Positions 1 through 64,000 of a stretch of 64,000 bases of DNA are shown piece after piece (the first letter of the stretch is position 1; each line of letters starts with the position of its first letter). The position numbers and the translations under genes were made by a program. Where the stretch lies: positions 801,395-865,394 of the forward strand of contig CAWEOP010000003.1 of NCBI GenBank assembly GCA_963810755.1, written 5' to 3'. Origin of the DNA: an uncultured Gammaproteobacteria bacterium. GTDB lineage: Bacteria > Pseudomonadota > Gammaproteobacteria > Steroidobacterales > Rariloculaceae. The notes below the pieces were generated by a model, which was given only the letters and a program-made list of their open reading frames with translations, was not told the origin of the DNA and did not search any database.

Positions 1-406
1 CGTCGGGCCGACGAACGCGCGGTCGCCTTTGACGGGATGCGCGCCGCTCAAGAACACCGCGGCCGCGCGCACGTGATTCTCGGCGCCGCCCGTGTCCTCG
101 CCCGTCCACGGCGCGACGGGCTTGTGCGCGAGGCCGCTCACGATGCAGAGCTGCTCGCGGAACGGCTCGAGCGGCTGCCAGGGTCTCGGAGAATTCGAAC
201 TGGGTCCCTTCGCCGCGCGGCGTCCACTTGTCCATCGTCGCGCCGTGCGGAATGTAGATGCAGCCCAAGCGGCTCTTCGGCGCCGCGGCGGTCTGCGCGA
301 GCGCGGTGCGCGCCGGGATCATCGAGTCGAGCAGCGGCAGCGCGATCGCGGCTCCGGCTCCGCGGAGCAGCGTACGGCGCGACAGATGCTTCTTCGTGAT
401 GAACAT
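1..406 (-). pseudogene. DUF1552 domain protein, N-terminal part (gene runs off the window start); frame broken once
   Basis: ATG at 404-406 (minus) lies just after GAGG. MFITKKHLSRRTLLRGAGAAIALPLLDSMIPART is a Tat-type signal typical of DUF1552. After ...GEGTQFEFSETL the conserved continuation PLEPFREQLCIVSGLAHKPVAPWTGEDTGGAENHVRAAAVFLSG lies one frame over (surplus base near 172-185). The gene sits directly downstream of a DUF1592 gene, the usual pairing. Confidence 0.7.
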
Positions 407-414
407 GCCTCGCC

Positions 415-2734
415 TCAGCCTGCGTTCGCCTGCGTGCCTGCGGCAGGTTGCGCTTTCGCCTTCATTTGGAACGGGACGCTTTGCACGATTCCGAGCACCA
501 ACGCCGAGAGCTTGTAGTCGTCGTCCGCCGCGCGCCGCACGATCGCGCGCACCGCGGGCATGTCGTAGTACTCGACCTTCCTGCCGAGAGCGTAGGTCAT
601 GAGCTTCTCGGCGGCGGTCGCGACGAACAGCTCGCGCCGCTCGAGCAGCACGCGCCGCAAACCAGCCGCGCCGTCGAGCGCGGTGCCGTCGATGAACTCG
701 CCGTGCGGGTCCACGGGCGCCGCGCCATCAGCATCTCGCCACTTCCCGATGAAGTCAAAATTCTCGAGCGCAAAACCGATCGGATCCATGAGCTTATGAC
801 ACGCCGAGCAGCCCGGGTCCGCCTGGTGCCGCTCGAGCCGCTCGCGCATCGTCCTCACCTCGGTCGCCGGTGCCGTTTGGTCGAGGTTGGTCTCGACGCC
901 CTCGGGGGGCGGCGGCACGGGCGAGCCCAAGATGTTCTCGAGCACCCACTGGCCGCGCTTCACGGGAGAGGTGCGGTTCGGCGCCGAGGTGACGGTGAGG
1001 ATGCTGCCGTGGCCGAGCAGCCCACGGCGCGCTCCGTCCGGCAGCTCGACGCGGCGGAAGCGGCTGCCGCGGACGTTCGGGATTCCATAGTGGCGCGCGA
1101 GCCGCTCGTCGACGAACGTGTAATCCGCGTCGATCAAGTCGACGATGCTCCGGTCCTCGCGCAGCACGCTCGCGAACAGCTGCTCGGTCTCCTCGCGGAA
1201 GCTCTTGCGCAAGTTGCCGTCGAACTCGTTGCTTGCGGGCACGACGGTGTCGAGCTGCCGGAGCAGCAGCCACTGCGACGCGAAGTTGCGCGTGAGCGCA
1301 GCGGCTTTCGGGTCCGCGAGCATCCGGCGAACTTCGCGCTCCAGCACGGCGGGCTTCGCGAGGTCGCCCGCTTCGGCGGCCGCGAGCAGCTCGTCGTCGG
1401 GGATGCTGCTCCAGAGGAAGAACGACAGCCGCGATGCCAGCTCGAAGTCGCCGAGCCGGTAGCTCGATCCGGGCGGCGACTCCGCGGGCTCCTTCTCGAA
1501 GCGGAAGATGAACTCGGGATCGACGAGCACGCGCGCGAGCGCGTGCTGGATGCCGCTGTCGAACGTGCCGAGCGCGCGGCCTTGCTCGTAGAACTTCATC
1601 AGGGTCGCGAGCGCCGCGTCGCCATCGGCGACGGGCCGCCGGTACGCGCGCCGCGCGAGCGCCTTCAGGATGGTCGCGGCGCACGCGGGCTCGTCGGCCG
1701 CACTCGCCGGAGCGCAGACGAAGATCTTGCGGCGGCTCGGTGTGTCGCCGGGCCCGGTCGCGTCGAGCGGCCCGACGATCGAGACGTTCGCGATGCCGAC
1801 GCTCGCGGCGTGCACCGCGAACAGATCGTCGACGCCTTGCGAGTCGCGCTTCTGCACGATCGCGACGCCGAGCTTCTGCGCGCCCGCGGGCACGTCGATC
1901 ACCGCGCTGCGCTGGCCGCGGCCGAGCAGGGCCTTGCGCTCGCCGTTCACGGTGACCTCGACGTCCTCGTCGCCGCCGACGGCCTCGAGCCCGAAGCCGC
2001 TGCCCGCGCGCCCGACGCGGATCTCGTACTTCGCGTCGAGCGGAAACACGTGCTCGATCGCGAGCCCGCCGCGCGTGCCGAGCGGCTGGCCTTCGATGTG
2101 GCCGGATTGGTTCAACGCTCGCGGCGCGCGGTACGCGGCGATCTCCGAGGTCACCGTCGGGTCGCCGATCGCGAGCCGGCTGATCTTCGCGGCCGCGCTC
2201 ACGTAGGCCTGCAGCAGCGCGGGCGACACGCTGAGCGCGTTCGCGATGTTGTCGAAGCCGCCGCTCGAGTCGTCGCCGGGCAGCAGCGCCGCACCGTTGA
2301 TCGGCAAGTCGATGAGATCGCGGACCGCGTTCGCATATTCCGCGCGATTCAAGCGGTGCAGCGCGGGCGCGCCGGGGTTCGGTTCGTCGGCCGCGGCCGC
2401 GTCGAGCGACGACTCGAGCCAGCCGCGCGAACGACTCGAGCCGCGCGGCGTCGGGCCGCGGCTCGCCCGGCGGCGGCATCAGGTGCCCGCGCACCTTGCG
2501 GATCGCGGTCTCCCAAACCTTCGCGTCGGCGTGCAGATCTTGGGGCCGCATGCGGTCGAACCCGAGGTCGCCCGCGAGCTCGACGTCGTTGTGGCACGTG
2601 ACGCAGTAACGGTCGAGCAACGCCCACTGCTGCGCGGGTGTGGGCTCGCGGTGCGCGAGGAACCACGCGCCCGCGGCGCCGACCGCGGCCACGGCCGCGA
2701 CGCCCGCTGCGACGCTGCGTGCAGTGAGGGTCAC
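415..2734 (-). pseudogene. DUF1592/DUF1595/DUF1588/DUF1587/DUF1585 family protein with N-terminal haem-c type CxxCH motif; frame broken once
   Basis: The N-terminal piece (frame of ORF 794..2734) has a membrane anchor, CVTCHND and ...VRGHLMPPPGEPRPDAARLESF. The continuation WLESSLDAAAAADEPNPGAPALHRLNRAEYANAVRDLIDL... is ORF 415..2352, one frame over. The join is near 2418-2435. The 645-aa C-terminal part is a long intact ORF with the typical motifs of this family. Confidence 0.8.
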
Positions 2735-2845
2735 GGCTTCGGCGTGTCGCGCCGGCTCTTCATGCGCTCCGCGTGCACTCGGCGCCGCACGAGCTCGCGC
2801 CGCTCCGCGCTCGAGCGCGGTTTGGCCGGATGCTCGGAAGACCGA

Positions 2846-4432
2846 CTAACGCGCGGCACTCTGCTCTTCTCCCATGAGCTCGTTCAGCAGCGCGATCGTC
2901 GCGGGCTTGCGCTCCGCGCCGACGGCCGCGAGGAATACGCCCTCGGCCCAGCGCACGGCGCCGCGCCCTTCCTTGTCGACCACGTAGAGGTCCGCGCCGT
3001 GCTCGGCGAGCTTGGCGATGATCTCGTTCGAGCCGCGGTTCGCGGCGCCGAGCAGCGCCGTGAGGCCCATCGAGTTCGTCGCGTTGACGTCGGCGCCGTG
3101 CTCGAAGCAGAGGTCGATTGCCTCGAGCAGCGCCTCCTTCGAGACGGTGTAGGTCTGCGCGACCACCCAGTTCACGCCGGCCGCGGCCATCAGCGGCGTC
3201 GTGCCGGCCGGTGTCGCGAGGTTCGGATCGGCGCCGTGCTCGAGCAGCAGGCGCATCGCGGGCACGTCGCCCGCGAGCGCCGCGCGCAGGAACGGCGTCT
3301 GCCCCGTGAAGTCGACCCACGACACGTCGCCGAGCGAGTAGAGCCAGCGGCGGCTCGGCGGCACCTCGCGCGTCCGCGCGTTCACGTTCGCGCCGTGATC
3401 GATCAACAGCGCCATCATCGCGAGCAGCGGCTCGCGGTCGACGTAGTTCGTGGTCGGGCTGTCTTCGTCGCGGTTGTTCATGTCGAGGTTGCGGTAGTCG
3501 ACCGCTGCGAATAGCGGTGCTCGTCCCCAGAAGTCGTCGGCGTTCGGATCCGCGCCGTGCTCGAGCAATAGACGCGCGACCTCGACCTTATCGTTCAGAA
3601 GAGCCATCAGCAGCGGCCGCATGCCGTTCGCTTCGGCGCGCTCGATGTTCGCGCCCGCGGCGACGAGCAGCCGCGCTTCTTCGATCCGCCCGTCGCGCGC
3701 GGCGTAGAGCAGCGGCGTCATCCCGCCGAGCGCCGCGCTGCGCCGGCCGCGATCCGGCAAGCCGCCGCGGTTGATGCCGACGCCTTCCGAGCCGCAGCCC
3801 GTGCCCTTGCACGGCGGCACGAACTTCGGCGTCGGGCCGATACGCGTCTGCGCGTTCACGTCCGCGCCGCGCTCGATCAGGAGCTGCACGGCGTCCGGAT
3901 GGTTCTCGCGCACGGCGAGCATGAGCGCGGTCTGCTGGTACTCGGGCTCGCGCGCATCGACCGTCGCGCCGCGATCGAGCAGCAGTGCGATCGCGTCGAG
4001 CTTGCCGGTGCGCGTCGCGGTCATGAGCGCCGTCTCGCCGGTCGGGGCGGGGGAATCGACGCCGACGCCGGCATCGAGCAGCTTCGCAAGGAGCGCCGTG
4101 TCGCCATTCTCGGCCGCGAGGAATAGAGGCGTGATGCCGTAGCGGTCGGCGGCGGCCGCGTCGGCGCCGGACTCGAGCAGCAGCGTGGCCGTGTCGACAC
4201 TGTCGGCGCGCACGGCCCAGTGGAGCGGGGTGGTGTCGTCGATGGCGCGTGCGTTGACGTCGGCGCCTTCGTCGAGCCAGCGGCTCGCGGCGATGCGGTC
4301 GCCACGTTTCGCGGCTTCGATCAGGGCGGAATCGTTCGGGGCCGCGTACGAGGCAACCGGCCCGAGCAGTGCGGCGGCCGGCGCGGCGATCGCCAGCCAC
4401 TTCGCGAGTCCTGTCGTGCGCGCCCTTGCCAT
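2846..4432 (-). CDS. secreted ankyrin-repeat protein
   Basis: ORF 2846..4651. The start is moved to ATG 4432, which gives the signal peptide MARARTTGLAKWLAIAAPAAALLGPVASYAAP. The protein has many ankyrin repeats (TPLHWAV, GADVNA, TALMxA, LLLxxGA patterns). Confidence 0.85.
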   Translation of the reverse strand: MARARTTGLAKWLAIAAPAAALLGPVASYAAPNDSALIEAAKRGDRIAASRWLDEGADVNARAIDDTTPLHWAVRADSVDTATLLLESGADAAAADRYGITPLFLAAENGDTALLAKLLDAGVGVDSPAPTGETALMTATRTGKLDAIALLLDRGATVDAREPEYQQTALMLAVRENHPDAVQLLIERGADVNAQTRIGPTPKFVPPCKGTGCGSEGVGINRGGLPDRGRRSAALGGMTPLLYAARDGRIEEARLLVAAGANIERAEANGMRPLLMALLNDKVEVARLLLEHGADPNADDFWGRAPLFAAVDYRNLDMNNRDEDSPTTNYVDREPLLAMMALLIDHGANVNARTREVPPSRRWLYSLGDVSWVDFTGQTPFLRAALAGDVPAMRLLLEHGADPNLATPAGTTPLMAAAGVNWVVAQTYTVSKEALLEAIDLCFEHGADVNATNSMGLTALLGAANRGSNEIIAKLAEHGADLYVVDKEGRGAVRWAEGVFLAAVGAERKPATIALLNELMGEEQSAAR

Positions 4433-4843
4433 TGGTTGGATGCTCCCCGAGCCGCTCGCCGCGGCCGTTCGGGGCTTCGCTGACGAACTTGAAAGTTTAC
4501 ACCTGCCTCGACGAGACCGGCGAAGGCGGCGGTGGGCCCCAGGGTGCCGAAGCGCCGCTCGCGTAGAGTCGCGAGGTCGCCCGCCGCCGCTCGGGCGACG
4601 CGCACGAACCCCGCGTCGTGCGCCGGGCCGGGTAGGTTTACTGACACTCAAACCAGCTGGATGCCGCGTCCCGTCTGGCAGGCAGGCTAGCGCGGCGAGG
4701 CTACAGAAATTTTAAGATTAGCCGCCGCGCGCGGCGCTGTTATGGTGGCCGCGCGGCGCGTTTCGGCGCGCGGCGAAGCGATCGCGGCACCCGCGGTGTG
4801 CCTCGCTCGTATCGTGGACATGAACAGGGGGGAACGACTCGCA

Positions 4844-6028
4844 ATGCGGACCTATAAGACTGCCTTACTCGCGATGCTCGCTGTTGGCGGGCTCGCATCC
4901 GCCGCCCATGCGCAAAATCCCGCGACGGCGACGACGAATCCGGATCCCGCCACGATCGCTCCGCCGGCCGGCGTCACCGCGCTGCCCGTGGACTTGTTCA
5001 CGACGAAGAACTTCTACTTCGACGGCAAGTACTGGGCCGACAAGCGCTACACGCGCTGCAACACCCCGAACGAGCTCTGGGGCATGTGGTCGTCGATCGA
5101 CCGCGGCCGCCAACACCGCGGCGTCGGCACCTGGGGCGACTGCAATCGCGGCATGACCGTCGAGCAGATCTCGACGCCATACGCCTACAAGACCGCGGCC
5201 GAGCACTACGAAGCGCTGATGGCGCAAGCGAAGGCGCACGGCGGTCCGACGCAGAAGACGCACGCGAATCTGCCGAACTGGGACGGCTGGTATCGCCGCG
5301 ACCGAGAGAACCAATGGATCTTCGGCGACTCGGTGCTCGCGGGCACGGTGTCATCGGTGCTCACGCCGGAGTACCAAAAGCGCATGGCGCAGCTCAACTA
5401 CTACGAGGCGGTGGTCAATGCGCCGCAGTGGATGGCGTCGTTCTGCTATCCCGAGGGGCTGATTCGCTGGTGGAGCGCGCCCGCGATCCGCGACATCGAG
5501 CTGCTCGTGACGCCGGAAGAAGTGCAGTTCATGGGCAGCAACTCGGGCAACTTCGTCCGCAAGATCCTGATCGGCCAGAAGCACTTCGAGAAGGTGCCGC
5601 AGTGGCTCGGCGAGAGCGTCGGCTTCTGGGACGGCGACACGCTCGTGATCTGGACCGCGAGCGTGCAGGGCTGGACGATCACGCACTCGATGTTCGAATA
5701 CAGCAGCCAGATGGAAGTCGTCGAGGTGATGAAGGCGCAGCCCGACGGCAAGGGCGTCGTCGTCGAGGCCACGTTCTACGATCCCGAGGCGTTCACGCGG
5801 CCGCTCCACACCGAAACGAAGTGGAACGCGGTCGCGAAGATCTCCGATCCGAAGCGGCGTTACACGTACACGGAATGCCGCACGCAGAGCTCGATCGTGC
5901 TCGGTCCCGATGGCCGGCCGACGCAGCTCACGCCGGTCGACGAGGGTTACGTCGACTACTTCGGGCGGCCGTGGGCGCAGAACTGGGAGAAGTACTTCGA
6001 GCAGGGCTGGGAGCACCCGGCCGAGTAA
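4844..6028 (+). CDS. secreted protein of unknown family (copy A)
   Basis: ORF 4742..6028. The start is set to ATG 4844, with GGGGGGA 11 nt upstream and signal peptide [24 protein letters not shown] recognise no family. By eye it is clearly homologous along its full length to the product of 10544..11677 (shared [10 protein letters not shown], TAAEHYxALMAQAK, GGPTQKT, NAPQWMAxFCYPEGL, [44 protein letters not shown]). Confidence 0.75.
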
Positions 6029-6097
6029 GAGCGCTGCGGGTCGTTCGTTTGCGGTCGCGCCGAAGAAGGACGTTGGAGCCGACCGGCTACTAGCGTC

Positions 6098-7693
6098 TCA
6101 GCTTGGCGCCCCGGAGGCCGTCGCCGCCGTCGTTGCCTTCGCCGCGACTTCTTCGCGAAACTGCATGCCTTCGATCGCCATGCTGTAGTCCATCCGCTCG
6201 CCGAGCCATTGGCAGCGGCTCGTGCCCGCGTCGATCTTCAGCTCCGGGTCGGGATTGAGGCGCTGCATATGGAAGCGGAGCGCTTCCTCGAACGCCTCGA
6301 GCCCCGCATCGCCCAGCGGCGGCGCGCTCGCGACGATTCCGCGGAATCGTTCGGCATCCACGAGCCCCGCCCCGTCGGTCCGCGCGCCTGACGCGACGAT
6401 TCCGCGGAATCGTTCCGCGCTGTCGATCGTCCCGTCGCTCGCCGGCCGCGGTCCGCTCTCCGGGATGCGGCTGCCGTCCGGCCGCGTGAACACGAACACC
6501 CCGTCGTCCGTCGCCGTGACTCCGAAACCGCCCTCGTGCACGAGCGTGTGATGGAAGGAGCAAAGCGTCACGAGGTTGCCGAGCTTCGTCTCGCCGCCGT
6601 TGGCCCAATGCTTCACGTGGTGGCCATCGCAGAAGCGCGTGCGGTCACAGCCGGGGAAGCGGCAGCCGCGGTCCCGAGCGCGCAGTGCCCGCATGATCGC
6701 CGGTGGAATCGCGCGCGTCTTGCGGCCGATGTTGAGCGGCTCGCCGTCGCGGCCCTCGAGGATGCCGACGAGCGTGCCGTCGCAGCAGAGCCGGCGCACC
6801 GTCGCGAGCGCGAGCGCGGGACCTGCGTCGAGCTCCGAGCGGTGCGGCTCGCTCTCGGCCGCGGCGGCAGGCGCCGCGAGCACCTCTTGGTCGACGTGCA
6901 CGATGACCTGGAAGCGGTCGCCGCTCGACGTCGATTCCACTTCCTCGGAGCGAGCCGCGAGAAACGCCTCGGCGACTAGACGCAGCGCGTCGGCCCGGTT
7001 CTCGGCGCGCGGATTACTGAGTGCCGAGTACCGCCACTCGTTCACGGATACGTGCGGACGCAGCTCGTCGCGATTCTCGCGCAGCTCGTTGTTCGACTCG
7101 CGAACCACGTCACCTGCCGACTCGAGCGCCTTGACGACGATCGCGCCGACCTCAGGCGGCAAGCGCGCGCTCAAAACGAACGTGCCGTTGTCGTCGTAGA
7201 AGTAGTGCACGCAACGATTCAGGTGCTGCGACTGCGCGTTCTTCTCGGCGTCGCGCCGTTGCGTCCAAGCGTATTTGCGCACGAGCTTCTCGACATGCGA
7301 CGCGGTGCCGTGGCGAGCCGTGCTGGCGAGCACCGACTCGTTCGCAGGTGTCGCGACGCGCACGATCGCACGCACCTTCGAATACGAGAACTCGCCGCGC
7401 GCGAAGCCGGCGCTGACTTCGGGCAGGTGCTCGAGCGCGCGCGCGACACGGACCTTCACGCGCGCCGCGGTCATGCCGATGCCGCATTGCCAGTTGAGCC
7501 AATGCGCCGTGCTCGGGAGGCCGTGTCGCACGTACGCTTCGCTGCGATCGAACTCGGCGACGAGCGTGAGGAAACGGTAAGTCGCGGCAGTCACGTGGCC
7601 CCAGAGCTCGGTGATCTGCGCTTCGAGGCGCTCGAGCGCCGCAGTGCTTGGACGCTCGCGTGAAGGCGCCGCCGGGGCAGGTTTGGAGTCCAT
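6098..7693 (-). CDS. HNH endonuclease with DUF222-type N-terminal domain
   Basis: ORF 6098..7732. The likely start is ATG 7693 (GAGGG 8 nt upstream). CRFPGCDRTRFCDGHHVKHWANGGETKLGNLVTLCSFHHTLVHEGGF is an HNH motif. The N-terminal LERLEAQITELWGHVTAATYRFLTLVAEFDR... resembles DUF222 (13E12-repeat-family type) proteins. Confidence 0.85.
   Translation of the reverse strand: MDSKPAPAAPSRERPSTAALERLEAQITELWGHVTAATYRFLTLVAEFDRSEAYVRHGLPSTAHWLNWQCGIGMTAARVKVRVARALEHLPEVSAGFARGEFSYSKVRAIVRVATPANESVLASTARHGTASHVEKLVRKYAWTQRRDAEKNAQSQHLNRCVHYFYDDNGTFVLSARLPPEVGAIVVKALESAGDVVRESNNELRENRDELRPHVSVNEWRYSALSNPRAENRADALRLVAEAFLAARSEEVESTSSGDRFQVIVHVDQEVLAAPAAAAESEPHRSELDAGPALALATVRRLCCDGTLVGILEGRDGEPLNIGRKTRAIPPAIMRALRARDRGCRFPGCDRTRFCDGHHVKHWANGGETKLGNLVTLCSFHHTLVHEGGFGVTATDDGVFVFTRPDGSRIPESGPRPASDGTIDSAERFRGIVASGARTDGAGLVDAERFRGIVASAPPLGDAGLEAFEEALRFHMQRLNPDPELKIDAGTSRCQWLGERMDYSMAIEGMQFREEVAAKATTAATASGAPS
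6330..6415. repeat. two perfect 23-bp direct repeats (6330-6352 and 6393-6415), each containing the 14-bp palindrome GATTCCGCGGAATC, inside the HNH gene
   Basis: GCGACGATTCCGCGGAATCGTTC occurs twice, 63 bp apart (21 codons). It encodes the duplicated peptide ERFRGIVAS. Confidence 0.9.
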
Positions 7694-7790
7694 TCTTCGC
7701 CCTCTGATAGCTGGTTGGATATCCAGTATCATAGCGAATTAATGTCGATCGATCAACGTGTTACATCACGGCGCAGCCCGGCAACGACGC

Positions 7791-8219
7791 TCAACGCCGC
7801 GCCAACACCAGCGCGCCGACCAGACACAAACTGAACCACGCGCCTTCCAGCGCGCTCGTCACGCTAGCGGCGAACGGCCCGAGCACGGCTGCGAGCGGAT
7901 CGAGATGCAGGCGCGCGTCGGGGAAGCTTTTGGCCAGCAGCGCGAGACTGCCGCCCAGCAGCTGTCCTCCCGTCGAGGCAATGAGCAGCCCGGCCAGTGC
8001 GCCGGTGGCTGCGGCCAGCAGCACATTGCGCTGAATACTCCCGTCTGCGGCGAAGCGTCGGGAGAGATCATCCGCAAGTCCCACCGCCGCACCCAGCAAC
8101 AGGCCTTCGAGCGCGCCGGTGATGTCGCCGGGCGCCTGGCCGAACAGCAGCAGGAACGCGTCGCTGCCGATCAGTTTGCCGAAAGCGCCCACGAGCAGAC
8201 CGCCCACTGCGCCGCCCAT
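7791..8219 (-). CDS. Gly/Ala/Leu-rich small membrane protein, unknown family
   Basis: A 142-aa ORF with several hydrophobic GxxxG-rich segments (GGLLVGAFGKLIG, GLLLGAAVGLA, LLAAATGALAGLLIA, AWFSLCLVGALVLA). I recognise no family, and it could be a fragment. Confidence 0.4.
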   Translation of the reverse strand: MGGAVGGLLVGAFGKLIGSDAFLLLFGQAPGDITGALEGLLLGAAVGLADDLSRRFAADGSIQRNVLLAAATGALAGLLIASTGGQLLGGSLALLAKSFPDARLHLDPLAAVLGPFAASVTSALEGAWFSLCLVGALVLARR

Positions 8220-8314
8220 GAGACGGCCATTCAGCCCTTCCTCAGGGTTTGCTCATGTCATTCAGCGCGAGCGGCGCTAGCCTGAGCCGTCCCATTATCA
8301 CTGGAGGACAACGC

Positions 8315-8827
8315 GTGACAACCGCGCAAGACAAGCCCAGACGATGGAGCAGCTGGACCATTGAAATTAAGGTATGGAAGATCCTCGCCGCGCTGGTCAT
8401 CCTGCCGATCCTGGTGCTGTGGTTCAGGGTCGTGCACCAGAACGACGAGATCCTGGCCCTGATCCGCAACGAGGTGGTGACGGACGCCGCGGGCCAGCGC
8501 ACCTGGGCCGGTAGCTTCGTCAATACCAACGACAGAACCCTGCGCGACGTGGCCGTGACAGTGGACTTCCTCGACAGCCGGGACCGCACCGTGGGGAAGG
8601 CCGAAGCGGAAGCCGCTGAACTGCCGTTCAGCAGGCGACTGGACCTGCAAGCGCCGCTACCGACCGACGCCGTGAGGCTCCGTATCTATTCGGTACAGTG
8701 GCGCATGGACCGGACCGCGGCCGACAGATGGCTGCGGAGGGCGTCGGAATCGGCGCTGATGGGCCCTTTCCGCGAACCCTGGGAGTTTGGTTACCTGATG
8801 GTCGACCCTGCCAAGATCGAACGCTAA
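8315..8827 (+). CDS. membrane-anchored hypothetical protein (weakly FxLYD-domain-like)
   Basis: ORF 8249..8827. The start is set to GTG 8315, with GGAGGA 6-7 nt upstream. It has one TM helix (WKILAALVILPILVLWF) followed by a beta-rich domain (WAGSFVNTNDRTLRDVAVTVDFLDSRDRTVG...). G+C and codon choice look slightly different from the neighbours. Confidence 0.5.
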   Translation: MTTAQDKPRRWSSWTIEIKVWKILAALVILPILVLWFRVVHQNDEILALIRNEVVTDAAGQRTWAGSFVNTNDRTLRDVAVTVDFLDSRDRTVGKAEAEAAELPFSRRLDLQAPLPTDAVRLRIYSVQWRMDRTAADRWLRRASESALMGPFREPWEFGYLMVDPAKIER

Positions 8828-8846
8828 CCCGGAGGATGAGTCGTCG

Positions 8847-10496
8847 TTACCGCCGTGCCTCGCAGCGGAAGTTTCCGGCAACCCAGTTCGCGCGATCGTT
8901 CTCGCGGCCGGCCGGACCTGTGTAGACGGCACGTTCGGGGTACGCGCAAACGCGCCGCTCGTTGTCGACGGCGCCGTTCGTCTCGTGGCGCGCGACGACG
9001 GAATCCGGCGCCGTGCCTTTCTCCACCCACGCGACGAGCGGCGCGAGCGGGTCCCAGCGGTCGGGACCGGCGCCGCCGCTGCAGTGCCCCATCCCGGGGA
9101 ACATGAAGAGCCGCGTACGCTCGCGCGCGACGTCGAGGTCGCCGCCGAACGTCGTCTTCACTACGTCCTGGTAGTAGTCGAGTGTGGGCTCGGGCGGCGC
9201 GCCGCCGTCGGCCCAGCCGTGCCAGAGGATCAGCTTCGCGCGGCGTTCCACCAAGAACCGCGACATGTTCGGATCGTCCGCGTTCGTGATCGCCTTCATG
9301 AAGTCCGCCTTGCCTGCGGTCAGGTCGTCGATGTCGAACTGCCACCACGCGTGCTCGGGCGGCATCCGCGTGAGGTCCGGCTTGCGCGAGAGGTCGTTCA
9401 GCACGGCCACCGGCACGCCGGGGTCCTTTTCGTAGAACAGAAACTCCGTGTGACCGTTCGCCGCGCCGCGCAGCATGCCGGGGAAGTTGCGGTTGCCGGC
9501 GTGCGGAATGTACTGCTCCCAGTCGAGCTCAGCGCCGGGCGCGCGGCCTTTGATGATCGAGCGACCCTTGCTGTCGTACGGCCCCCGGTAGAAGTCCTTC
9601 ACCGTTTGCAGCTGCGCGGGCGTGAAGCACGCTTCGCCGTCTTGTCCCGAGGGGCACATCAGCTTCGCGAGCGCAACGTCCGGATCGAACTTGCACGCGC
9701 GCGGGTCGTCGATCACGCCGTCCTTGATGCCGTCGAGCGCGTCGCACTGCTTCATTACCGCGTCGGCAAGGATTTGAACCTTCTTCACGCTGTCGAAGTT
9801 GCCGTCGTGCTTCGTCGAGTACGCGAGGTTGCCCGCGAAGTCGTCCTTGAACGTCCGCTGCAGGAGCCACGTGTGGCCTGCGTTGAGCTCTTGATAGTGC
9901 AGCACGGGCGCGCCCGCGACGATGCCGTCGAAGTCGGTGGGGAAACGCTGCGCCTCCATCAAGCCTTCGCGGCCGCCGGTGGAGCAGCCTTCGAAGTAGG
10001 AATACGACGCGGCTTTGCCGTAGTAGGCGCGAACGAGAGTCTTACCGGCCGTCGTGCTCGTGTGTACCGCGCGGTAGCCGAAGTCGATCTCGGCTTGGCG
10101 GTTGTCGAACGCGAACGACGCGCCCGGCTCGGCGCCGTCGTCGTGCCCCATGTTGCTGTTCACGACGGCGTAGCCTTCGGCGAGACGGTCGTCGGCGAAG
10201 TCGAGGTCGCCGTCCTTGCCGCCGTCGCCCGCCGCGAGGAACCGCCCGTTCCAATTCGCCGCGAGCGGCAGCTGCACGTGGTAGCGGATCCCCGGCGGAA
10301 TCGCGCCCTTCGCGTAGCAATACGCCGGAGTCTCCCCCTTCGCCGCGACGATGCGCGCGCTCGCGATCGTGAGATTCGGTGTATCGACCAGTCCCTCGCA
10401 CTTCGCCCGATCCGCCGCCTCGTCGGCCCGTGCGGACGCGCACGCGAGCGTCACGAGAACGAGAGCGCTCGCCGACGAAATGAGCGACGTCTTCAT
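8847..10496 (-). CDS. tannase/feruloyl-esterase family alpha/beta hydrolase, secreted
   Basis: ORF 8847..10595. The start is ATG 10496 (GGGGGAG upstream; signal peptide MKTSLISSASALVLVTLACASARA). It has the nucleophile-elbow context YFEGCSTGGREG and many conserved Cys typical of the tannase family. Confidence 0.85.
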   Translation of the reverse strand: MKTSLISSASALVLVTLACASARADEAADRAKCEGLVDTPNLTIASARIVAAKGETPAYCYAKGAIPPGIRYHVQLPLAANWNGRFLAAGDGGKDGDLDFADDRLAEGYAVVNSNMGHDDGAEPGASFAFDNRQAEIDFGYRAVHTSTTAGKTLVRAYYGKAASYSYFEGCSTGGREGLMEAQRFPTDFDGIVAGAPVLHYQELNAGHTWLLQRTFKDDFAGNLAYSTKHDGNFDSVKKVQILADAVMKQCDALDGIKDGVIDDPRACKFDPDVALAKLMCPSGQDGEACFTPAQLQTVKDFYRGPYDSKGRSIIKGRAPGAELDWEQYIPHAGNRNFPGMLRGAANGHTEFLFYEKDPGVPVAVLNDLSRKPDLTRMPPEHAWWQFDIDDLTAGKADFMKAITNADDPNMSRFLVERRAKLILWHGWADGGAPPEPTLDYYQDVVKTTFGGDLDVARERTRLFMFPGMGHCSGGAGPDRWDPLAPLVAWVEKGTAPDSVVARHETNGAVDNERRVCAYPERAVYTGPAGRENDRANWVAGNFRCEARR

Positions 10497-10543
10497 CTTT
10501 ACTCTCCCCCAAAAAGCAAACGATGGCGTCCTTGCGCCGAACC

Positions 10544-11677
10544 TTACTGCGTTCCCGCATCCGACTCGAAATGCCGCTCCCAGTTCTCCGCCCAAGGCCG
10601 TCCGAAGTAATCGATGTAGCCGTCATCGGTCGGCAAGAGCTGCGTAGGCCGCCCGTCAGGCCCGTTGACGATCGTGCTCTGCACGCGGCACTCGATGAAC
10701 GTGTAGCGCTTCTTCGGGTCGTCGATGCCCGCGGTGCGATTCCACGGTGTCACGAGATGCAGCGGCTGCTTGAATGCTTCGGGGTCGTAGAACGTCGAGT
10801 CGACGACGAGGCTGCCGTTCTCGCCCGGCTTGATCGTCTCGATGACCTCGAATTTGTCGCTGTACTCGAACATCGAGTGCGACAGCGTCCACGGCTGCAC
10901 GTTCGCGGTCCAGACGACCAGCGTGTCGCCGTCCCAGAAGCCGACGCTCTCGCCGTACCACTGCGGCACTTTCTGGATGTGCTGCTGGCCGATCAGAATC
11001 TTGCGCACGAAGTTGTCCGCGACGCCGGCTGTGAGCTGCACTTCGTGCGGCGTCACGAGGATCTCGATCTCGCCGATCGAGAACTCCGCCCACCAGCGCA
11101 TGAGCCCCTCGGGATAGCAGAACGCGGCCATCCACTGCGGCGCGTTCGTCACCGACTCGTGAAAGCTCATCTGCGCCATGCGGCGTTGATATTCGGGCTG
11201 GAGCACCGCCATCAGCGTCGCGCTCTGGAGGTTGCGGCCGTAGGTCCACTGAGCGTCGCGCGCGCCGCGCCGATACCAGCCGTCCCACTCGGGCAGCTGC
11301 GCGCGCGTCTTCTGCGTGGGGCCGCCGCGGGTCTTCGCCTGCGCCATCAGCGCCGCGTAGTGTTCCGCCGCGGTCGTGTACGGGTACGGGCTCACGATGT
11401 CCTTCAACGGGCGGTCGACGGAGCAGTCGCCCCACGCGCCCATGCGCCGCACGGTCCACGTGTCGGTGAGCTGGCGCGGGGTGTTGCAGCGCGTATAGCG
11501 TTTGTCGGTCCACGACAGCGCGTCTTTGCGGTAGTCCTTCGTGTTGTACAGATCGACGGGTAGCGGCTGCACGCCCGCGGGCGGCGTCGTGTCGACGGCC
11601 TGCTGCGCATGCGACGTGGCGATCAAAGCCCAAGCAGCCGCGGCGGCACCGAGCAAGGTGGGTTTCATTCGGATCAT
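10544..11677 (-). CDS. secreted protein of unknown family (copy B)
   Basis: ORF 10544..12100. The start is ATG 11677 (GAGGGG upstream; MIRMKPTLLGAAAAAWALIATSHA). It is a paralogue of 4844..6028. It lies 47 nt upstream of the tannase gene on the same strand. Confidence 0.75.
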   Translation of the reverse strand: MIRMKPTLLGAAAAAWALIATSHAQQAVDTTPPAGVQPLPVDLYNTKDYRKDALSWTDKRYTRCNTPRQLTDTWTVRRMGAWGDCSVDRPLKDIVSPYPYTTAAEHYAALMAQAKTRGGPTQKTRAQLPEWDGWYRRGARDAQWTYGRNLQSATLMAVLQPEYQRRMAQMSFHESVTNAPQWMAAFCYPEGLMRWWAEFSIGEIEILVTPHEVQLTAGVADNFVRKILIGQQHIQKVPQWYGESVGFWDGDTLVVWTANVQPWTLSHSMFEYSDKFEVIETIKPGENGSLVVDSTFYDPEAFKQPLHLVTPWNRTAGIDDPKKRYTFIECRVQSTIVNGPDGRPTQLLPTDDGYIDYFGRPWAENWERHFESDAGTQ

Positions 11678-11807
11678 CGGTACGAGCCCCTCTCGCTCGC
11701 AGACGAAGCAGTGGACGCGAAGTCTCTCACACCGTCGCGCGGGCGTGCCGCTTCTCTCGGCGACGGACGAATCGAGTGAGGAGACCGGACGGGCCGGTTC
11801 GTGCGTG

Positions 11808-13500
11808 TCAGCGTCGCTCGAGCGTGAGTCGTTCGCCCGCGAACGGCGCGGCCGCGTAGACCACTTCGCCGCCGACCATCGTGAGCACGGACTCGATGCG
11901 GCCGATTTCGTCGACGGGCACCGTGAGGTAGTCGGCGGACAACACCGCGAGATCCGCGAGCTTGCCGACCTCGAGCGAACCGCGGACGTCGTCGTCGTGC
12001 GAGAACCACGCGCTCCCCAGGGTGTAGAAGCGGAGCGCGTCCTCGCGGCCAGCGGTTTCCTCGGGGCCACGAATTGCAATGCCGCCGACGGTCTTGCCAT
12101 CGAGGAACCATTGGAGCGACGTGAACGGGTTGTACGACGCGACGCGGTGCGCGTCGGTGCCCGCGCCGATCGCGACGCCGAGCCGCTTGCCGGTCATCAC
12201 GGGCGGGATCCGCTTGCCGGCGTCGGGTCCCTGAGTGCGCACGAGCGCGTCGCCGCCGAAATACATCGCGTCCTGGACGGTCCAGCCGACACCGAGCGCG
12301 TGCATGCGCTCGAGGCTCGCGTTCGACGCGTCGTTCAGATGCGCGATCGACCAGCGCAGGTCCGCGATCGGCACTTCGCGGTTCACGCGCTCGAAGATTT
12401 CGAGCAGATGATGAACCGTCGAGTCGGGCCCCCAGTGCATCGTGAGCGTGAGCCCGCGCTCCGCCGCCCACTTCACGATCTCGTAGTAGCGTTCCTTGTC
12501 CTCGTCGCTCGGCGCGGGGTTGTTGTTCATCGCGAGCGTGATGCGCTCGCCGATGCCGTTGAACTCGAGCCTGTCGTCGCCGAAGCCCATCGGCAGCATC
12601 GCGGTGAGGTCCTTGAACTCGTCGAGCTCCTTGCCAGCCACTTGGCCGTTCAAGCTGTACGCGACGCGCACGGTCATGTCGCCGTGCCGCCAGACGTCGA
12701 ACAAGGCCTGATAGTCGCGCGGGAAAAAGATTGTTTCCGCCGGGATCGACGACCCCCGTGAGCCCGAGCCGATTGAGCTCGCTGAAGAACGCTTTCGTCC
12801 CTTCGACTTGCTCCGCGTAAGTCGGCCGCGGCAGCCGGTCGAACAACGCGACGATGCCGTTGTTGTTGCCCGCGATCGCACCCGTCATCGCGCCCGACGC
12901 GTCCCGCTCGAGCTTGGCTCCCGGCGGCAGATCCTCGTCGCCGTCGATGGCGAGTTTCTTGAAGCCGTCGTCGGTCATCACGACCCAGCCGTAGCCGAGC
13001 TGCACGTACACGGGATTCGCGGGTGCCGCGGCTTCGAGCTCCGCCTGCGTCGGGCGGCGCCTCTCCGCGAATTGCAGCTCGTTCCAGCCGCCCGCGACGA
13101 TGAGCCAGGCACCCGGCGGGCGCGACTTCGACGCCGCGGCGATGCGTGCCGTGGCCTCGCCGAGCGAGCGCGCGCCGATCCAGTTCACCTCGGTCGCGAA
13201 CGTGAGCGCGGCGCGGATCGCGTGCAGGTGCGAGTCGATGAGCCCCGGGATCACGGTGCGCCCGCCGAGGTCGATGACGCGCGTCGCGGGGCCGGCGAGC
13301 TTGCGGATGTCCGCGCTCTTGCCGAGTGCCGTGATCTTGCCGTCGTGCACCGCCAGCGCCTGCGCGACGGACGAGCTCGCGTCGACGGTTGCGATCTTGC
13401 CGTTCACGAGGATCGCGTCGGGTGTTTGCGCGAGGGCGGGTGGCGCGAGGCATGCGCTCGCGCACACCAAGCCCACGAAACGTCGGGCGAAGCTCAGCAC
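11808..13500 (-). pseudogene. metal-dependent amidohydrolase (YtcJ-like / amidohydrolase_3), secreted; frame broken once
   Basis: The N-terminal part is in the frame of ORF 11674..13644 (GTG 13500 after AAGGGGAG; VLSFARRFVGLVCASACLAPPALA; GLIDSHLH metal motif). The C-terminal part is ORF 11808..12881 (...GTDAHRVASYNPF..., GSLEVGKLADLAVL). The join GVVDPGGNNLFP|RDYQALFDVW is restored by removing one A from the A5 run at 12724-12728. Confidence 0.8.
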
Positions 13501-13679
13501 GTTCCACTCCCCTTGCTTCGCGCTCGAGCGAGCGCGCGACGGTCCAACACTAGCGCACCGCTCGGCCGCTGGCATCACCGGCTCGCGCGGGAGAGCCGCT
13601 GCTGCAGCTCCAAGCTTCTGGCAACGGTGCCGTAACGAAGGCAAAATCGCCCGATCCCCGACATCGAGAGAGACCGCTA

Positions 13680-14564
13680 ATGCCGTTTCGAACTGCAGCG
13701 CTCGGTCGCGTTGCCGCCCTCGCCGCGCTCATGCTCGGCCTGGCCGTCGTTGTGACGGCGTCGGCGCAGACGGCCGCCCCGCAGCCCGGGGCCGCGGCAC
13801 CGGAGACGGCGCCGGCCGCAGTGGCGCCGCCCGGTGCCCCGCCGCGCGCGCGGCTCGGCGGCTATCTCGGTCCCGATCATTTGCCGGACCACACGGCGTT
13901 CCTGCCGCCGCCGCCCGCGGTCGATTCCGTGCTCGGCAAGGCCGACCTCGCCCTCTTCGAAGAGACGCGCAAGCTCGAAAACGGCCCGCGCTGGCAACTC
14001 GCGACGAACGACGACCACATCGACCGGCGTTCGATGCTCGCGAACTTCAGCTGCGCAGTCGGCGTCGACCTCGCGGCGGCCGAGACGCCGGCGCTCTCGC
14101 GCGTGCTGATCCGCTCGGGCGCCGATCTCTTCCCCGTGATCGGAGCCGCCAAGGACACGTACCAGCGCCCGCGGCCGTTCGTCACGGAGCAGGGGCCGGT
14201 CTGCATCACGCCGTCGGAGGACTTCGCGCAGAGCGGCTCGTATCCGTCGGGCCACGCCGCGAGCGGCTGGCTCTACGCGCTGTTGTTAGCCGAGATCGAT
14301 CCCACCGACGCCGCGGCGATCGTCAATCGCGGCCGGGCGTTCGGCGAGAGCCGCGTCGTCTGCGGCGTGCATTACCTGACCGACATCGAAGGCGGCCGTC
14401 TCACGGCCTCCGCGCTCGTCGCGGCGCTGCACGGCACGCCGGAGTTCGAGACCGATGTCGCCGCCGCGCGCGCGGAGCTCACGACCTTGCGAGCCGCGAA
14501 CGCGGCCAAGCGGGCGGCCGCGGCCTGCGATACCGAGAGCGCGAGCCTAGCGACGCCGTGGTGA
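13680..14564 (+). CDS. class A (PAP2) nonspecific acid phosphatase, secreted
   Basis: It has a signal peptide and the three PAP2 motifs KDTYQRPRP, YPSGHA and SRVVCGVHYLTDIEGG. Confidence 0.85.
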   Translation: MPFRTAALGRVAALAALMLGLAVVVTASAQTAAPQPGAAAPETAPAAVAPPGAPPRARLGGYLGPDHLPDHTAFLPPPPAVDSVLGKADLALFEETRKLENGPRWQLATNDDHIDRRSMLANFSCAVGVDLAAAETPALSRVLIRSGADLFPVIGAAKDTYQRPRPFVTEQGPVCITPSEDFAQSGSYPSGHAASGWLYALLLAEIDPTDAAAIVNRGRAFGESRVVCGVHYLTDIEGGRLTASALVAALHGTPEFETDVAAARAELTTLRAANAAKRAAAACDTESASLATPW

Positions 14565-15958
14565 GCGCCTCGCCGGGGCCGCCCGCGGCTTCGGACGGAA
14601 CCGCCCCGCACCGCCGGCTCACGGCGTGGCACGCGGTCTCGGTCTGCGTCGGCATGGTCATCGGCGCCGGCATCTTCAAATCGACTCCGCTCGCGGCCGC
14701 CGTCGACTTGCCGTCGGACGCCGCATTGCTGCTGCTCTGGGCGTTCGGCGGCGCGATGTCGCTCGCCGGTGCGCTCTGCTTCGCGGAGCTCGCGGCCGCA
14801 TTTCCCGATCAAGGCGGCGATTACTTCTTCCTGCGCAAGGCTTACGGCGCCGAAGCGGGGTTCCTGTTCGCGTGGTCGCGGTTCGCGGTGATCCACACGG
14901 GCTCGATCGCACTGCTCGCGTTCAGCTTCGGCGACTACCTCGCAGCGATCGTTGACGTCGGTCCGTACGGCGGGCCGGCGCTCGCGGCCGCGACGATCGT
15001 GAGCCTCGCGGCCGTGAACCTCGCCGGTTTGCGCTTCGGCATCGGGACGCAGGTCGTGCTCATGTTCGTCGTGATCGGCGGCTTGCTCTGCGTCGGCGCC
15101 GCGGGCGCGTGGCTCGCGATCACGGGCCTGCCGCCGAAGCCCCCGTCCGAGCTCGTCGCCGGGTCGCGCGGCGCTTCGCCGTTCGCGCCGATCGCGGTCG
15201 GTAGTGCGCTCGTGTACGTGTTTCTCGCGTACGGCGGCTGGAGCGACGCCGCGACGCTGTCCGCCGAAATGCGCGACCGCGAGCGCGGCATGAAACGCGC
15301 GCTGATCGTCGGCATGAGCATCGTGACGGCGCTCTACCTGCTCGTGAACTGGGCGTTCCTGCGGGGCCTCGGCCGCGAAGGGTTCGTCGCGAGCAACGCG
15401 CCGGGCGCGGACCTGATGCGCTACGTGTTCGGCACGCCGGGCGAGCTCGCGATCGTCGCCGTCGTCGCGGTGACGTCGATCACGTCGATGAACGCGATCC
15501 TGATCGCGGGCGCGCGCACGACCTACGCCGCCGCGCGCGACACCGACGCGTTGTACCGGCTCGGCCGTTGGCACCTCGCGCGCGGCACGCCGTACCCCGC
15601 GATCGTCGCGATCGCGCTCGTGGCGCTCGGGCTCGTCGCGCTCGGCACCTACACGCGCGGCGGTTTCTCGACGATGGTCGACTATCTGTCGCCGGTCTAC
15701 TGGCTGTTCCTCACGCTGACGGGCGTCGCGGTGCTCGTGCTGCGGCGCCGCTATCCGGACGCCGAGCGGCCGTTTCGCGTGCCGCTCTATCCGTACGTTC
15801 CGCTCGTGTTCATCGCGAGCAGCCTCTACGTGTTCTATTCGAGCCTCGCATACGTGCGCGTGGGCGCGGTCGCGGGCGTCGGCGTGCTGCTCGCGGGCGT
15901 CGTGCTGCTCGTCGTGCTCCGGACGGTCGCCGGCCGCAAGGTAGTCGAGGCCGGCTGA
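14561..15958 (+). CDS. APC-superfamily amino acid/polyamine permease
   Basis: This is the in-frame tail of ORF 13100..15958. GTG 14561 overlaps the phosphatase stop (GTGA). It has about 12 TM segments and the N-terminal motif VGMVIGAGIF typical of APC permeases. Confidence 0.85.
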   Translation: MSASPGPPAASDGTAPHRRLTAWHAVSVCVGMVIGAGIFKSTPLAAAVDLPSDAALLLLWAFGGAMSLAGALCFAELAAAFPDQGGDYFFLRKAYGAEAGFLFAWSRFAVIHTGSIALLAFSFGDYLAAIVDVGPYGGPALAAATIVSLAAVNLAGLRFGIGTQVVLMFVVIGGLLCVGAAGAWLAITGLPPKPPSELVAGSRGASPFAPIAVGSALVYVFLAYGGWSDAATLSAEMRDRERGMKRALIVGMSIVTALYLLVNWAFLRGLGREGFVASNAPGADLMRYVFGTPGELAIVAVVAVTSITSMNAILIAGARTTYAAARDTDALYRLGRWHLARGTPYPAIVAIALVALGLVALGTYTRGGFSTMVDYLSPVYWLFLTLTGVAVLVLRRRYPDAERPFRVPLYPYVPLVFIASSLYVFYSSLAYVRVGAVAGVGVLLAGVVLLVVLRTVAGRKVVEAG

Positions 15959-16063
15959 CGCGGCCCGTCCGGCGGCGACGGCGTTCACGCCCGCCGGCCA
16001 GCGATTCTGCTATCGTGCGGCGCGTCCGCGTACGAGCTTGAGATTCAAGAGGGACCGCAAGAC

Positions 16064-16741
16064 TTGGACGTCCAATTCGCACCGAACGAAGCACGAGTGA
16101 TCGGCTGTCTCATGGAGAAGTCGATCCTCACGCCCGATCAATATCCGCTGTCGCTGAACGCGCTCGTGAACGCGTGCAACCAGAAGTCGAGCCGCGATCC
16201 GGTGTTGTCGCTCGATCAGGGCGTCGTGCAGCGCGCCGTCAACGACCTCATCGAACGCAAGCTCATCATGATTCAGCCGTATGGCGGGCGCGTCGACAAG
16301 TACCAGCAACGCTTCTGCAACACCCAGTTCGCGACGATCAAGCTTTCGCCGGCGGAGTTCGCCGTCGTGTGCCTGCTGCTACTGCGCGGCCCGCAGACGC
16401 CGGGCGAGCTCAAGTCGCACAGCGGCCGGCTGCACGAGTTCGGCGACGTGACGGAGGTCGACGCAGTGCTCGAGGCGTTGCTCACGCGCTCGGACGGACC
16501 GTTCGTCGCGCGGCTGCCGCGCGAGCCGCGGCGCAAGGATCACGCGTGGGCGCACCTCTTCGGTGGGCCGATCGCGTCGGTGCCGCCGTCCGACGAGCTT
16601 GCCGTGCCGCCGGAACGTGCAGCACAGGAACGCGCGCCGCTGCGTACGGACGCGGGCGATGCCGTCGCCGCGCTCGAGGCGCGCGTCGCGCATCTCGAGC
16701 GAGCGCTCGCGCAGATCAAAGAGTCGCTCGGCATCGACTGA
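16064..16741 (+). CDS. yceH: YceH (DUF480) family protein
   Basis: TTG start with AGAGGGA upstream. NEARVIGCLMEKSILTPDQYPLSLNALVNACNQKSSRDPV... is the conserved YceH N-terminus. Confidence 0.85.
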   Translation: MDVQFAPNEARVIGCLMEKSILTPDQYPLSLNALVNACNQKSSRDPVLSLDQGVVQRAVNDLIERKLIMIQPYGGRVDKYQQRFCNTQFATIKLSPAEFAVVCLLLLRGPQTPGELKSHSGRLHEFGDVTEVDAVLEALLTRSDGPFVARLPREPRRKDHAWAHLFGGPIASVPPSDELAVPPERAAQERAPLRTDAGDAVAALEARVAHLERALAQIKESLGID

Positions 16742-16775
16742 AGCCGAGTCGGCAGGCTCGTCGCCGCGGCGGGCT

Positions 16776-17348
16776 TCAAGAGTTGAACAGCGCCTTGCCG
16801 TCGACGCCGGCGGTTTCGCCCGCGTTGAATTCGAGAAGCTTCGCGGGGCGGAAGCCGCCCATCCCGGCCACGAGGTTGCCGGGAAATTGGTCGATCGCGA
16901 CGTTATTCTCGTTGACCGCCGTGTTGTATAGCTCGCGCCGATCCGCGATGCCGGTCTCGAGACCCGAGATCCGCTGCTGCAGGACCACGAACGTCTGGTT
17001 CGCCTTGAGCTCCGGGTAGTTCTCCGCGAGCGCGAACAGCTTGCCGAGCTGGCCGCGCAGCTCGCTCTCGGCCTTGCCGAGCGCCGCCGGGTCGGACGAG
17101 TGGCGCGCACCGAAGATCGACGCGCGCGCCTCGAGCACGCGGTCGAAGGTCTCCTGCTCGTATTTCATGTACTGCTGGCAGGTCTCGACGAGCTTCGGCA
17201 ACTCGTCGTGGCGCTGGCGCAGCAGCACGTCGATGTTCGACCATGCCTGCCCGATGCGCTCGCGCGTCGCGACGAGACGGTTATAGGTCGAGACGTACCA
17301 CAGGAACGCGAACATGATCGCGACGAACACCATCACTCCCAAGAACAT
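16776..17348 (-). CDS. LemA family protein
   Basis: An N-terminal TM helix followed by YNRLVATRERIGQAWSNIDVLLRQRHDELPKLVE...NYPELKAN...YNTAVNENN, the LemA signature. Confidence 0.9.
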   Translation of the reverse strand: MFLGVMVFVAIMFAFLWYVSTYNRLVATRERIGQAWSNIDVLLRQRHDELPKLVETCQQYMKYEQETFDRVLEARASIFGARHSSDPAALGKAESELRGQLGKLFALAENYPELKANQTFVVLQQRISGLETGIADRRELYNTAVNENNVAIDQFPGNLVAGMGGFRPAKLLEFNAGETAGVDGKALFNS

Positions 17349-17406
17349 CGACGGATACCTCGGCAGAAGATCAGTTACGCAGCGCGCCGACGAAGAATCG
17401 GGTTGA

Positions 17407-18069
17407 TCACCGGGGCGCGTCGGCGGCCGCCCGGTCGAGTAGTCCGGCGACTTCCTTCGCGAGCACGTGCGCGAGCACGAGGTGCTGATCCGCGTCGAGG
17501 TGCACGCCGTCGATCGCGCTGACCTTCACGACGCGCCCCGCGTCGTAGAACGGGCAGCCGAGCTCGGTCGCGACCTCGGCGAACGCCTCGGCGAGGCCCT
17601 TGCTCTTCCCGTCGGCGCCCTCGAACTTCGGTGCGATCGCGCCTTTCGGCGTGCGCGCCGGCGGCGGCGCGACGATGAGGATCTCGGGCACCGGCAGGCC
17701 GGGCTCGATCGGCGCGCTGCGAATCGCGCGCACGAGCGTCGCGATGCCCTGCGACGAATGCCACGCGTTGAACTGATGCGTGGACTGGAAGTCGTTCGTG
17801 CCGAGCAGCAGCACGACGAGCGCGAGCGGCGAGCTCACCTCGATCCGCTGCGCAAGTCCGACGAGCCCGTTGCGGCCCGGCTTGAACGGGTCGTCCCAGA
17901 CCGTGCGCCGGCCGTTCAAGCAGTCCTCGATCACGCGGACGCTGCGGCCCGAGCGGATCAAGTGGTCCTCCATCGCGCCGGGCCAGCGCTCGGCGAATCC
18001 CAAGCGCTTGCGCGTGTTGGGGATGATGCCCCAGCTCAGCGAGTCGCTGTAGACGAGGATCTGCTGCAT
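17407..18069 (-). CDS. SGNH/GDSL-type hydrolase (arylesterase-like)
   Basis: ILVYSDSLSWG (block I Ser), LLLGTNDF (block III) and DGVHLD (block V). Confidence 0.8.
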   Translation of the reverse strand: MQQILVYSDSLSWGIIPNTRKRLGFAERWPGAMEDHLIRSGRSVRVIEDCLNGRRTVWDDPFKPGRNGLVGLAQRIEVSSPLALVVLLLGTNDFQSTHQFNAWHSSQGIATLVRAIRSAPIEPGLPVPEILIVAPPPARTPKGAIAPKFEGADGKSKGLAEAFAEVATELGCPFYDAGRVVKVSAIDGVHLDADQHLVLAHVLAKEVAGLLDRAAADAPR

Positions 18070-18090
18070 GGCAGGGATCGCGCTTCCTCT

Positions 18091-18387
18091 CTAAATCGGC
18101 ACCTTGCGATCCGGGAACGCCTTGTGCCAGCGATTGATTCGCACGGTCGCGCGCATTCCGTTCGTCCAGAACGGATCGTCCTTGAAGATGTCGCGGACCT
18201 CCGCCTCATCCTTCGCCTCGACGATCCACAAGCCCCCGAGCGGCTTGTCGCTCGGCACCTCGCGCATCGAGCCCGGAATCAGCACGCGGTCCTTGTTGTC
18301 GTCCAGGAACTGCTTGTGCGACGCGAACAATTTGTCGCGCAGCTCGCCCATGTTCGGCTTGTCCTCGAATTGCACTATGTAGAGCAT
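18091..18387 (-). CDS. YciI-like protein
   Basis: A 98-aa ORF. MLYIVQFEDKP...HKQFL...GGLWIVEAKDEAEVRDIFKDDPF fits the YciI pattern. Confidence 0.8.
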   Translation of the reverse strand: MLYIVQFEDKPNMGELRDKLFASHKQFLDDNKDRVLIPGSMREVPSDKPLGGLWIVEAKDEAEVRDIFKDDPFWTNGMRATVRINRWHKAFPDRKVPI

Positions 18388-18416
18388 GTCGGTCCTCGGG
18401 TCTTTTGTTCTCTAGG

Positions 18417-18785
18417 TCAGGAGTCCGCGCCGTCGCGGTTGACGCTGCGCGCGATCTCGCCGAGCAGCGCCTGGTTCGCGCGCGTCGCGCGCTCGACCAC
18501 GGAATCGTAGTTCTCGATGAGCCGCTCGCCGAGCTTCGTGAGCGACGCGCCGCCGCGGGATTTTCCGCCGGCCCATGCCTCGACGAGCGGCTTCGCGAAC
18601 AGCTTGTTGAGCTCGGCGACGAGCAGCCACGCGCGCCGGTACGACATCTTCATCGCACGCGCGGCGCCGGAGATCGATTCCTGCTCGCGGATCTGGCGCA
18701 GCAGGTTGATCTTGCCGGGGCCGATCTGCCCGACGCCGGGCAGGTTCACTTTGATCCAGAGCTCGGCGCTCTGCGTCTTCGTCAT
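18417..18785 (-). CDS. ModE N-terminal-domain-like winged-helix regulator (no Mop domains)
   Basis: GPGKINLLRQIREQESISGAARAMKMSYRRAWLLVAELNKLF matches the ModE/LysR-type HTH N-domain. The protein is only 122 aa. Confidence 0.75.
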   Translation of the reverse strand: MTKTQSAELWIKVNLPGVGQIGPGKINLLRQIREQESISGAARAMKMSYRRAWLLVAELNKLFAKPLVEAWAGGKSRGGASLTKLGERLIENYDSVVERATRANQALLGEIARSVNRDGADS

Positions 18786-18800
18786 GGCGCTTAGCGTAGC

Positions 18801-18844
18801 CTAGATCTCGATCTCGGTCGCGAGCACGACCACGCGGTGCGTCG
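18801..18844 (-). repeat. orphan copy of the kup 3' end (would encode ...THRVVVLATEIEI-stop); direct repeat of 29309-29352
   Basis: 24/24 identical (CTAGATCTCGATCTCGGTCGCGAG), and 40/44 overall. Three of the 4 differences are synonymous in the Kup frame (gtc/gtg, gtt/gtc, gtc/gtg) and one gives R->H. Confidence 0.8.
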
Positions 18845-19112
18845 CATCGGAGGTCGATTGCCTCGGGCGTCTTCGCGCGCGTTGATAGTTCGTTCGATGT
18901 ATTGGCGGTCCCGCGACCGCGGCGTATATTCGAAGCTCGGCTGGCACCTGATCTCACACAGTCAACAGCTGAGCACCGTGGCCGTTTCCTGTACTACAGG
19001 TTCTATCGGCCACAAATCTCCTTGGGGCCGGTAGTGAGCAGGTACCAGCCGATCCCACTACGAGCCGCCGGGCGGGCACGCCACCCGACTGCGCACAGTG
19101 CTGGTCACGGGA

Positions 19113-19821
19113 CTACGCTGGCGGACGCGCATCGTCGGAGCCTTCGGCGCGAAATCGATACCCGAGCCCGACCTCCGTGACGAAGTGCCGCGGGCGGTGC
19201 GGATCGGGCTCGAGCTTCTCGCGCAGGTTCTTCATGCAGACTCGAAGACTGCGCGCGTCGCCGCTCTTGTCGGGACCCCAGACTTCGCGCAGCAGCTGCG
19301 CCTGCCGCACGATCATCCCCGAGCTCCGCACCAGGGCCTCGAGCAGGCGAAACTCGAGCGGCGTGAGATGCACCTCGCCGCTCGGTCCATGCGCTTCGCG
19401 GCGGGCGAGGTCCACGTCTGATATCGCCGATACGCAGAGTCGTCGGCTCTCCGGCGCCGCGCACGCCGCGGCGCAGCGCCGCGCGGACTCGTGCGAGCAG
19501 CTCGCCCGCTTGAAAGGGCTTCGTCACGTAGTCGTCGGCGCCCGCGTCTAGGCCCGCGATCTTCTGACTCTCGAGCGTACGCGCGGACAACACGATCACG
19601 GGCATCGGCGACCATGAGCGCACGCGGCGGATCACGTCGAGCCCATCGCCGTCGGGTAGCCCTAGATCGACGATCATGAGATCGGGCTTGTGCGAGCGCG
19701 CCTCGATGTCGGCGCGCTCCGCCGTCGTCGCTTCGACGACGCGATAGCGCTCCGCCTCGAGCAGGACGCGCAGCACGTGCCGAATGTCGGGCTCGTCCTC
19801 GACGACGAGGACCTGATGCAT
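19113..19821 (-). pseudogene. kdpE: KdpE response regulator; frame broken once
   Basis: MHQVLVVEDEPDIRHVLRVLLE...DLGLPDGDG...VTKPF (receiver domain, frame of ORF 19105..20766), then VDLARREAHGPSGEVHLTPLEFRLLEALV...GLGYRF (OmpR-type wHTH, ORF 19113..19415). The join is near 19416-19425. It lies 9 nt downstream of the kdpD stop. Confidence 0.85.
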
Positions 19822-19829
19822 CGCCTGCG

Positions 19830-22533
19830 TCACGTGGCCTCGGCGATCGGCAGAGTGAGCTCGAAGCGCGTTCCTTTCTTCGGCAGGCGCTTCGCCTCGA
19901 TGGTGCCGCCATGCGCCTCGACGATCGCGCGGCAGATCGCGAGCCCGAGCCCGGCCCCGACGATCGTCGCCTCGCTCGCGCCGCGCCGGAACTTCTCGAA
20001 CAGCCGCGCGGGATCGCCGGGCGGCAGCCCGGGCCCGTCGTCGTCGACCGTCACGCGCACCTGCGGGCCGTCGACGGTCGCCGTCACCTGTACGCGCGTG
20101 CCCGCGGGCGTGTACTTCGAAGCGTTGTCGAACAGATTGCCGAACACCTGCACGATGAGGCTTGCATCCACGTCGACCGGGGGCAGGTCGGACGGGATCC
20201 GGACGTCGACCGGATGATCCGCGAGGCGTTCCTCGAGCTGGTGCAGTGCGGCGCCGACGAGGTCCTCGAGCTGCTCGGCGTCGCGCCGGAGCGGGACCTC
20301 GCCCGCGTCGAGGCGTGTGAGGTCGAGCACGTTCGACACGAGCTCCGACATCTCGCGCGCCTTCGTCTCGATCGAGCGGGCGAGCCGCATGCGCGTGGCC
20401 TCGTCGAGCTCGGCGCCGCGCGACGCGAGCGCGCTGCCGGCGCCGGCCATTACGGCGAGCGGCGTGCGCAGGTCGTGCGAGATCGACGAGAGCAGCGTGT
20501 TGCGCAAGCTGTCCGCTTCGGCGGAGACCCGCGCGGTCTCCGCTTCCTCCGCGAGCCGGGCGCGCTCGAGCGCGAGCGCGAGCTGGCCCGCGAACGTCTC
20601 GAGCAGGTGGCGTTGCTCCGGGAGTAGCACGCGCCGCGGGTTCGCGGGGTGCACCGCGAGCACGCCGAGCGTCTCGCGCCCCGTGTTCAGCGGCACATAC
20701 AGCGCGGGCGACGCGGGGAGCGTATCGGAGCCCAGTCCCGCGCGCTTGCCGTGATCGTGGACCCATTGCGCGACCGCGAGATCGGCCCCGAGGTAGGAGC
20801 CTTCCATCGGCCGTTCCTTCGGGTAGACGAGCTTACCGCTCGCGTTCGGGAACAGCACCGCGCAGCGGCATTGGAACACCTCGGCCACGTGCCTCACGGC
20901 CACGCGCGCCATGCTGGCCGTGCCGCGCGTGCCGGCGAGCTCGCGGCTCATCGCGTAGAGCAGCGACGTGCGGCGCTCGCGCGCTCCGGCGACGCGCGTC
21001 TGCTGGCGCACGCTCGACATCAGCGTGCCGATCACGAGGCCGATCGTGAGCATGACGCCGAACGTCACGATGTACTGCACGTCCGACACCGCGAACGTGA
21101 AGCGCGGCGGCACGAAGAAGAAGTCGAACATCACGACGTTCAGCACCGACGTGACCACCGACGGCCGCCGCCCGAGCCGGAGGCCCGCGATCGTGACGCC
21201 GAGCAGGTAGATCATCACGAGGTTCGAGAGCTCGAAGTACGGGTACATGCCCCACGCGAGCAGCGTGCAGAGCACCGAGATACCCGCGGCCCACGCGTAG
21301 CGTTTCGGCCGGGAGGCCTGCGTGATCGCGGGCGCGGAACTGCGTGCCGCGGCTGGGCCGCCGCGTGCCGAAGCGTTCGTCGCCGGGCGCGATCGTCACG
21401 ACGTCGAAGCCGCGGGCGCGCCGCACGAGCTCCGTGGCCGTCGAGCGACGTAGCAGCGCGCGCAGGCCGCGGCGCTTCGGAGAGCCGACGAGCACGCGCG
21501 TCGCCTTGCGAGTGCTCGCGTACTCCGCGAGCGTCGCGCCGGCCGTCGGGCCGTCGAGCGTGACGGTCTCGGCGCCGAGCGACTCGGCGAGCCGCAGCAG
21601 GTCGATCCGCCGGTTGCGTTCCTTCTCCGACAGACGCTGCAGCCACGGCGTCTCGACGTAGACCACGGCCCAATCGGCGGACAGCGCGTCCGCCATCCGC
21701 TTGCCCGCGCGCACGAGCTGCTCGGCCTGCGAGTCCGGGCCGATCGCGACGAGCAGCTGCTCGCGCGCGAGCCACTCGCGCGACGTGCGGTCGCCCGCGA
21801 GCGACGCGCGCGCGGCGGCCTCGACGCGGCTCGTCGTGCGGCGCAGGGCGAGCTCGCGCAGCGCGATCAGGTTCGGCAGCCGGAAGAATCGGTCGATCGC
21901 GCCGCGCACCTCGTCCGGCATGTAGACCTTGCCGGCCTTCAGACGCGCGAGCAGGTCGTCCGGCGGCAGGTCGATCAGCTCGACCTCGTCGGCTTGATCG
22001 AAGACGCGGTCGGGCACCGTCTCGCGCTGCTTCACGCCCGTGATCTGCGCGACCAGGTCGTTCAGGCTCTCGAGGTGCTGGACGTTCACGGTGGTCCAGA
22101 CGGTGATGCCCGCCTCGAGCAGCTCCTCGATGTCCTGCCAGCGCTTCGGGTGGCGCGGCGCGGGCTCGCCGCCGAGCAGATTCGAGTGCGCGAGCTCGTC
22201 GACGAGCAGGATCGCGGGGCGGCGTTTGAGCGCCGCGTCGAGATCGAGCTCGTGCCGCACGATCCCGCTGTAGCGGATCGCCAGGTGAGGCAGGGCTTCG
22301 AGCCCTTCCATGAGCCGCTCTGTCTCGGCGCGGCCGTGCGGCTCGATGTAGCCGATCACGATCTCCGCGCCGCCCGCGCGCGCCGCGCGTGCGGCCGCGA
22401 GCATCGCGAAGGTCTTGCCTACGCCGGCCGTGGCGCCGAAGAAGATCCGGAGCTTGCCACGCTTCGCGCGCGCCTCTTCCGCCTGGACGCGGGCCAGGAG
22501 CTCGTCGGGGTCGGGCCGCAGCTCGGCCGTCAT
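19830..22533 (-). pseudogene. kdpD: KdpD sensor histidine kinase; frame broken once
   Basis: The N-terminal KdpD/Usp part is ORF 20833..22533 (GKLRIFFGATAGVGKTFAML, WTTVNVQHLESLND). The TM, GAF and HisKA-HATPase part is ORF 19830..21275 (SSISHDLRTPL, GLGLAICRAIVEAHGG). The join is somewhere in 21290-21375. Confidence 0.9.
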
Positions 22534-23123
22534 TCAGCGCCTTGTTGTTTACTTCGCCGCGTCGTCGAGCGCGAGGTTGAGCTCGAGCACTTCACGCGCG
22601 GCTCGCCGAGGACGCCGAGCGTACGCCCGCTCGTGGCGGCGCGCACGAGCGTCCGCACCGATCGTTCGTCGACGCCTCGCGCGCGTGCGACTCGCGCCAC
22701 CTGATACTCCGCGGCGGCCGGCGAGATCTCGGGGTCGAGGCCGCTGCCCGACGCCGTCACGAGGTCGACCGGGATCGGCAGGGTGTTGCCCGGGTCCGCC
22801 GCTTTGAGCGCCGCGATCCGGTCCCGCACGGCCTGCTCGAGCGCCGGGTTGATCGGCCCCTGATTCGAGCCGCTCGAAACCGCGCCGTTGTACGGCATCG
22901 GCCCGGTCGCAGACGGCCGGCTCCAGAAGTACCGCTCGCCCGAGAACGGCTGGCCGATGAGCCGCGAGCCCACGACGCGGCCGTCTCGCTCGATCAGGCT
23001 ACCGGTCGTCTGGTCGTGGAACGCGAGCGTGCCGACGAGGGTCGTGATGCCCGGATAGACGACGCCCGTCACGACCGTGAGCAATAAGAACACCACCAGC
23101 ACCGAACGGATTTCGCGAGTCAT
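22530..23123 (-). CDS. kdpC: K+-transporting ATPase subunit KdpC (C-terminal tail out of frame)
   Basis: ATG 23123 (GAGGA upstream). [27 protein letters not shown] and [14 protein letters not shown] are KdpC motifs. After GEPRV the family-typical end [13 protein letters not shown]-stop (TAA 22549-22551) is in another frame. The break is near 22588-22595. Confidence 0.9.
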
Positions 23124-23151
23124 GATTCGATCCTCTGCTGCGCGGCGCGCC

Positions 23152-25250
23152 TCACGCGAGTCCCACGAGCGTAAGCAACACATCGATGAGCTTGATTCCG
23201 ACGAACGGCACGACGACGCCGCCGACGCCGTAGATCAACAAGTTCCGGCGCAGCAGCACCGCCGCGGATGCCGCGCGCGTCTTCACGCCGCGCAGCGCGA
23301 GCGGCACGAGCGCCACGATGATCAGCGCGTTGAAGATCACGGCGGACAGGATCGCGCTCTCCGGGCTCGTGAGATTCATCACATTGAGCGCGCCGAGCGC
23401 GGGGTAGGTGGTCGCGAACGCGGCCGGGATGATCGCGAAGTACTTCGACACGTCGTTCGCGACCGAAAACGTCGTCAGCGCGCCGCGCGTGACGAGCATC
23501 TGCTTGCCGACGTCGACCACCTCGATCAGTTTCGTCGGGTTCGAGTCGAGGTCGACCATGTTGCCGGCTTCCTTCGCGGCCTGCGTGCCCGTGTTCATCG
23601 CGACGGCGACGTCCGCTTGCGCGAGCGCGGGCGCGTCGTTCGTGCCGTCGCCGCACATCGCGACGAGGCGCCCCTCGGCCTGGTGCTTGCGGATCAGCTC
23701 GAGCTTGGCCTCCGGCGTCGCCTCCGCGAGGAACTCGTCGACGCCGGCCTCGGCCGCGATCGCGGCGGCCGTGAGCCGGTTGTCGCCGGTGACCATCACG
23801 GTCTTGATGCCCATCTCGCGCAGCTCCGCGAACCGCTCGCGGATGCCGCCTTTCACGACGTCGCGCAGCTCGATCACGCCGAGCACGCGCGCGATCTTGC
23901 CGGCCTCCGCGACGACCAGCGGTGTGGCGCCCGCGCGCGCGACCTTGTCGACGATCTCGCCGACGGTCCCGGGCCACGAGCCGCCCTCGGCCTCGACGAA
24001 CGCGCGGATCGCGTCGGCGGCGCCTTTGCGCAGGCGCCGGCCGTCCACGTCGACGCCGCTCATCCGAGTCTGAGCCGAGAATTTGTGGAACGTGTGCGCG
24101 ACGGTCGAGATGTCGCGCCCGCGCAGCTGATACTTGCTCCTTCGCGAGCACGACGATGGACCGACCCTCGGGCGTTTCGTCCGCGAGCGAGGCGAGCTGC
24201 GCCGCGTCCGCGAGCTCGCGCGCGTCGATCCGCGGCGCGGGGTGAAACACCGTCGCGTGGCGGTCGCCGAGCGTGATCGTGCCGGTCTTGTCGAGCAGCA
24301 GCACGTCGACGTCGCCCGCGGCTTCGACCGCGCGGCCCGACGTCGCGATCACGTTCGCGCGCACCATCCGGTCCATGCCCGCGATGCCGATCGCGGACAG
24401 CAGCGCGCCGATCGTCGTCGGGATCAGGCACACGAGGAGCGCGACGAGCACCGTGGCCGTGACGACGGTACCCTGCCCCGAGCTCGCGACCGCGAAGTGC
24501 GAGAACGGCAGCAGCGTGGCGGTCGCGAGCAGGAACACGATCGTCATCATCGCGAGCAGGATCGACAACGCGATCTCGTTCGGCGTGCGCGTGCGCTTCG
24601 CGCCCTCGACGAGCGCGATCATGCGGTCGAGGAAGCCCTCGCCCTCTCGATTGGTCACGCGCACGACGAGCCAGTCGGACAGCACCTTCGTGCCGCCCGT
24701 CACGGCCGAGAAGTCGCCGCCGGCCTCGCGAAGCACCGGCGCGGACTCGCCCGTGACCGCGCTCTCGTTGACCGAGGCGACGCCTTCGACCACCTCGCCG
24801 TCCGCCGGGATGATGTCGTTGGGCTAGCACGAGCACGAGGTCGCCGCGCTTGAGCGCGCTCGCCTCGACGGTCTGATGCTCGTTGCGGTTGCGGCCGAGG
24901 AGGCGCTTCGCGTGGACGTGCTGGCGCATCGACCGCAGCGTTGCGGCCTGCGCTTTGCCGCGGCCCTCGGCGACGGCCTCCGCGAAGTTCGCGAATAGCA
25001 CCGTGAGCCAGAGCCACGCCGCGATCACGAGCACGAAGACCGGATGGCCTTCGTTCTCGACCGCGCCGAACGCGGCCGCGAGGCCGATCAGCGTGGTGTA
25101 GATGCTGCCGAGATAGACGACGAACATCACGGGGTTGCGGAATTGCACGCGCGGATGGAGCTTCGCGAACGAGTCGCGCAGCGCGGCCGAGACGATCGGT
25201 CCCGTCATGAAATTCATCGGACGCGTTGCACGTACGGCAGTGACGCTCAT
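23152..25250 (-). pseudogene. kdpB: K+-transporting P-type ATPase subunit KdpB; frame broken twice
   Basis: There are three collinear pieces (ORFs 24060..25265, 23120..24793, 23152..24063) with [30 protein letters not shown] and [10 protein letters not shown]. The breaks are near 24824-24832 and 24130-24140. The start is ATG 25250. Confidence 0.95.
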
Positions 25251-25251
25251 A

Positions 25252-27061
25252 TCAACCTCTTCCAATCATTTGCAGATGCTCGACGATCGGCCCGAGCCCA
25301 AGGGCCGGGACGAATGTGAGCGCACCGACCATCAAGACCACGCCGACGAGCCACGACACGAACAACAGCGTGTGCGTCGGCAGGGTGCCGGCGGTCACGG
25401 CCGTTGCCCGTTTCGCCGCGAGGCTGCCCGCGATCCCGAGCACGGGGATCATCAGCCAATAGCGCGACAGCCACATCGCGACTCCGAGCGCGGAGTTGTA
25501 GAACGGTGTGTTCGCGGACAGCCCCGCGAACGCGCTGCCGTTGTTGTTACCCGCGGACGAGAACGCGTAGAGGATCTCTGAGAAGCCGTGCACCGCGGGA
25601 TTCGCGACGCTGCTCGTGCCGGCGGGGATGGCGCTCGCGATGGCGGCGCCGATCAAGCACGACGGCCGGCGGCACGAGGATCGCGAGCGACGCCATCTTG
25701 ATCTCGAACGACTCGAGCTTCTTGCCGAGGTACTCGGGCGTGCGTCCCACCATGAGCCCCGCGATGAACACCGCGATGATCGCGAACATCAGCATGCCGT
25801 AGAGCCCGCTGCCGACGCCGCCGAACACGACCTCGCCGAGCTGCATGAGCCACATCGGGATCAAGCCGCCGAGCGGCGTGAACGAGTCGTGCATCGCGTT
25901 GACGGAGCCGTTCGAGGCCGAGGTAGTCGCGACGGCCCAGAGCGCGGAGTTTGCAATGCCGAAGCGCGTCTCCTTGCCTTCCATGTTGCCGCCGGCCTGC
26001 GTGTCCGACGCCGTCTGGTCGACGCCGAGCGCCGCGATGCGCGGATTGCCGGCCTGCTCGGCCGCGATGTCGCCGACCACGAGCGGCACGAAGATCACGA
26101 GCATCGCGGCGAGCACCGCCCAGCCCTGGCGCGTGTCGCCGACCATGCGGCCGAACGTGTAACAGAGCGCCGCGGCGATCAGCAGGATCGAGAGCATCTC
26201 GAGAAAGTTCGTGAGCGGCGTCGGATTCTCGTATGGATGCGACGAGTTGACGTTGAAGAAACCTCCGCCGTTCGTGCCGAGCTGCTTGATCGCGATCTGG
26301 CTCGCGGCCGGGCCGAGCGGCAACGTCTGCTCGGTGAACTGCGTCGGGGCGGTGACGGGATCGCCGGACGCGTCGAGCACGGGCTCGCCCGCGTCGTTCT
26401 TCACGGGCAGCTCGACCGTCACCGGCTCGACGAGCTGCGCGGTCGCATAGGGCGCGAAGGTCTGCACGACGCCCTGCGACATCAGCACGATCGCGAGCAC
26501 CAGCGACAAGGGCAGCAGGATGTAGAGCGTCGAGCGCGTAAGGTCGACGAAGAAGTTGCCGATCTCTCCGGACTGGCGGCGCACGAAGCCGCGAATCAGC
26601 GCGACGAGCACGGCCATGCCGGACGCGGCCGACAGGAAATTCTGCACGGCGAGCCCGAGCATCTGCGTGAGATAGCTCATCGTCGCCTCGCCGCCGTAGC
26701 CTTGCCAGTTGGTGTTCGTCGCGAAGCTCACGGCCGTGTTGAAGGACGAGTCGGGGCTCACGGCGGGCAACCCGGCGGGATTCAGAGGCAGCACGCCTTG
26801 CAGGCGTTGGAGCAGATACACCGCGAGGAACCCGAGCAAGTTGAGGAGCAGCACTTGGGCTGCATAGCGCTTCCAACCGGTTTCTTGGGCTTCGTCGACG
26901 CCCGCGGCCTTGTAGATCAGCCGCTCCACGGGACGCAGGACGGGCGACAGGAACGTGCGCCGGCCCTCGTAGACGGAGGCCATGAAAGCGCCGAGCGGCT
27001 TGGCGAGCGCGACCAGCACCGCGACGTAGAGCGCGGCCTGCAACAGACTCTGCGAGGTCAT
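25252..27061 (-). pseudogene. kdpA: K+-transporting ATPase subunit KdpA; frame broken once
   Basis: ORF 25547..27136 (start ATG 27061, [24 protein letters not shown]...[10 protein letters not shown]...[15 protein letters not shown]) continues as ORF 25252..25656 ([16 protein letters not shown]...NNGSAFAGL). The break is near 25657-25662. Confidence 0.95.
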
Positions 27062-27150
27062 TCGAACTTCTCCGGGTAGAGCAGCGCCGCGAATAAGTAG
27101 ACCGCGACGCCGAGCGAGAGCACCAAACCGATCCATTCCATGACGCTCAT
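27058..27150 (-). CDS. kdpF: KdpF (30 aa)
   Basis: This ORF is not in the ORF track because it is under 60 aa. GGAGG lies 7 nt upstream of the ATG. The product is [30 protein letters not shown]. Its stop overlaps the kdpA ATG (ATGA). A single TM helix plus a YxxLLxPExF-type end is typical of KdpF. Confidence 0.8.
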
Positions 27151-27239
27151 CGGCGTGCCTCCAAGGCGATGACGAGCTTGAGCACTAGCCAGGTGGACAC
27201 GCTCAGGAGCGCGAACAGCGCCAACATCAGGAGTTCCAT
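27147..27239 (-). CDS. second 30-codon hydrophobic micro-ORF overlapping the kdpF start
   Basis: GAGAGAGG lies 6 nt upstream of ATG 27239. The product is [30 protein letters not shown]. Its TGA overlaps the kdpF ATG (ATGA). It is a prediction from sequence only. Confidence 0.4.
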
Positions 27240-27394
27240 AGGACGCCTCTCTCGTGGATACCGCAGCCGAGAGATGCTAGTTCTTGGCGCGTGAGGAAGG
27301 CGTTAGTAAATGTACTTACGTGTGCGGCGCGGGGACGCGGTCGGCATCGAGTGCCGCGAACGCAATCAGGCGAGTTGAACTCGGGAGTCCAGCG
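27240..27394 (-). promoter_or_regulatory. kdp operon upstream region with an AT-rich patch (candidate promoter/KdpE site)
   Basis: This is the only non-coding DNA between the CorA-like gene stop and the micro-ORF. On the minus strand it reads ...CACACGTAAGTACATTTACTAACGCC...AACTAGCATCTC.... The AT-rich 18-mer (about 27303-27322) sits about 25-45 nt upstream of a possible -10 (TAGCAT). I could not match a consensus. Confidence 0.3.
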
Positions 27395-29032
27395 TTACTT
27401 GCCAGTCAGCGTCCGCCATTTGTCGCGCCAGCGGACACGCTCGTCCGAGAGTGCGTCGAGCAGATCGGCAAGTCGCTTCGACTTCGCGACCGTGAACATC
27501 GTCAGCGCGCCGGTCGCGAGCAGCACCGCGACGAAGAACGCCGTGCGCCACAGCAGCGGCTCATCCGCGGCCGCGATCACGTTCATGCCGATGAAGCCGG
27601 TCGCGATCGTGCCGATCATCGCCATGATCGTGACGACGGTGAGGCGCAGGATCGTGTTCGCTTGCCGGCGCAGCGCGTCGCTGTCGAGATAGCCGTTCAT
27701 GTCCATCATTTCCTCGCGCACCTCCTCGTACAACACCTCCGTGGCGAGGTGATCGCGCATCCGCTGGAACAGATTGCGAGCGAGGTCCTGGTTCGACACC
27801 TGGTGATACCAATAGCGATGGGTGAAGCGAAGGAAGATCTCCATACCCTGTCGAATGGAGCGCTTGAACAGCCTCACCGATTCCGTGTCGCCGATTTCGA
27901 GCCGATTCATCGCGACGGCGAGCTGATCGGACATCGACAGCAGCGCGGAGCGGTGAAAGTGCGCGATCAGGAACAGCAGGAAGTACTGGTGACGAAACTG
28001 GCCGAGCACTCCCGTTTCCGACCCGCAAAAGAACGGGTCGCCGTGACGCCCCACCATGCCGAGCACCCTGCCCGAGACCAGGATGCGCGTGTTGCTGCTG
28101 CCGGCGCCGCCGCGGTTCCAGTAGCGATCCTCACAGTAGTCGGCCTCGAATCCCTCGAGCGACTGCGTCGAGTACGGCGCTACGTCGGGCTCGCCCGGCT
28201 GAGCCGCGAACGCAATCCTCATGAAGTCCGCACGCGTCATCGCGGTCGGATCGTCCACCGTGAGGAACGCTAGGAACGGCATCCTGTAGTACTCGAGTGG
28301 GCGGAATCGGAGCGAGCCGGCTTCCTCGGAGTCCGCCGGCCGCAGAGGCTGGAGCAAGTATTCCCAATGCGCCGCCAGACGCGCCGTGCGGTGGCGTGCG
28401 ACGTGGCTCAGGTAGCGCCGCCGCTCGTCGTAGTCGGAGACGGCTCGCACGTTGCCGGCGGAGTCGAGCCACTCGACGCGCCGCAAGCAATTCGCTCCCT
28501 GGCCCGAAGAGTCCCAGAAGCCGGGGTATGCGCGTCCGAACCGGAACATCGTGTCTTGGGCGCGCGCGAGTGGAATCTCGTCGATAGATAGCTCGAACGC
28601 GTGCAGCACGATGTCTGCGTCGAGGAAAAAGTACAGGTCCACGTGGCCGACCTCGAAGACGAGCGAAGAGTCGTCCGAGTACGTCATGCGCACCTGGCGG
28701 ATATCGTGCCGCCGATACACTCTGACGCTCGGTTCGCCCTCCCTGCGCGACGGGTCCCTGCCGACCTTCGATCCGTAGAGGAAGCGCTGGACGAACGGCA
28801 GGAACGTGACGAACTCGCGGTAGTGGCGTTCCTTGAAATCGTCGGGATCGCATTGAAACTCCTCGACGACCTCGGACCATTCGTTGTTCTCGACCACGGA
28901 CCCGAGCGCTTCCCAGCGCCTCTGCAGCTTGCGGGACTCCTTCTCAGGTACGAGCTGCAGCGGCCAGAGCACGATCTGGCGGAAGTGCCGTACGACGATC
29001 TCGGGTGACGGTTTCTCGCTCAGGCGCGGCAC
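27395..29032 (-). CDS. CorA-superfamily-like membrane protein (GMN motif) with a large uncharacterised N-terminal domain
   Basis: An intact 545-aa ORF with a GTG start. The C-terminus LTVVTIMAMIGTIATGFIGMNV-loop-WRTAFFVAVLLATGALTMFTVAKSKR is a two-TM CorA topology with the GMN signature and a basic tail. I did not recognise the N-terminal ~450 aa. G+C looks lower than the surroundings by eye. Confidence 0.7.
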   Translation of the reverse strand: MPRLSEKPSPEIVVRHFRQIVLWPLQLVPEKESRKLQRRWEALGSVVENNEWSEVVEEFQCDPDDFKERHYREFVTFLPFVQRFLYGSKVGRDPSRREGEPSVRVYRRHDIRQVRMTYSDDSSLVFEVGHVDLYFFLDADIVLHAFELSIDEIPLARAQDTMFRFGRAYPGFWDSSGQGANCLRRVEWLDSAGNVRAVSDYDERRRYLSHVARHRTARLAAHWEYLLQPLRPADSEEAGSLRFRPLEYYRMPFLAFLTVDDPTAMTRADFMRIAFAAQPGEPDVAPYSTQSLEGFEADYCEDRYWNRGGAGSSNTRILVSGRVLGMVGRHGDPFFCGSETGVLGQFRHQYFLLFLIAHFHRSALLSMSDQLAVAMNRLEIGDTESVRLFKRSIRQGMEIFLRFTHRYWYHQVSNQDLARNLFQRMRDHLATEVLYEEVREEMMDMNGYLDSDALRRQANTILRLTVVTIMAMIGTIATGFIGMNVIAAADEPLLWRTAFFVAVLLATGALTMFTVAKSKRLADLLDALSDERVRWRDKWRTLTGK

Positions 29033-29308
29033 TCCGCTTGCAGCCTCGACGCGGGCGCTAAGACTAGCGTTTCCGATTTCAGAACGCGATGCGATTTGCG
29101 TGCCGGCTGGTTAGACGAGCGTTTTCTTAACGCGCGCCTAATACGCCCGCGCGTAATCTCTCGAGGAAACGAGCACCGAGAGAACGCTTTCGATGGAACT
29201 TGCGATCTTCTCCATCGCGCTGCTGCTGATCGCGGCTGTATGGATCGCCGTGGAGAAGCAGCGCTCGCGTCAGTCGAAGCACCGTGAGCCGCAGACGAGC
29301 GACAAAGG

Positions 29309-31173
29309 CTAGATCTCGATCTCGGTCGCGAGGACAACGACGCGGCGCGTCGGCATGCGGAAGAACTCGGCGGCCTGCGCGCCGCGCCGCTGCAGATACG
29401 CAAACGCCGCGGCCTTCAGCCCCGCGATGCCCGGGTCGCGGTACCGCGCGCACGAGGTGCCAGCCCAGGAAGAACGTGCAATCCGCGTCGATCACGCGCA
29501 GGCCGCGCTGGCGCGCTCCGCGCAGTGCTTCGCTCACGTCGGGCGTCTCCATGAAGCCGAAGCGTGCGCGCACGGCGTGCACGTTCGGCATGAGCTCCTC
29601 GACCCACGCGCGCGCCGCGCGGTCCTGGCGCGGCTGCCGCAAGATCTCGAGATGCAGGATCACGATGTGCTCGTGATAGACGTGGTTGTGCTCGAGGTTG
29701 CGCAGCATCGCTGTCGGCACGAAGCCGCTGTGGCTCACCAGGAATACGGCCGTGCCGGGTACCTTCGTCGCGTTCTCCGAGTAGGGACGGCAGCTCGGTC
29801 CACGGCACGGCTCGCGCTGGAGCGCGCGGCGCAGCCGCGGCGCGGCCGTCGCGCCACGTGATGAATCCCATGAACATCAAGCTCGCGAGCAAGAGCGGCA
29901 CCCAGCCGCCGCTCGGGATCTTGGTCACGTTGCCGACCACGAACGCGATGTCGATCAGGAGGAACAGGCCGAACACGGCGACGATCCGCCAGGTCGGCCA
30001 TCGCCACGAGGTCTGCGCTACGACGGCGCCCGAGCAACGTCGTGATCATCATCGTGCCGATCACCGCCGCGCCGTACGCGGCCGACAGCGCGCTCGGAGG
30101 AGCCGAAGGCAAGCACGAAACCGACGACGGCGAGGAACATGAACAGGTTCACGGCCGGCACGTAGATCTGGCCGCGCTCGTCCGGCGACGTCTGCAGGAT
30201 CTGCACGCGCGGCAGCAGGTCGAGCTGCACCGCTTGGCGCGTCACCGAGAACGCGCCCGAGATCGTCGCCTGCGACGCGATGATCGTCGCGGCCGTCGCG
30301 AGAATCACGAGCAGCGGCAGCAGCGAGCTCGGCGCGAGCTCGAAGAACGGGTTCACGAGCGCGCGTTTGCGCTCCGAGCATCAGCGCGCCCTGGCCGAAA
30401 TAGTTGAGCAGCAAGCCGGGCCATACGAGCGCGAACCACGCGAGCCGCACGGGCTGCCTTGCCGAAATGGCCCATGTCGGCATACAGCGCCTCGCCGCCG
30501 GTGAGCACGAGGAACACGGCGCCCAGGATCGGCAGCGCGACCGCGGGATGCTGCGCGAGCAGCGCGAGCGCGTAGCCCGGAAACAGCGCGAGCAGCACAT
30601 CGGGTTGGCGCACGATCGCGACGATCCCGAGCACGCCGAGCGTGACGAACCAGATCACCATGATCGGTCCGAACAGGCCGCCGACGCGCGCGGTGCCGCG
30701 CTTCTGCAGAACGAACAGCGCAGCGATGATCACCAGCGTGACCGGCAGGACCGCCTGCTCGAACGTCGGGTTGAGCAGCTCGAGGCCCTCGACGGCGCTC
30801 AAGACCGAGATCGCGGGCGTGATCATGCCGTCGCAGTAGAACAGCGCCGTGCCGAGCGCGGCGAGGCGCGACGAAGCGTATCGCCCAGGCGCTCGTCGTG
30901 CCGAGCTTCTGCTGCACGAGCGCGAGCAGCGAGAGGATGCCGCCTTCGCCCGCGTTGTCCGAGCGCAGGATCAGCACGATGTACTTGAGCACGATGACGA
31001 TGAACAGGCTCCAGAAGATCATCGACAGCACGCCGAGCACCGTCGGCGCGATCCACGCCGCCCGCGGCCGCCGTCGCTTCCTTGAGCGCGTACAGCGGGC
31101 TCGTGCCGATGTCGCCGTAGACGACGCCGAGCGCGCCGAGCGTCGCGCGAGCCAAGGAGCGTTGCTCGTTCAT
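29309..31173 (-). pseudogene. kup: Kup/HAK/KT potassium transporter, at least 8 frame breaks
   Basis: Nine collinear fragments appear in successive frames (ORFs 30823..31173, 30381..31040, 30353..30826, 30061..30600, 30018..30356, 29735..30112, 29416..29976, 29127..29738, and a last piece ending at TAG 29309-29311). They carry [71 protein letters not shown] and RRVVVLATEIEI. Confidence 0.9.
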
Positions 31174-31240
31174 ACGACGGTTCGAATGGGCATGTGTGCG
31201 GGGAAGGGCCGGAAGAATCGAGTGCGCGTAGTCCGCTGCG

Positions 31241-31873
31241 TTAGAGCTTGTGCGCGGGGTCGAAGGTGGGTTTGACGGTGCCGAGGCGCTTCGCGACCTC
31301 GAACAACGTCGGATAGAACTGCACGAACGTGTTGTCCACGGCCGTGTTCGCGGCGTGACACGAGTAGCACGAAGCGGACGTCGGCAAGGCCTTGGCGGAG
31401 CTCGCGGGTCCGTTCTCGCCGTCGAAGCTGAAGTAGCCCCAGCCGTTGCTGCCGGCGTTGCCGCCGAAGCGCGCGACGTCCTTCACGGCGGCTTCGATCG
31501 CGGCGAGCGCGCCTTGCGACTTGCCGACGTTGTCGATCGACGCCGCGCTTTCCGCGCGCCGTACTTCGAGGATGAACATCGTCTTGTCGGGCCAGGTGCC
31601 CGACTTCATGAACTCGCGATAAGCCGGCGGCGTGACGTATACGTTGGTAAAGACGGATGGGCGCTTGCCGTCCGCCGTCGGTGCCAGTGCGGCCGGGCCG
31701 TAGAACATGTCGAGCCCCGAGGTGAGATAGATCCACTCGCGAAAGTCGGCGGGCCGCTCGAGCTCGCCGGCCGCATTGAACGACGGGGCGTCCGCCTCCG
31801 CCGCGAGCGTGCACGTCAAAGCGCTCAGCAACGCGAGCAAGGGGGTGCCGGCTCTAAGGGTGTTCGTAGTCAT
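31241..31873 (-). CDS. cytochrome P460 family protein, secreted
   Basis: It has a signal peptide, the pattern REWIYLTSG...FTNVYV and the C-terminal haem site CYSCHAAN...FVQFYP typical of cytochrome P460. Confidence 0.8.
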   Translation of the reverse strand: MTTNTLRAGTPLLALLSALTCTLAAEADAPSFNAAGELERPADFREWIYLTSGLDMFYGPAALAPTADGKRPSVFTNVYVTPPAYREFMKSGTWPDKTMFILEVRRAESAASIDNVGKSQGALAAIEAAVKDVARFGGNAGSNGWGYFSFDGENGPASSAKALPTSASCYSCHAANTAVDNTFVQFYPTLFEVAKRLGTVKPTFDPAHKL

Positions 31874-32097
31874 CTCGCTCGGGCTCCGTCGATTCTGGCC
31901 GTGCCGGCTTTCTGAGAACGCCCGCGCTCGAAGGAATCGTCGGCTGCGAATTGTACTCCTCCGTTTTCGCGCGCGGTAATGCGGCTAGCGCATTGGATTC
32001 ACACTTTCTCGACGGAGCGGCACCCGACGCGGCCCAGTCGGCTCCGGCACGGCGCACCAGCTCGAACCTCCGCCTATCGCCGAGCCCGCCTGAGACT

Positions 32098-32475
32098 TCA
32101 ACAAACCTGCTCGGGATTTTGGAACAGGTTCGATTGGTCTTCGTCGCCCCGGGGGGACACGCACTTGAAGTCCTTCTCGACGAGTAGCTTCAGAGGGCCG
32201 CCGCGCGGTAACTTCAGCTCGCCGTGCAGCGAAACGGCCGTGTCGTCTTTCGCCCACGTAGAGATTTCGCGCGCCGGAAGCTTCACGACCATACGATCGC
32301 GCGTGTAGGAGGCGCTCGCATTCGAGCTGTTCTCGAGTGACTCCAACGCGAACGTGAACACGGAGCCGTCGGGGAAGCGCGTCTGGCCTTCGACGATGCC
32401 TTGCTCGTCGGCGGCGACTACTTCGTCACGCGACAACCGCAATCTGATGGAATCGTCCAGCAAGCGGAGCTTCAT
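32098..32475 (-). CDS. conserved hypothetical protein (125 aa), last gene of the hydroxytransferase-like operon
   Basis: An intact ORF 43 nt downstream of the beta-subunit gene. MKLRLLDDSIRLRLSRDEV... I cannot name a family confidently. Confidence 0.6.
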   Translation of the reverse strand: MKLRLLDDSIRLRLSRDEVVAADEQGIVEGQTRFPDGSVFTFALESLENSSNASASYTRDRMVVKLPAREISTWAKDDTAVSLHGELKLPRGGPLKLLVEKDFKCVSPRGDEDQSNLFQNPEQVC

Positions 32476-32518
32476 TCACGGTCCTTGTAACGAAAGTGGC
32501 CTGCGCGATTCCGGCTCG

Positions 32519-33364
32519 TCAAGCCGCCAGATCGATTCTGCCGAGGTAAACGCTCTTGCGCAGCTCGAGGTCGAGCCGCTTCGCTTCACGGCCGGCGACC
32601 TCGACGACGACCCGATAGCGTCCGCTGTCGGGCTTGAGACCTTCGATCTTGAACTCGCCGTAGGCGTCGGTCAGCGCTTCGCCCACGACGGATCCGGAAG
32701 CTTCGAGCTTGATCTTCGCATTGGCGACGCAGTCGGTTACACCGTTCACGGTCTTGATGATCGTGCCGCCGACGAACTCGTGCGTGTAGCGATCGAGATT
32801 CTTGTAGTGAACCCTGGGCTTGGTCGCCCACTCCGGATTTAGCTCGCGCAAACCCTCCCGGGATTTGATCGCGGCCATTTCCTCGTCCGTGACCTTCACC
32901 GACTTGAGCGCCCCCGTTGCGCACACCGTGACGCAGCGCGGTTCCGCCCAGCCGCGGTCGAGCAAGTGCGCGTCGAAGAACCAGTGCTGAGGAAGCTTGA
33001 GCTCCTCGTTCCAGCGTACGGCGCCATAGGGACACGCGTCGGCGATGGCCTTCTGCCCCTTGGCCTTGACGGGATCGATGTGCACGATCCCGTCCGGGCG
33101 CTTCGTGACCGCTCCGTTCTTGGCGGCCGCGATGCACGGCGCGTCGTCACAGTGCTGGCACATCACCGGCAGATAGGCGACGTCCATGACGGGGCCCGAG
33201 CCGCGCTCGTTGGAGCGAATGTCGATCCATCGAGACCCATGCTTGGGCATCGGCGCGGCATAGCCTTCGAATTCGTTATCGACGTGCTCGTCCTGATTGG
33301 CCAACGTGCACAGATTGCAGTTGGTGCACTTCGCGACGTCGACGATCAGATTCCACTTCTTCAT
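32519..33364 (-). CDS. 4Fe-4S ferredoxin-type beta subunit with C-terminal Ig/carboxypeptidase-regulatory-like domain (BthL / resorcinol hydroxylase small-subunit-like)
   Basis: The Cys clusters are CTNCNLC, CQHCDDAPC, CPYGAVRWN and CVTVCATGA. The C-terminal ~90 aa beta-sandwich (GGTIIKTVNGVTDCVANAKIKLEASG...GEFKIEGLKPDSGRYRVVVEVAG) matches, from memory, the Pelobacter transhydroxylase small subunit. Confidence 0.85.
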   Translation of the reverse strand: MKKWNLIVDVAKCTNCNLCTLANQDEHVDNEFEGYAAPMPKHGSRWIDIRSNERGSGPVMDVAYLPVMCQHCDDAPCIAAAKNGAVTKRPDGIVHIDPVKAKGQKAIADACPYGAVRWNEELKLPQHWFFDAHLLDRGWAEPRCVTVCATGALKSVKVTDEEMAAIKSREGLRELNPEWATKPRVHYKNLDRYTHEFVGGTIIKTVNGVTDCVANAKIKLEASGSVVGEALTDAYGEFKIEGLKPDSGRYRVVVEVAGREAKRLDLELRKSVYLGRIDLAA

Positions 33365-33395
33365 TGAGGTCGCCCAGTCCGGGATCGCTTGAGTC

Positions 33396-36300
33396 TCACG
33401 CCACTCTCACCTTCGGTTCGGGAACCGGGACGGAGATCTCGCCCTCGCTCCACCTCTCGACTTCGATCAGGCAGCAGCTCGCGCCCATCGAGTGGGCCTT
33501 GCTGATCTGCGACTTGCTCGACGACAGCAGGTTCACGCAGCCGCCGCGGTCGGCCGACTTCCCCGGCTCGCCGACGGGATCGTAGACGCCCGAAGAGCTG
33601 TAGGAGTGCACGACGCCTTTCAGCATGCGGTGCGTGACCTTGGCGGCGCACACCACGGAGCCGCGCGCGTTGTGCAAACGAACGAGATCGTTGTCGCGGA
33701 TGCCGCGTGCCTTCGCGTCGTCGGGATGGATGCGCAGCACCCAATAGTAGTAGCCATCCACGAGCACGCGATGATCGGGGATGTCGTTCAAGAAGCTGTC
33801 TTTGCCGTCCATCTGGGTGTGGAACGAGAAGCGTGGATGCGGCGAGATGAGCTGCAACGGAAAGTCCTCGAAGCCCTTCGCATTCGGGCTCTCCGCCGGC
33901 CGCTCGTACTTCGCGATGGGCGGCCGTTCCACGCTATTCGGATCGAAGCGCTTCAGGCTCTCGCAATCGAACTCGATCTTGCCGCTCTGGGTCTGCAACC
34001 CCTTCAAGTACTCTCCGTTGTAGTCCGACGGTAGCGGCATCGGCTCCGGCACGTCCTTCTTTCTGCCCTCATAGAACCAGTTCCACGAGAGCGGCGCGCG
34101 CTGCTCCTCTTTCTCCGTCGGGACCACGAAGTAACCCTTGCGAACGAACTCCTTCCACGAAATGTACTTCGGCAGGTCCGATCCATCGAACTGCCGCTTG
34201 ACCCAGCCGAGCTCGCCGACGCCTTCGGTGAAATAGGCCGCGAGCCCGAGCCGCTCGCAGACCTTCTGGAAGATCCAGAAATCCGATTTCGATTCGCCGA
34301 GCGGCTCGATGCACTTGTGTTGGAAGGTGATCACGCGATGGTTCAGCTGCTGCTCGCCGTGATGAGCGTAGCCGCCGAGTCCGGCCCACTCGCTGATGTC
34401 GTAGCGCTCGAAGTTCGTGCAGGCCGGCAGGATGATGTCGGCGAACTCGGTGTCGCCTTGCAGCCAGATGTTCTGGCTCACCAGGAACTCGAGGTTCTTG
34501 TGCCGGAACATGTTGATGTAGCGGCTGCTGTTCGGCATCGACGCGATCAGCGAGCCGCCGTACTTCCAGAGCATGTGAACGGGCGAGAAGCCGGGCTTCG
34601 GATACGTGATCTTCTGGAACTGCGCCTCGATGCTCGAGCCGTTCCACACGTAGCCTTCCGCTTTGCCGTCGATGATGGCCTCGGGCAGCTGCATGCGCGG
34701 AATGACCTGCGTGTTCGTGTTGATCGACGGCAACTGCGGCATGCGCTGGTAGAGCGTCACGCCCATGGCGGTGTGGCTGTAGTCGCCCGACATGCCGCCT
34801 TCGGCGTATCCCGGGAAATAGAAGTTGAAATCGAGCGGCGTTCCCCACTGGAGGTTGCCCATGTTGACGCCGGGCTTGCCGAGCCCCTGCATCGCGATGA
34901 GGCACACCATCGTGCGCGCCCACTGAATGCCGGTCGCGTTGCGGCACGCGCCGCCGTGACCGTTGCCCCAGGCTCCGGCGCCGAGATAGGTCTTCTTGCT
35001 CGCCCATTCGCGCGCGAGCGCGCGCACGTCGCTCGCCGGCACGCCCGTCTCGGTCTCCTGCCACTCGGGCGATTTCGGGATGCCGTCGGATAGCGCCAAG
35101 CACGTAGTCGCGCCACTTCTCGAATCCGTGCGTGTGCGTCTCGACGTACTTCTTGTCGTACGTTCCCTCGGTCATCCAGACGTACGCGATCGCGATCGCG
35201 AGCGCCGGGCTCGACGTGGGGCGCGGCGCGATCCACTTGCCGCCGAGGAGCTGAATCGAGTCGTTGTAGTACGGGTCGATGTGGACGAGCTTGATGCCGG
35301 CTTCTTTAAGCCACTGCCGGCGAATCGTGCCTTCGAGCGCGCCGTAAGCGCCGCTGTTCGATTCCGGGTTGCTCGACCAGAACACGACCATCTCGGCTTC
35401 TTTGAGGCAGTCTTCGACGGTCCCGTAGGTCTCCGACTGGCCGACCCGCATCGAGCCGCCCCAGTGATGCGTCGCGCCCCAGTACCAGCCTTCCCAGCTG
35501 TCCGGGTTGTGATGCACCTCGGTCATGCCGACGGCGTTCTCGAACTTGCGAAGCGCGGAGAGGTAATAGCCGATGTTGCCCCACGCGTGATGCGACGGGT
35601 GGCTGCACGCGATCGCGCCGTTGCCGTGCACCGTCTTCTGCCGCTTGATCTCGTTCGCGACGATGTCGAGCGCCTCGTCCCAGCTGATGCGCTCGTAGCC
35701 CGAGACGCCGCGGTTCTGCGGGTTGCGCTCACCGTTCGGATCGAAGTCGACTCGCTTCATCGGATAGAGGATCCGGTCGGGCGAATAGATCGTCGACTTG
35801 ACGGTCTGGCCGTGCGGGGCGAGCGACGTCTTGCGCGGCGGCGTGAACTCTTTGCCTTTCGCTTTGATGGTCCACGGTTGCGGGTCGTGGTCGTCGAACT
35901 CGATCGGCGTCATGCGAACGATCTTGCCGTCCTTGACGTAGACGAACAGAGGTCCGCCGTTCGCCATGTTGGCGTAACGCATCTCGCCGTTGCCTACGTC
36001 GACGCCGTAGCGCCAACCGGCCTGCAGCATCGACTCGAGCGTGAACATGAACCAGATGGCTTTGTCCTGCTCTCCGTCGAGCGTCATGCTGAAGGACTTG
36101 GCCGCGTTGATCCTGCCGAGCTGGTCGTTTGGGTGCGTGAAGATTCTGCAACCCCAAGCGCGCGCTCTTGAGCGCGACGACGACGTCGGGATTCGGGTGG
36201 ATGCCGTGGCGCGACGAGACCTTGCCGTTCTTGATGACGTAGTACCGGCCCGTGCCTGCTTTCACGCGTATCTGACCGACGAGGTCCTGCTCTTTGAGCC

Positions 36301-36409
36301 GCTCGCGGAAGGCGGGATGACGCCACGCGGTGAATTTCATCGCGAGCGCGATGCCATAGAGCAGCGTCGAAAACGCGAGCGTGCTGATTCTTTCCATTCG
36401 GTCGGCCAT
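33396..36409 (-). pseudogene. molybdopterin enzyme alpha subunit, pyrogallol-phloroglucinol hydroxytransferase (AthL)/resorcinol hydroxylase-like, with extra N-terminal TM + SCP2-like region; frame broken twice
   Basis: ORF 33396..35099 and ORF 34069..36087 are collinear with AthL as I recall it ([91 protein letters not shown]). ORF 35729..36502 supplies MADRMERISTLAFSTLLYGIALAMKF... and joins in frame after a break near 36145-36150. The second break is near 35090-35098. Confidence 0.85.
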
Positions 36410-36651
36410 CCCCAGGGTCTTCGTTGACGTTGTTACAAAATGGCGAGCTTGGGCGCCGGCGTCCCACGTTTTTAGCGTTGCAGCATGGAGTTGCCAGCGC
36501 AAGAAATCGGCGCCCTAGGGTACGGTCTCAGCCGCCGGGCGTAAAGGTCGCGCCGGTGCTAAAAGCACCACGTCGATAAGCTCCGGAGGGTTCTGTTAAG
36601 CTTGAAAAAATCGACGTGCTAGCGTCTCCCGAACCGGGCGAGGAAACGACC
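36410..36651. promoter_or_regulatory. divergent intergenic region between the two Mo-enzyme transcription units
   Basis: A 240-bp non-coding gap with locally lower G+C (TTGTTACAAAATGG, GTTTTTAGCG, CTTGAAAAAATCG) and a small hairpin GGTGC-TAAAA-GCACC. I could not assign a promoter. Confidence 0.3.
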
Positions 36652-38857
36652 TTGAGCGCAACGAAACAATCTGTCCGAGCCTCCACCGAGGTACCGGAAA
36701 ACGTCAAAATCTTGAAGAGCGTCTGCCGCAGTTGCCACGGCGGCTGCAGCACGCTGATGCACGTCGAAGACGGTAAGCTCACCAAGGTCGAAGGTGATCC
36801 CGAAGGTCCGCTGAATCACGGCTACCTCTGTCCGATCGGCGCTGCGACCACGCAGCTCGTCTATCATCCGGACCGCCTGAAATACCCGCAGCGCCGCATC
36901 GGGCCGAAAGGCTCCGGCAAGTGGGAGCGCATCTCGTGGGACGAGGCGCTCGACGAGATCTCGGAAAAAGTTCTCAAGATCCGTGCCGAGAGCGGGCCCG
37001 AGTCGATCGCGATGGGCACGGGCACGGGCCGTCATCACATCCGCTGGGTGTCGCGCTTCGGCAACGCGCTCGGGACCCCGAACTGGTGCGAGCCCGGTTT
37101 CGCGCAGTGCTTCCACCCGCGCGTCAACACCTGCATCCAGACGATGGGTGATTTGCCGGTGTGCGATTTCACGGGCGGCACGCCGCCGGCGCTCACGATG
37201 TACTGGGGGCACAATCCCCCGCATTCGGGGCCCGACGGCGAGACGCGGTTCAACGTCCGCGAAGCGTTGCTGACCAAGCCGCGACTCATCACGATCGATC
37301 CGCGCGAGACGGTCCTCGCGAAGAAGTCCGAGGTCTGGCTGCAGCTTCGGCCCGGCACCGACGACGCGCTCGGGCTCGCGTTTCTCAACGTGATCATCGA
37401 GGAAGATCTCTACGATCACGAGTTCTGCGAGAAGTACACGCACGGGTTCAAGGAGCTCGCCGAGCACGTCCACAAATTCACGCCGGAGTGGGCCGAGCCG
37501 ATTACCTGGGTGCCGGCCGACAAGATCCGGGCGGCCGCGCGTCTGTTCGCGACGGTCAAGCCCGCGATGCTCGAGTGGGGGTGCGCGATCGAGCACACGC
37601 CGAACACGATCCAGACGATTCGCGCGCTGTCGATGATCCCGGCGATCACGGGCAACATCGACGTGCCCGGCGGTTGGATCTTCGGCATGCACGGCGCCGG
37701 CCGTTTCCCGAGCCTGATCGAGAATCTCGATCCGGAAGTCGAGAAGAAGCGGCTCGGCTACGAGAAGTACAAGATGCTGTGCGGCGAAGGCGCCGACCTT
37801 CCGGCCTGTCACATCCCGACGCTGATCGACGCGATGCTCTACGGCAGAGCCGTATCGCGTCCGGGCGTTCCTCGTGTTCGGCAACAACACGCTGACGACG
37901 TATGCGAACACGAACATGGTCTACAAGGCGCTGATGAAGCTCGACTTCATGGTATGCGCCGATCTCTTCATGACGCCGACGGCAGAGCTAGCGGACATCG
38001 TGCTGCCCGCCGCGTCCTGGCCCGAGCTCAACCAGATCTGCGCGCTGCCCACGATTGCGGGCAACGTGGTCATGAGCAACCAGCAAACCGTGCGCATGGG
38101 CGAGTGCAAGTCGGACGAAGAGATCTTCGTCGAGCTCGCACGTCGCATGAATCTTCCGGTGTGCCAAGAGCCGGTCGAGGAAGTGCTCGACAAGATGCTC
38201 AAGAACGGCGGCCAGAAAGTCGACTTCAGGGGTCTGACCGAGCAGGGTTGGATCCACATGAAGCAGGAATACCGGAAGTACGAGAAGAAAGGATTCAAGA
38301 CGCCGACCGGCAAGCTCGAGCTCTACTCGACGCGGCTCGAGGCGATGGGTTACGCGCCGCTCCCGTACTACGAGGAACCGCCGGAGAGTCCGCTCTCCAC
38401 GCCCGGCGTAGCGGCTGAGTTTCCGCTCGTGCTGACGACCGGCGGACGGATTCCGACCTTCTTCAACTCGGAGCACCGGCAGCTGCCGCTGTGCCGCAAG
38501 GGCCACCCCGATCCGCTCTGCGACATCCACCCGGACACGGCTGCCGAGCACGGGATCGAGGACGGCGAATGGATGTTCATCGAGACACGCCGCGGCCGAA
38601 TCAAACAGATCGCGAACGTGACGACCAAGATCGATGCGCGCGTGATCCACTGCGAGCACGGCTGGTGGTTCCCGGAGAGGGAGGGCCCCGACTACGGAAT
38701 CTGGGAGTCGAACGCCAATCTCCTGACCGACAATCAGGGGCCGTTCGATCCGCAGATGGGCACCTATCAGCTGCGCGGGCTGTTGTGCCGCGTCGGGAAG
38801 ATCACGCCGGAGAACGACGTGTTCGGGCCTCCGGAGTTGGAAGCCGCGACCGCTTAA
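36652..38857 (+). pseudogene. cytoplasmic MopB-family molybdopterin/tungstopterin enzyme, acetylene-hydratase-like subgroup; frame broken once
   Basis: TTG 36652 follows GAGGAA. The N-terminal CRSCHGGC...C is a 4Fe-4S motif. ORF 36616..38418 continues as ORF 37874..38857 (PYRVRAFLVFGNNTL) with a break near 37845-37850. Blocks DFMVCADLFMTPTAELADIVLPAASW, TPTGKLELYS...GYAPLPYYEEP and EFPLVLTTGGR resemble acetylene hydratase as I recall it. There is no Tat signal. Confidence 0.85.
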
Positions 38858-38935
38858 GTCTGGACGCCGCGGCCGGCCTGACGCGAGTGGTCGGAGCCGG
38901 CGGAGGAGCTCGCCAAGCAGGGATCACTCGCATCG

Positions 38936-41900
38936 ATGGCTGACAGGCACGAAAACGAAGAACAAAGCCTGACTCTCGGTATCGCCGGATTTCGCTACGA
39001 GGACCTTTCGAGACCCGAGGGGCTGAAGCGCCTGCACGATACGTTCGTCGCGGAGCTCGCTGAAACGTCCGCGGGCCTGCACCGGGAATATCAGGACTAT
39101 CGCAGCTGTCGCGGCGAAGGCATGACTCCGGTCGCCGTGTCCGATCTCCTCGTCAGATTGGCACCGCGCGTCGGCGAATTCGTCGCGCGGCTGTTCGACG
39201 TGTCGGCGGAGCGTGAGCGTCAGCGCGCAGCCATCCAGCGCGAGCTCGACTCGGTCTTCGTGTTTCGTAACGCGATCGTCGGCGAGCTAGCGAAGCACTT
39301 CAAAGGCGTCGATGCTCACGCCTGGGACGCGGCCGCCGTGCAAAGCCGAGCTCGAGCTCCTGATCCAAAGCGGGTTTCCGGATCTAGCCGATGACCCGGA
39401 TCAGGAACTCCGTATTGCGGCAACGGCCGCGCGATTGTGGCGCTGGGCGAACGCGGCTGCGGGCGACGATGCGGACGCTGCTCGCGCGGCCGTTCGGGGG
39501 CTGCGCGCTCGACTCGGTGCCGACGGCCGAGCCGCCGCGGCGTTTGCAGCGGCGATGCAGCTGCACCGACGGCGAGCTCGTCGCGGCTCTGCTCGAGGTC
39601 GTCCGGCGCTGGTCGCATCTCGCGCACGTCGATCCGGAGCTGGCGAGGACCGTCGCGAATTGGGTCAGCTTCAAGGAGCCAGAGAAGACGAATTTCGACT
39701 CGTTGGTGCCGCACGAGATCGAGACGCGCGACGGCTACGCGGTCTGGAAGGGGCGTGCGGAGACGCGTCGTCGCCGCGATGGTTTCGCGTTGACCGATGA
39801 GCGTCACGGCTTGCGGCATGTCCTCTACGAGATCGATCACTGCATCTATTGCCACGACCGCGATACCGATTCGTGCTCCAAGGGCATGCGCAATCGCAAG
39901 GACGGCAGCTACAAGGTCAATCCGCTCGGCGTCAACATCACCGGCTGCCCGCTCGAAGAGAAGATCTCCGAGATGCACCTCGTCAAACGGCAGGGCGACA
40001 ACATCGGCGCGCTCGCTCTGATCGTCATCGACAATCCGATGTGCCCGGGCACCGGGCATCGCATCTGCAACGACTGCATGAAGGGCTGCATCTATCAAAA
40101 GACGCAGCCCGTCGACATCCCGCAGATCGAGACGAGCGTGCTGACCGACGTCCTGTTCATGCCCTATGGGTTCGAGATCTACAGCTTGCTCACGCGCTGG
40201 AATCCCCTGAACGTACGTCGTCCCTATGCGTTGCCGTATCACGGAACGAATGCGCTGGTCGTGGGTCTCGGGCCGGCGGGCTATACGCTCGCGCACTATC
40301 TCTTGAACGAGGGGTTCGGCGTCGTCGGCGTCGACGCGCTGAAGATCGAGCCTTTGCCGGCCGAGCTCGTCGGCGACGGCGAGCACGCGCCAAGGCCGAT
40401 CAGGGATTTCAAAGCACTCTACGACGATCTCGACAAGCGCATGCTGGCCGGATTCGGCGGCGTTGCCGAGTACGGCATTACGGTGCGCTGGGACAAGAAT
40501 TTCCTGAAGGTCATTTATCTCGTTCTCGCGCGCCGCCAGAGTTTCCGCTGCTATGGCGGCGTGCGTTTCGGCGGAACATTGACGATCGAGGACGCATGGG
40601 AGCTCGGTTTCGATCACATCGCGATCGCGACGGGCGCCGGTAAGCCGACGATCATCGATCTCGAGAACAATTTGATTCGCGGGATCCGCAAGGCGTCGGA
40701 TTTTCTGATGGCGCTGCAGCTGACGGGCGCCGCGAAGATGTCGTCGCTCGCCAATCTGCAGGTACGCCTGCCTGCCGGCGTCATCGGCGGCGGCTTGACC
40801 GCGATCGATACGGCGACCGAGCTCATGGCCTACTATCCGATCCAAGTCGAAAAACTTCTGAAGCGATACGAGCAGATCTGCGCCGGTCGCGATGAAGCGG
40901 AGCTGCGCCGCGGTTTCGATGCGGAAGAACTGGAGATCCTCGACGAATTCCTCGGACACGGACGCGAAATTCGTAACGAACGTCAGCGCGCCGCAGCGAG
41001 CGGTGAAGAGCCGGACTTTCAGCCGCTGATCGATCGCTGGGGCGGCGTCACGCTTTTCTACCGCAAGGGTATCGATCAGGCGCCCGCCTATCGACAGAAT
41101 CACGAGGAGATCGCCAAGGCCCTGGAAGAAGGGATCGGCCTCGCCGAAGGCATGAATCCGCTCGTCGCCATCGCAGACGACTACGGCCACCTCTGCGCGA
41201 TGCGGTTCGAGAAGGCGTCAAAGTCCGATGATGACGGAACCGTCGCCGGCGACAAAGTCGACGTCCCGCTCCGCAGCCTGTACGTCGCGGCCGGCACGTC
41301 GCCGAACACCATCTATGAGCAGGAGCACCCCGGCACGTTCCAGATGGACGGCAAGTTCTTCCAGCGCTACGAGCCGCGCTGGCTCGATCGCGAGATCGCG
41401 CTCGAGCCCATGCACGACACGCGCTGGCCCAAGATCGGCAGACCGGCGCCGCTGACGTCCTATGCCAAGGACGGTAGATACATCAGCATCTATGGCGACA
41501 ATCATCCCGTCTATGCCGGCAATGTCGTCAAGGCGATGGCCAGCGCCAAGGACGGATATCCGTGGGTCGTGAAGCTGCACGAAGCCAAGATCGGCGCTGC
41601 CGATGCGGATCGGCAGCGCGATCGCGACGCCGCGCTGCGCGCTCTCTTTGCCCGGCTGGACGATCTGCTGATCGCGACCGTCGTGGCCGTCAAGCGGCTG
41701 ACGCCGACGATCGTAGAGGTCATTGCTCGTGCGCCGACCGCTGCGAAAGGCTTCGCGCCCGGCCGCTTCTACCGAGTTCAGAGTTTCGAGAGCAGCGCGC
41801 CGCGGATCGACGATACGGTTCTCGTAACCGAGGGACTTGCGCTGACCGGCGCCTGGGTCGACAAGGAACGAGGGCTGATTTCACTGATCGCGCTCGAGAT

Positions 41901-42651
41901 GGGAACGTCATCGCGTCTCTGCGCCGAGTGGCAGCCCGGCGATCGGATCATCGTGATGGGGGCCACGGGCACGCCGACGGAGATTCCGTCGGGCAAGACC
42001 GTGCTTCTCGCAGGCGGCGGCCTCGGCAATGCGGTGCTGTTCTCGATCGGCAAGGCGATGCGGGCGGCCGGCAACCGCGTGATCTATTTTGCGGGCTACC
42101 GCGACGCCGGCGGCTTGTTCAAGGCCGAGGAGGTCGAAGCCGCGGCAGACGTCGTCGTCTGGGCCGTCGATCGCGCGCCCGGCGTGCGGCCTCTAGCGAC
42201 GCATCGGCCGCAGGACTTGAGCTGCATCGGCAATATTCTCGACGCGATGGAGGCCTACGCGAAGGGCGAGCTCGGGCCGCAGACGATTCGGCTCGATGAA
42301 GTCGATCATCTCGTCGCGATCGGATCCGACCGCATGATGGCCGCCGTGAAGGAAGCCCGTCATGGGCGACTGAAACCGTATTTGAAGCCCGGGCACATGG
42401 CGATTGGTTCGATCAACTCGCCCATGCAATGCATGATGAAAGGCATCTGCGCGCAATGCCTCTGCAAGCAGATCGACCCCGATAGCGGTGAGGAGTACTT
42501 CGTGTACTCCTGCTACAACCAGGACCAGGAGCTCGACCGCGTCGACTTCGAAAACTTGAACGCGCGGCTCCGCCAAAACTCCGTTCAGGAAAAACTCTCC
42601 AACCGGTGGCTGGATCTGCTGCTGGAGCGCGACAGGATCGGCCGGGCTTGA
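38936..42651 (+). pseudogene. about 1238-aa multidomain flavoprotein: unknown N-domain + GltD/NfnB-like FeS/FAD/NAD(P) module + PyrK/NfnA-like FNR module with C-terminal 2Fe-2S; frame broken twice
   Basis: ORFs 38936..39394, 39312..39800 and 39391..42651 join at about 39340 and about 39565. The Cys-rich HCIYCHDRDTDSCSKG...CPGTGHRICNDCMKGC is followed by two Rossmann motifs (VVGLGPAGYTLA, VIGGGLTAIDTA). Then comes an FNR-like domain (FAPGRFYRVQ, LLAGGGLGNAVLFSIG) and CMMKGICAQCLCK...YSC. Confidence 0.8.
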
Positions 42652-42740
42652 CGCGTACCCGCCGGCCACGGGCGGCACCGGCCCGAGCAGACTCTTCTGC
42701 GCCAGATCCTCGAGCAGCACTACCTGCCGAGGACGCGAGC

Positions 42741-43187
42741 CTATTTCAGGTTCGCGACCTGCATCGTTTCTGAACCGAGCACGCGCCGCAGCTTGCCGCG
42801 ATCGACCGCCGCCTGACTTTGGGCCGCGACGGAGCCTTCGACCTGTTTGGCGATCTCGTCATTCTTGGCCATTGCGCCGTCGAGGGCCGCCCAGTTCTTG
42901 TAAGTGATGACCAAGTAGACATCCGCGTCATTCTCCGTGCGCGGCTCGGCCACGAGCACCTGGTAGTCGACGATATAGCCGGCTTTCTTCGCCGCTTCCT
43001 GGGAAGTTTTCCAGGTCGTGTCCAGGTATTTCATGTAGTCATCGAACTTACCGTATTCGGTCCGAATCCTGGCTACATTCACGATTTCGCCTTCGGTGTA
43101 GGCGTGGTCGTCGGCGAGGGCGGTCGTGCAGATCACGCTCAAAGATCCGAACGCGGCCAACGCCGCGGATCGCAAGGTCGTTCGCAT
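42741..43187 (-). CDS. secreted hypothetical protein (148 aa)
   Basis: It has the signal peptide MRTTLRSAALAAFGSLSVICTTALA and an intact ORF with typical codon bias. I recognise no family. Confidence 0.6.
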   Translation of the reverse strand: MRTTLRSAALAAFGSLSVICTTALADDHAYTEGEIVNVARIRTEYGKFDDYMKYLDTTWKTSQEAAKKAGYIVDYQVLVAEPRTENDADVYLVITYKNWAALDGAMAKNDEIAKQVEGSVAAQSQAAVDRGKLRRVLGSETMQVANLK

Positions 43188-43434
43188 TTTGTTCCCCTTT
43201 CGGTAGACGTTGTTATTGGTGAAGGAGGGCGGCGAGTCCGGGTGGAAGCGGGCCGCGCTATCGGCTCGACGGGACGCTACGCCCCCCCTTGGCGCGCGTC
43301 AAACGTCCGCGCTGTGACTGAGCTATCCGTAGGTCTCGCGTTCGCGTCGGCGCAACTCTTTCGAGAAACGCTCGGCCAACTCGGGGTTGCACTCGACGAC
43401 GTTCTGCCGGTGCAGGCTTCCTGAGCGCGTGTCG

Positions 43435-44562
43435 CTATTCCTTTGCGAACGAGAAGCCCTTGGCCGCGGCCACTTCGCGGATCCCTTCGAGGATCGCGGC
43501 GTCGAGGCCGTCTGCAGTGCCGTCACTCTTCTGCTCCGCGATGTAGCGACTGCGCTCGGCGGCGAGCTCGCTGATCTGACGCTGCATCGTCTCGCGGCGC
43601 TCAGTTGTTTCGAGCACGTACGCTTCGCGCTTTTCGGGCTCCATCGCCTGCATCTCGGCCGGTAGCTCGGCGGCTGGAATGTCCGCGAGTGCTTTGCCCG
43701 ACTGCACGGCGTCCACGAGATCCCACTCGGAGCGATAAAGCGCACCGGCCTTCGCGACCGTGCGGCTTGCCGCCGCCGCCGGACTCATCGCCGCGGCGTT
43801 GCTGTCCTGCGCGACTTGATTCGCCCGACCGCTCTCGCCGGCGTTGCCGAACGCGATGTAGGTGGAGTTGAGCTCGTCGTTGAGTGCCGCGAGGCGCGCG
43901 TCGAACGGCGTCGCGACGTTCGCGACCGCGGCCGCGCTTTGATCGATGCTCGCGTAGAGGCCGTTCGTGCTCGCCGCAACCCGCTGCCAGCCGCGTGCGT
44001 CGGCGTCATTGTCGCTGCCGCAGAAGATCGCGTTGACGACGATGCCCCGGCGCGCCGCCGCTCTGGTCGCCCCGTCGAGGGTCAGCTGCGGATCTTGCTC
44101 GGCGGACTCGTTGCCGGCGACGAACACGACTTGTAGCGCGTCCGGATGTTGGCTCCATTGCAGTTTGTCGAGCGACGTTTGAATCGCACGCGCGACGTAC
44201 TCGTCGCCGCCGTCGGTCTGGAACGCGAACAGCGTGGCGTTCACGGCGTCGAGATCGGCCGTGAACGGCAGATCGACGCGCACATAGCCCGATTGCTGGC
44301 CGTAGCTAGGCCGGCCGTAGCTCAAAATCGCTACGCGTAACGCGGGGATGGGGCGCGCTTGCGCGAGCTCGTTCGTGATGTCCCAGAGCCGCTGTTTGGC
44401 CGATTCGATCAAGCCGTCCATCGAGCTGCTGACGTCGAGCGCGATCACGAGGTCGACGTCGCGCCGCGCGGCGTCGGTCGCGACGCTCTCGGCGTAGGCG
44501 TTCGTAGAGGCTGCACAGACCGCTAGCGCGGCGAGGCTGGTGAGTGTGTTAGCCCGAAGCAT
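43435..44562 (-). CDS. secreted von Willebrand factor A (VWA) domain protein
   Basis: It has a signal peptide, a MIDAS DVSSSM motif, and TDGGDE / VFVAGNE blocks. Confidence 0.8.
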   Translation of the reverse strand: MLRANTLTSLAALAVCAASTNAYAESVATDAARRDVDLVIALDVSSSMDGLIESAKQRLWDITNELAQARPIPALRVAILSYGRPSYGQQSGYVRVDLPFTADLDAVNATLFAFQTDGGDEYVARAIQTSLDKLQWSQHPDALQVVFVAGNESAEQDPQLTLDGATRAAARRGIVVNAIFCGSDNDADARGWQRVAASTNGLYASIDQSAAAVANVATPFDARLAALNDELNSTYIAFGNAGESGRANQVAQDSNAAAMSPAAAASRTVAKAGALYRSEWDLVDAVQSGKALADIPAAELPAEMQAMEPEKREAYVLETTERRETMQRQISELAAERSRYIAEQKSDGTADGLDAAILEGIREVAAAKGFSFAKE

Positions 44563-44691
44563 TGGTCGTCTCCATACGGGTGAACGTTGGGCGACATGCT
44601 GCGCGCGGCGGTTGAAGGGCTCCAGGCGCGAAACGGCAAAAGTTTGCGCCGTCTTTTTACGTGCGCTTTACACGCTGGCGTACGCGTGTTC

Positions 44692-45591
44692 CTAAGGACG
44701 TGACAGCATGCCGAGCAACGTACGCGCAGCGCGGGGCCACCACGGAGCGCTTACCCAGCCGTCGGCGGCGGAGGTCGCGAATGTCCGTAGCGCGAGCGGC
44801 GTGCGACCTGCGCGCCGATACAGCGTCGCGAGGGTCAGGGCGCAGATCGCATGCCGTTGCCGGCAGATACCGCGAAGCCGCTGGTTCAGGCTGGCCCCAT
44901 GTTTGGCATACAGCCGCATCCATCCTTCGTACGCACCCATGCGATCCTGGCTGTAGTTGTCGAGATGCACTCGCACGCAGGCGAGCGGCTCGGCGAATGC
45001 GGCGACTTCGCTCCGCATTGCGAGGCGCAGCCATAGGTCGTAGTCCTCGCAAAAGCGTTGCTGCTCGTCGAACGCGCCGGCCTCGAGCACGAGATCGCGC
45101 TCCGCTATCACCGAGGGCGTCGCGATCAGCGCTTCTAGCCGCAGAAGCGGCTCGACGATGTCGCCGTCGAGTGCGCGCCATGGCTTGACTCCTGCCGACG
45201 CGGCGTCATTCCCCTCGACGTCGATGCGGCGCACCTGCGTGTAGCTCCAGCGCCGCGATGGCGTAGCCCTCATCAGGGCGAGCTGGCGTTCGAGTTTGTG
45301 CGGCAGCCACAGGTCGTCGGAATCGAGAAAGGCGAGAAACTTGCCCGATGCCGCGCGGATCGCCGCGTTGCGCACCACGGAAGGATTGCCGGAATGCTCC
45401 AGCGAGAGAACGCGAATGCGTTGTTCGCGGAGCTCGCTCAGAAATGCGCGTGTCTCGCCGTCGGAGCCGTCGTCGGCAATGATCAACTCCCAGTCCGTCA
45501 GCGTTTGGGCGCGAACGGACGCGACGGCCGCGCGCAGGTATGTCGGCCGGTTGTATGCCGGCAGGATCACCGAAGCGAGTGGGTACGCCAC
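44692..45591 (-). CDS. family 2 glycosyltransferase
   Basis: SVILPAYNRPTYLRAAVASVRAQT, IIADDGSDGET and FLDSDDLW (DxD). Confidence 0.85.
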   Translation of the reverse strand: MAYPLASVILPAYNRPTYLRAAVASVRAQTLTDWELIIADDGSDGETRAFLSELREQRIRVLSLEHSGNPSVVRNAAIRAASGKFLAFLDSDDLWLPHKLERQLALMRATPSRRWSYTQVRRIDVEGNDAASAGVKPWRALDGDIVEPLLRLEALIATPSVIAERDLVLEAGAFDEQQRFCEDYDLWLRLAMRSEVAAFAEPLACVRVHLDNYSQDRMGAYEGWMRLYAKHGASLNQRLRGICRQRHAICALTLATLYRRAGRTPLALRTFATSAADGWVSAPWWPRAARTLLGMLSRP

Positions 45592-45598
45592 CGCGATC

Positions 45599-46342
45599 CT
45601 ACGAGCGCCTCCAGACGGCGACGCGGCTCTCGAGCCAGTGCGGCGGCGCCCAGGCGCGCCGTTGACGCGAGCGGTAGCTCAGGAACGTCGGGATCAGGGA
45701 AGGGTGGCGGAGCAGCCCGAGCGCTAGTTGCTTGCGGTGCCTGCGCTGTTCATCGGGAGCGGGTGGATCGAGGCGCATCACAACGAGCTCGGAAAAACCC
45801 GCGTCGCGAAGCGACTTCCCCCACGTGGCCGACGTTACGGGCTCCTTGGACGCCATCGGAATCCCGAAGATCTGCTTCGTTTGGTCGTGGATGAGCGCGG
45901 TGACGTCCGGTTTGGCGGCGTCGGTCCAGAACATCTCAGCGAATCCGAAGAGACCGCCCGGGCGAAGCAAGCGGTGCGCCTTGGCGAGGCTGCTCGGAAC
46001 ATCGAAAGCGTAGAAGACACTCTCGCTGATCAGCGCGTCGTAGGAGCCGTCGGAAGCCTCGAAGGTCTCGAACGGCGTCGAGCCCGCTTCGATGCGCAGG
46101 CGCTTCCTCAGGATCCCGCACAAGGTCGGGTTCGGCTCGATAGCCGTCACCGCGAAGCCAGATTGCAGCAGGCGCTGAGTCGTATTGCCGATGCCCGCGC
46201 CCACCTCGAGAACCCGACTGACGCCGTGTTTGCGCAACTCCGCCAGGAGAAAGCTCGAGGAGGCCTGTCCCCCGGGATGAAGATCGCCGACGCCCAGGCG
46301 AGCCATCATCTCGTGATATGCCACCCGGTGCGTGAACGCCAT
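45599..46342 (-). CDS. class I SAM-dependent methyltransferase
   Basis: ORF 45599..46420. ATG 46342 avoids overlap with the upstream gene. Motif I is VLEVGAGIGNTT, and the post-I/II blocks are present (LRPGGLF). Confidence 0.8.
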   Translation of the reverse strand: MAFTHRVAYHEMMARLGVGDLHPGGQASSSFLLAELRKHGVSRVLEVGAGIGNTTQRLLQSGFAVTAIEPNPTLCGILRKRLRIEAGSTPFETFEASDGSYDALISESVFYAFDVPSSLAKAHRLLRPGGLFGFAEMFWTDAAKPDVTALIHDQTKQIFGIPMASKEPVTSATWGKSLRDAGFSELVVMRLDPPAPDEQRRHRKQLALGLLRHPSLIPTFLSYRSRQRRAWAPPHWLESRVAVWRRS

Positions 46343-46376
46343 CAACTGCGACCCGGATCTGCCGGGCCTGGCGCGG

Positions 46377-47240
46377 CTAGCTCTGGTTCCACTCCACGAG
46401 CGGCGCGTCTTTCGCTTCACGCTCGTAGAACCACTTGAGCCCGAGCGCCGCTTCCTTGCTCAAGATCGTGGTCTTGAAGCTCCGCCACGCCTGAATCTCG
46501 AAGTAGTCGAGCGGACCGTCCAGAGCGTTGAGCCGATGCGGCACGCCCGGGGGGAAATAGACGAGAGTGCCGGGCTCGATCGCCTGCGACGTTTCGCCGA
46601 CGTCGACTTTGCCGCGCCCCTTGAACGTCATGTAGACGTGATCCGCTCCATTCGGGTTCGCGTCGGTGCCCTTGTGCATGTGATAAGGCGATGCGCCGCC
46701 GTCGTTGTAGTGCATCTCGCCCGCCTGGATGGCGTTGGTCGACGTCAGCCGGCTGCCGTCGAGCAGCCTGACGCTCGACTCCGCGCAGAAGCGGCGCACA
46801 CGGCCGCCGCTCGCATCGCTCAAGCCGCGCAGCTTCTTGCGGTTGAAGAAGTACCCGGGCCCGCCGGGCAGATCGCCCTCGACGGCGGCCGGCGGCTTCG
46901 GCGTGACGGTGTGCAACAGCTCCAGATCCGACCCGACGGCTTCGAATCGCGCCGATTCGCCCGGTACGAGCAGCACGCCTGCGCCGTCCTCGGCCTTGTG
47001 CGATTCATCGTCGAAATACAAGACGCCCTTCGATGAGCCCCGCATGACATAGACGATGTGATAGTTCTTGCCCGCGTCGACCGTGAACGTCCGGCCTTTG
47101 GAGATCGTTCGCCGATAGACGGTCAGGTTCTTCGATCCGCACAGACTCGGGCTGCAAATCGTCCGTTCCAAACCGGACTCGACGGGCTTGGCCTCGGCGG
47201 TGTTCGAATCGATGATGGAAACGTCGCTGATCGTCGGCAT
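46377..47240 (-). CDS. bicupin-like protein
   Basis: ORF 46377..47288. ATG 47240 lies 9 nt after GAGGAG. It has two cupin-like halves (HIVYVMRG...VLLVPGE and YHMHKG...HVYMTFKG...LVYFPPGVPH). Confidence 0.7.
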   Translation of the reverse strand: MPTISDVSIIDSNTAEAKPVESGLERTICSPSLCGSKNLTVYRRTISKGRTFTVDAGKNYHIVYVMRGSSKGVLYFDDESHKAEDGAGVLLVPGESARFEAVGSDLELLHTVTPKPPAAVEGDLPGGPGYFFNRKKLRGLSDASGGRVRRFCAESSVRLLDGSRLTSTNAIQAGEMHYNDGGASPYHMHKGTDANPNGADHVYMTFKGRGKVDVGETSQAIEPGTLVYFPPGVPHRLNALDGPLDYFEIQAWRSFKTTILSKEAALGLKWFYEREAKDAPLVEWNQS

Positions 47241-47324
47241 CTTTATTTTCTCCTCACGAGTCTGCGGTTCTAGATTTCGTACCGGCACGCGGCGGCAGCG
47301 CTATCGTGCGCGAGACGGTGGCTC

Positions 47325-48596
47325 CTAATCGCTCTTGGGCTTGTGGCTGCCTGCGACGGAGTACAACACCGACGTTTTGCGGGTCTTCTGATAGTCCTCT
47401 AGAGACTCACCGCGCATGGCGGCGTAGATCTTTTGATTCGGTACGCCGACGGCGGCAGCGAGCTTTTCCAAGATGAAGAAGATCACGCCGTAGCGGATGA
47501 GCGCGCGCCAGTCGAGGCGCCGCACCATGTCCTTCTCTTCTTCCGTGAGGCCGCCCCTCACGTACGAGCCTTCGCGATCGTACAGGAACCGGCCCCGCAG
47601 CTCCGGCTGGATGATGCCGTGGAGATACTTGTTGAGGCGATACGCCCTCGTGCTGCTCTCGAACGTAAATGGATAGGAGCCCTCGATTTTCGACACGCCC
47701 TCGTACTCGCGCCGGGCTCTTGCGAAATGGGCTTCGGGACTCTCGCCTTCGTCGTCCTCGGATAGATCCTCGTAGATCACGGTCGCCGTAGCGGTCATCG
47801 ACGGGAGGCAATAGGACTGATGCACCTTGCGTACTTTCGGCGTCAGGGCGCCACGCATGACGAGCCACATGACGACTTCCGCGCCCTCGATGCCGCCGCG
47901 CTTCGCGAAGTCCGCAATGGACAGCTCGGTCAGCTTTTCGGGGTCCTTCTCGAGGAGCTCGAGAAACTCCATGTCCCACTCGGTATTGTTGAAGCCTGCG
48001 CGCTCGCCGCTGACCTGATGGGAGAGGCCGCCGGTGCCGACGATCGCGACTTTGAGATCCTCGGGAAAGCTCTGAATCGCCTTGCGCAGCGAGCGGCCGA
48101 GCGCGAAACAGCGCCGGGCCGTCGGGATCGGAAACTGCAGCACGCCGACTTGGAGCGGCACGAGGGCCACGGGCCACTCGTGCTCGTGCGGCAGCATGAT
48201 GGACAGCGGCGAGAACACGCCGTGGTCGAGACCCTTCGACTGAAAGAACGAGAGATCGAACTCGTCTGCGACGAGCCCATTCGCGATGTGCTTCGCGAGC
48301 GCCGGATGTCCCTTGATCGCGGGCAACGGCCGCGGACCTCCGCCTTCGTCCGCGACTGCGAACGTTTCCGCGAAGCCGAGCGCGAAGTTGGAATAGTGGT
48401 CGAAGAAGAACGAGGTGACGTGATCGTTATAGACGAAGAACAGCACGTCGGGGGCCTTCTCCTTGAGCCACGCTTGCACCGGAGCGAAGCCCTCGAAGAT
48501 CGGCGCCCAGATCGGATCGTCGGGCTTTTGCGTGTCGAACGCGAAAGCGATCGCAGGCGTATGTGAGGCGGCGATTCCACCTACTATCGTCGCCAA
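47325..48596 (-). CDS. gallate-dioxygenase-type extradiol dioxygenase (LigB-like N-domain fused to LigA-like C-domain)
   Basis: A TTG start after GGAG. The 423-aa protein has a class III extradiol core (GIAASHTP, VYNDH, DHG, GTGGLSHQ) and a C-terminal ~120 aa LigA-like region (YRLNKYL...LDWRALIRYGVIFFILEKLAA). Size and fusion architecture match GalA/DesB-type gallate dioxygenases as I recall them. Confidence 0.8.
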   Translation of the reverse strand: MATIVGGIAASHTPAIAFAFDTQKPDDPIWAPIFEGFAPVQAWLKEKAPDVLFFVYNDHVTSFFFDHYSNFALGFAETFAVADEGGGPRPLPAIKGHPALAKHIANGLVADEFDLSFFQSKGLDHGVFSPLSIMLPHEHEWPVALVPLQVGVLQFPIPTARRCFALGRSLRKAIQSFPEDLKVAIVGTGGLSHQVSGERAGFNNTEWDMEFLELLEKDPEKLTELSIADFAKRGGIEGAEVVMWLVMRGALTPKVRKVHQSYCLPSMTATATVIYEDLSEDDEGESPEAHFARARREYEGVSKIEGSYPFTFESSTRAYRLNKYLHGIIQPELRGRFLYDREGSYVRGGLTEEEKDMVRRLDWRALIRYGVIFFILEKLAAAVGVPNQKIYAAMRGESLEDYQKTRKTSVLYSVAGSHKPKSD

Positions 48597-48641
48597 ATCA
48601 AGACTCCGTCGAAAATGTAAGGACTGAATTATAGGGTATTC

Positions 48642-48658
48642 GGACCCCTTTGGGGCCC
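48642..48658 (-). terminator. short GC hairpin immediately after the DUF885 stop
   Basis: The minus-strand RNA GGGCCCC-AAA-GGGGUCC forms 7 bp (one G-U). There is no U-tract. A TATAAT (48628-48633, minus) follows, about 32 nt upstream of the dioxygenase TTG. Confidence 0.3.
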
Positions 48659-48659
48659 G

Positions 48660-50438
48660 TCAGCGCGCGTCCATGAGCTCGCGGATCACCTTCACGGGCG
48701 CGTTGCCGTAGCTCGAGAAACTGCTCGTGGAAGCGCTTGAGGTCGAACTTGTCGCCCTGCTGCGCTCTTGAGGCGCTCGCGCAGATCGAGGATCGCGGCG
48801 TAACCCGAGAAGTAGCTCGTGAGCTGCACGCTCGTGCGCGTCACGCGCTTCCACTTGTCGGCGGCCTCCTGCTCGGTTTGGAACGCCTCGCGCGTGAGCA
48901 GGCTCATGACGTCTGCCTCGCTCATCCCGAGCACGTGCACGCCGTAGTCGAGGATCGTGTTGCAGACGGTGCGCAGATTCCACTTCGAGTAGATCAGCCA
49001 AGCCTCGGCCTTCGAGTCGCCGTAGCCCGATTCGAGCATCATCCGCTCGGTGTACACGGCCCACCCTTCGATCATCGCGCCGTTGCCGAAGATGCTCTTG
49101 ATCAAGCTCGGCGACTTGTTCGCGTAGATGAGCTGCACGTAATGGCCGGGCACGGCCTCATGGATGTTCAGGATCGGCAGCATCCAGTCGTTGTACTCGC
49201 GCAGCCAGCTCTCGGCGCGCTCCGGCGAGAGGTCGTCGAGCGGCGTCACGTTGTAATACGTCTGCGCGCCGGGGTCGTACGGGCCAGGCGCCTCGATGCT
49301 CGCGCCCGCGATGCCGCGCTGATGCGCCGGCGTCTCGCGCACCGTGAGCGGCTTCGTCGGGTCGAGCGTCACGAGATCGTGCTCGCTCACCCAGCGTTGG
49401 AGATCCGGTATCTGCTCCTTCACCGCGGCGATGAGGTTCTCGCGCGCTACGTGCTGCTCGGATAGCTTCGCGATCACTTGTCCGATCTTGTCGAGCCTGT
49501 CGCCGGGCGGCGCCGCGTTCGGGAAATACTTCGGCCACAGCAGGTCGGACAAGAGCGCCATGCGGGCGAGCAGCGTCTCCTTCTCCGCAAGCGCGCGCTC
49601 GTAGAGCGCCTCGGCCGTGTCGCCGGATTGGATGTCGAACGCGAACTTCTTGGCGTAGAGCTCGCCGCCGAGCCTGAACGAGCGCGCCTCGATCTCGCCG
49701 CTCGCGAGCTTGCCGTCGAGCGACTCGAGCCACGCGACGTAGTCCTCGACGCCCGCTCGCGCGGCCGCGAGCCGCTGCTTGAACACGCTGCGCTCGGCGG
49801 GCGAGAGCTTCGAGCCCGCGATCTGCGCCTCGAGCTCCGGGCCGAATACCGCGAGCGCGCCGCGGTTCTGCTCGATCGCGAGCTGCGTGTGCTCGCGCGT
49901 CGGCTTCGCGATGTTCGCCTTCGCGGCGGCGTAATAGGCGGGCACGTTCTCGAGCCGCTCGAGAAACGTGCGGAGCCGCTCCTCGAGCGGCGCGTACTCG
50001 AGAGTCGTGAGCAGGGCGAACGCGTCCGCGACGTTGTATCCGGCCGGATTCCACTGCCAGGCGCGCAGCTCCGTGATGCGCCCAACGCGTCGACGCGAAC
50101 TCGTTGTCGAGCATCTCCCAGTCCGCGCGCACGTTCGGCGAGAGCTTCTTCGGATCGATCCGGTGCAGCTCGCTCGTCCAGCGCTCGTTCTGCTCGAGCC
50201 GCGCGGCGCGAGCGCGGTCGTCCGGTACGACGAGCCGCTCGGCGTACTTGTAGTAGCCGTTCGCGATCGCCCAATCCGGATTCAGTTGCCAGAGGCGGTC
50301 GAAGAACGCTTCGCCGAATTGCCTGCGAAAGGCCGAGTCGGTCGCGGTGTCTGCCGAGGAGGGCGTGCTGTGCATGAGGGTCACCGCGACTAGCGTCAGT
50401 GCGCGAAGGAGGGCTCTGAAAGGGCTCGAAACGGTCAT
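48660..50438 (-). pseudogene. DUF885 family (metallopeptidase-like) secreted protein; frame broken three times
   Basis: ORF 49158..50438 (signal peptide, FFDRLWQLNPDWA) continues as ORF 48692..49945 (HEAVPGHYVQ, EGWAVYTE), then DKFDLKRFHEQFL and YGNAPVKVIRELMDAR-stop (48660). The breaks are near 50078-50082, 48754-48758 (surplus G in a G-run) and 48711-48716 (surplus G). Confidence 0.85.
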
Positions 50439-50581
50439 CGCGGCTCACTTGCGATCGATGCGGCCATTGTGCCGACGGCGACGCGTCGTAGACAACCCGA
50501 GGCGGTCGGCTAGGCGCCTTCGGTGAGGATGCGCGCGGCGCAAGGGCAGTGCCACGGGCATACGAGCGCGATTTCCGTTCC

Positions 50582-52540
50582 TCACCGCGGCAACGCGGCT
50601 TCCCACGACGGCACTCCTTCTTCCCATTTGTTGTGGGTTAGCCGCACGGTCGTGCCATCGGCTATGCGGTACGCGAACATCTCACCGTACGCCTGCGCCG
50701 CGAATTGAACCGCGCGCAGGAGCGGCTCCTCGTCGCTGATTCCCGCTTGCTCGGACGAGAAAATCAGCCATTCGCCGTCGTACGAGAACGCGAGATGACC
50801 TTCTTGGGCGTTCGTATCCGTTATGCGGTGCACGCCGCCCGGAGCGCCGTCGCGGGCGACGTCGACCCACCACACGTCGTAAAGGTCCGACGACGGATTA
50901 CCGCGATTGGAGACGAACGCGATGCGCGAGCCATCCGGCGCAAAGTTCGGGAACAGGTCGTTCGCGTCGTCGTCGGTGATCTGCCGGACATTCGAGCCGT
51001 CGCCGTTCATCGTAAACACGTCGTAGTGGCCGCTGCGGCGGCTGCGGAATGCGATCCGACCGTCCGCCGCGAAGCTCGGGTAGCCGTCGTAGCCCGCGGA
51101 GCTCGGCGTGACGTTCGTGAGGCTCGCGCCATCGGCGCCGACGATCCAGATGTCACCCTCGCCGCCGCGTGGATCGAGCGGATTCCGATCGCCGCGCGTG
51201 AAGCCGACCTTGGTGCCGTCGCGCGACCATTGAAACCCTGCGAAGCCCGCGATCAGAAGCTGTGGCGGGTCAAGGGCCACCAACGAGCGTTGCGCTGCTC
51301 CGGACGTCGAGGAAACGAATAGTGTTGTCGGGTCGGCCGGAGCGTCGTAGACAAGCGCGTCCGTTCGCGGATTCAGCACGGCGCTGAAGTAACGAAGCGG
51401 ATAGAGCTCGATCGTGCGATCCGCGAGCTCCGCGCGAAACGGCGCGCCCTCGACGAGCACGGCTCCGTGAGCGCCAAACACGTCCGTGCCGATCGGAGCT
51501 CCGGGCACGTTCGGTGTCGTGCCGTGCGCGATGAAGCTGCCCGCGGTCGGGCCGCGCGTCGGCTCCCAAAAATTCTCCTGGGAGGGGGCGCTTTCGACTC
51601 GCTCGTCGGAGCCGTCGTTCGCGATCGTGACGATCTGCCAGACGCCCGGCGCGTAAAGCTCTTGGTTGCCTCCCCTCTGCGGGCCAAGCCAGGGCATGCG
51701 CTTTGCGTAGACGATCCGGCCGTTCGGCAGGAACTCCGGCGATAGCGCCGTGAAGTCCTTGATCGACGTGAGCTCGCGCTGATTCGAGCCGTCGGCATTC
51801 ATTACCCAGACGCTCGCGTGCTGCGGCGGCACCGGTCCGAAACCGCGGTCGGAATAAAACGCGATCGACTTGCCGTCCGAAGACCATGAGGGCGAGCCAT
51901 TCCAAGTGTCCGGCGTCGTCAGGCGCGTCTGCGCCCCGGTCTCGAGATTGCGCGTGTAGATCGCGCCGGTGCGTGAGCGCGTGATCGACGCGGCGGGGCC
52001 GAAACCCGTCGCGGGCAAGTCGCGATCGGAGCTGAACGCAAGCGTCTTGCCGTCGGGTGAGAACGCGGGACGGAAATCGCCGCCCGGAGACCGTGTGATG
52101 TTCGCCGCGTCGCGCATCGTCGCGGTCTTGCTCGGACGAAACGCCAGCGTGTAGATCTCCGCGTTGCCCGACGCGGTGGCGACGAACGCCAGAGTTTTTC
52201 CGTCCGGCGAAAACGCCGCCTGATCCTCGAGCGCGTCGCTCTCGATCAGGAGCCGCGGCTCGCCGCGCTTCTCGAGATCGAGCACGAAGAGATCGGGGCT
52301 GCCGCGGCGCTCCGAGCAGAACACGAGCCAACGGCCGTCGGGCGACACCGTTGGGTCGTAGTCCAGAGCGACGTCAGTCGTGAGCCGCTCGGGCGGCTTG
52401 CCGCCGCCGGGGAAAAGATAGATGTCCCAGTTGCCGGGACGCGAAGTCGTGTAAGCAACCCGATCCGGTTGCGCGACGCTTTTGGCGGTCAGCGTAATTG
52501 CGACCAGACCTACCGCGAAGACTGCGAGGTGCCGTCTCAT
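50582..52540 (-). CDS. periplasmic PD40/WD40-like beta-propeller repeat protein (TolB-like repeats)
   Basis: ORF 50582..52591. ATG 52540 gives a signal anchor. It has many SPDGK/SxDG + LAF/IAF repeats. Confidence 0.8.
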   Translation of the reverse strand: MRRHLAVFAVGLVAITLTAKSVAQPDRVAYTTSRPGNWDIYLFPGGGKPPERLTTDVALDYDPTVSPDGRWLVFCSERRGSPDLFVLDLEKRGEPRLLIESDALEDQAAFSPDGKTLAFVATASGNAEIYTLAFRPSKTATMRDAANITRSPGGDFRPAFSPDGKTLAFSSDRDLPATGFGPAASITRSRTGAIYTRNLETGAQTRLTTPDTWNGSPSWSSDGKSIAFYSDRGFGPVPPQHASVWVMNADGSNQRELTSIKDFTALSPEFLPNGRIVYAKRMPWLGPQRGGNQELYAPGVWQIVTIANDGSDERVESAPSQENFWEPTRGPTAGSFIAHGTTPNVPGAPIGTDVFGAHGAVLVEGAPFRAELADRTIELYPLRYFSAVLNPRTDALVYDAPADPTTLFVSSTSGAAQRSLVALDPPQLLIAGFAGFQWSRDGTKVGFTRGDRNPLDPRGGEGDIWIVGADGASLTNVTPSSAGYDGYPSFAADGRIAFRSRRSGHYDVFTMNGDGSNVRQITDDDANDLFPNFAPDGSRIAFVSNRGNPSSDLYDVWWVDVARDGAPGGVHRITDTNAQEGHLAFSYDGEWLIFSSEQAGISDEEPLLRAVQFAAQAYGEMFAYRIADGTTVRLTHNKWEEGVPSWEAALPR

Positions 52541-52705
52541 TGGAGGCGTCCGATTCGTCTGTTTTGTGGGCGCTTGGATCGCGTCCAGCATTCTTCTATG
52601 CGACTGCGCGGAGCATAACCCGGAGCGAACTACGCGGTATACGAACCGTACTTGTCCCGATCGGCAGGACGCTGCGGCGGCGTCAGCACAACTCCGGGGC
52701 CCTCG

Positions 52706-54082
52706 TCAGGTTTCGGGGTCGCTGAGCACGCGCGTGTTGCGCAGCAGCACGGCGACGATCGCGCCGACGAGCATCACCGCCGCGAGGAACATCATTCCCC
52801 CCGCGAAGCTGCCGGTCATGCCGCGCACGAGGCCGACGGCGTACGGGCCGACGAATCCGCCGAGCGAAGCGAAGGTGTTGATCAGCGCGATGCCCCCGGC
52901 GGCCGCGCTGCCCGTGAGGAAGCGCGTCGGCAGCGCCCAGAACGGCCCGCGCGTGCTGAGGTCGCCGACGGCCGCGACGGTCAGCGCGATCATGCTCGGG
53001 ACGGGCGAGGTCAGATACGCGCTCGCGGCGAAGCCGAGTGCCGCGACGGCACTCGGGATCGCGACGTGCAGCAGGCGCTCGCCGGTGCGATCGGAGCTCG
53101 CGCCGATCAAGATCATGCCGACGGCCGCGGCCGCGTAGGGAAGCGCCGAGATTGCGCCGACCGCGAGCTCGTCGAGCCCCGATAGCCGCTGCACGATCTG
53201 GGGTATCCAGTACGTGAGCCCGTAGCTGCAGCACTGGCATGCGAACAGCACGATGCCGAGTTGCCATACCGTCGGATGCAACAATGCGGCGCGGAGCCCG
53301 ACGCCGTGGCGCCGTTCGGCGGCCGCGCTCTCGGCGCGTATCTTGGCCGCGAGCCAGCTGCGCTCCTCGGGCTCGAGCCAGGTCGCTTGCTCCGGCGAGT
53401 CGGTCAGATAGAAGAGCACGACGAATCCGAGCACCACGGCCGGGATGCCTTCGAGCAGGAACAACCACTGCCAGCCCGTGAGCCCGTGCCAACCGTTCAA
53501 CCCGAGAATCGCGCCCGCGAGCGGACCGCCGACGACGGTCGACAGCGGAATCCCGAGCATGAACCACGACACGGCGCGCGCGCGTTCGGCGTTCGGATAC
53601 CAGCTGCCGAGGTAGTAGATGATGCCCGGCAGGAATCCCGCCTCCGCGACGCCGAGCGCGAAGCGCAGCAGGTAGAAGCTCGTGGCGCCTTTGACGAACA
53701 GCATCGCAATCGACAGCACGCCCCAGGTGAGCATGATCCGCGCGATCCAGAGGCGCGCGCCGACGCGCGCGAGAATCAGATTGCTCGGCACCTCGAACAG
53801 CGCGTAGCCGATGAAGAACACGCCTGCGCCGAATCCGTACACGGCCGGGCTGAAGCCCAGGTCGCGGTTCATCTGCAACGCCGCGAAGCCGATGTTCACG
53901 CGGTCGATCCACGACACGATGTAGAGGAGCAGCAAGAACGGCAGCAGGCGCCAGCCGACCTTCGACAGCGTCATGCGTTCGAGTGCGGAGCTGTCGCCGG
54001 CCAAGGCGCGAGGGGTGGTGATCAAGACGCGTCCCACGAGGATAGACGCGCGATTGTCGATGCTTTCGTGCGGGCGCGGCAA
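52706..54082 (-). CDS. MFS transporter, anion:cation symporter (ACS: tartrate/phthalate/galactonate-type) family
   Basis: WRLLPFLLLLYIVSWIDRVNIGFAALQM, GYALFEVPSNLILARVGAR and LRFALGVAEAGFLPG, with 12 TM segments. The exact start is uncertain (54082 to 53974). Confidence 0.85.
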   Translation of the reverse strand: MPRPHESIDNRASILVGRVLITTPRALAGDSSALERMTLSKVGWRLLPFLLLLYIVSWIDRVNIGFAALQMNRDLGFSPAVYGFGAGVFFIGYALFEVPSNLILARVGARLWIARIMLTWGVLSIAMLFVKGATSFYLLRFALGVAEAGFLPGIIYYLGSWYPNAERARAVSWFMLGIPLSTVVGGPLAGAILGLNGWHGLTGWQWLFLLEGIPAVVLGFVVLFYLTDSPEQATWLEPEERSWLAAKIRAESAAAERRHGVGLRAALLHPTVWQLGIVLFACQCCSYGLTYWIPQIVQRLSGLDELAVGAISALPYAAAAVGMILIGASSDRTGERLLHVAIPSAVAALGFAASAYLTSPVPSMIALTVAAVGDLSTRGPFWALPTRFLTGSAAAGGIALINTFASLGGFVGPYAVGLVRGMTGSFAGGMMFLAAVMLVGAIVAVLLRNTRVLSDPET

Positions 54083-54175
54083 CCGCCGGCGCGCTCCACC
54101 GCTTGCAGCGGCTCCGGCCGTCGGAAGTGCGCCGAACGTCCCTGTTCGGCGCGAGCTACTCGTTTCAGCGAGCTG

Positions 54176-54829
54176 TTAGTCCGGCGAGCGCACGACCAGC
54201 CGGTTCCGCACCTCGGCGCCGGCCGCCGCCTGGGCCGCGATTCGGCCAGCGGATTCCTTCTCGGCAACGGACGTCACATCGCCCGTGAGCGTGACCACGT
54301 CGTTGCGGGTGTGCACGTCGATGTCGCGCTGCGCGAGCCGCGCGTCCGCGTGCAGGCTCTGGCGGATCGCAGCTTCCGTCGAGCCGGCCGCGTGCGCCTG
54401 TCGCTGGCCGGAGGATGCGCCGCGCCCGGAAGCGCCTTCGACGAAGAGCGTGTTGCGCACGCGTGTCACGCCTGCGATGCGGTGCGCGATCTGCTCGGCC
54501 TTCTGCTTGTCCGCTTCGGTCGCAACCGTGCCGGTCAAGGTCGCGACGCCGTTGTGGACGTCTGCGCGCACGCCCGGCATTCCGAGCTGCTGCGTGAGCT
54601 GCGATTGCACCAGCACGCCGACTTGCGCGTCTTGCACGCCGCGCACCGCGCCGTCGACTTCCGCGCCCGCGTGGGCGCCCGCGCCGATTTCGCCGGGCGC
54701 GCGACCCGCCGCGCTCACGCCGCCCGCGGCTCGGCCCACCGCGTCGACGTCGAGTTGCGCGTTCGCGGTCACCGCGCCGAGAAGCACAGAACTGCCGAGA
54801 ACGAGGATCATCGATTTGGGTTCAAACAT
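54176..54829 (-). CDS. secreted BON-domain protein (two BON domains)
   Basis: ORF 54176..54886. ATG 54829 lies 8 nt after AAGGAGG. It has two V..GVATLTGTV...A..IA..IAGV..V.N type repeats. Confidence 0.8.
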   Translation of the reverse strand: MFEPKSMILVLGSSVLLGAVTANAQLDVDAVGRAAGGVSAAGRAPGEIGAGAHAGAEVDGAVRGVQDAQVGVLVQSQLTQQLGMPGVRADVHNGVATLTGTVATEADKQKAEQIAHRIAGVTRVRNTLFVEGASGRGASSGQRQAHAAGSTEAAIRQSLHADARLAQRDIDVHTRNDVVTLTGDVTSVAEKESAGRIAAQAAAGAEVRNRLVVRSPD

Positions 54830-55023
54830 CTGCCGGCCCTCCTTGACGTAATGGCCCTCGTGGGCAAACCCGCTTAAGCTTTGCAAGCCGCATGCCGGGG
54901 CGCGGGCCGCGCCGTTGGCGGGTTTGAGGGGGATCGGCGCCGCGGTGCCCGTATCTCGCGAGGCCAGCGTCGAAGAACAATTCCAAGATTTGCAACGCGC
55001 CGGCCGCGCTCAGGAGACTTCGA

Positions 55024-55869
55024 GTGGCGAGCATCGAGACGAACGCCGAACCGCACGGCCACGCGCGTGGCCACCGCTACTACGACCTCGTGCTCGCGGG
55101 ATTCGTCGCGGTCTTGCTCTGCTCGAATCTCATCGGCACCGCGAAAGTCGCCGAGGTCGAGCTGCCGTTCGAGTTGCCGCTGATCGGCGCGGCGCTCGTG
55201 TTCGGCGTCGGCAACATATTTTTCCCGATCAGCTACATCTTCGGCGACGTGCTCACCGAGGTGTACGGCTACGCGCGCGCGCGGCGCGTGATCTGGGCCG
55301 GATTCATCGCGATGGTATTCGCCGCCTTCATGTCGTGGGTAGTGATCGGTTTGCCGCCGACGCCCGACGAGCCGTTCAACGCGCAGCTCCAGCCCGCGAT
55401 CGAAGTCGTGTTCGGCAACACGTGGCGGATCGTAACGGCGTCGATCGTCGCCTTCTGGGCCGGCGACTTCGTGAACGCGTACGTGCTGGCGCGGATGAAA
55501 GTGCTCACGCGTGGCCGCTGGCTCTGGACGCGAACGATCGGCTCGACCATCGTCGGGCAGGGCGTCGACAGCGTGATCTTCTATCCGATCGCGTTCGCGG
55601 GCATCTGGGCCGGCGAAACGTTGTTCACGGTGATCGCGTTCAACTTCGCGTTCAAGGTCATGGTCGAGGTCGTGATGACGCCCGTTACCTATGCGATCGT
55701 CGGCTGGCTCAAGCGCCACGAGCGCGAGGACTACTACGACGTGAAAACGAACTTCACGCCGTTTTCGCTTGCAAGACTGACCGCAATTCAGACGAGCTCG
55801 ACTGGAGCGGGTGATGGCCACCGTAAAGTTCAGTGTCCCAGACGACGTGAAAACGGCGTTCGATCGTGA
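55024..55869 (+). CDS. yhhQ: queuosine-precursor transporter YhhQ (DUF165/VUT) family
   Basis: GTG lies 7 nt after CAGGAGA. FPISYIFGDVLTEVYGY, GSTIVGQGVDSVIFYPIAF and the YYD..TNFTPF end. The 30-aa tail after FTPFSL looks non-native. A one-base correction near 55770 would end the protein at about 55779. Confidence 0.85.
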   Translation: MASIETNAEPHGHARGHRYYDLVLAGFVAVLLCSNLIGTAKVAEVELPFELPLIGAALVFGVGNIFFPISYIFGDVLTEVYGYARARRVIWAGFIAMVFAAFMSWVVIGLPPTPDEPFNAQLQPAIEVVFGNTWRIVTASIVAFWAGDFVNAYVLARMKVLTRGRWLWTRTIGSTIVGQGVDSVIFYPIAFAGIWAGETLFTVIAFNFAFKVMVEVVMTPVTYAIVGWLKRHEREDYYDVKTNFTPFSLARLTAIQTSSTGAGDGHRKVQCPRRRENGVRS

Positions 55870-56044
55870 GTTCAACGGACAGAACAGGAACGCGGTGATT
55901 GCGGACTTGATGCGGCGCGCGGTTGCGGAGGCGATTCGGCGGCGGCGTGTCGCACTGTTCCATGCCCTCACCGCAGGACGCCGCAGCCGGCCGAGCGCGA
56001 CCGATGAGGAGCTCCGGAGTGCGCGTTGCCAAGGACGTTCGTGA
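55814..56044 (+). CDS. small ribbon-helix-helix/antitoxin-like protein (76 aa), no partner toxin
   Basis: ATG lies 7 nt after GGAG. MATVKFSVPDDVKTAFDREFNGQNRNAVIADLMRRAV is a beta-strand plus helix pattern as in CopG/VapB-type proteins. It overlaps the yhhQ tail as given. Confidence 0.4.
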   Translation: MATVKFSVPDDVKTAFDREFNGQNRNAVIADLMRRAVAEAIRRRRVALFHALTAGRRSRPSATDEELRSARCQGRS

Positions 56045-56099
56045 GGATCGCCACCGAAGCTAGCGGTCTTAACCGTTGCAGGGGCGGCGCGCTTCGAGG

Positions 56100-58208
56100 A
56101 TGATCGCCGCCCCTATGACCGAACCCGCCCTCCAAACACCCCCAATCGGCTTCGACGGCCTCGGCCTCGCCGACGCCGTGCTCGCGGCCGTGCGCGAAGT
56201 CGGCTACGAGACGCCGTCGGCCATCCAGCTCGCCGCGATCCCCCCGCTGCTCGCGGGCAAGGACCTGCTGGGCCAGGCGCAGACCGGCACCGGCAAGACC
56301 GCGGCGTTCGCGCTGCCGCTCCTGAGCCGCCTCGATCTCACGCTCGCGCAGCCGCAGCTGCTCGTGCTCACGCCCACCCGCGAGCTCGCGATCCAAGTGG
56401 CCGAGGCCATGCAGACCTACGCGCGCCACCTCAAGGGCTTCCACGTGCTGCCGGTGTACGGCGGCCAGGGCATGGACTTCCAGCTCAAGCAGCTGCGCCG
56501 CGGCGTGCACGCGGTGGTCGGGACGCCGGGCCGGATCCAGGATCATCTGCGCCGCAAGACACTGAAGCTCGGGGCGCTGAAGACCGTCGTGCTCGACGAG
56601 GCCGACGAAATGCTGCGGATGGGCTTCATCGAGGACGTCGAGGACATCCTCAAGCAGATGCCGGAGGAAAAGCAGGTCGCGCTGTTCTCGGCGACGCTGC
56701 CGGACCGCATCCGCAAGATCGTGCAGCACCACTTGTCGGACCCCGTCGAGATCAAGATCAAGGCGAAGACCGCGACCGTGGCTTCGGTCGACCAGCGCTA
56801 CATCGAGGTACGGCAGTTCGACAAGCTCGACGCGCTCACGCGCATCCTCGAGGCCGAAGAGTTCGACGCGATGCTGATCTTCGTCCGCACGCGTACCGCG
56901 ACGACCGAGGTCGCCGAGAAGCTCGAGGCGCGCGGCTTCGCCGCCGCGGCGCTCTCCGGCGAGATGACGCAGGCGCTGCGCGAGCGCACCGTCGAGCGGC
57001 TCAAGAGCGGCAAGCTCGACATCGTGGTCGCGACCGACGTCGCGGCGCGCGGCCTCGACGTGGAGCGCGTGAGCCACGTCGTCAACTTCGACATTCCGAA
57101 CGACATCGAAGGCTACATTCACCGGATCGGGCGTACCGGCAGGGCCGGGCGCGCGGGTCACGCGATCCTGTTCGTGACGCCGCGCGAGCGCCACATTCTC
57201 GCCGCGATCGAGCGCACGACGCGCCAGCCGATCAAGCAGATGCGCCCGCCGACGCGCGAGGACGTCGCGGACCGGCGCGCGACACAGTTCAAGCAGCGCA
57301 TCACCGAGGTGATCGCGGCGCAGGATCTCGTGTTCTTCGAGCGGCTCGTCGCCGGGTACGAAGAGGAGCACGGCAAGGAGCCGCGCGAGATCGCCGCGGC
57401 GCTCGCGTATCTCGCGCAGAAGGATCGGCCGTTGCTGCCGCCGCCCGCACCGCCGCGCGATGAAAGCTACGGACGCAGCGAGCGGCCCGAGGGCCACGAG
57501 CGCTCGCGGCGCGAGCGGCCCGCCTATCCCGAGCGGCCGCAGCGCGCGCGCACGGCCCGCGACGAACGTCCGGCATCGCGCGAACAATCAGGACGCGACG
57601 AGCGGACGCCGCGCGAAGCCAGCGCGCCGCGTGAACGACCCGCACGCGAAGCGCGGCCGCCGTTGCCTGAGACCGCCGCGCCGCGCGCGGCGCCGGGCGG
57701 CGCGGAGCCGGCCGACGAGCGAGCGGAGCGCGTCCGCAAGCGCAGCACGCTGGAGCTCTATGCGCCGCGCGAAGAGAAGCGCCCGGCGCGGCCCGAGCGC
57801 GCCGCGTCCTCGGGTGCGCCGCGCGGCAGCGTCCGCTATCGCATCGCGGTGGGCCATGACCACGGCGTGCTGCCCGGCAACATCGTCGGGGCGATCGCGA
57901 ACGAGGCGGCGATCGACTCCGTGCACATCGGCCGGATCCAAATCTTCGACGCGTACTCGACCGTCGAGCTCCCCGAGGGAATGCCCGACGAGACTTACGA
58001 GCAGCTGCAGAAGACCTGGGTGTGCGGACAGAAGCTCGCGATCCGTGTAGATTCGCCGGGCGACGAGCCGTTTCCCGCGCCGCGCGCGCCGCGACGCCCG
58101 GGCGGCGACGCGAAGTTCGACAAGCGCGCGAAGCTCGGCAAAGGCGCGAGGTTCGACAAGCCCGCGAAGAAAAAGCACAGAAAGGGTCCGCCGCCGCCGC
58201 GCAAGTGA
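56100..58208 (+). CDS. deaD: DEAD-box ATP-dependent RNA helicase (DeaD/CsdA-like with DbpA-type C-terminal RNA-binding domain)
   Basis: It has the Q motif, AQTGTGKT, PTRELA, DEADEML, SAT, ARGLD and HRIGRTGRAG. A long Arg/Glu/Pro-rich linker precedes the YRIAVGHDHGVLPGNIVGAIANEA (DbpA-like) domain. An alternative start is ATG 56115. Confidence 0.9.
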   Translation: MIAAPMTEPALQTPPIGFDGLGLADAVLAAVREVGYETPSAIQLAAIPPLLAGKDLLGQAQTGTGKTAAFALPLLSRLDLTLAQPQLLVLTPTRELAIQVAEAMQTYARHLKGFHVLPVYGGQGMDFQLKQLRRGVHAVVGTPGRIQDHLRRKTLKLGALKTVVLDEADEMLRMGFIEDVEDILKQMPEEKQVALFSATLPDRIRKIVQHHLSDPVEIKIKAKTATVASVDQRYIEVRQFDKLDALTRILEAEEFDAMLIFVRTRTATTEVAEKLEARGFAAAALSGEMTQALRERTVERLKSGKLDIVVATDVAARGLDVERVSHVVNFDIPNDIEGYIHRIGRTGRAGRAGHAILFVTPRERHILAAIERTTRQPIKQMRPPTREDVADRRATQFKQRITEVIAAQDLVFFERLVAGYEEEHGKEPREIAAALAYLAQKDRPLLPPPAPPRDESYGRSERPEGHERSRRERPAYPERPQRARTARDERPASREQSGRDERTPREASAPRERPAREARPPLPETAAPRAAPGGAEPADERAERVRKRSTLELYAPREEKRPARPERAASSGAPRGSVRYRIAVGHDHGVLPGNIVGAIANEAAIDSVHIGRIQIFDAYSTVELPEGMPDETYEQLQKTWVCGQKLAIRVDSPGDEPFPAPRAPRRPGGDAKFDKRAKLGKGARFDKPAKKKHRKGPPPPRK

Positions 58209-58250
58209 ACGGCGAGCGCCCACGAGAAGAACGAACGGCACGAGGAAGCC

Positions 58251-58856
58251 ATGAATCAAGAAGCGAACATCGTCAACGCCAACACCGTCGTGACGTTCCA
58301 CTACAGCCTGCGCGACGAGAGTAACGCACAGATCGAAAGCTCGGCGGGGCAGAGCCCCGTGGTCTACATGCACGGGCACAACAACATCGTGCCGGGGCTC
58401 GAGGAGCAGATGAGCGGCAAGCAGGCCGGCGACAAGTTCAGCGCCACCGTGCCGCCCGAAGGCGCGTACGGCCTGCACGATCCGAACGCGGTGCAGCGCG
58501 TGCCGATCAAGCACCTCGCGTCGAAGGGCAAGATCGAGCCGGGTCAGATGGTGGCCGTGAATACGCGGCAGGGCGCGCGCCACGCGCGCGTCGTGAAGGT
58601 CGGGCACTTCAACGTCGACCTCGATCTCAACCACCCGCTCGCGGGCAAGACGCTCGTGTTCGACATCGAGATCGTGGACGTGCGGCCGGCAACCGAAGAA
58701 GAGCTCGCGCACGGGCACGCGCACGGTCCGGGCGGCCACGGCCATGATCACGGATCACGAACGACCATGACCATGACCACGACCATGATCATGGGCATTC
58801 CTGAGCGGAAGAGAGCCCGACTCTTTGCCCGAGCGCGCCGCCTAACCGCCGCCTAA
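58251..58856 (+). CDS. slyD: FKBP-type peptidyl-prolyl isomerase SlyD (His-rich tail out of frame)
   Basis: VVTFHYSLRDE...HPLAGKTLVFDIEIVDVR is an FKBP plus IF-domain pattern. After HGHAHGPGGHGHDH the ORF reads GSRTTMTMTTTMIM..., which is DHE/DHDHDHDHDHGHS-stop (58802-58804) read in the wrong frames. Confidence 0.85.
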   Translation: MNQEANIVNANTVVTFHYSLRDESNAQIESSAGQSPVVYMHGHNNIVPGLEEQMSGKQAGDKFSATVPPEGAYGLHDPNAVQRVPIKHLASKGKIEPGQMVAVNTRQGARHARVVKVGHFNVDLDLNHPLAGKTLVFDIEIVDVRPATEEELAHGHAHGPGGHGHDHGSRTTMTMTTTMIMGIPERKRARLFARARRLTAA

Positions 58857-58965
58857 CCTAGACGAGCCGTAGGCCTGTAACCCCCGGTCGATGCATGCCG
58901 ACTCCGCACGCCGCTCGGCGCGGGCTGCGGCTCCGCGGCGCGCCGGCGGGGTCGCACGCGAACGT

Positions 58966-60354
58966 CTAGGCCCAGATCTCCTCGTCCGTCGGCACCTTCT
59001 TGCCCGTGATGACCTTGCCGATCCGCGACACGTTCATCAGGTGCTTGTAGTCCAAGTTCTCGGAGATCGAGTTGCCGCCCCACGACCCGCAGCCGAGCGT
59101 GGTCGTCGGCGCGAAACCGTTCGTGAGCGAGCCGCCCGCGGTCAGCGAGCTCGCCTGGTTCACGACGAGCCGGCTGATCGGTAGCTCCACGCCCGCTTCG
59201 CGGATGTTCTTCTCGTTGTTCGAGTGCAGCGCGGCCGAGTGGCCCGCGCCTTCGACGAGCAGATTCGCCTTCGCCTTGCTGACCGCCTCGTGGAAGGTCT
59301 TGTACGGCAGGATCGCGACGACGGGGCACAGCTTCTCCTTCGCGAGGATGTCGGCGGTGCCGGCGCCCTTCGCGGGCAGCAGGATGATCCGCGCGCTCGC
59401 GGGCACGTCGATGCCGGCCATCGCGCCGATCTCGCGTGCGGTGCGGCCGACGACGTCCTTGTTCAAATGACCGTCGACGAACACGACGTCGCGGAGCTTC
59501 TGGACTTGCTTCTCGTCCTTCGTGAACCACACCTTGCCGGTGTCGTTGAACTGCTTGACGGTCTCGTCGTAGCTCTCTTCGGGAGTGAGCACGAATTGCT
59601 CGTGCGAGCAAATGATGCCGTTGTCGAACGCGGCGCCCGTCACGATCTTGCCGACCGCGTCCTTGATGTCGACACCGCGGTCGATGATCACCGGCACGTT
59701 GCCCGCGCCGACGCCGTAGGACGGCTTGCCCGAGGAGTACGCGCTCTTCACCATCGCGCCGCCGCCGGTCGCGACGACCACGTCGACGGACTTCATGAGC
59801 TCTTGCGTCTTTTCGACCGAGCCCTTCTTGATCGTCTGAACGAGATTGTCCGGGCCGCCGTGCTTCTTGACGATCTTCATGAACTCTTTCGTCAGATGCT
59901 CGGTGCACTTCTGCGCCTTCGGATGCGGCGCGAAGATCACGGCGTTGCCGGCCTTGAGCGCGAACATGCCGTTGCACATCGGCGTCGCAATCGGGTTCGT
60001 CACGGGGCACACGGCGCCGACGACGCCCATCGGCTTCGCGACGAACACAAGGTTGTTCTCCGCGTCCTCGCCGATGATGCCGCGCGACTTCTTGCCCTTC
60101 AGGTTGTTCCAGATGACGCGGGCCTTGCCCTTCTTCTTGAGGATCTTGTCCTCGTAGTTGCCGATGCCGGTCTCGTCCACCGCCATGCGTGCGAGCGACT
60201 CGGCGTTGTCGTACACGAACTTCGCCATGTCGCGAACGATCGCGTCGACCTTCTCCTGGGAGAACTCTTCGTAGACGGCTTGCGCGGCGCGGGCCTTGGC
60301 AACCAATTCTTTGACTTCGTTATCAGCGACGACGGCGCGTTCCGGCATGCTCAT
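58966..60354 (-). CDS. CoA-acylating aldehyde dehydrogenase (SucD/EutE/SauS-like)
   Basis: An intact 462-aa ORF. It has the ALDH-superfamily short acylating type with the catalytic Cys context FDNGIICSHEQ and GAGHSA. Confidence 0.85.
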   Translation of the reverse strand: MSMPERAVVADNEVKELVAKARAAQAVYEEFSQEKVDAIVRDMAKFVYDNAESLARMAVDETGIGNYEDKILKKKGKARVIWNNLKGKKSRGIIGEDAENNLVFVAKPMGVVGAVCPVTNPIATPMCNGMFALKAGNAVIFAPHPKAQKCTEHLTKEFMKIVKKHGGPDNLVQTIKKGSVEKTQELMKSVDVVVATGGGAMVKSAYSSGKPSYGVGAGNVPVIIDRGVDIKDAVGKIVTGAAFDNGIICSHEQFVLTPEESYDETVKQFNDTGKVWFTKDEKQVQKLRDVVFVDGHLNKDVVGRTAREIGAMAGIDVPASARIILLPAKGAGTADILAKEKLCPVVAILPYKTFHEAVSKAKANLLVEGAGHSAALHSNNEKNIREAGVELPISRLVVNQASSLTAGGSLTNGFAPTTTLGCGSWGGNSISENLDYKHLMNVSRIGKVITGKKVPTDEEIWA

Positions 60355-60491
60355 GGAGATCTCCTGCGTGTCCTTACCTGGACGTTCGAAAGTGGCGGTA
60401 GGGCGGCCCTCTTAATAGAGGATTATCCAAGGTTGACGGCTTTTCGAGCAACCCGCACGATGCCGCAGGCGACAATAATAAAGGCAGCCCC

Positions 60492-61280
60492 GTGCAGAGC
60501 GGCTATTGGCAAGACCGCACCACCGCGGATTTCCGGCTCGTCGACCCCGAAGCGACCGTCGCGCTGCTGCCGGTCGCGGCCGTCGAGCAGCACGGTCCGC
60601 ACCTCCCGCTGTCCACCGACGCGGTCATCAACGAAGGCATCGTGCGCGCGGCGCTGCAGCAGGTTCCCCCGCAAGCGGTGCTGCTGGTCCTACCGGCTTT
60701 GAGCATCGGCTTGAGCCCTGAGCACACGAGCTTCGGCGGCACGCTGACGATCGCGGATACGACGCTCGCGGACGTCTGGACCGACGTCGGCCGCAGCGTC
60801 GCGCGGGCGGGGGTGCGCAAGCTCGTGATTCTCAATACCCACGGCGGGCAAAAGGCGCTCGTCGACCTCGTCGCGATGCGGCTGCGCGCGGAGTGCGCGA
60901 TGCTCGTTGCGCGCGCCACCTATTTCGCCTTCGGGACGCCGCCGGGCGTCTTCGACGCCGCGGAAGCCGCGCACGACATTCACGGCGGCGAGATCGAGAC
61001 GTCGCTGCTGCTGCACCTCGCACCCGCGCTCGTGCGCACGGAGGCGCTCGCCGACTTCAAGGGCTTGCCGCACGCGCTCGCGGCGCGCAACCGCGTGCTC
61101 GGCGCCGAGAAGCCGGTGGGCATCGGCTGGCGCAGCGAGGATCTGCACCCGTCCGGCGCGTGCGGTAACGCGACGCGCGCGGACGCGCGGAAAGGCGCGA
61201 AGCACCTCGCGTACCTCGCCGAGCGACTCGCGCTGTTAGTGGGCGAGCTGGCCGCGACGCCGCTCACGACGCTGAAATAG
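60492..61280 (+). CDS. creatininase-family amidohydrolase
   Basis: GTG start. LLPVAAVEQHGPHLPLSTD, LNTHGGQ and HGGEIETS are the creatininase-fold metal-site motifs. Confidence 0.85.
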   Translation: MQSGYWQDRTTADFRLVDPEATVALLPVAAVEQHGPHLPLSTDAVINEGIVRAALQQVPPQAVLLVLPALSIGLSPEHTSFGGTLTIADTTLADVWTDVGRSVARAGVRKLVILNTHGGQKALVDLVAMRLRAECAMLVARATYFAFGTPPGVFDAAEAAHDIHGGEIETSLLLHLAPALVRTEALADFKGLPHALAARNRVLGAEKPVGIGWRSEDLHPSGACGNATRADARKGAKHLAYLAERLALLVGELAATPLTTLK

Positions 61281-61312
61281 GCGCGCCGCAGGTTCGGCTC
61301 GCGCGGCGCGCC
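61280..61312 (+). terminator. 10-bp perfect GC hairpin directly after the creatininase-family stop
   Basis: GGCGCGCCGC (61280-61289), a 13-nt loop, and GCGGCGCGCC (61303-61312). There is no T-tract, so it is a terminator only in the loose high-GC sense. Confidence 0.35.
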
Positions 61313-61450
61313 CGTCGGGGAAGGCTCTGAAAAAAAGCGCGCGCGGCGCATCCGGGGCCGTGCAACTCGCATCTTGTGGAGCTATTCGGTCGAGTCGCGC
61401 GCGGCGTTGGTGCTCGCGCGGACGCGATTCGACAATAACGGGAGCGAAGC

Positions 61451-61918
61451 ATGATTAGCCTGGGAGCTGCTGCATTTTGGATCTCTTTGGCCGCGGTTCT
61501 GATCGCCAGCGGCTGGTTCAAGTCGCGGTCGGAAGCGCAGAAGCACGAGACGCTGCGCCGGATGATCGAGAAGACGGGCACGGTCGACGCGGCTCAGATG
61601 AACGAGCTTTTTCGGCCGGCTGGATCACATTCGGGCTGGACCAATCCCGAGCTGTGGAAGATGCCCGTCTCCCCGCCGGGCGAGAACCGCAAGAATGCGC
61701 GCATATTCGGCGCGCTACTGTTGTCCGTCGCGGCGGCCCTCGAGATTCTGTTCATGATTCTCGCCGCTACGGGTGTCAACGGCCCGAAAGAGACCTCGAT
61801 CGCGTACGCGATCGCGGCGGGGATCGGGGTCTTCGGCGTGGGGATGTTCGGCATTGCGCTGCTCGCGGACCCGCCGCCACCGAAAGGCGAGAGAGAAGGC
61901 GGCGGGACGGCTCGATAG
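61451..61918 (+). CDS. membrane protein of unknown function, first gene of the ECF sigma unit
   Basis: A 155-aa ORF with three hydrophobic helices. It ends 4 nt before the sigma ATG. Confidence 0.55.
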   Translation: MISLGAAAFWISLAAVLIASGWFKSRSEAQKHETLRRMIEKTGTVDAAQMNELFRPAGSHSGWTNPELWKMPVSPPGENRKNARIFGALLLSVAAALEILFMILAATGVNGPKETSIAYAIAAGIGVFGVGMFGIALLADPPPPKGEREGGGTAR

Positions 61919-61922
61919 CTAA

Positions 61923-62475
61923 ATGGACAGCCGGCTATCGGCCGCCGAGCTTCGCGCGGCGGCCGACCCTGATCATCGCGCTCGCCTGCGCGGGCGACAG
62001 CCGCGCGTTCGCGGAGATCGTGACGCGCCGGCATTCGCGCGTGCGCAAGTTCATGTATCACTTGTGCCGCCGGTCGGCGCTAGGCGACGATTTGGCGCAG
62101 CAAGTGTTCCTCACGGCATGGCGATCGGTGCATCAGCTGCGCTCCGCCGCCGCGTTCGATGGCTGGCTCAAACGGATCATGGTGACCACTTGGCTCGAAG
62201 AGGTCCGGCGTCAGAAGATCAGCTACGCGAGCGAGCAAGAGGCGGACGCGAGCGCGGGCTATGCGGAGACGACGGCGGAGCGGATCGACCTCGACGCGGC
62301 GCTCGCGCGGTTGCCGCAGGACGTGCGTCTGTGCCTCGTGCTCGCGTATAACGACGGCATGTCGCACCCGGAAATCGCCGCGCTCACGGGCTTCCCGCTC
62401 GGCACGGTGAAATCGCACATTTCGCGCGGCGCCGCGCGCCTGCGCGACTTGCTCGCGGACTACGAAGGATTGTGA
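61923..62475 (+). pseudogene. ECF (sigma-70 family group IV) RNA polymerase sigma factor; start codon and body in different frames
   Basis: Regions 2 and 4 (AGDSRAFAEIVTRRHSRVRKFMYHLC...DDLAQQVFLTAW, LPQDVRLCLVLAYNDGMSHPEIAALTGFPLGTVKSHISRG) are in the frame of ORF 61477..62475. The only sensible start (ATG 61923, MDSRLSAAELRAAADP) is one frame off. This implies a surplus base around 61940-61975 or a non-canonical start. Confidence 0.8.
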
Positions 62476-62843
62476 GGGCGGAGGCTATGGAACCCAGCGA
62501 ACGCACGGACCCGATCGACCCGAAGCTGCGCGCGCTGTTCGAGCGCGAGCACGCGCACGTCCCCGACGAGCCGTTCTCGAAATTCCTGATGCAGCGCGTC
62601 GCGGCCGAGCGCCGCCGCCGGTTGGTCGCGAGGCGCGTGTTGCAGATCGCGGGCCTTGCGGCCGTAGTCGTGCTCTCGCCATTGCTCGTTGCGGCATCGC
62701 AGGCAGCGTCCGCGAGTCTCGACGCGCTGTTCGCGCTCGTCGAGGAATGGCTGTCGACGCCCGGAGGGATGCTTGCCGCAGCGTTGTGCGCCGTGGGAGC
62801 GCTCGTGATCGCCGCGCTGAGGCGGAGGCCGTCGATCCGTTGA
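62472..62843 (+). CDS. putative anti-sigma factor (single-pass/bitopic membrane protein)
   Basis: GTG overlaps the sigma stop (GTGA), and an alternative ATG is at 62487. It has a short cytoplasmic segment followed by hydrophobic helices. Confidence 0.5.
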   Translation: MRAEAMEPSERTDPIDPKLRALFEREHAHVPDEPFSKFLMQRVAAERRRRLVARRVLQIAGLAAVVVLSPLLVAASQAASASLDALFALVEEWLSTPGGMLAAALCAVGALVIAALRRRPSIR

Positions 62844-62897
62844 GGCCGCGGGACCGCATCGGTGCACGCGCGGCGGCGCGCACGCGCGGTTAGAGCC

Positions 62898-63890
62898 ATG
62901 GCCCGGCGTTCCGCGGCCGACGAGGCCTCGATCGAGAAGCAGCTCGCCGAGCTCGACGCGCTGCCTGCCGATCGAGCTCTGCGGTCCGAGCCGCTCGCCG
63001 CGGCGCTCGCGCACAAGCACTACCGCGTCGTCGCGAAGGCCGCGCGGGTCGCGGCCGACGGGCTGCTCTACGACCTCGTGCCGGCGCTGCGCGGCGCGTA
63101 TCCGCGCTTCCTCGACAAGCCGCTCAAGAGCGACCCGAATTGCTTCGCGAAGAAGGCGATCGTGCGCGCGCTCGTCGCGCTCGACTGCGACGACGTGGAG
63201 TTCTACCTCGCGGGGCTGCGCCTGAAGCAGATGGAGCCCGTCTGGGGCGGCACCGCGGACACGGCCGCAGACGTGCGCGGCAGTTGCGCGATGGGGCTAG
63301 TCGCCAGCGGCGGCCCGCGCGCGCTCGTCGCGCTCGCGGAGTTGCTCTACGACCCGGAGCCCGATGCTCGCATCGGCGCCGTGCGAGCCGCCGCGTGCGG
63401 CAATCCGCGCGAGGCGGAGCTGCTGCTGCGGTCGAAGACGCTGGCCGGCGACGCGGAGCCGGCGATCATCGGCGAGTGCTTCAGCGCGCTCCTGTCGGTG
63501 GAGGCCGAGGAATCGCTCGCGTTCGTCGCACCCTATCTCAAGCACGCCGACCTCGCGCTCCGCGAGCTTGCGGCGCTCGCGATCGGCGAATCGCGCGCGC
63601 CGGGCGCTCTCGAGATCTTGAAGACTGCATGGAACGACGTTGTCGTCGCAGAGGAGTTTCGCTTCGCACTGATTCGCGCGGCCGCCGCACACCGCAGTGA
63701 AGCGGCTTTCGATTGGCTCTTGGGCGTAGCGGCAGAGGCGCGCCGGCCCGTGGCCGAGCACGTGATCGAAACGCTCGCGCTCTACAAGCACAACGCGCGG
63801 CTCGCGCAGCGGCTCGCCGGCGTGCTCAACGCGCGCGGCGACCACGAGCTCGTGGACAGCTTCGGGAGGCTCTGGAAAACGGTGCCGTGA
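62898..63890 (+). CDS. HEAT-repeat protein
   Basis: ORF 62862..63890. ATG 62898. It has repeated helical units with the pattern AR..A..AL..LG......LL....D.D..VR. Confidence 0.65.
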   Translation: MARRSAADEASIEKQLAELDALPADRALRSEPLAAALAHKHYRVVAKAARVAADGLLYDLVPALRGAYPRFLDKPLKSDPNCFAKKAIVRALVALDCDDVEFYLAGLRLKQMEPVWGGTADTAADVRGSCAMGLVASGGPRALVALAELLYDPEPDARIGAVRAAACGNPREAELLLRSKTLAGDAEPAIIGECFSALLSVEAEESLAFVAPYLKHADLALRELAALAIGESRAPGALEILKTAWNDVVVAEEFRFALIRAAAAHRSEAAFDWLLGVAAEARRPVAEHVIETLALYKHNARLAQRLAGVLNARGDHELVDSFGRLWKTVP

Positions 63891-63909
63891 GCGTCGGGCG
63901 CGTGCCGCG

Positions 63910-64000
63910 TCAGCGGCTCCACTCTTCCGCGAGGTGGCCGGCGCGTTCCGTCTTCGCTTTGAGGTAGCGCTCGTTGTGCGAGTTGCTGCTCGTCACGAGC
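63910..64000 (-). CDS. 3' end of an unidentified gene (30 codons, runs off the window end)
   Basis: The minus-strand frame ...LVTSSNSHNERYLKAKTERAGHLAEEWSR-stop (TGA 63910-63912) is open to the window edge. It is too short to identify. Confidence 0.3.
   Translation of the reverse strand, partial: LVTSSNSHNERYLKAKTERAGHLAEEWSR

What the first reader, a model, noticed from the sequence alone, without database searches (positions are those of the whole stretch)
32098..42651. Divergent cluster joining two Pelobacter-type Mo/W enzymes with a giant bifurcase-like flavoprotein
On the minus strand lie an AthL-like alpha subunit, a BthL-like FeS/Ig-domain beta subunit and a 125-aa unknown protein. 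On the plus strand, starting 240 bp away, lie an acetylene-hydratase-like MopB enzyme and then a 1238-aa GltD/NfnB + PyrK/NfnA fusion. Neither Mo enzyme has a Tat signal. The characterised relatives I recall are pyrogallol-phloroglucinol transhydroxylase and acetylene hydratase of Pelobacter, and resorcinol hydroxylase of Azoarcus anaerobius. They come from anaerobes and are not known to partner with an NAD(P)H-linked multi-flavin/FeS protein. The arrangement suggests an undescribed hydroxylation/dehydroxylation or hydration system for aromatic or unsaturated substrates. Its electrons would be supplied or removed by the fusion flavoprotein.
Basis: inference. Interest (0 to 1): 0.75.

Follow-up and report, generated by a model that had tools for sequence, protein, structure and literature searches.

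The report
Two-molybdoenzyme phenol module beside bystander flavoprotein
The window carries a conserved but uncharacterised pair of molybdenum enzymes for reshaping polyhydroxy-aromatic compounds, next to a gallate ring-cleavage gene; the giant flavoprotein beside them looks like a lineage-specific neighbour, not a proven partner.

Summary
The five genes are at the stated coordinates, and the family calls are correct. They are an AthL-like alpha, a BthL-like beta, DUF7009, an acetylene-hydratase-clade MopB, and a 1237-aa NfnB+NfnA-like fusion.

Three of the genes are broken by five single-base insertions. Similar breaks occur across the whole window, so this is a noisy assembly and not decay of the cluster.

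Once the frames are corrected, alpha is 1005 aa and carries a conserved N-terminal SCP2 domain resembling UbiJ. Beta lacks the cysteines of one of BthL's three FeS clusters.

- **Alpha-beta:** adjacent in about 80 of 85 loci.
- **The second MopB:** almost always lies near alpha-beta and two small cupins, in Gamma-, Alpha- and Betaproteobacteria. It accompanies only about 11% of alpha-beta loci.
- **The giant flavoprotein (Pfam RP005_N, NCBIfam PRK06567):** follows MopB2 only in one gammaproteobacterial clade. It is missing in close relatives. Its 65-68% identical relatives sit among housekeeping genes.
- **DUF7009:** rarely present.
- **Nearby genes:** a gallate dioxygenase equivalog and a bicupin.

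Verdict: the finding is partly supported. This is a new variant of the AthL/RhL-type Mo hydroxylase systems. Coupling to the flavoprotein is unproven.

The parts
32098..32475 (-). DUF7009 protein (125 aa). An occasional neighbour, not a conserved member of the module.
   Evidence: Pfam PF22668, E 8.5e-29. By tblastn it is found only in L014 and L087. L004, L005 and L088 carry a 7Fe ferredoxin gene at this position instead.
32519..33364 (-). Beta subunit (281 aa). BthL-like ferredoxin domain plus a C-terminal Ig-like domain. It keeps the cysteines for two [4Fe-4S] clusters, not three.
   Evidence: Fer4_11 plus CarboxypepD_reg. Aligns to 4v4c_B at 223 bits over residues 1-277. In 9 of 9 family members checked, BthL Cys126 is Trp and Cys129 is Asp; Cys23 is replaced in 8 of 9 (kept in Thauera).
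33396..35982 (-). Alpha subunit, catalytic AthL-like part (residues about 144-1005). Contains a +1 frame break near 35095.
   Evidence: PF21423, PF00384 and PF01568. Aligns to 4v4c_A at 970 bits, residues 144-990. The frame switch shows in the GC3 plot and the DNA. The D-S-W motif with the Ser Mo ligand is present in all 120 best homologues.
35983..36409 (-). Alpha subunit, N-terminal SCP2-fold domain (about 143 residues), fused in frame once a +1 break near 36147 is repaired.
   Evidence: Homologues of about 1000 aa cover 97-100% of the repaired 1005-aa protein. AlphaFold2 model has mean pLDDT 82. Top Foldseek matches in PDB are UbiJ-SCP2 6h6o/6h6p (E 2.6e-6, prob 1.0), then alkylsulfatase SCP2 domains and sterol carrier proteins.
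36410..36615 (.). Divergent intergenic region between alpha and MopB2 (about 206 bp).
   Evidence: Sequence read. The simple scan finds no sigma-70-like consensus.
36616..38857 (+). MopB2: a stand-alone, cytoplasmic MopB enzyme of the acetylene-hydratase / catechol-dehydroxylase clade (746 aa counted from the GTG start). It has an N-terminal [4Fe-4S] motif and a +1 frame break at 37846.
   Evidence: PF04879, PF00384 and PF01568. Aligns to 2e7z_A at 366 bits. The motif C-R-S-C-H-G-G-C (His where acetylene hydratase has Asp13) and the Cys-ligand motif NWCEPGFAQCF are kept in 114 of 120 homologues. No adjacent FeS subunit gene was seen in the orthologue loci inspected (L005, L088, L169, L172, L175).
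38936..42651 (+). Giant flavoprotein (1237 aa after two +1 repairs near 39340 and at 39563). Domain order: RP005_N domain, Cys-rich region, NfnB/GltD-like FAD/NAD(P) part, then NfnA/PyrK-like part. A lineage-specific neighbour.
   Evidence: NCBIfam PRK06567 at 625 bits. Homologues carry PF27156 RP005_N plus Pyr_redox_2. PDB matches to 5jca_L and 5jca_S. Full-length 65-68% identical homologues occur in Methylococcus, Methylocaldum and Methylobacter.
46377..47300 (-). Bicupin (about 303-307 aa). It is the fused equivalent of the two small cupins that accompany alpha-beta in Alpha- and Betaproteobacteria.
   Evidence: Cupin_2 and AraC_binding. The N-terminal half matches the Thauera 116-aa cupin (E 3.6e-11) and the C-terminal half matches the 137-aa cupin (E 7.9e-23). 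Orthologues lie next to MopB2 in L004-L007, L089, L091, L092, L094, L100 and L172.
47325..48659 (-). Gallate dioxygenase (fused LigB-LigA, GalA/DesB type). An O2-dependent ring-cleavage enzyme.
   Evidence: NCBIfam equivalog NF009904 at 689 bits against a cut-off of 412. Matches DesB 3wku_A at 597 bits. Syntenic with the cluster in L004-L007, L087, L089, L091, L094, L100, L102 and L172.

Best explanation
**What is shown**

The core is a conserved module of two molybdenum enzymes plus cupins, acting on polyhydroxylated benzenes or benzoates.
- **Alpha-beta** is a cytoplasmic Mo enzyme of the AthL/BthL type. This is the same branch as pyrogallol-phloroglucinol transhydroxylase and, by its genomic context in Thauera, the resorcinol / 3,5-dihydroxybenzoate hydroxylases.
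  - It keeps the Ser Mo ligand and most substrate-binding residues.
  - It carries an N-terminal SCP2 lipid/quinone-binding domain.
  - Its beta subunit keeps cysteines for only two FeS clusters.
- **MopB2** is a stand-alone enzyme of the acetylene-hydratase / catechol-dehydroxylase clade. It has a Cys metal ligand and an invariant His where acetylene hydratase has its catalytic Asp.
- **A gallate dioxygenase and an MFS transporter** lie close by.

**What is inferred**

- Alpha-beta adds or relocates a ring hydroxyl using water or a phenolic co-substrate, without O2.
- MopB2 then removes a hydroxyl or hydrates the product. Together with the cupins, this yields a vicinal triol such as gallate, pyrogallol or hydroxyhydroquinone. 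That product is cleaved aerobically by the neighbouring dioxygenase.
- Electrons, if there are net electrons, probably leave through the two FeS clusters to a quinone held by the SCP2 domain, or pass between the two Mo enzymes.

**The giant flavoprotein and the frame breaks**

- The giant NfnAB-like flavoprotein belongs to a broadly conserved family of unknown function (Pfam RP005_N, NCBIfam PRK06567).
- It lies downstream of MopB2 through clade-level synteny. The unrelated Kup and cytochrome P460 genes on the other flank are syntenic with the cluster in the same way.
- The frame breaks are assembly errors.
For: **Families**
- Family and structure matches.
- The repaired proteins match intact homologues end to end. 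Intact copies sit on Illumina-type contigs L088 and L172.

**Alpha-beta**
- Adjacent in about 80 of the 85 alpha-centred loci; several of the exceptions are cut by contig ends.
- SCP2 fold of the N-terminal domain.
- Loss of one cluster's cysteines in beta.
- D-S-W motif, His144, Tyr404 and Tyr560 are kept; Arg153 is Tyr.

**MopB2**
- Its hallmark motifs are nearly invariant.
- It lies near alpha-beta and the cupins in three proteobacterial classes, in different gene orders.

**Aromatic context**
- Gallate dioxygenase equivalog.
- Tannase next to alpha-beta in L001.
- An Amidohydro_2-family gene in L088 and an amidohydrolase-family gene in L170.
- VOC and FAH family genes in Burkholderia and Salipiger.
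- E1/E2/E3 genes of the hydroxyhydroquinone-pathway type in Thauera chlorobenzoica and in Rhodospirillaceae loci L009 and L012.

**Giant flavoprotein**
- Housekeeping neighbourhoods in M. capsulatus and L174.
- Absent next to MopB2 in L005-L007, L091, L100, L102, L169 and L175.
- Kup is syntenic with the cluster in L006, L014, L087 and L088, and cytochrome P460 in L088-L090.
Against: - No substrate or activity was tested. Nobody has shown what any SCP2-fused alpha-beta or any MopB2 orthologue does.
- The pathway order, the hydroxyl-shift idea and the quinone role of the SCP2 domain are all inference.
- MopB2 is present in only 9 of 85 alpha-centred loci, so alpha-beta usually works without it.
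- The giant gene follows MopB2 on the same strand with only a 40-78 bp gap and no terminator-like site. This holds in about a dozen loci spanning 73-91% identity. Co-transcription and a local redox role cannot be excluded.
- MopB2 has only one FeS cluster and no FeS subunit gene, so a redox reaction would need some external partner.
- I could not obtain the sequences of the resorcinol or 3,5-dihydroxybenzoate hydroxylases (RhL/RehL, DbhL). The link to those enzymes rests on gene context in Thauera chlorobenzoica and on my memory of the literature.
Confidence: 0.55

Rival explanations
1. All five genes form one system, and the NfnAB-like giant flavoprotein is the dedicated NAD(P)H-linked electron donor or acceptor for one or both Mo enzymes.
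For: - The giant follows MopB2 on the same strand with a 40-78 bp gap, in about a dozen related loci. Identity across these is 73-91% for the giant and 84-97% for MopB2.
- No terminator-like site lies between the two genes.
- MopB2 has no FeS partner gene of its own.
- A 7Fe ferredoxin gene flanks the cluster in L004, L005 and L088.
- The giant resembles NAD(P)H:ferredoxin oxidoreductases.
Against: - The giant is absent at this position in interleaved close relatives: L006 (alpha 93% identical), L005, L007, L091, L100 and L102.
- It is absent from all alpha- and betaproteobacterial MopB2 loci.
- The giant family keeps 65-68% identity to methanotroph proteins. In the two such relatives whose context was read, the neighbours are housekeeping genes and no Mo enzyme is nearby.
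- The unrelated Kup and cytochrome P460 genes are syntenic with the cluster in the same way.
- DUF7009 is present in only three loci.
Confidence: 0.15
2. Alpha-beta is simply a genuine pyrogallol-phloroglucinol transhydroxylase, which is how pathway-annotation pipelines label it. MopB2 and the giant are both unrelated neighbours.
For: - 970 bits to AthL and 223 bits to BthL.
- The Ser ligand, His144, Asp174, Tyr404 and Tyr560 are conserved.
- A 2026 preprint annotates such homologues in SAR116 as pgthAB. SAR116 loci L033 and L047 are in my alpha set.
Against: - The extra SCP2 domain is absent from the 875-aa AthL: AthL residue 5 aligns to residue 144 here.
- Arg153 is Tyr in all 120 best homologues.
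- Beta lacks one cluster's cysteines.
- The repeated, rearranged co-location of MopB2 and the cupins with alpha-beta in three classes is hard to explain by chance.
- Contexts vary widely (tannase, hydroxyhydroquinone-type E1/E2/E3, VOC/FAH genes), which argues for diverse substrates.
Confidence: 0.12
3. The cluster is a decaying pseudogene array. The five frameshifts are real mutations.
For: Five single-base insertions lie in three of the five genes.
Against: - The same kind of break occurs throughout the window, including the Kup transporter in five pieces.
- There are no in-frame stops. Codon bias (GC3 of 0.8-0.95) is intact on both sides of each break.
- The repaired proteins are 90-92% identical to their closest intact homologues.
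- Related long-read contigs (L004, L014, L087) are broken at other positions, while short-read contigs are intact.
Confidence: 0.05

Closest known systems
Pyrogallol-phloroglucinol transhydroxylase AthL/BthL (PgtL/PgtS) of Pelobacter acidigallici, PDB 4v4c
   Same: - Alpha aligns over residues 144-990 at 970 bits. Beta aligns over its full length at 223 bits.
- It has the AhtL-like first domain.
- It keeps the D-S-W motif with the Ser Mo ligand, plus His144, Tyr404 and Tyr560.
- Beta has the C-terminal Ig-like domain.
- There is no Tat signal.
   Different: - An added ~143-residue N-terminal SCP2 domain.
- Arg153 is replaced by Tyr across the family.
- Beta lacks the cysteines of one of the three [4Fe-4S] clusters.
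- The hosts are mostly aerobic Proteobacteria.
- It is linked here to a gallate dioxygenase rather than to a fermentative phloroglucinol pathway.
Resorcinol hydroxylase RhLS/RehLS of Aromatoleum (Azoarcus) anaerobium and 3,5-dihydroxybenzoate hydroxylase DbhLS of Thauera aromatica AR-1 (oxidative hydroxyhydroquinone pathway)
   Same: - Same AthL/BthL-type branch. The MopB review read groups RhL with PgtL among the Ser-ligand enzymes. The pathway is described in the paper read.
- In Thauera chlorobenzoica a 1002-aa alpha-beta pair sits with E1/E2/E3, aldehyde dehydrogenase, TRAP transporter and LysR genes. That resembles this pathway's cluster.
- From memory, those hydroxylase activities are membrane-associated. 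That would fit a lipid-binding SCP2 domain.
   Different: - I could not obtain the RhL or DbhL sequences, so orthology and the presence of the SCP2 domain in them are untested.
- The window has no BtdLS or BqdLMS genes. It has an O2-dependent gallate dioxygenase instead.
- As far as I could find, MopB2 is not part of the described pathway.
Acetylene hydratase of Pelobacter acetylenicus (PDB 2e7z) and the gut catechol dehydroxylases (Dadh/Cldh clade)
   Same: - MopB2 aligns to 2e7z over residues 36-723 at 366 bits.
- It has the N-terminal [4Fe-4S] motif and a conserved Cys metal ligand.
- It is cytoplasmic and has no partner subunit gene, like acetylene hydratase.
- The eLife 2020 paper places catechol dehydroxylases next to acetylene hydratase and notes homologues in Azoarcus and Thauera.
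   Different: - Where acetylene hydratase has Asp13 (catalytic, as I recall) after the second cluster Cys, 114 of 120 homologues have His.
- Relatives only 43-49% identical to MopB2 usually have an adjacent FeS subunit gene; MopB2 does not. From memory, the characterised dehydroxylases have Tat signals and membrane partners.
- MopB2 is genomically tied to an AthL-like enzyme.
NfnAB, the NADH-dependent reduced ferredoxin:NADP+ oxidoreductase (PDB 5jca, 4ylf), and the RP005_N / PRK06567 family
   Same: - The giant has an NfnB/GltD-like segment (residues 507-630) and an NfnA/PyrK-like segment (residues 915-1107).
- It matches PRK06567 at 625 bits. Its homologues carry Pfam RP005_N.
   Different: - It is a single 1237-aa polypeptide with an extra ~270-residue N-terminal domain.
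- Its score is below the PRK06567 cut-off of 1072.
- The family occurs in methanotroph genera such as Methylococcus, which I know as aerobes.
- No literature on its function was found.

Membership tests
Pyrogallol-phloroglucinol transhydroxylase (AthL/BthL) | Alpha is a MopB-fold subunit with the AhtL-type first domain and a Ser Mo ligand in a D-S-W motif. | tested here: met
   PF21423, PF00384 and PF01568. The D-S-W motif aligns to AthL D174-S175-W176 and is present in all 120 best homologues.
Pyrogallol-phloroglucinol transhydroxylase (AthL/BthL) | The substrate-site residues His144, Arg153, Asp174, Tyr404 and Tyr560. This list is from my memory of Messerschmidt et al. 2004; the paper was not available here. 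| tested here: inconclusive
   H144, D174, Y404 and Y560 are conserved. R153 is Tyr in the window and in all 120 homologues. The residue list itself could not be verified.
Pyrogallol-phloroglucinol transhydroxylase (AthL/BthL) | Alpha is about 875 aa with no additional domain. | tested here: not met
   Alpha is 1005 aa. AthL residue 5 aligns to residue 144. The extra N-terminal part is an SCP2 fold and is conserved across the family.
Pyrogallol-phloroglucinol transhydroxylase (AthL/BthL) | Beta has twelve cluster cysteines (three [4Fe-4S] clusters) plus a C-terminal Ig-like domain. | tested here: not met
   The Ig-like domain is present. BthL C126 and C129 are Trp and Asp in 9 of 9 family members; C23 is replaced in 8 of 9, and C145 is sometimes replaced. 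Eight cysteines are invariant, enough for two clusters. Which cysteines bind which cluster is inferred from ferredoxin motif rules.
Pyrogallol-phloroglucinol transhydroxylase (AthL/BthL) | Catalyses pyrogallol to phloroglucinol with 1,2,3,5-tetrahydroxybenzene as co-substrate. | not testable with these tools
   This needs an enzyme assay.
Resorcinol / 3,5-dihydroxybenzoate hydroxylases (RhLS, DbhLS) | Orthology to RhL or DbhL, and a location in a cluster with HHQ dehydrogenase (BtdLS) and the HBQ-cleaving E1/E2/E3 complex (BqdLMS). | tested here: inconclusive
   The reference sequences could not be obtained. The window has no E1/E2/E3 or DoxX-type genes in the stretch annotated, 27-58 kb. Thauera chlorobenzoica, L009 and L012 do have E1/E2-type genes near a ~1000-aa alpha.
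Acetylene hydratase | Cys ligand to the metal, an N-terminal [4Fe-4S] cluster, and the catalytic Asp13 next to the second cluster Cys. | tested here: not met
   The Cys ligand and the cluster motif are present, but Asp13 is His (C-R-S-C-H-G-G-C) in the window and in 114 of 120 homologues. The role of Asp13 is from my memory of Seiffert 2007 and tenBrink 2011.
Catechol dehydroxylases (Dadh/Cldh clade) | Membership of the AH-related clade, plus demonstrated reductive dehydroxylation. The multi-subunit members have an FeS subunit and a membrane subunit. | tested here: inconclusive
   Acetylene hydratase is the closest solved relative, as reported for that clade. No dehydroxylase sequence was available to place MopB2. 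The orthologue loci show no adjacent FeS subunit gene, whereas relatives 43-49% identical do.
RP005_N / PRK06567 flavoprotein family | Full-length architecture: RP005_N domain, GltD-like part and PyrK-like part in a single polypeptide. | tested here: met
   99-100% coverage by 1215-1266-aa homologues that carry PF27156 plus PF07992. PRK06567 is the best NCBIfam hit at 625 bits, below its curated cut-off of 1072.
Electron-bifurcating NfnAB | A two-subunit enzyme with defined FAD, [2Fe-2S] and 2x[4Fe-4S] sites, and ferredoxin/NADH/NADPH activity. | not tested
   Only local similarity to both subunits was seen (44-64 bits). Cofactor sites were not mapped, and the activity cannot be tested here.

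The most novel reading that the evidence does not exclude
The two Mo enzymes act as a redox-coupled pair that moves a ring hydroxyl without O2.
- The SCP2-AthL-like alpha-beta hydroxylates with water.
- The stand-alone AH-clade MopB2 reductively removes another hydroxyl.
- The net effect converts meta-substituted phenols (phloroglucinol-, resorcylate- or 2,4,6-trihydroxybenzoate-type) into vicinal triols that an aerobic dioxygenase can cleave.
- In this gammaproteobacterial clade, the RP005-family NfnAB-like flavoprotein has been recruited as the NAD(P)H valve that balances the electrons.

This would be the first function for that flavoprotein family, and the first pyridine-nucleotide-linked Mo dehydroxylase in an aerobe.
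Probability: 0.12. Interest if true: 0.8.

Novelty: new variant of a known kind. Interest (0 to 1): 0.5.

Why it matters
- Homologues of the 'anaerobic' transhydroxylase are routinely annotated as pgthAB in aerobic soil and marine bacteria such as SAR116. They are then used to infer polyphenol metabolism.
- This work shows that these proteins form a distinct architecture. They have an SCP2 fusion, a beta subunit with two FeS clusters, and Tyr in place of Arg153. A subset is tied to a second, uncharacterised Mo enzyme and to cupins.
- If the module relocates or adds ring hydroxyls without O2 ahead of dioxygenase cleavage, it would fill a gap in how aerobes use meta-hydroxylated phenols from tannins, flavonoids and phlorotannins.
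- Cultured carriers exist, including Thauera chlorobenzoica, Burkholderia stagnalis and Salipiger abyssi, so the question can be tested directly.
- The giant flavoprotein family is itself a widespread unknown.

Tried and rejected
- **Reference papers.** I tried to read the primary papers on the resorcinol and 3,5-dihydroxybenzoate clusters and on the transhydroxylase structure (PMC1913315, PMC4579451, PMC6328779, PMC511022). None is held. RhL and DbhL lengths, sequences and the active-site residue list therefore rest on memory.
- **Literature searches.** Searches for DUF7009 and RP005 found nothing relevant. A search for gene names such as rehLS and dbhLS returned mostly noise.
- **Promoters and terminators.** The scan gave no promoter-like sites, and terminator-like sites were no more frequent than in shuffled sequence. 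It is uninformative for operon structure.
- **Pseudogene decay.** Considered and rejected, because the frame breaks occur across the whole window.
- **Second copies.** I looked in the window for a second copy of any cluster gene, or for a 7Fe ferredoxin. None was found.
- **Searches not run.** I did not run the whole-library representative search. I did not make a full-length alpha model, because it would not decide the partner question. I did not use Rfam or the phage tools, which are not relevant here.

Full report
**1. What is in the sequence**

The window has about 66% G+C. Mechanical ORF listing is therefore noisy, so I used third-position GC to find the true reading frames.

- On the minus strand: a 125-aa DUF7009 protein, a 281-aa Fer4_11 + CarboxypepD_reg protein, and an AthL-like MopB protein.
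- On the plus strand: a MopB protein with an Fe4S4 domain, and a very large flavoprotein.

Three of these genes are interrupted. The coding frame switches without a stop codon at five places:
- near 35095 and 36147 in alpha;
- at 37846 in MopB2;
- near 39340 and at 39563 in the giant.

Aligned against intact orthologous DNA (L088, L172), each break is an uncompensated single-base insertion in the window. After repair the proteins are 1005, 746 and 1237 aa. Each then matches database homologues over nearly its full length, at up to 90-92% identity.

Frame breaks of the same kind are spread over the whole window. The Kup K+ transporter at 29127-31169 is in five pieces. The closest genomes are long-read metagenome bins, for example 'uncultured Gammaproteobacteria MFD02134.bin.2.148' (L014, about 90% nucleotide identity). 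Their copies are broken at other positions. Short-read contigs carry intact genes. I therefore treat the breaks as assembly errors.

**2. Corrections to the anatomy**

Alpha does not start at 36087. After repair of the break near 36147, the frame continues upstream to an ATG at 36409. This adds about 143 residues, and homologues of 993-1023 aa cover them.

An AlphaFold2 model of this N-terminal part, built on 30 homologues, has mean pLDDT 82. Foldseek against the PDB returns SCP2 folds. The UbiJ SCP2 domain comes first (6h6o, E 2.6e-6, probability 1.0), followed by alkylsulfatase SCP2 domains and sterol carrier proteins. AthL itself is 875 aa, and its residue 5 aligns to residue 144 here. The SCP2 fusion is therefore a real architectural difference.

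The beta subunit aligns end to end with BthL. Three BthL cysteines are replaced in the window and its close relatives, and a fourth varies:
- BthL Cys126 and Cys129 are Trp and Asp in all nine family members examined.
- Cys23 is replaced in eight of the nine (Asn in the window; kept in Thauera chlorobenzoica).
- Cys145 is replaced in three of the nine members checked.

Eight cysteines remain invariant, enough for two [4Fe-4S] clusters rather than three. Which cysteines bind which cluster is my inference from ferredoxin motif rules.

In alpha, the D-S-W motif with the Ser ligand is kept, as are His144, Tyr404 and Tyr560. Arg153 is Tyr in all 120 best homologues. The residue list is from my memory of the 2004 structure paper, which was not available.

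MopB2 is closest to acetylene hydratase among solved structures (366 bits). It keeps the Cys metal ligand. Where acetylene hydratase has Asp13, MopB2 has His, in a C-R-S-C-H-G-G-C motif found in 114 of 120 homologues. The literature places the gut catechol dehydroxylases next to acetylene hydratase and notes uncharacterised homologues in Azoarcus and Thauera.

Neither Mo enzyme has a twin-arginine signal; this was read directly from the sequences.

The giant matches NCBIfam PRK06567 at 625 bits, below that model's cut-off of 1072. It also matches both subunits of NfnI, and its homologues carry Pfam RP005_N.

**3. Co-conservation**

I collected 85 alpha-centred loci, 80 of them from species-representative genomes. 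I then looked for the other cluster genes in them by tblastn.
- Beta lies next to alpha in about 80 of the 85; several of the exceptions are cut by contig ends.
- A MopB2 orthologue (>=70% identity) is present in 9 of 85.
- The giant is present only in L004 and L014.
- DUF7009 is present only in L014.

I then collected 80 MopB2-centred metagenome loci, plus look-ups of individual proteins.

*Gamma clade, MopB2 >=84% identical.*
- The giant follows MopB2 in L087-L090, L092-L094, L120 and L172/L173.
- It does not in L091, L100 and L102, nor in L005-L007.
- L006 is closer to the window (alpha 93% identical) than several loci that do carry the giant.

*MopB2 orthologues at 66-81% identity.*
- Four loci show an operon of alpha, beta, two small cupins and MopB2: L074 (a betaproteobacterial genome) and the metagenome contigs L098, L099 and L108.
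- In two alphaproteobacterial loci (L023, L175) MopB2 is divergent from alpha; L175 reads LysR-alpha-cupin-cupin-beta.
- In Thauera chlorobenzoica MopB2 lies 8 kb from alpha-beta-cupin-cupin. That cluster also has TRAP transporter, E1, E2, E3, aldehyde dehydrogenase and LysR genes.
- None of these loci has the giant.

The 307-aa 'cupin' in the window (46377-47300) is a bicupin. Its two halves match the two small Thauera cupins, at E 3.6e-11 and 7.9e-23. The set of alpha, beta, cupins and MopB2 therefore recurs in three classes in different gene orders. That is good evidence for a functional link.

The link is asymmetric. MopB2 almost always has alpha-beta nearby, but most alpha-beta pairs have no MopB2.

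**4. The giant flavoprotein**

Its family is large and well conserved. Full-length hits at 65-68% identity occur in Methylococcus capsulatus, Methylocaldum, Methylobacter and Acidiferrobacterales.
- In M. capsulatus its neighbours are DUF488, NUDIX, hemE, aroB, aroK and pilus genes.
- In another genome (L174) they are a MutS-family gene, a beta-lactamase-fold hydrolase gene (Lactamase_B + HAGH_C domains), and isocitrate dehydrogenase and glutamate-cysteine ligase genes.
- In the window's clade, the unrelated Kup and cytochrome P460 genes on the other flank are syntenic with the cluster in the same way.

I therefore read the adjacency as clade-level synteny.

The caveats are real. The gap to MopB2 is only 40-78 bp, on the same strand, with no terminator-like site. 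MopB2 has no FeS partner gene. A 7Fe ferredoxin gene flanks the cluster in some relatives. A local redox role is not excluded, and I give it about 15%.

**5. Functional context**

The LigB-LigA fusion at 47325-48659 passes NCBIfam's equivalog cut-off for gallate dioxygenase (689 bits against 412). It matches DesB at 597 bits. It is syntenic with the cluster in many relatives.

Other alpha-beta loci sit beside genes of aromatic catabolism:
- a tannase with a TonB receptor and a TRAP transporter (L001);
- an Amidohydro_2-family gene (L088) and an amidohydrolase-family gene (L170);
- VOC and fumarylacetoacetase-family genes in Burkholderia stagnalis and Salipiger abyssi;
- E1/E2/E3 genes resembling the oxidative hydroxyhydroquinone pathway, which is described in the paper read.

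A 2026 preprint annotates such homologues in SAR116 as pgthAB, and SAR116 loci are in my set (L033, L047).

The common theme is di- and trihydroxy-benzenes and -benzoates.

**6. Most likely mechanism**

*Shown.* There is an AthL/RhL-type Mo enzyme with an SCP2 fusion and a two-cluster beta. There is a genomically linked AH-clade MopB with a distinctive His, together with linked cupins. A gallate dioxygenase lies nearby.

*Inferred.*
- Alpha-beta adds or relocates a ring hydroxyl without O2.
- MopB2 dehydroxylates or hydrates the product.
- The result is a vicinal triol that is cleaved aerobically.
- The SCP2 domain either holds a quinone acceptor or binds a lipophilic substrate.

The substrate is unknown.

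**7. Verdict**

The five-gene 'system' reduces to a conserved module of alpha, beta, cupins and MopB2, plus two non-conserved neighbours.

It is a new variant of a known kind of enzyme system. It is moderately interesting, and it can be tested in cultured carriers.

Noticed in passing
window, whole length (e.g. 29127-31169, 48692-50444, and near 2420, 12750, 19430, 19850, 24130, 24800, 25600, 61930, 62460): Frame breaks without stop codons occur about once per 3 kb. The Kup K+ transporter is split into five ORFs and DUF885 into two. The five breaks inside the cluster are all single-base insertions relative to intact orthologues.
   Followed up: partly
window 47325-48659 (-): A fused LigB-LigA protein passes the NCBIfam equivalog cut-off for gallate dioxygenase (689 bits against 412). 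It matches Sphingobium DesB (3wku) at 597 bits. No galB, galC or galD-type downstream genes were recognised in the part of the window that I annotated.
   Followed up: partly
window 42741-46459 (-): A block of four genes (a 185-aa unknown, a VWA-domain protein, a family-2 glycosyltransferase and a methyltransferase) lies between the giant flavoprotein and the bicupin. It is absent at this position in relatives L004, L087 and L172, so it looks like a strain-specific insertion.
   Followed up: partly
window 31241-31984 (-) and 29127-31169 (-): Cytochrome P460 and Kup genes flank the cluster. Kup is syntenic in L006, L014, L087 and L088, and cytochrome P460 in L088-L090. This shows that unrelated genes keep their neighbourhood in this clade.
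   Followed up: yes
L004 13590-13913, L005 13867-14190, L088 1228-1551: A 107-aa 7Fe-type ferredoxin gene (Fer4 + DUF3470) occupies the position next to beta where the window, L014 and L087 have DUF7009. The window has no such ferredoxin anywhere.
   Followed up: partly
L169 (Thauera chlorobenzoica CP018839, 1561240-1583390): A cultured denitrifier carries a large cluster: a 1002-aa alpha, beta, two cupins, an NAD-binding dehydrogenase, an M24 peptidase, a TRAP transporter, MopB2 (73% identical), E3, aldehyde dehydrogenase, CobW, fused E1, glyoxalase, E2 and LysR. It looks like a variant of the oxidative hydroxyhydroquinone pathway that has MopB2 and no DoxX-type BtdS.
   Followed up: partly
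L140 351-6225 and L145 6417-15400: Distant relatives also pair the two enzyme types. An AthL-like protein (36-38% identical) with a BthL-like protein (37-40%) lies next to an AH-like MopB (45%). The two-Mo-enzyme pairing may therefore be older than the proteobacterial module.
   Followed up: no
L001 5835-9357: In a 6-Mb genome, tannase, a TonB-dependent receptor and MarR lie directly upstream of an alpha-beta pair (82% identical to the window's alpha), and a TRAP transporter lies downstream. MopB2 and the giant are absent.
   Followed up: no
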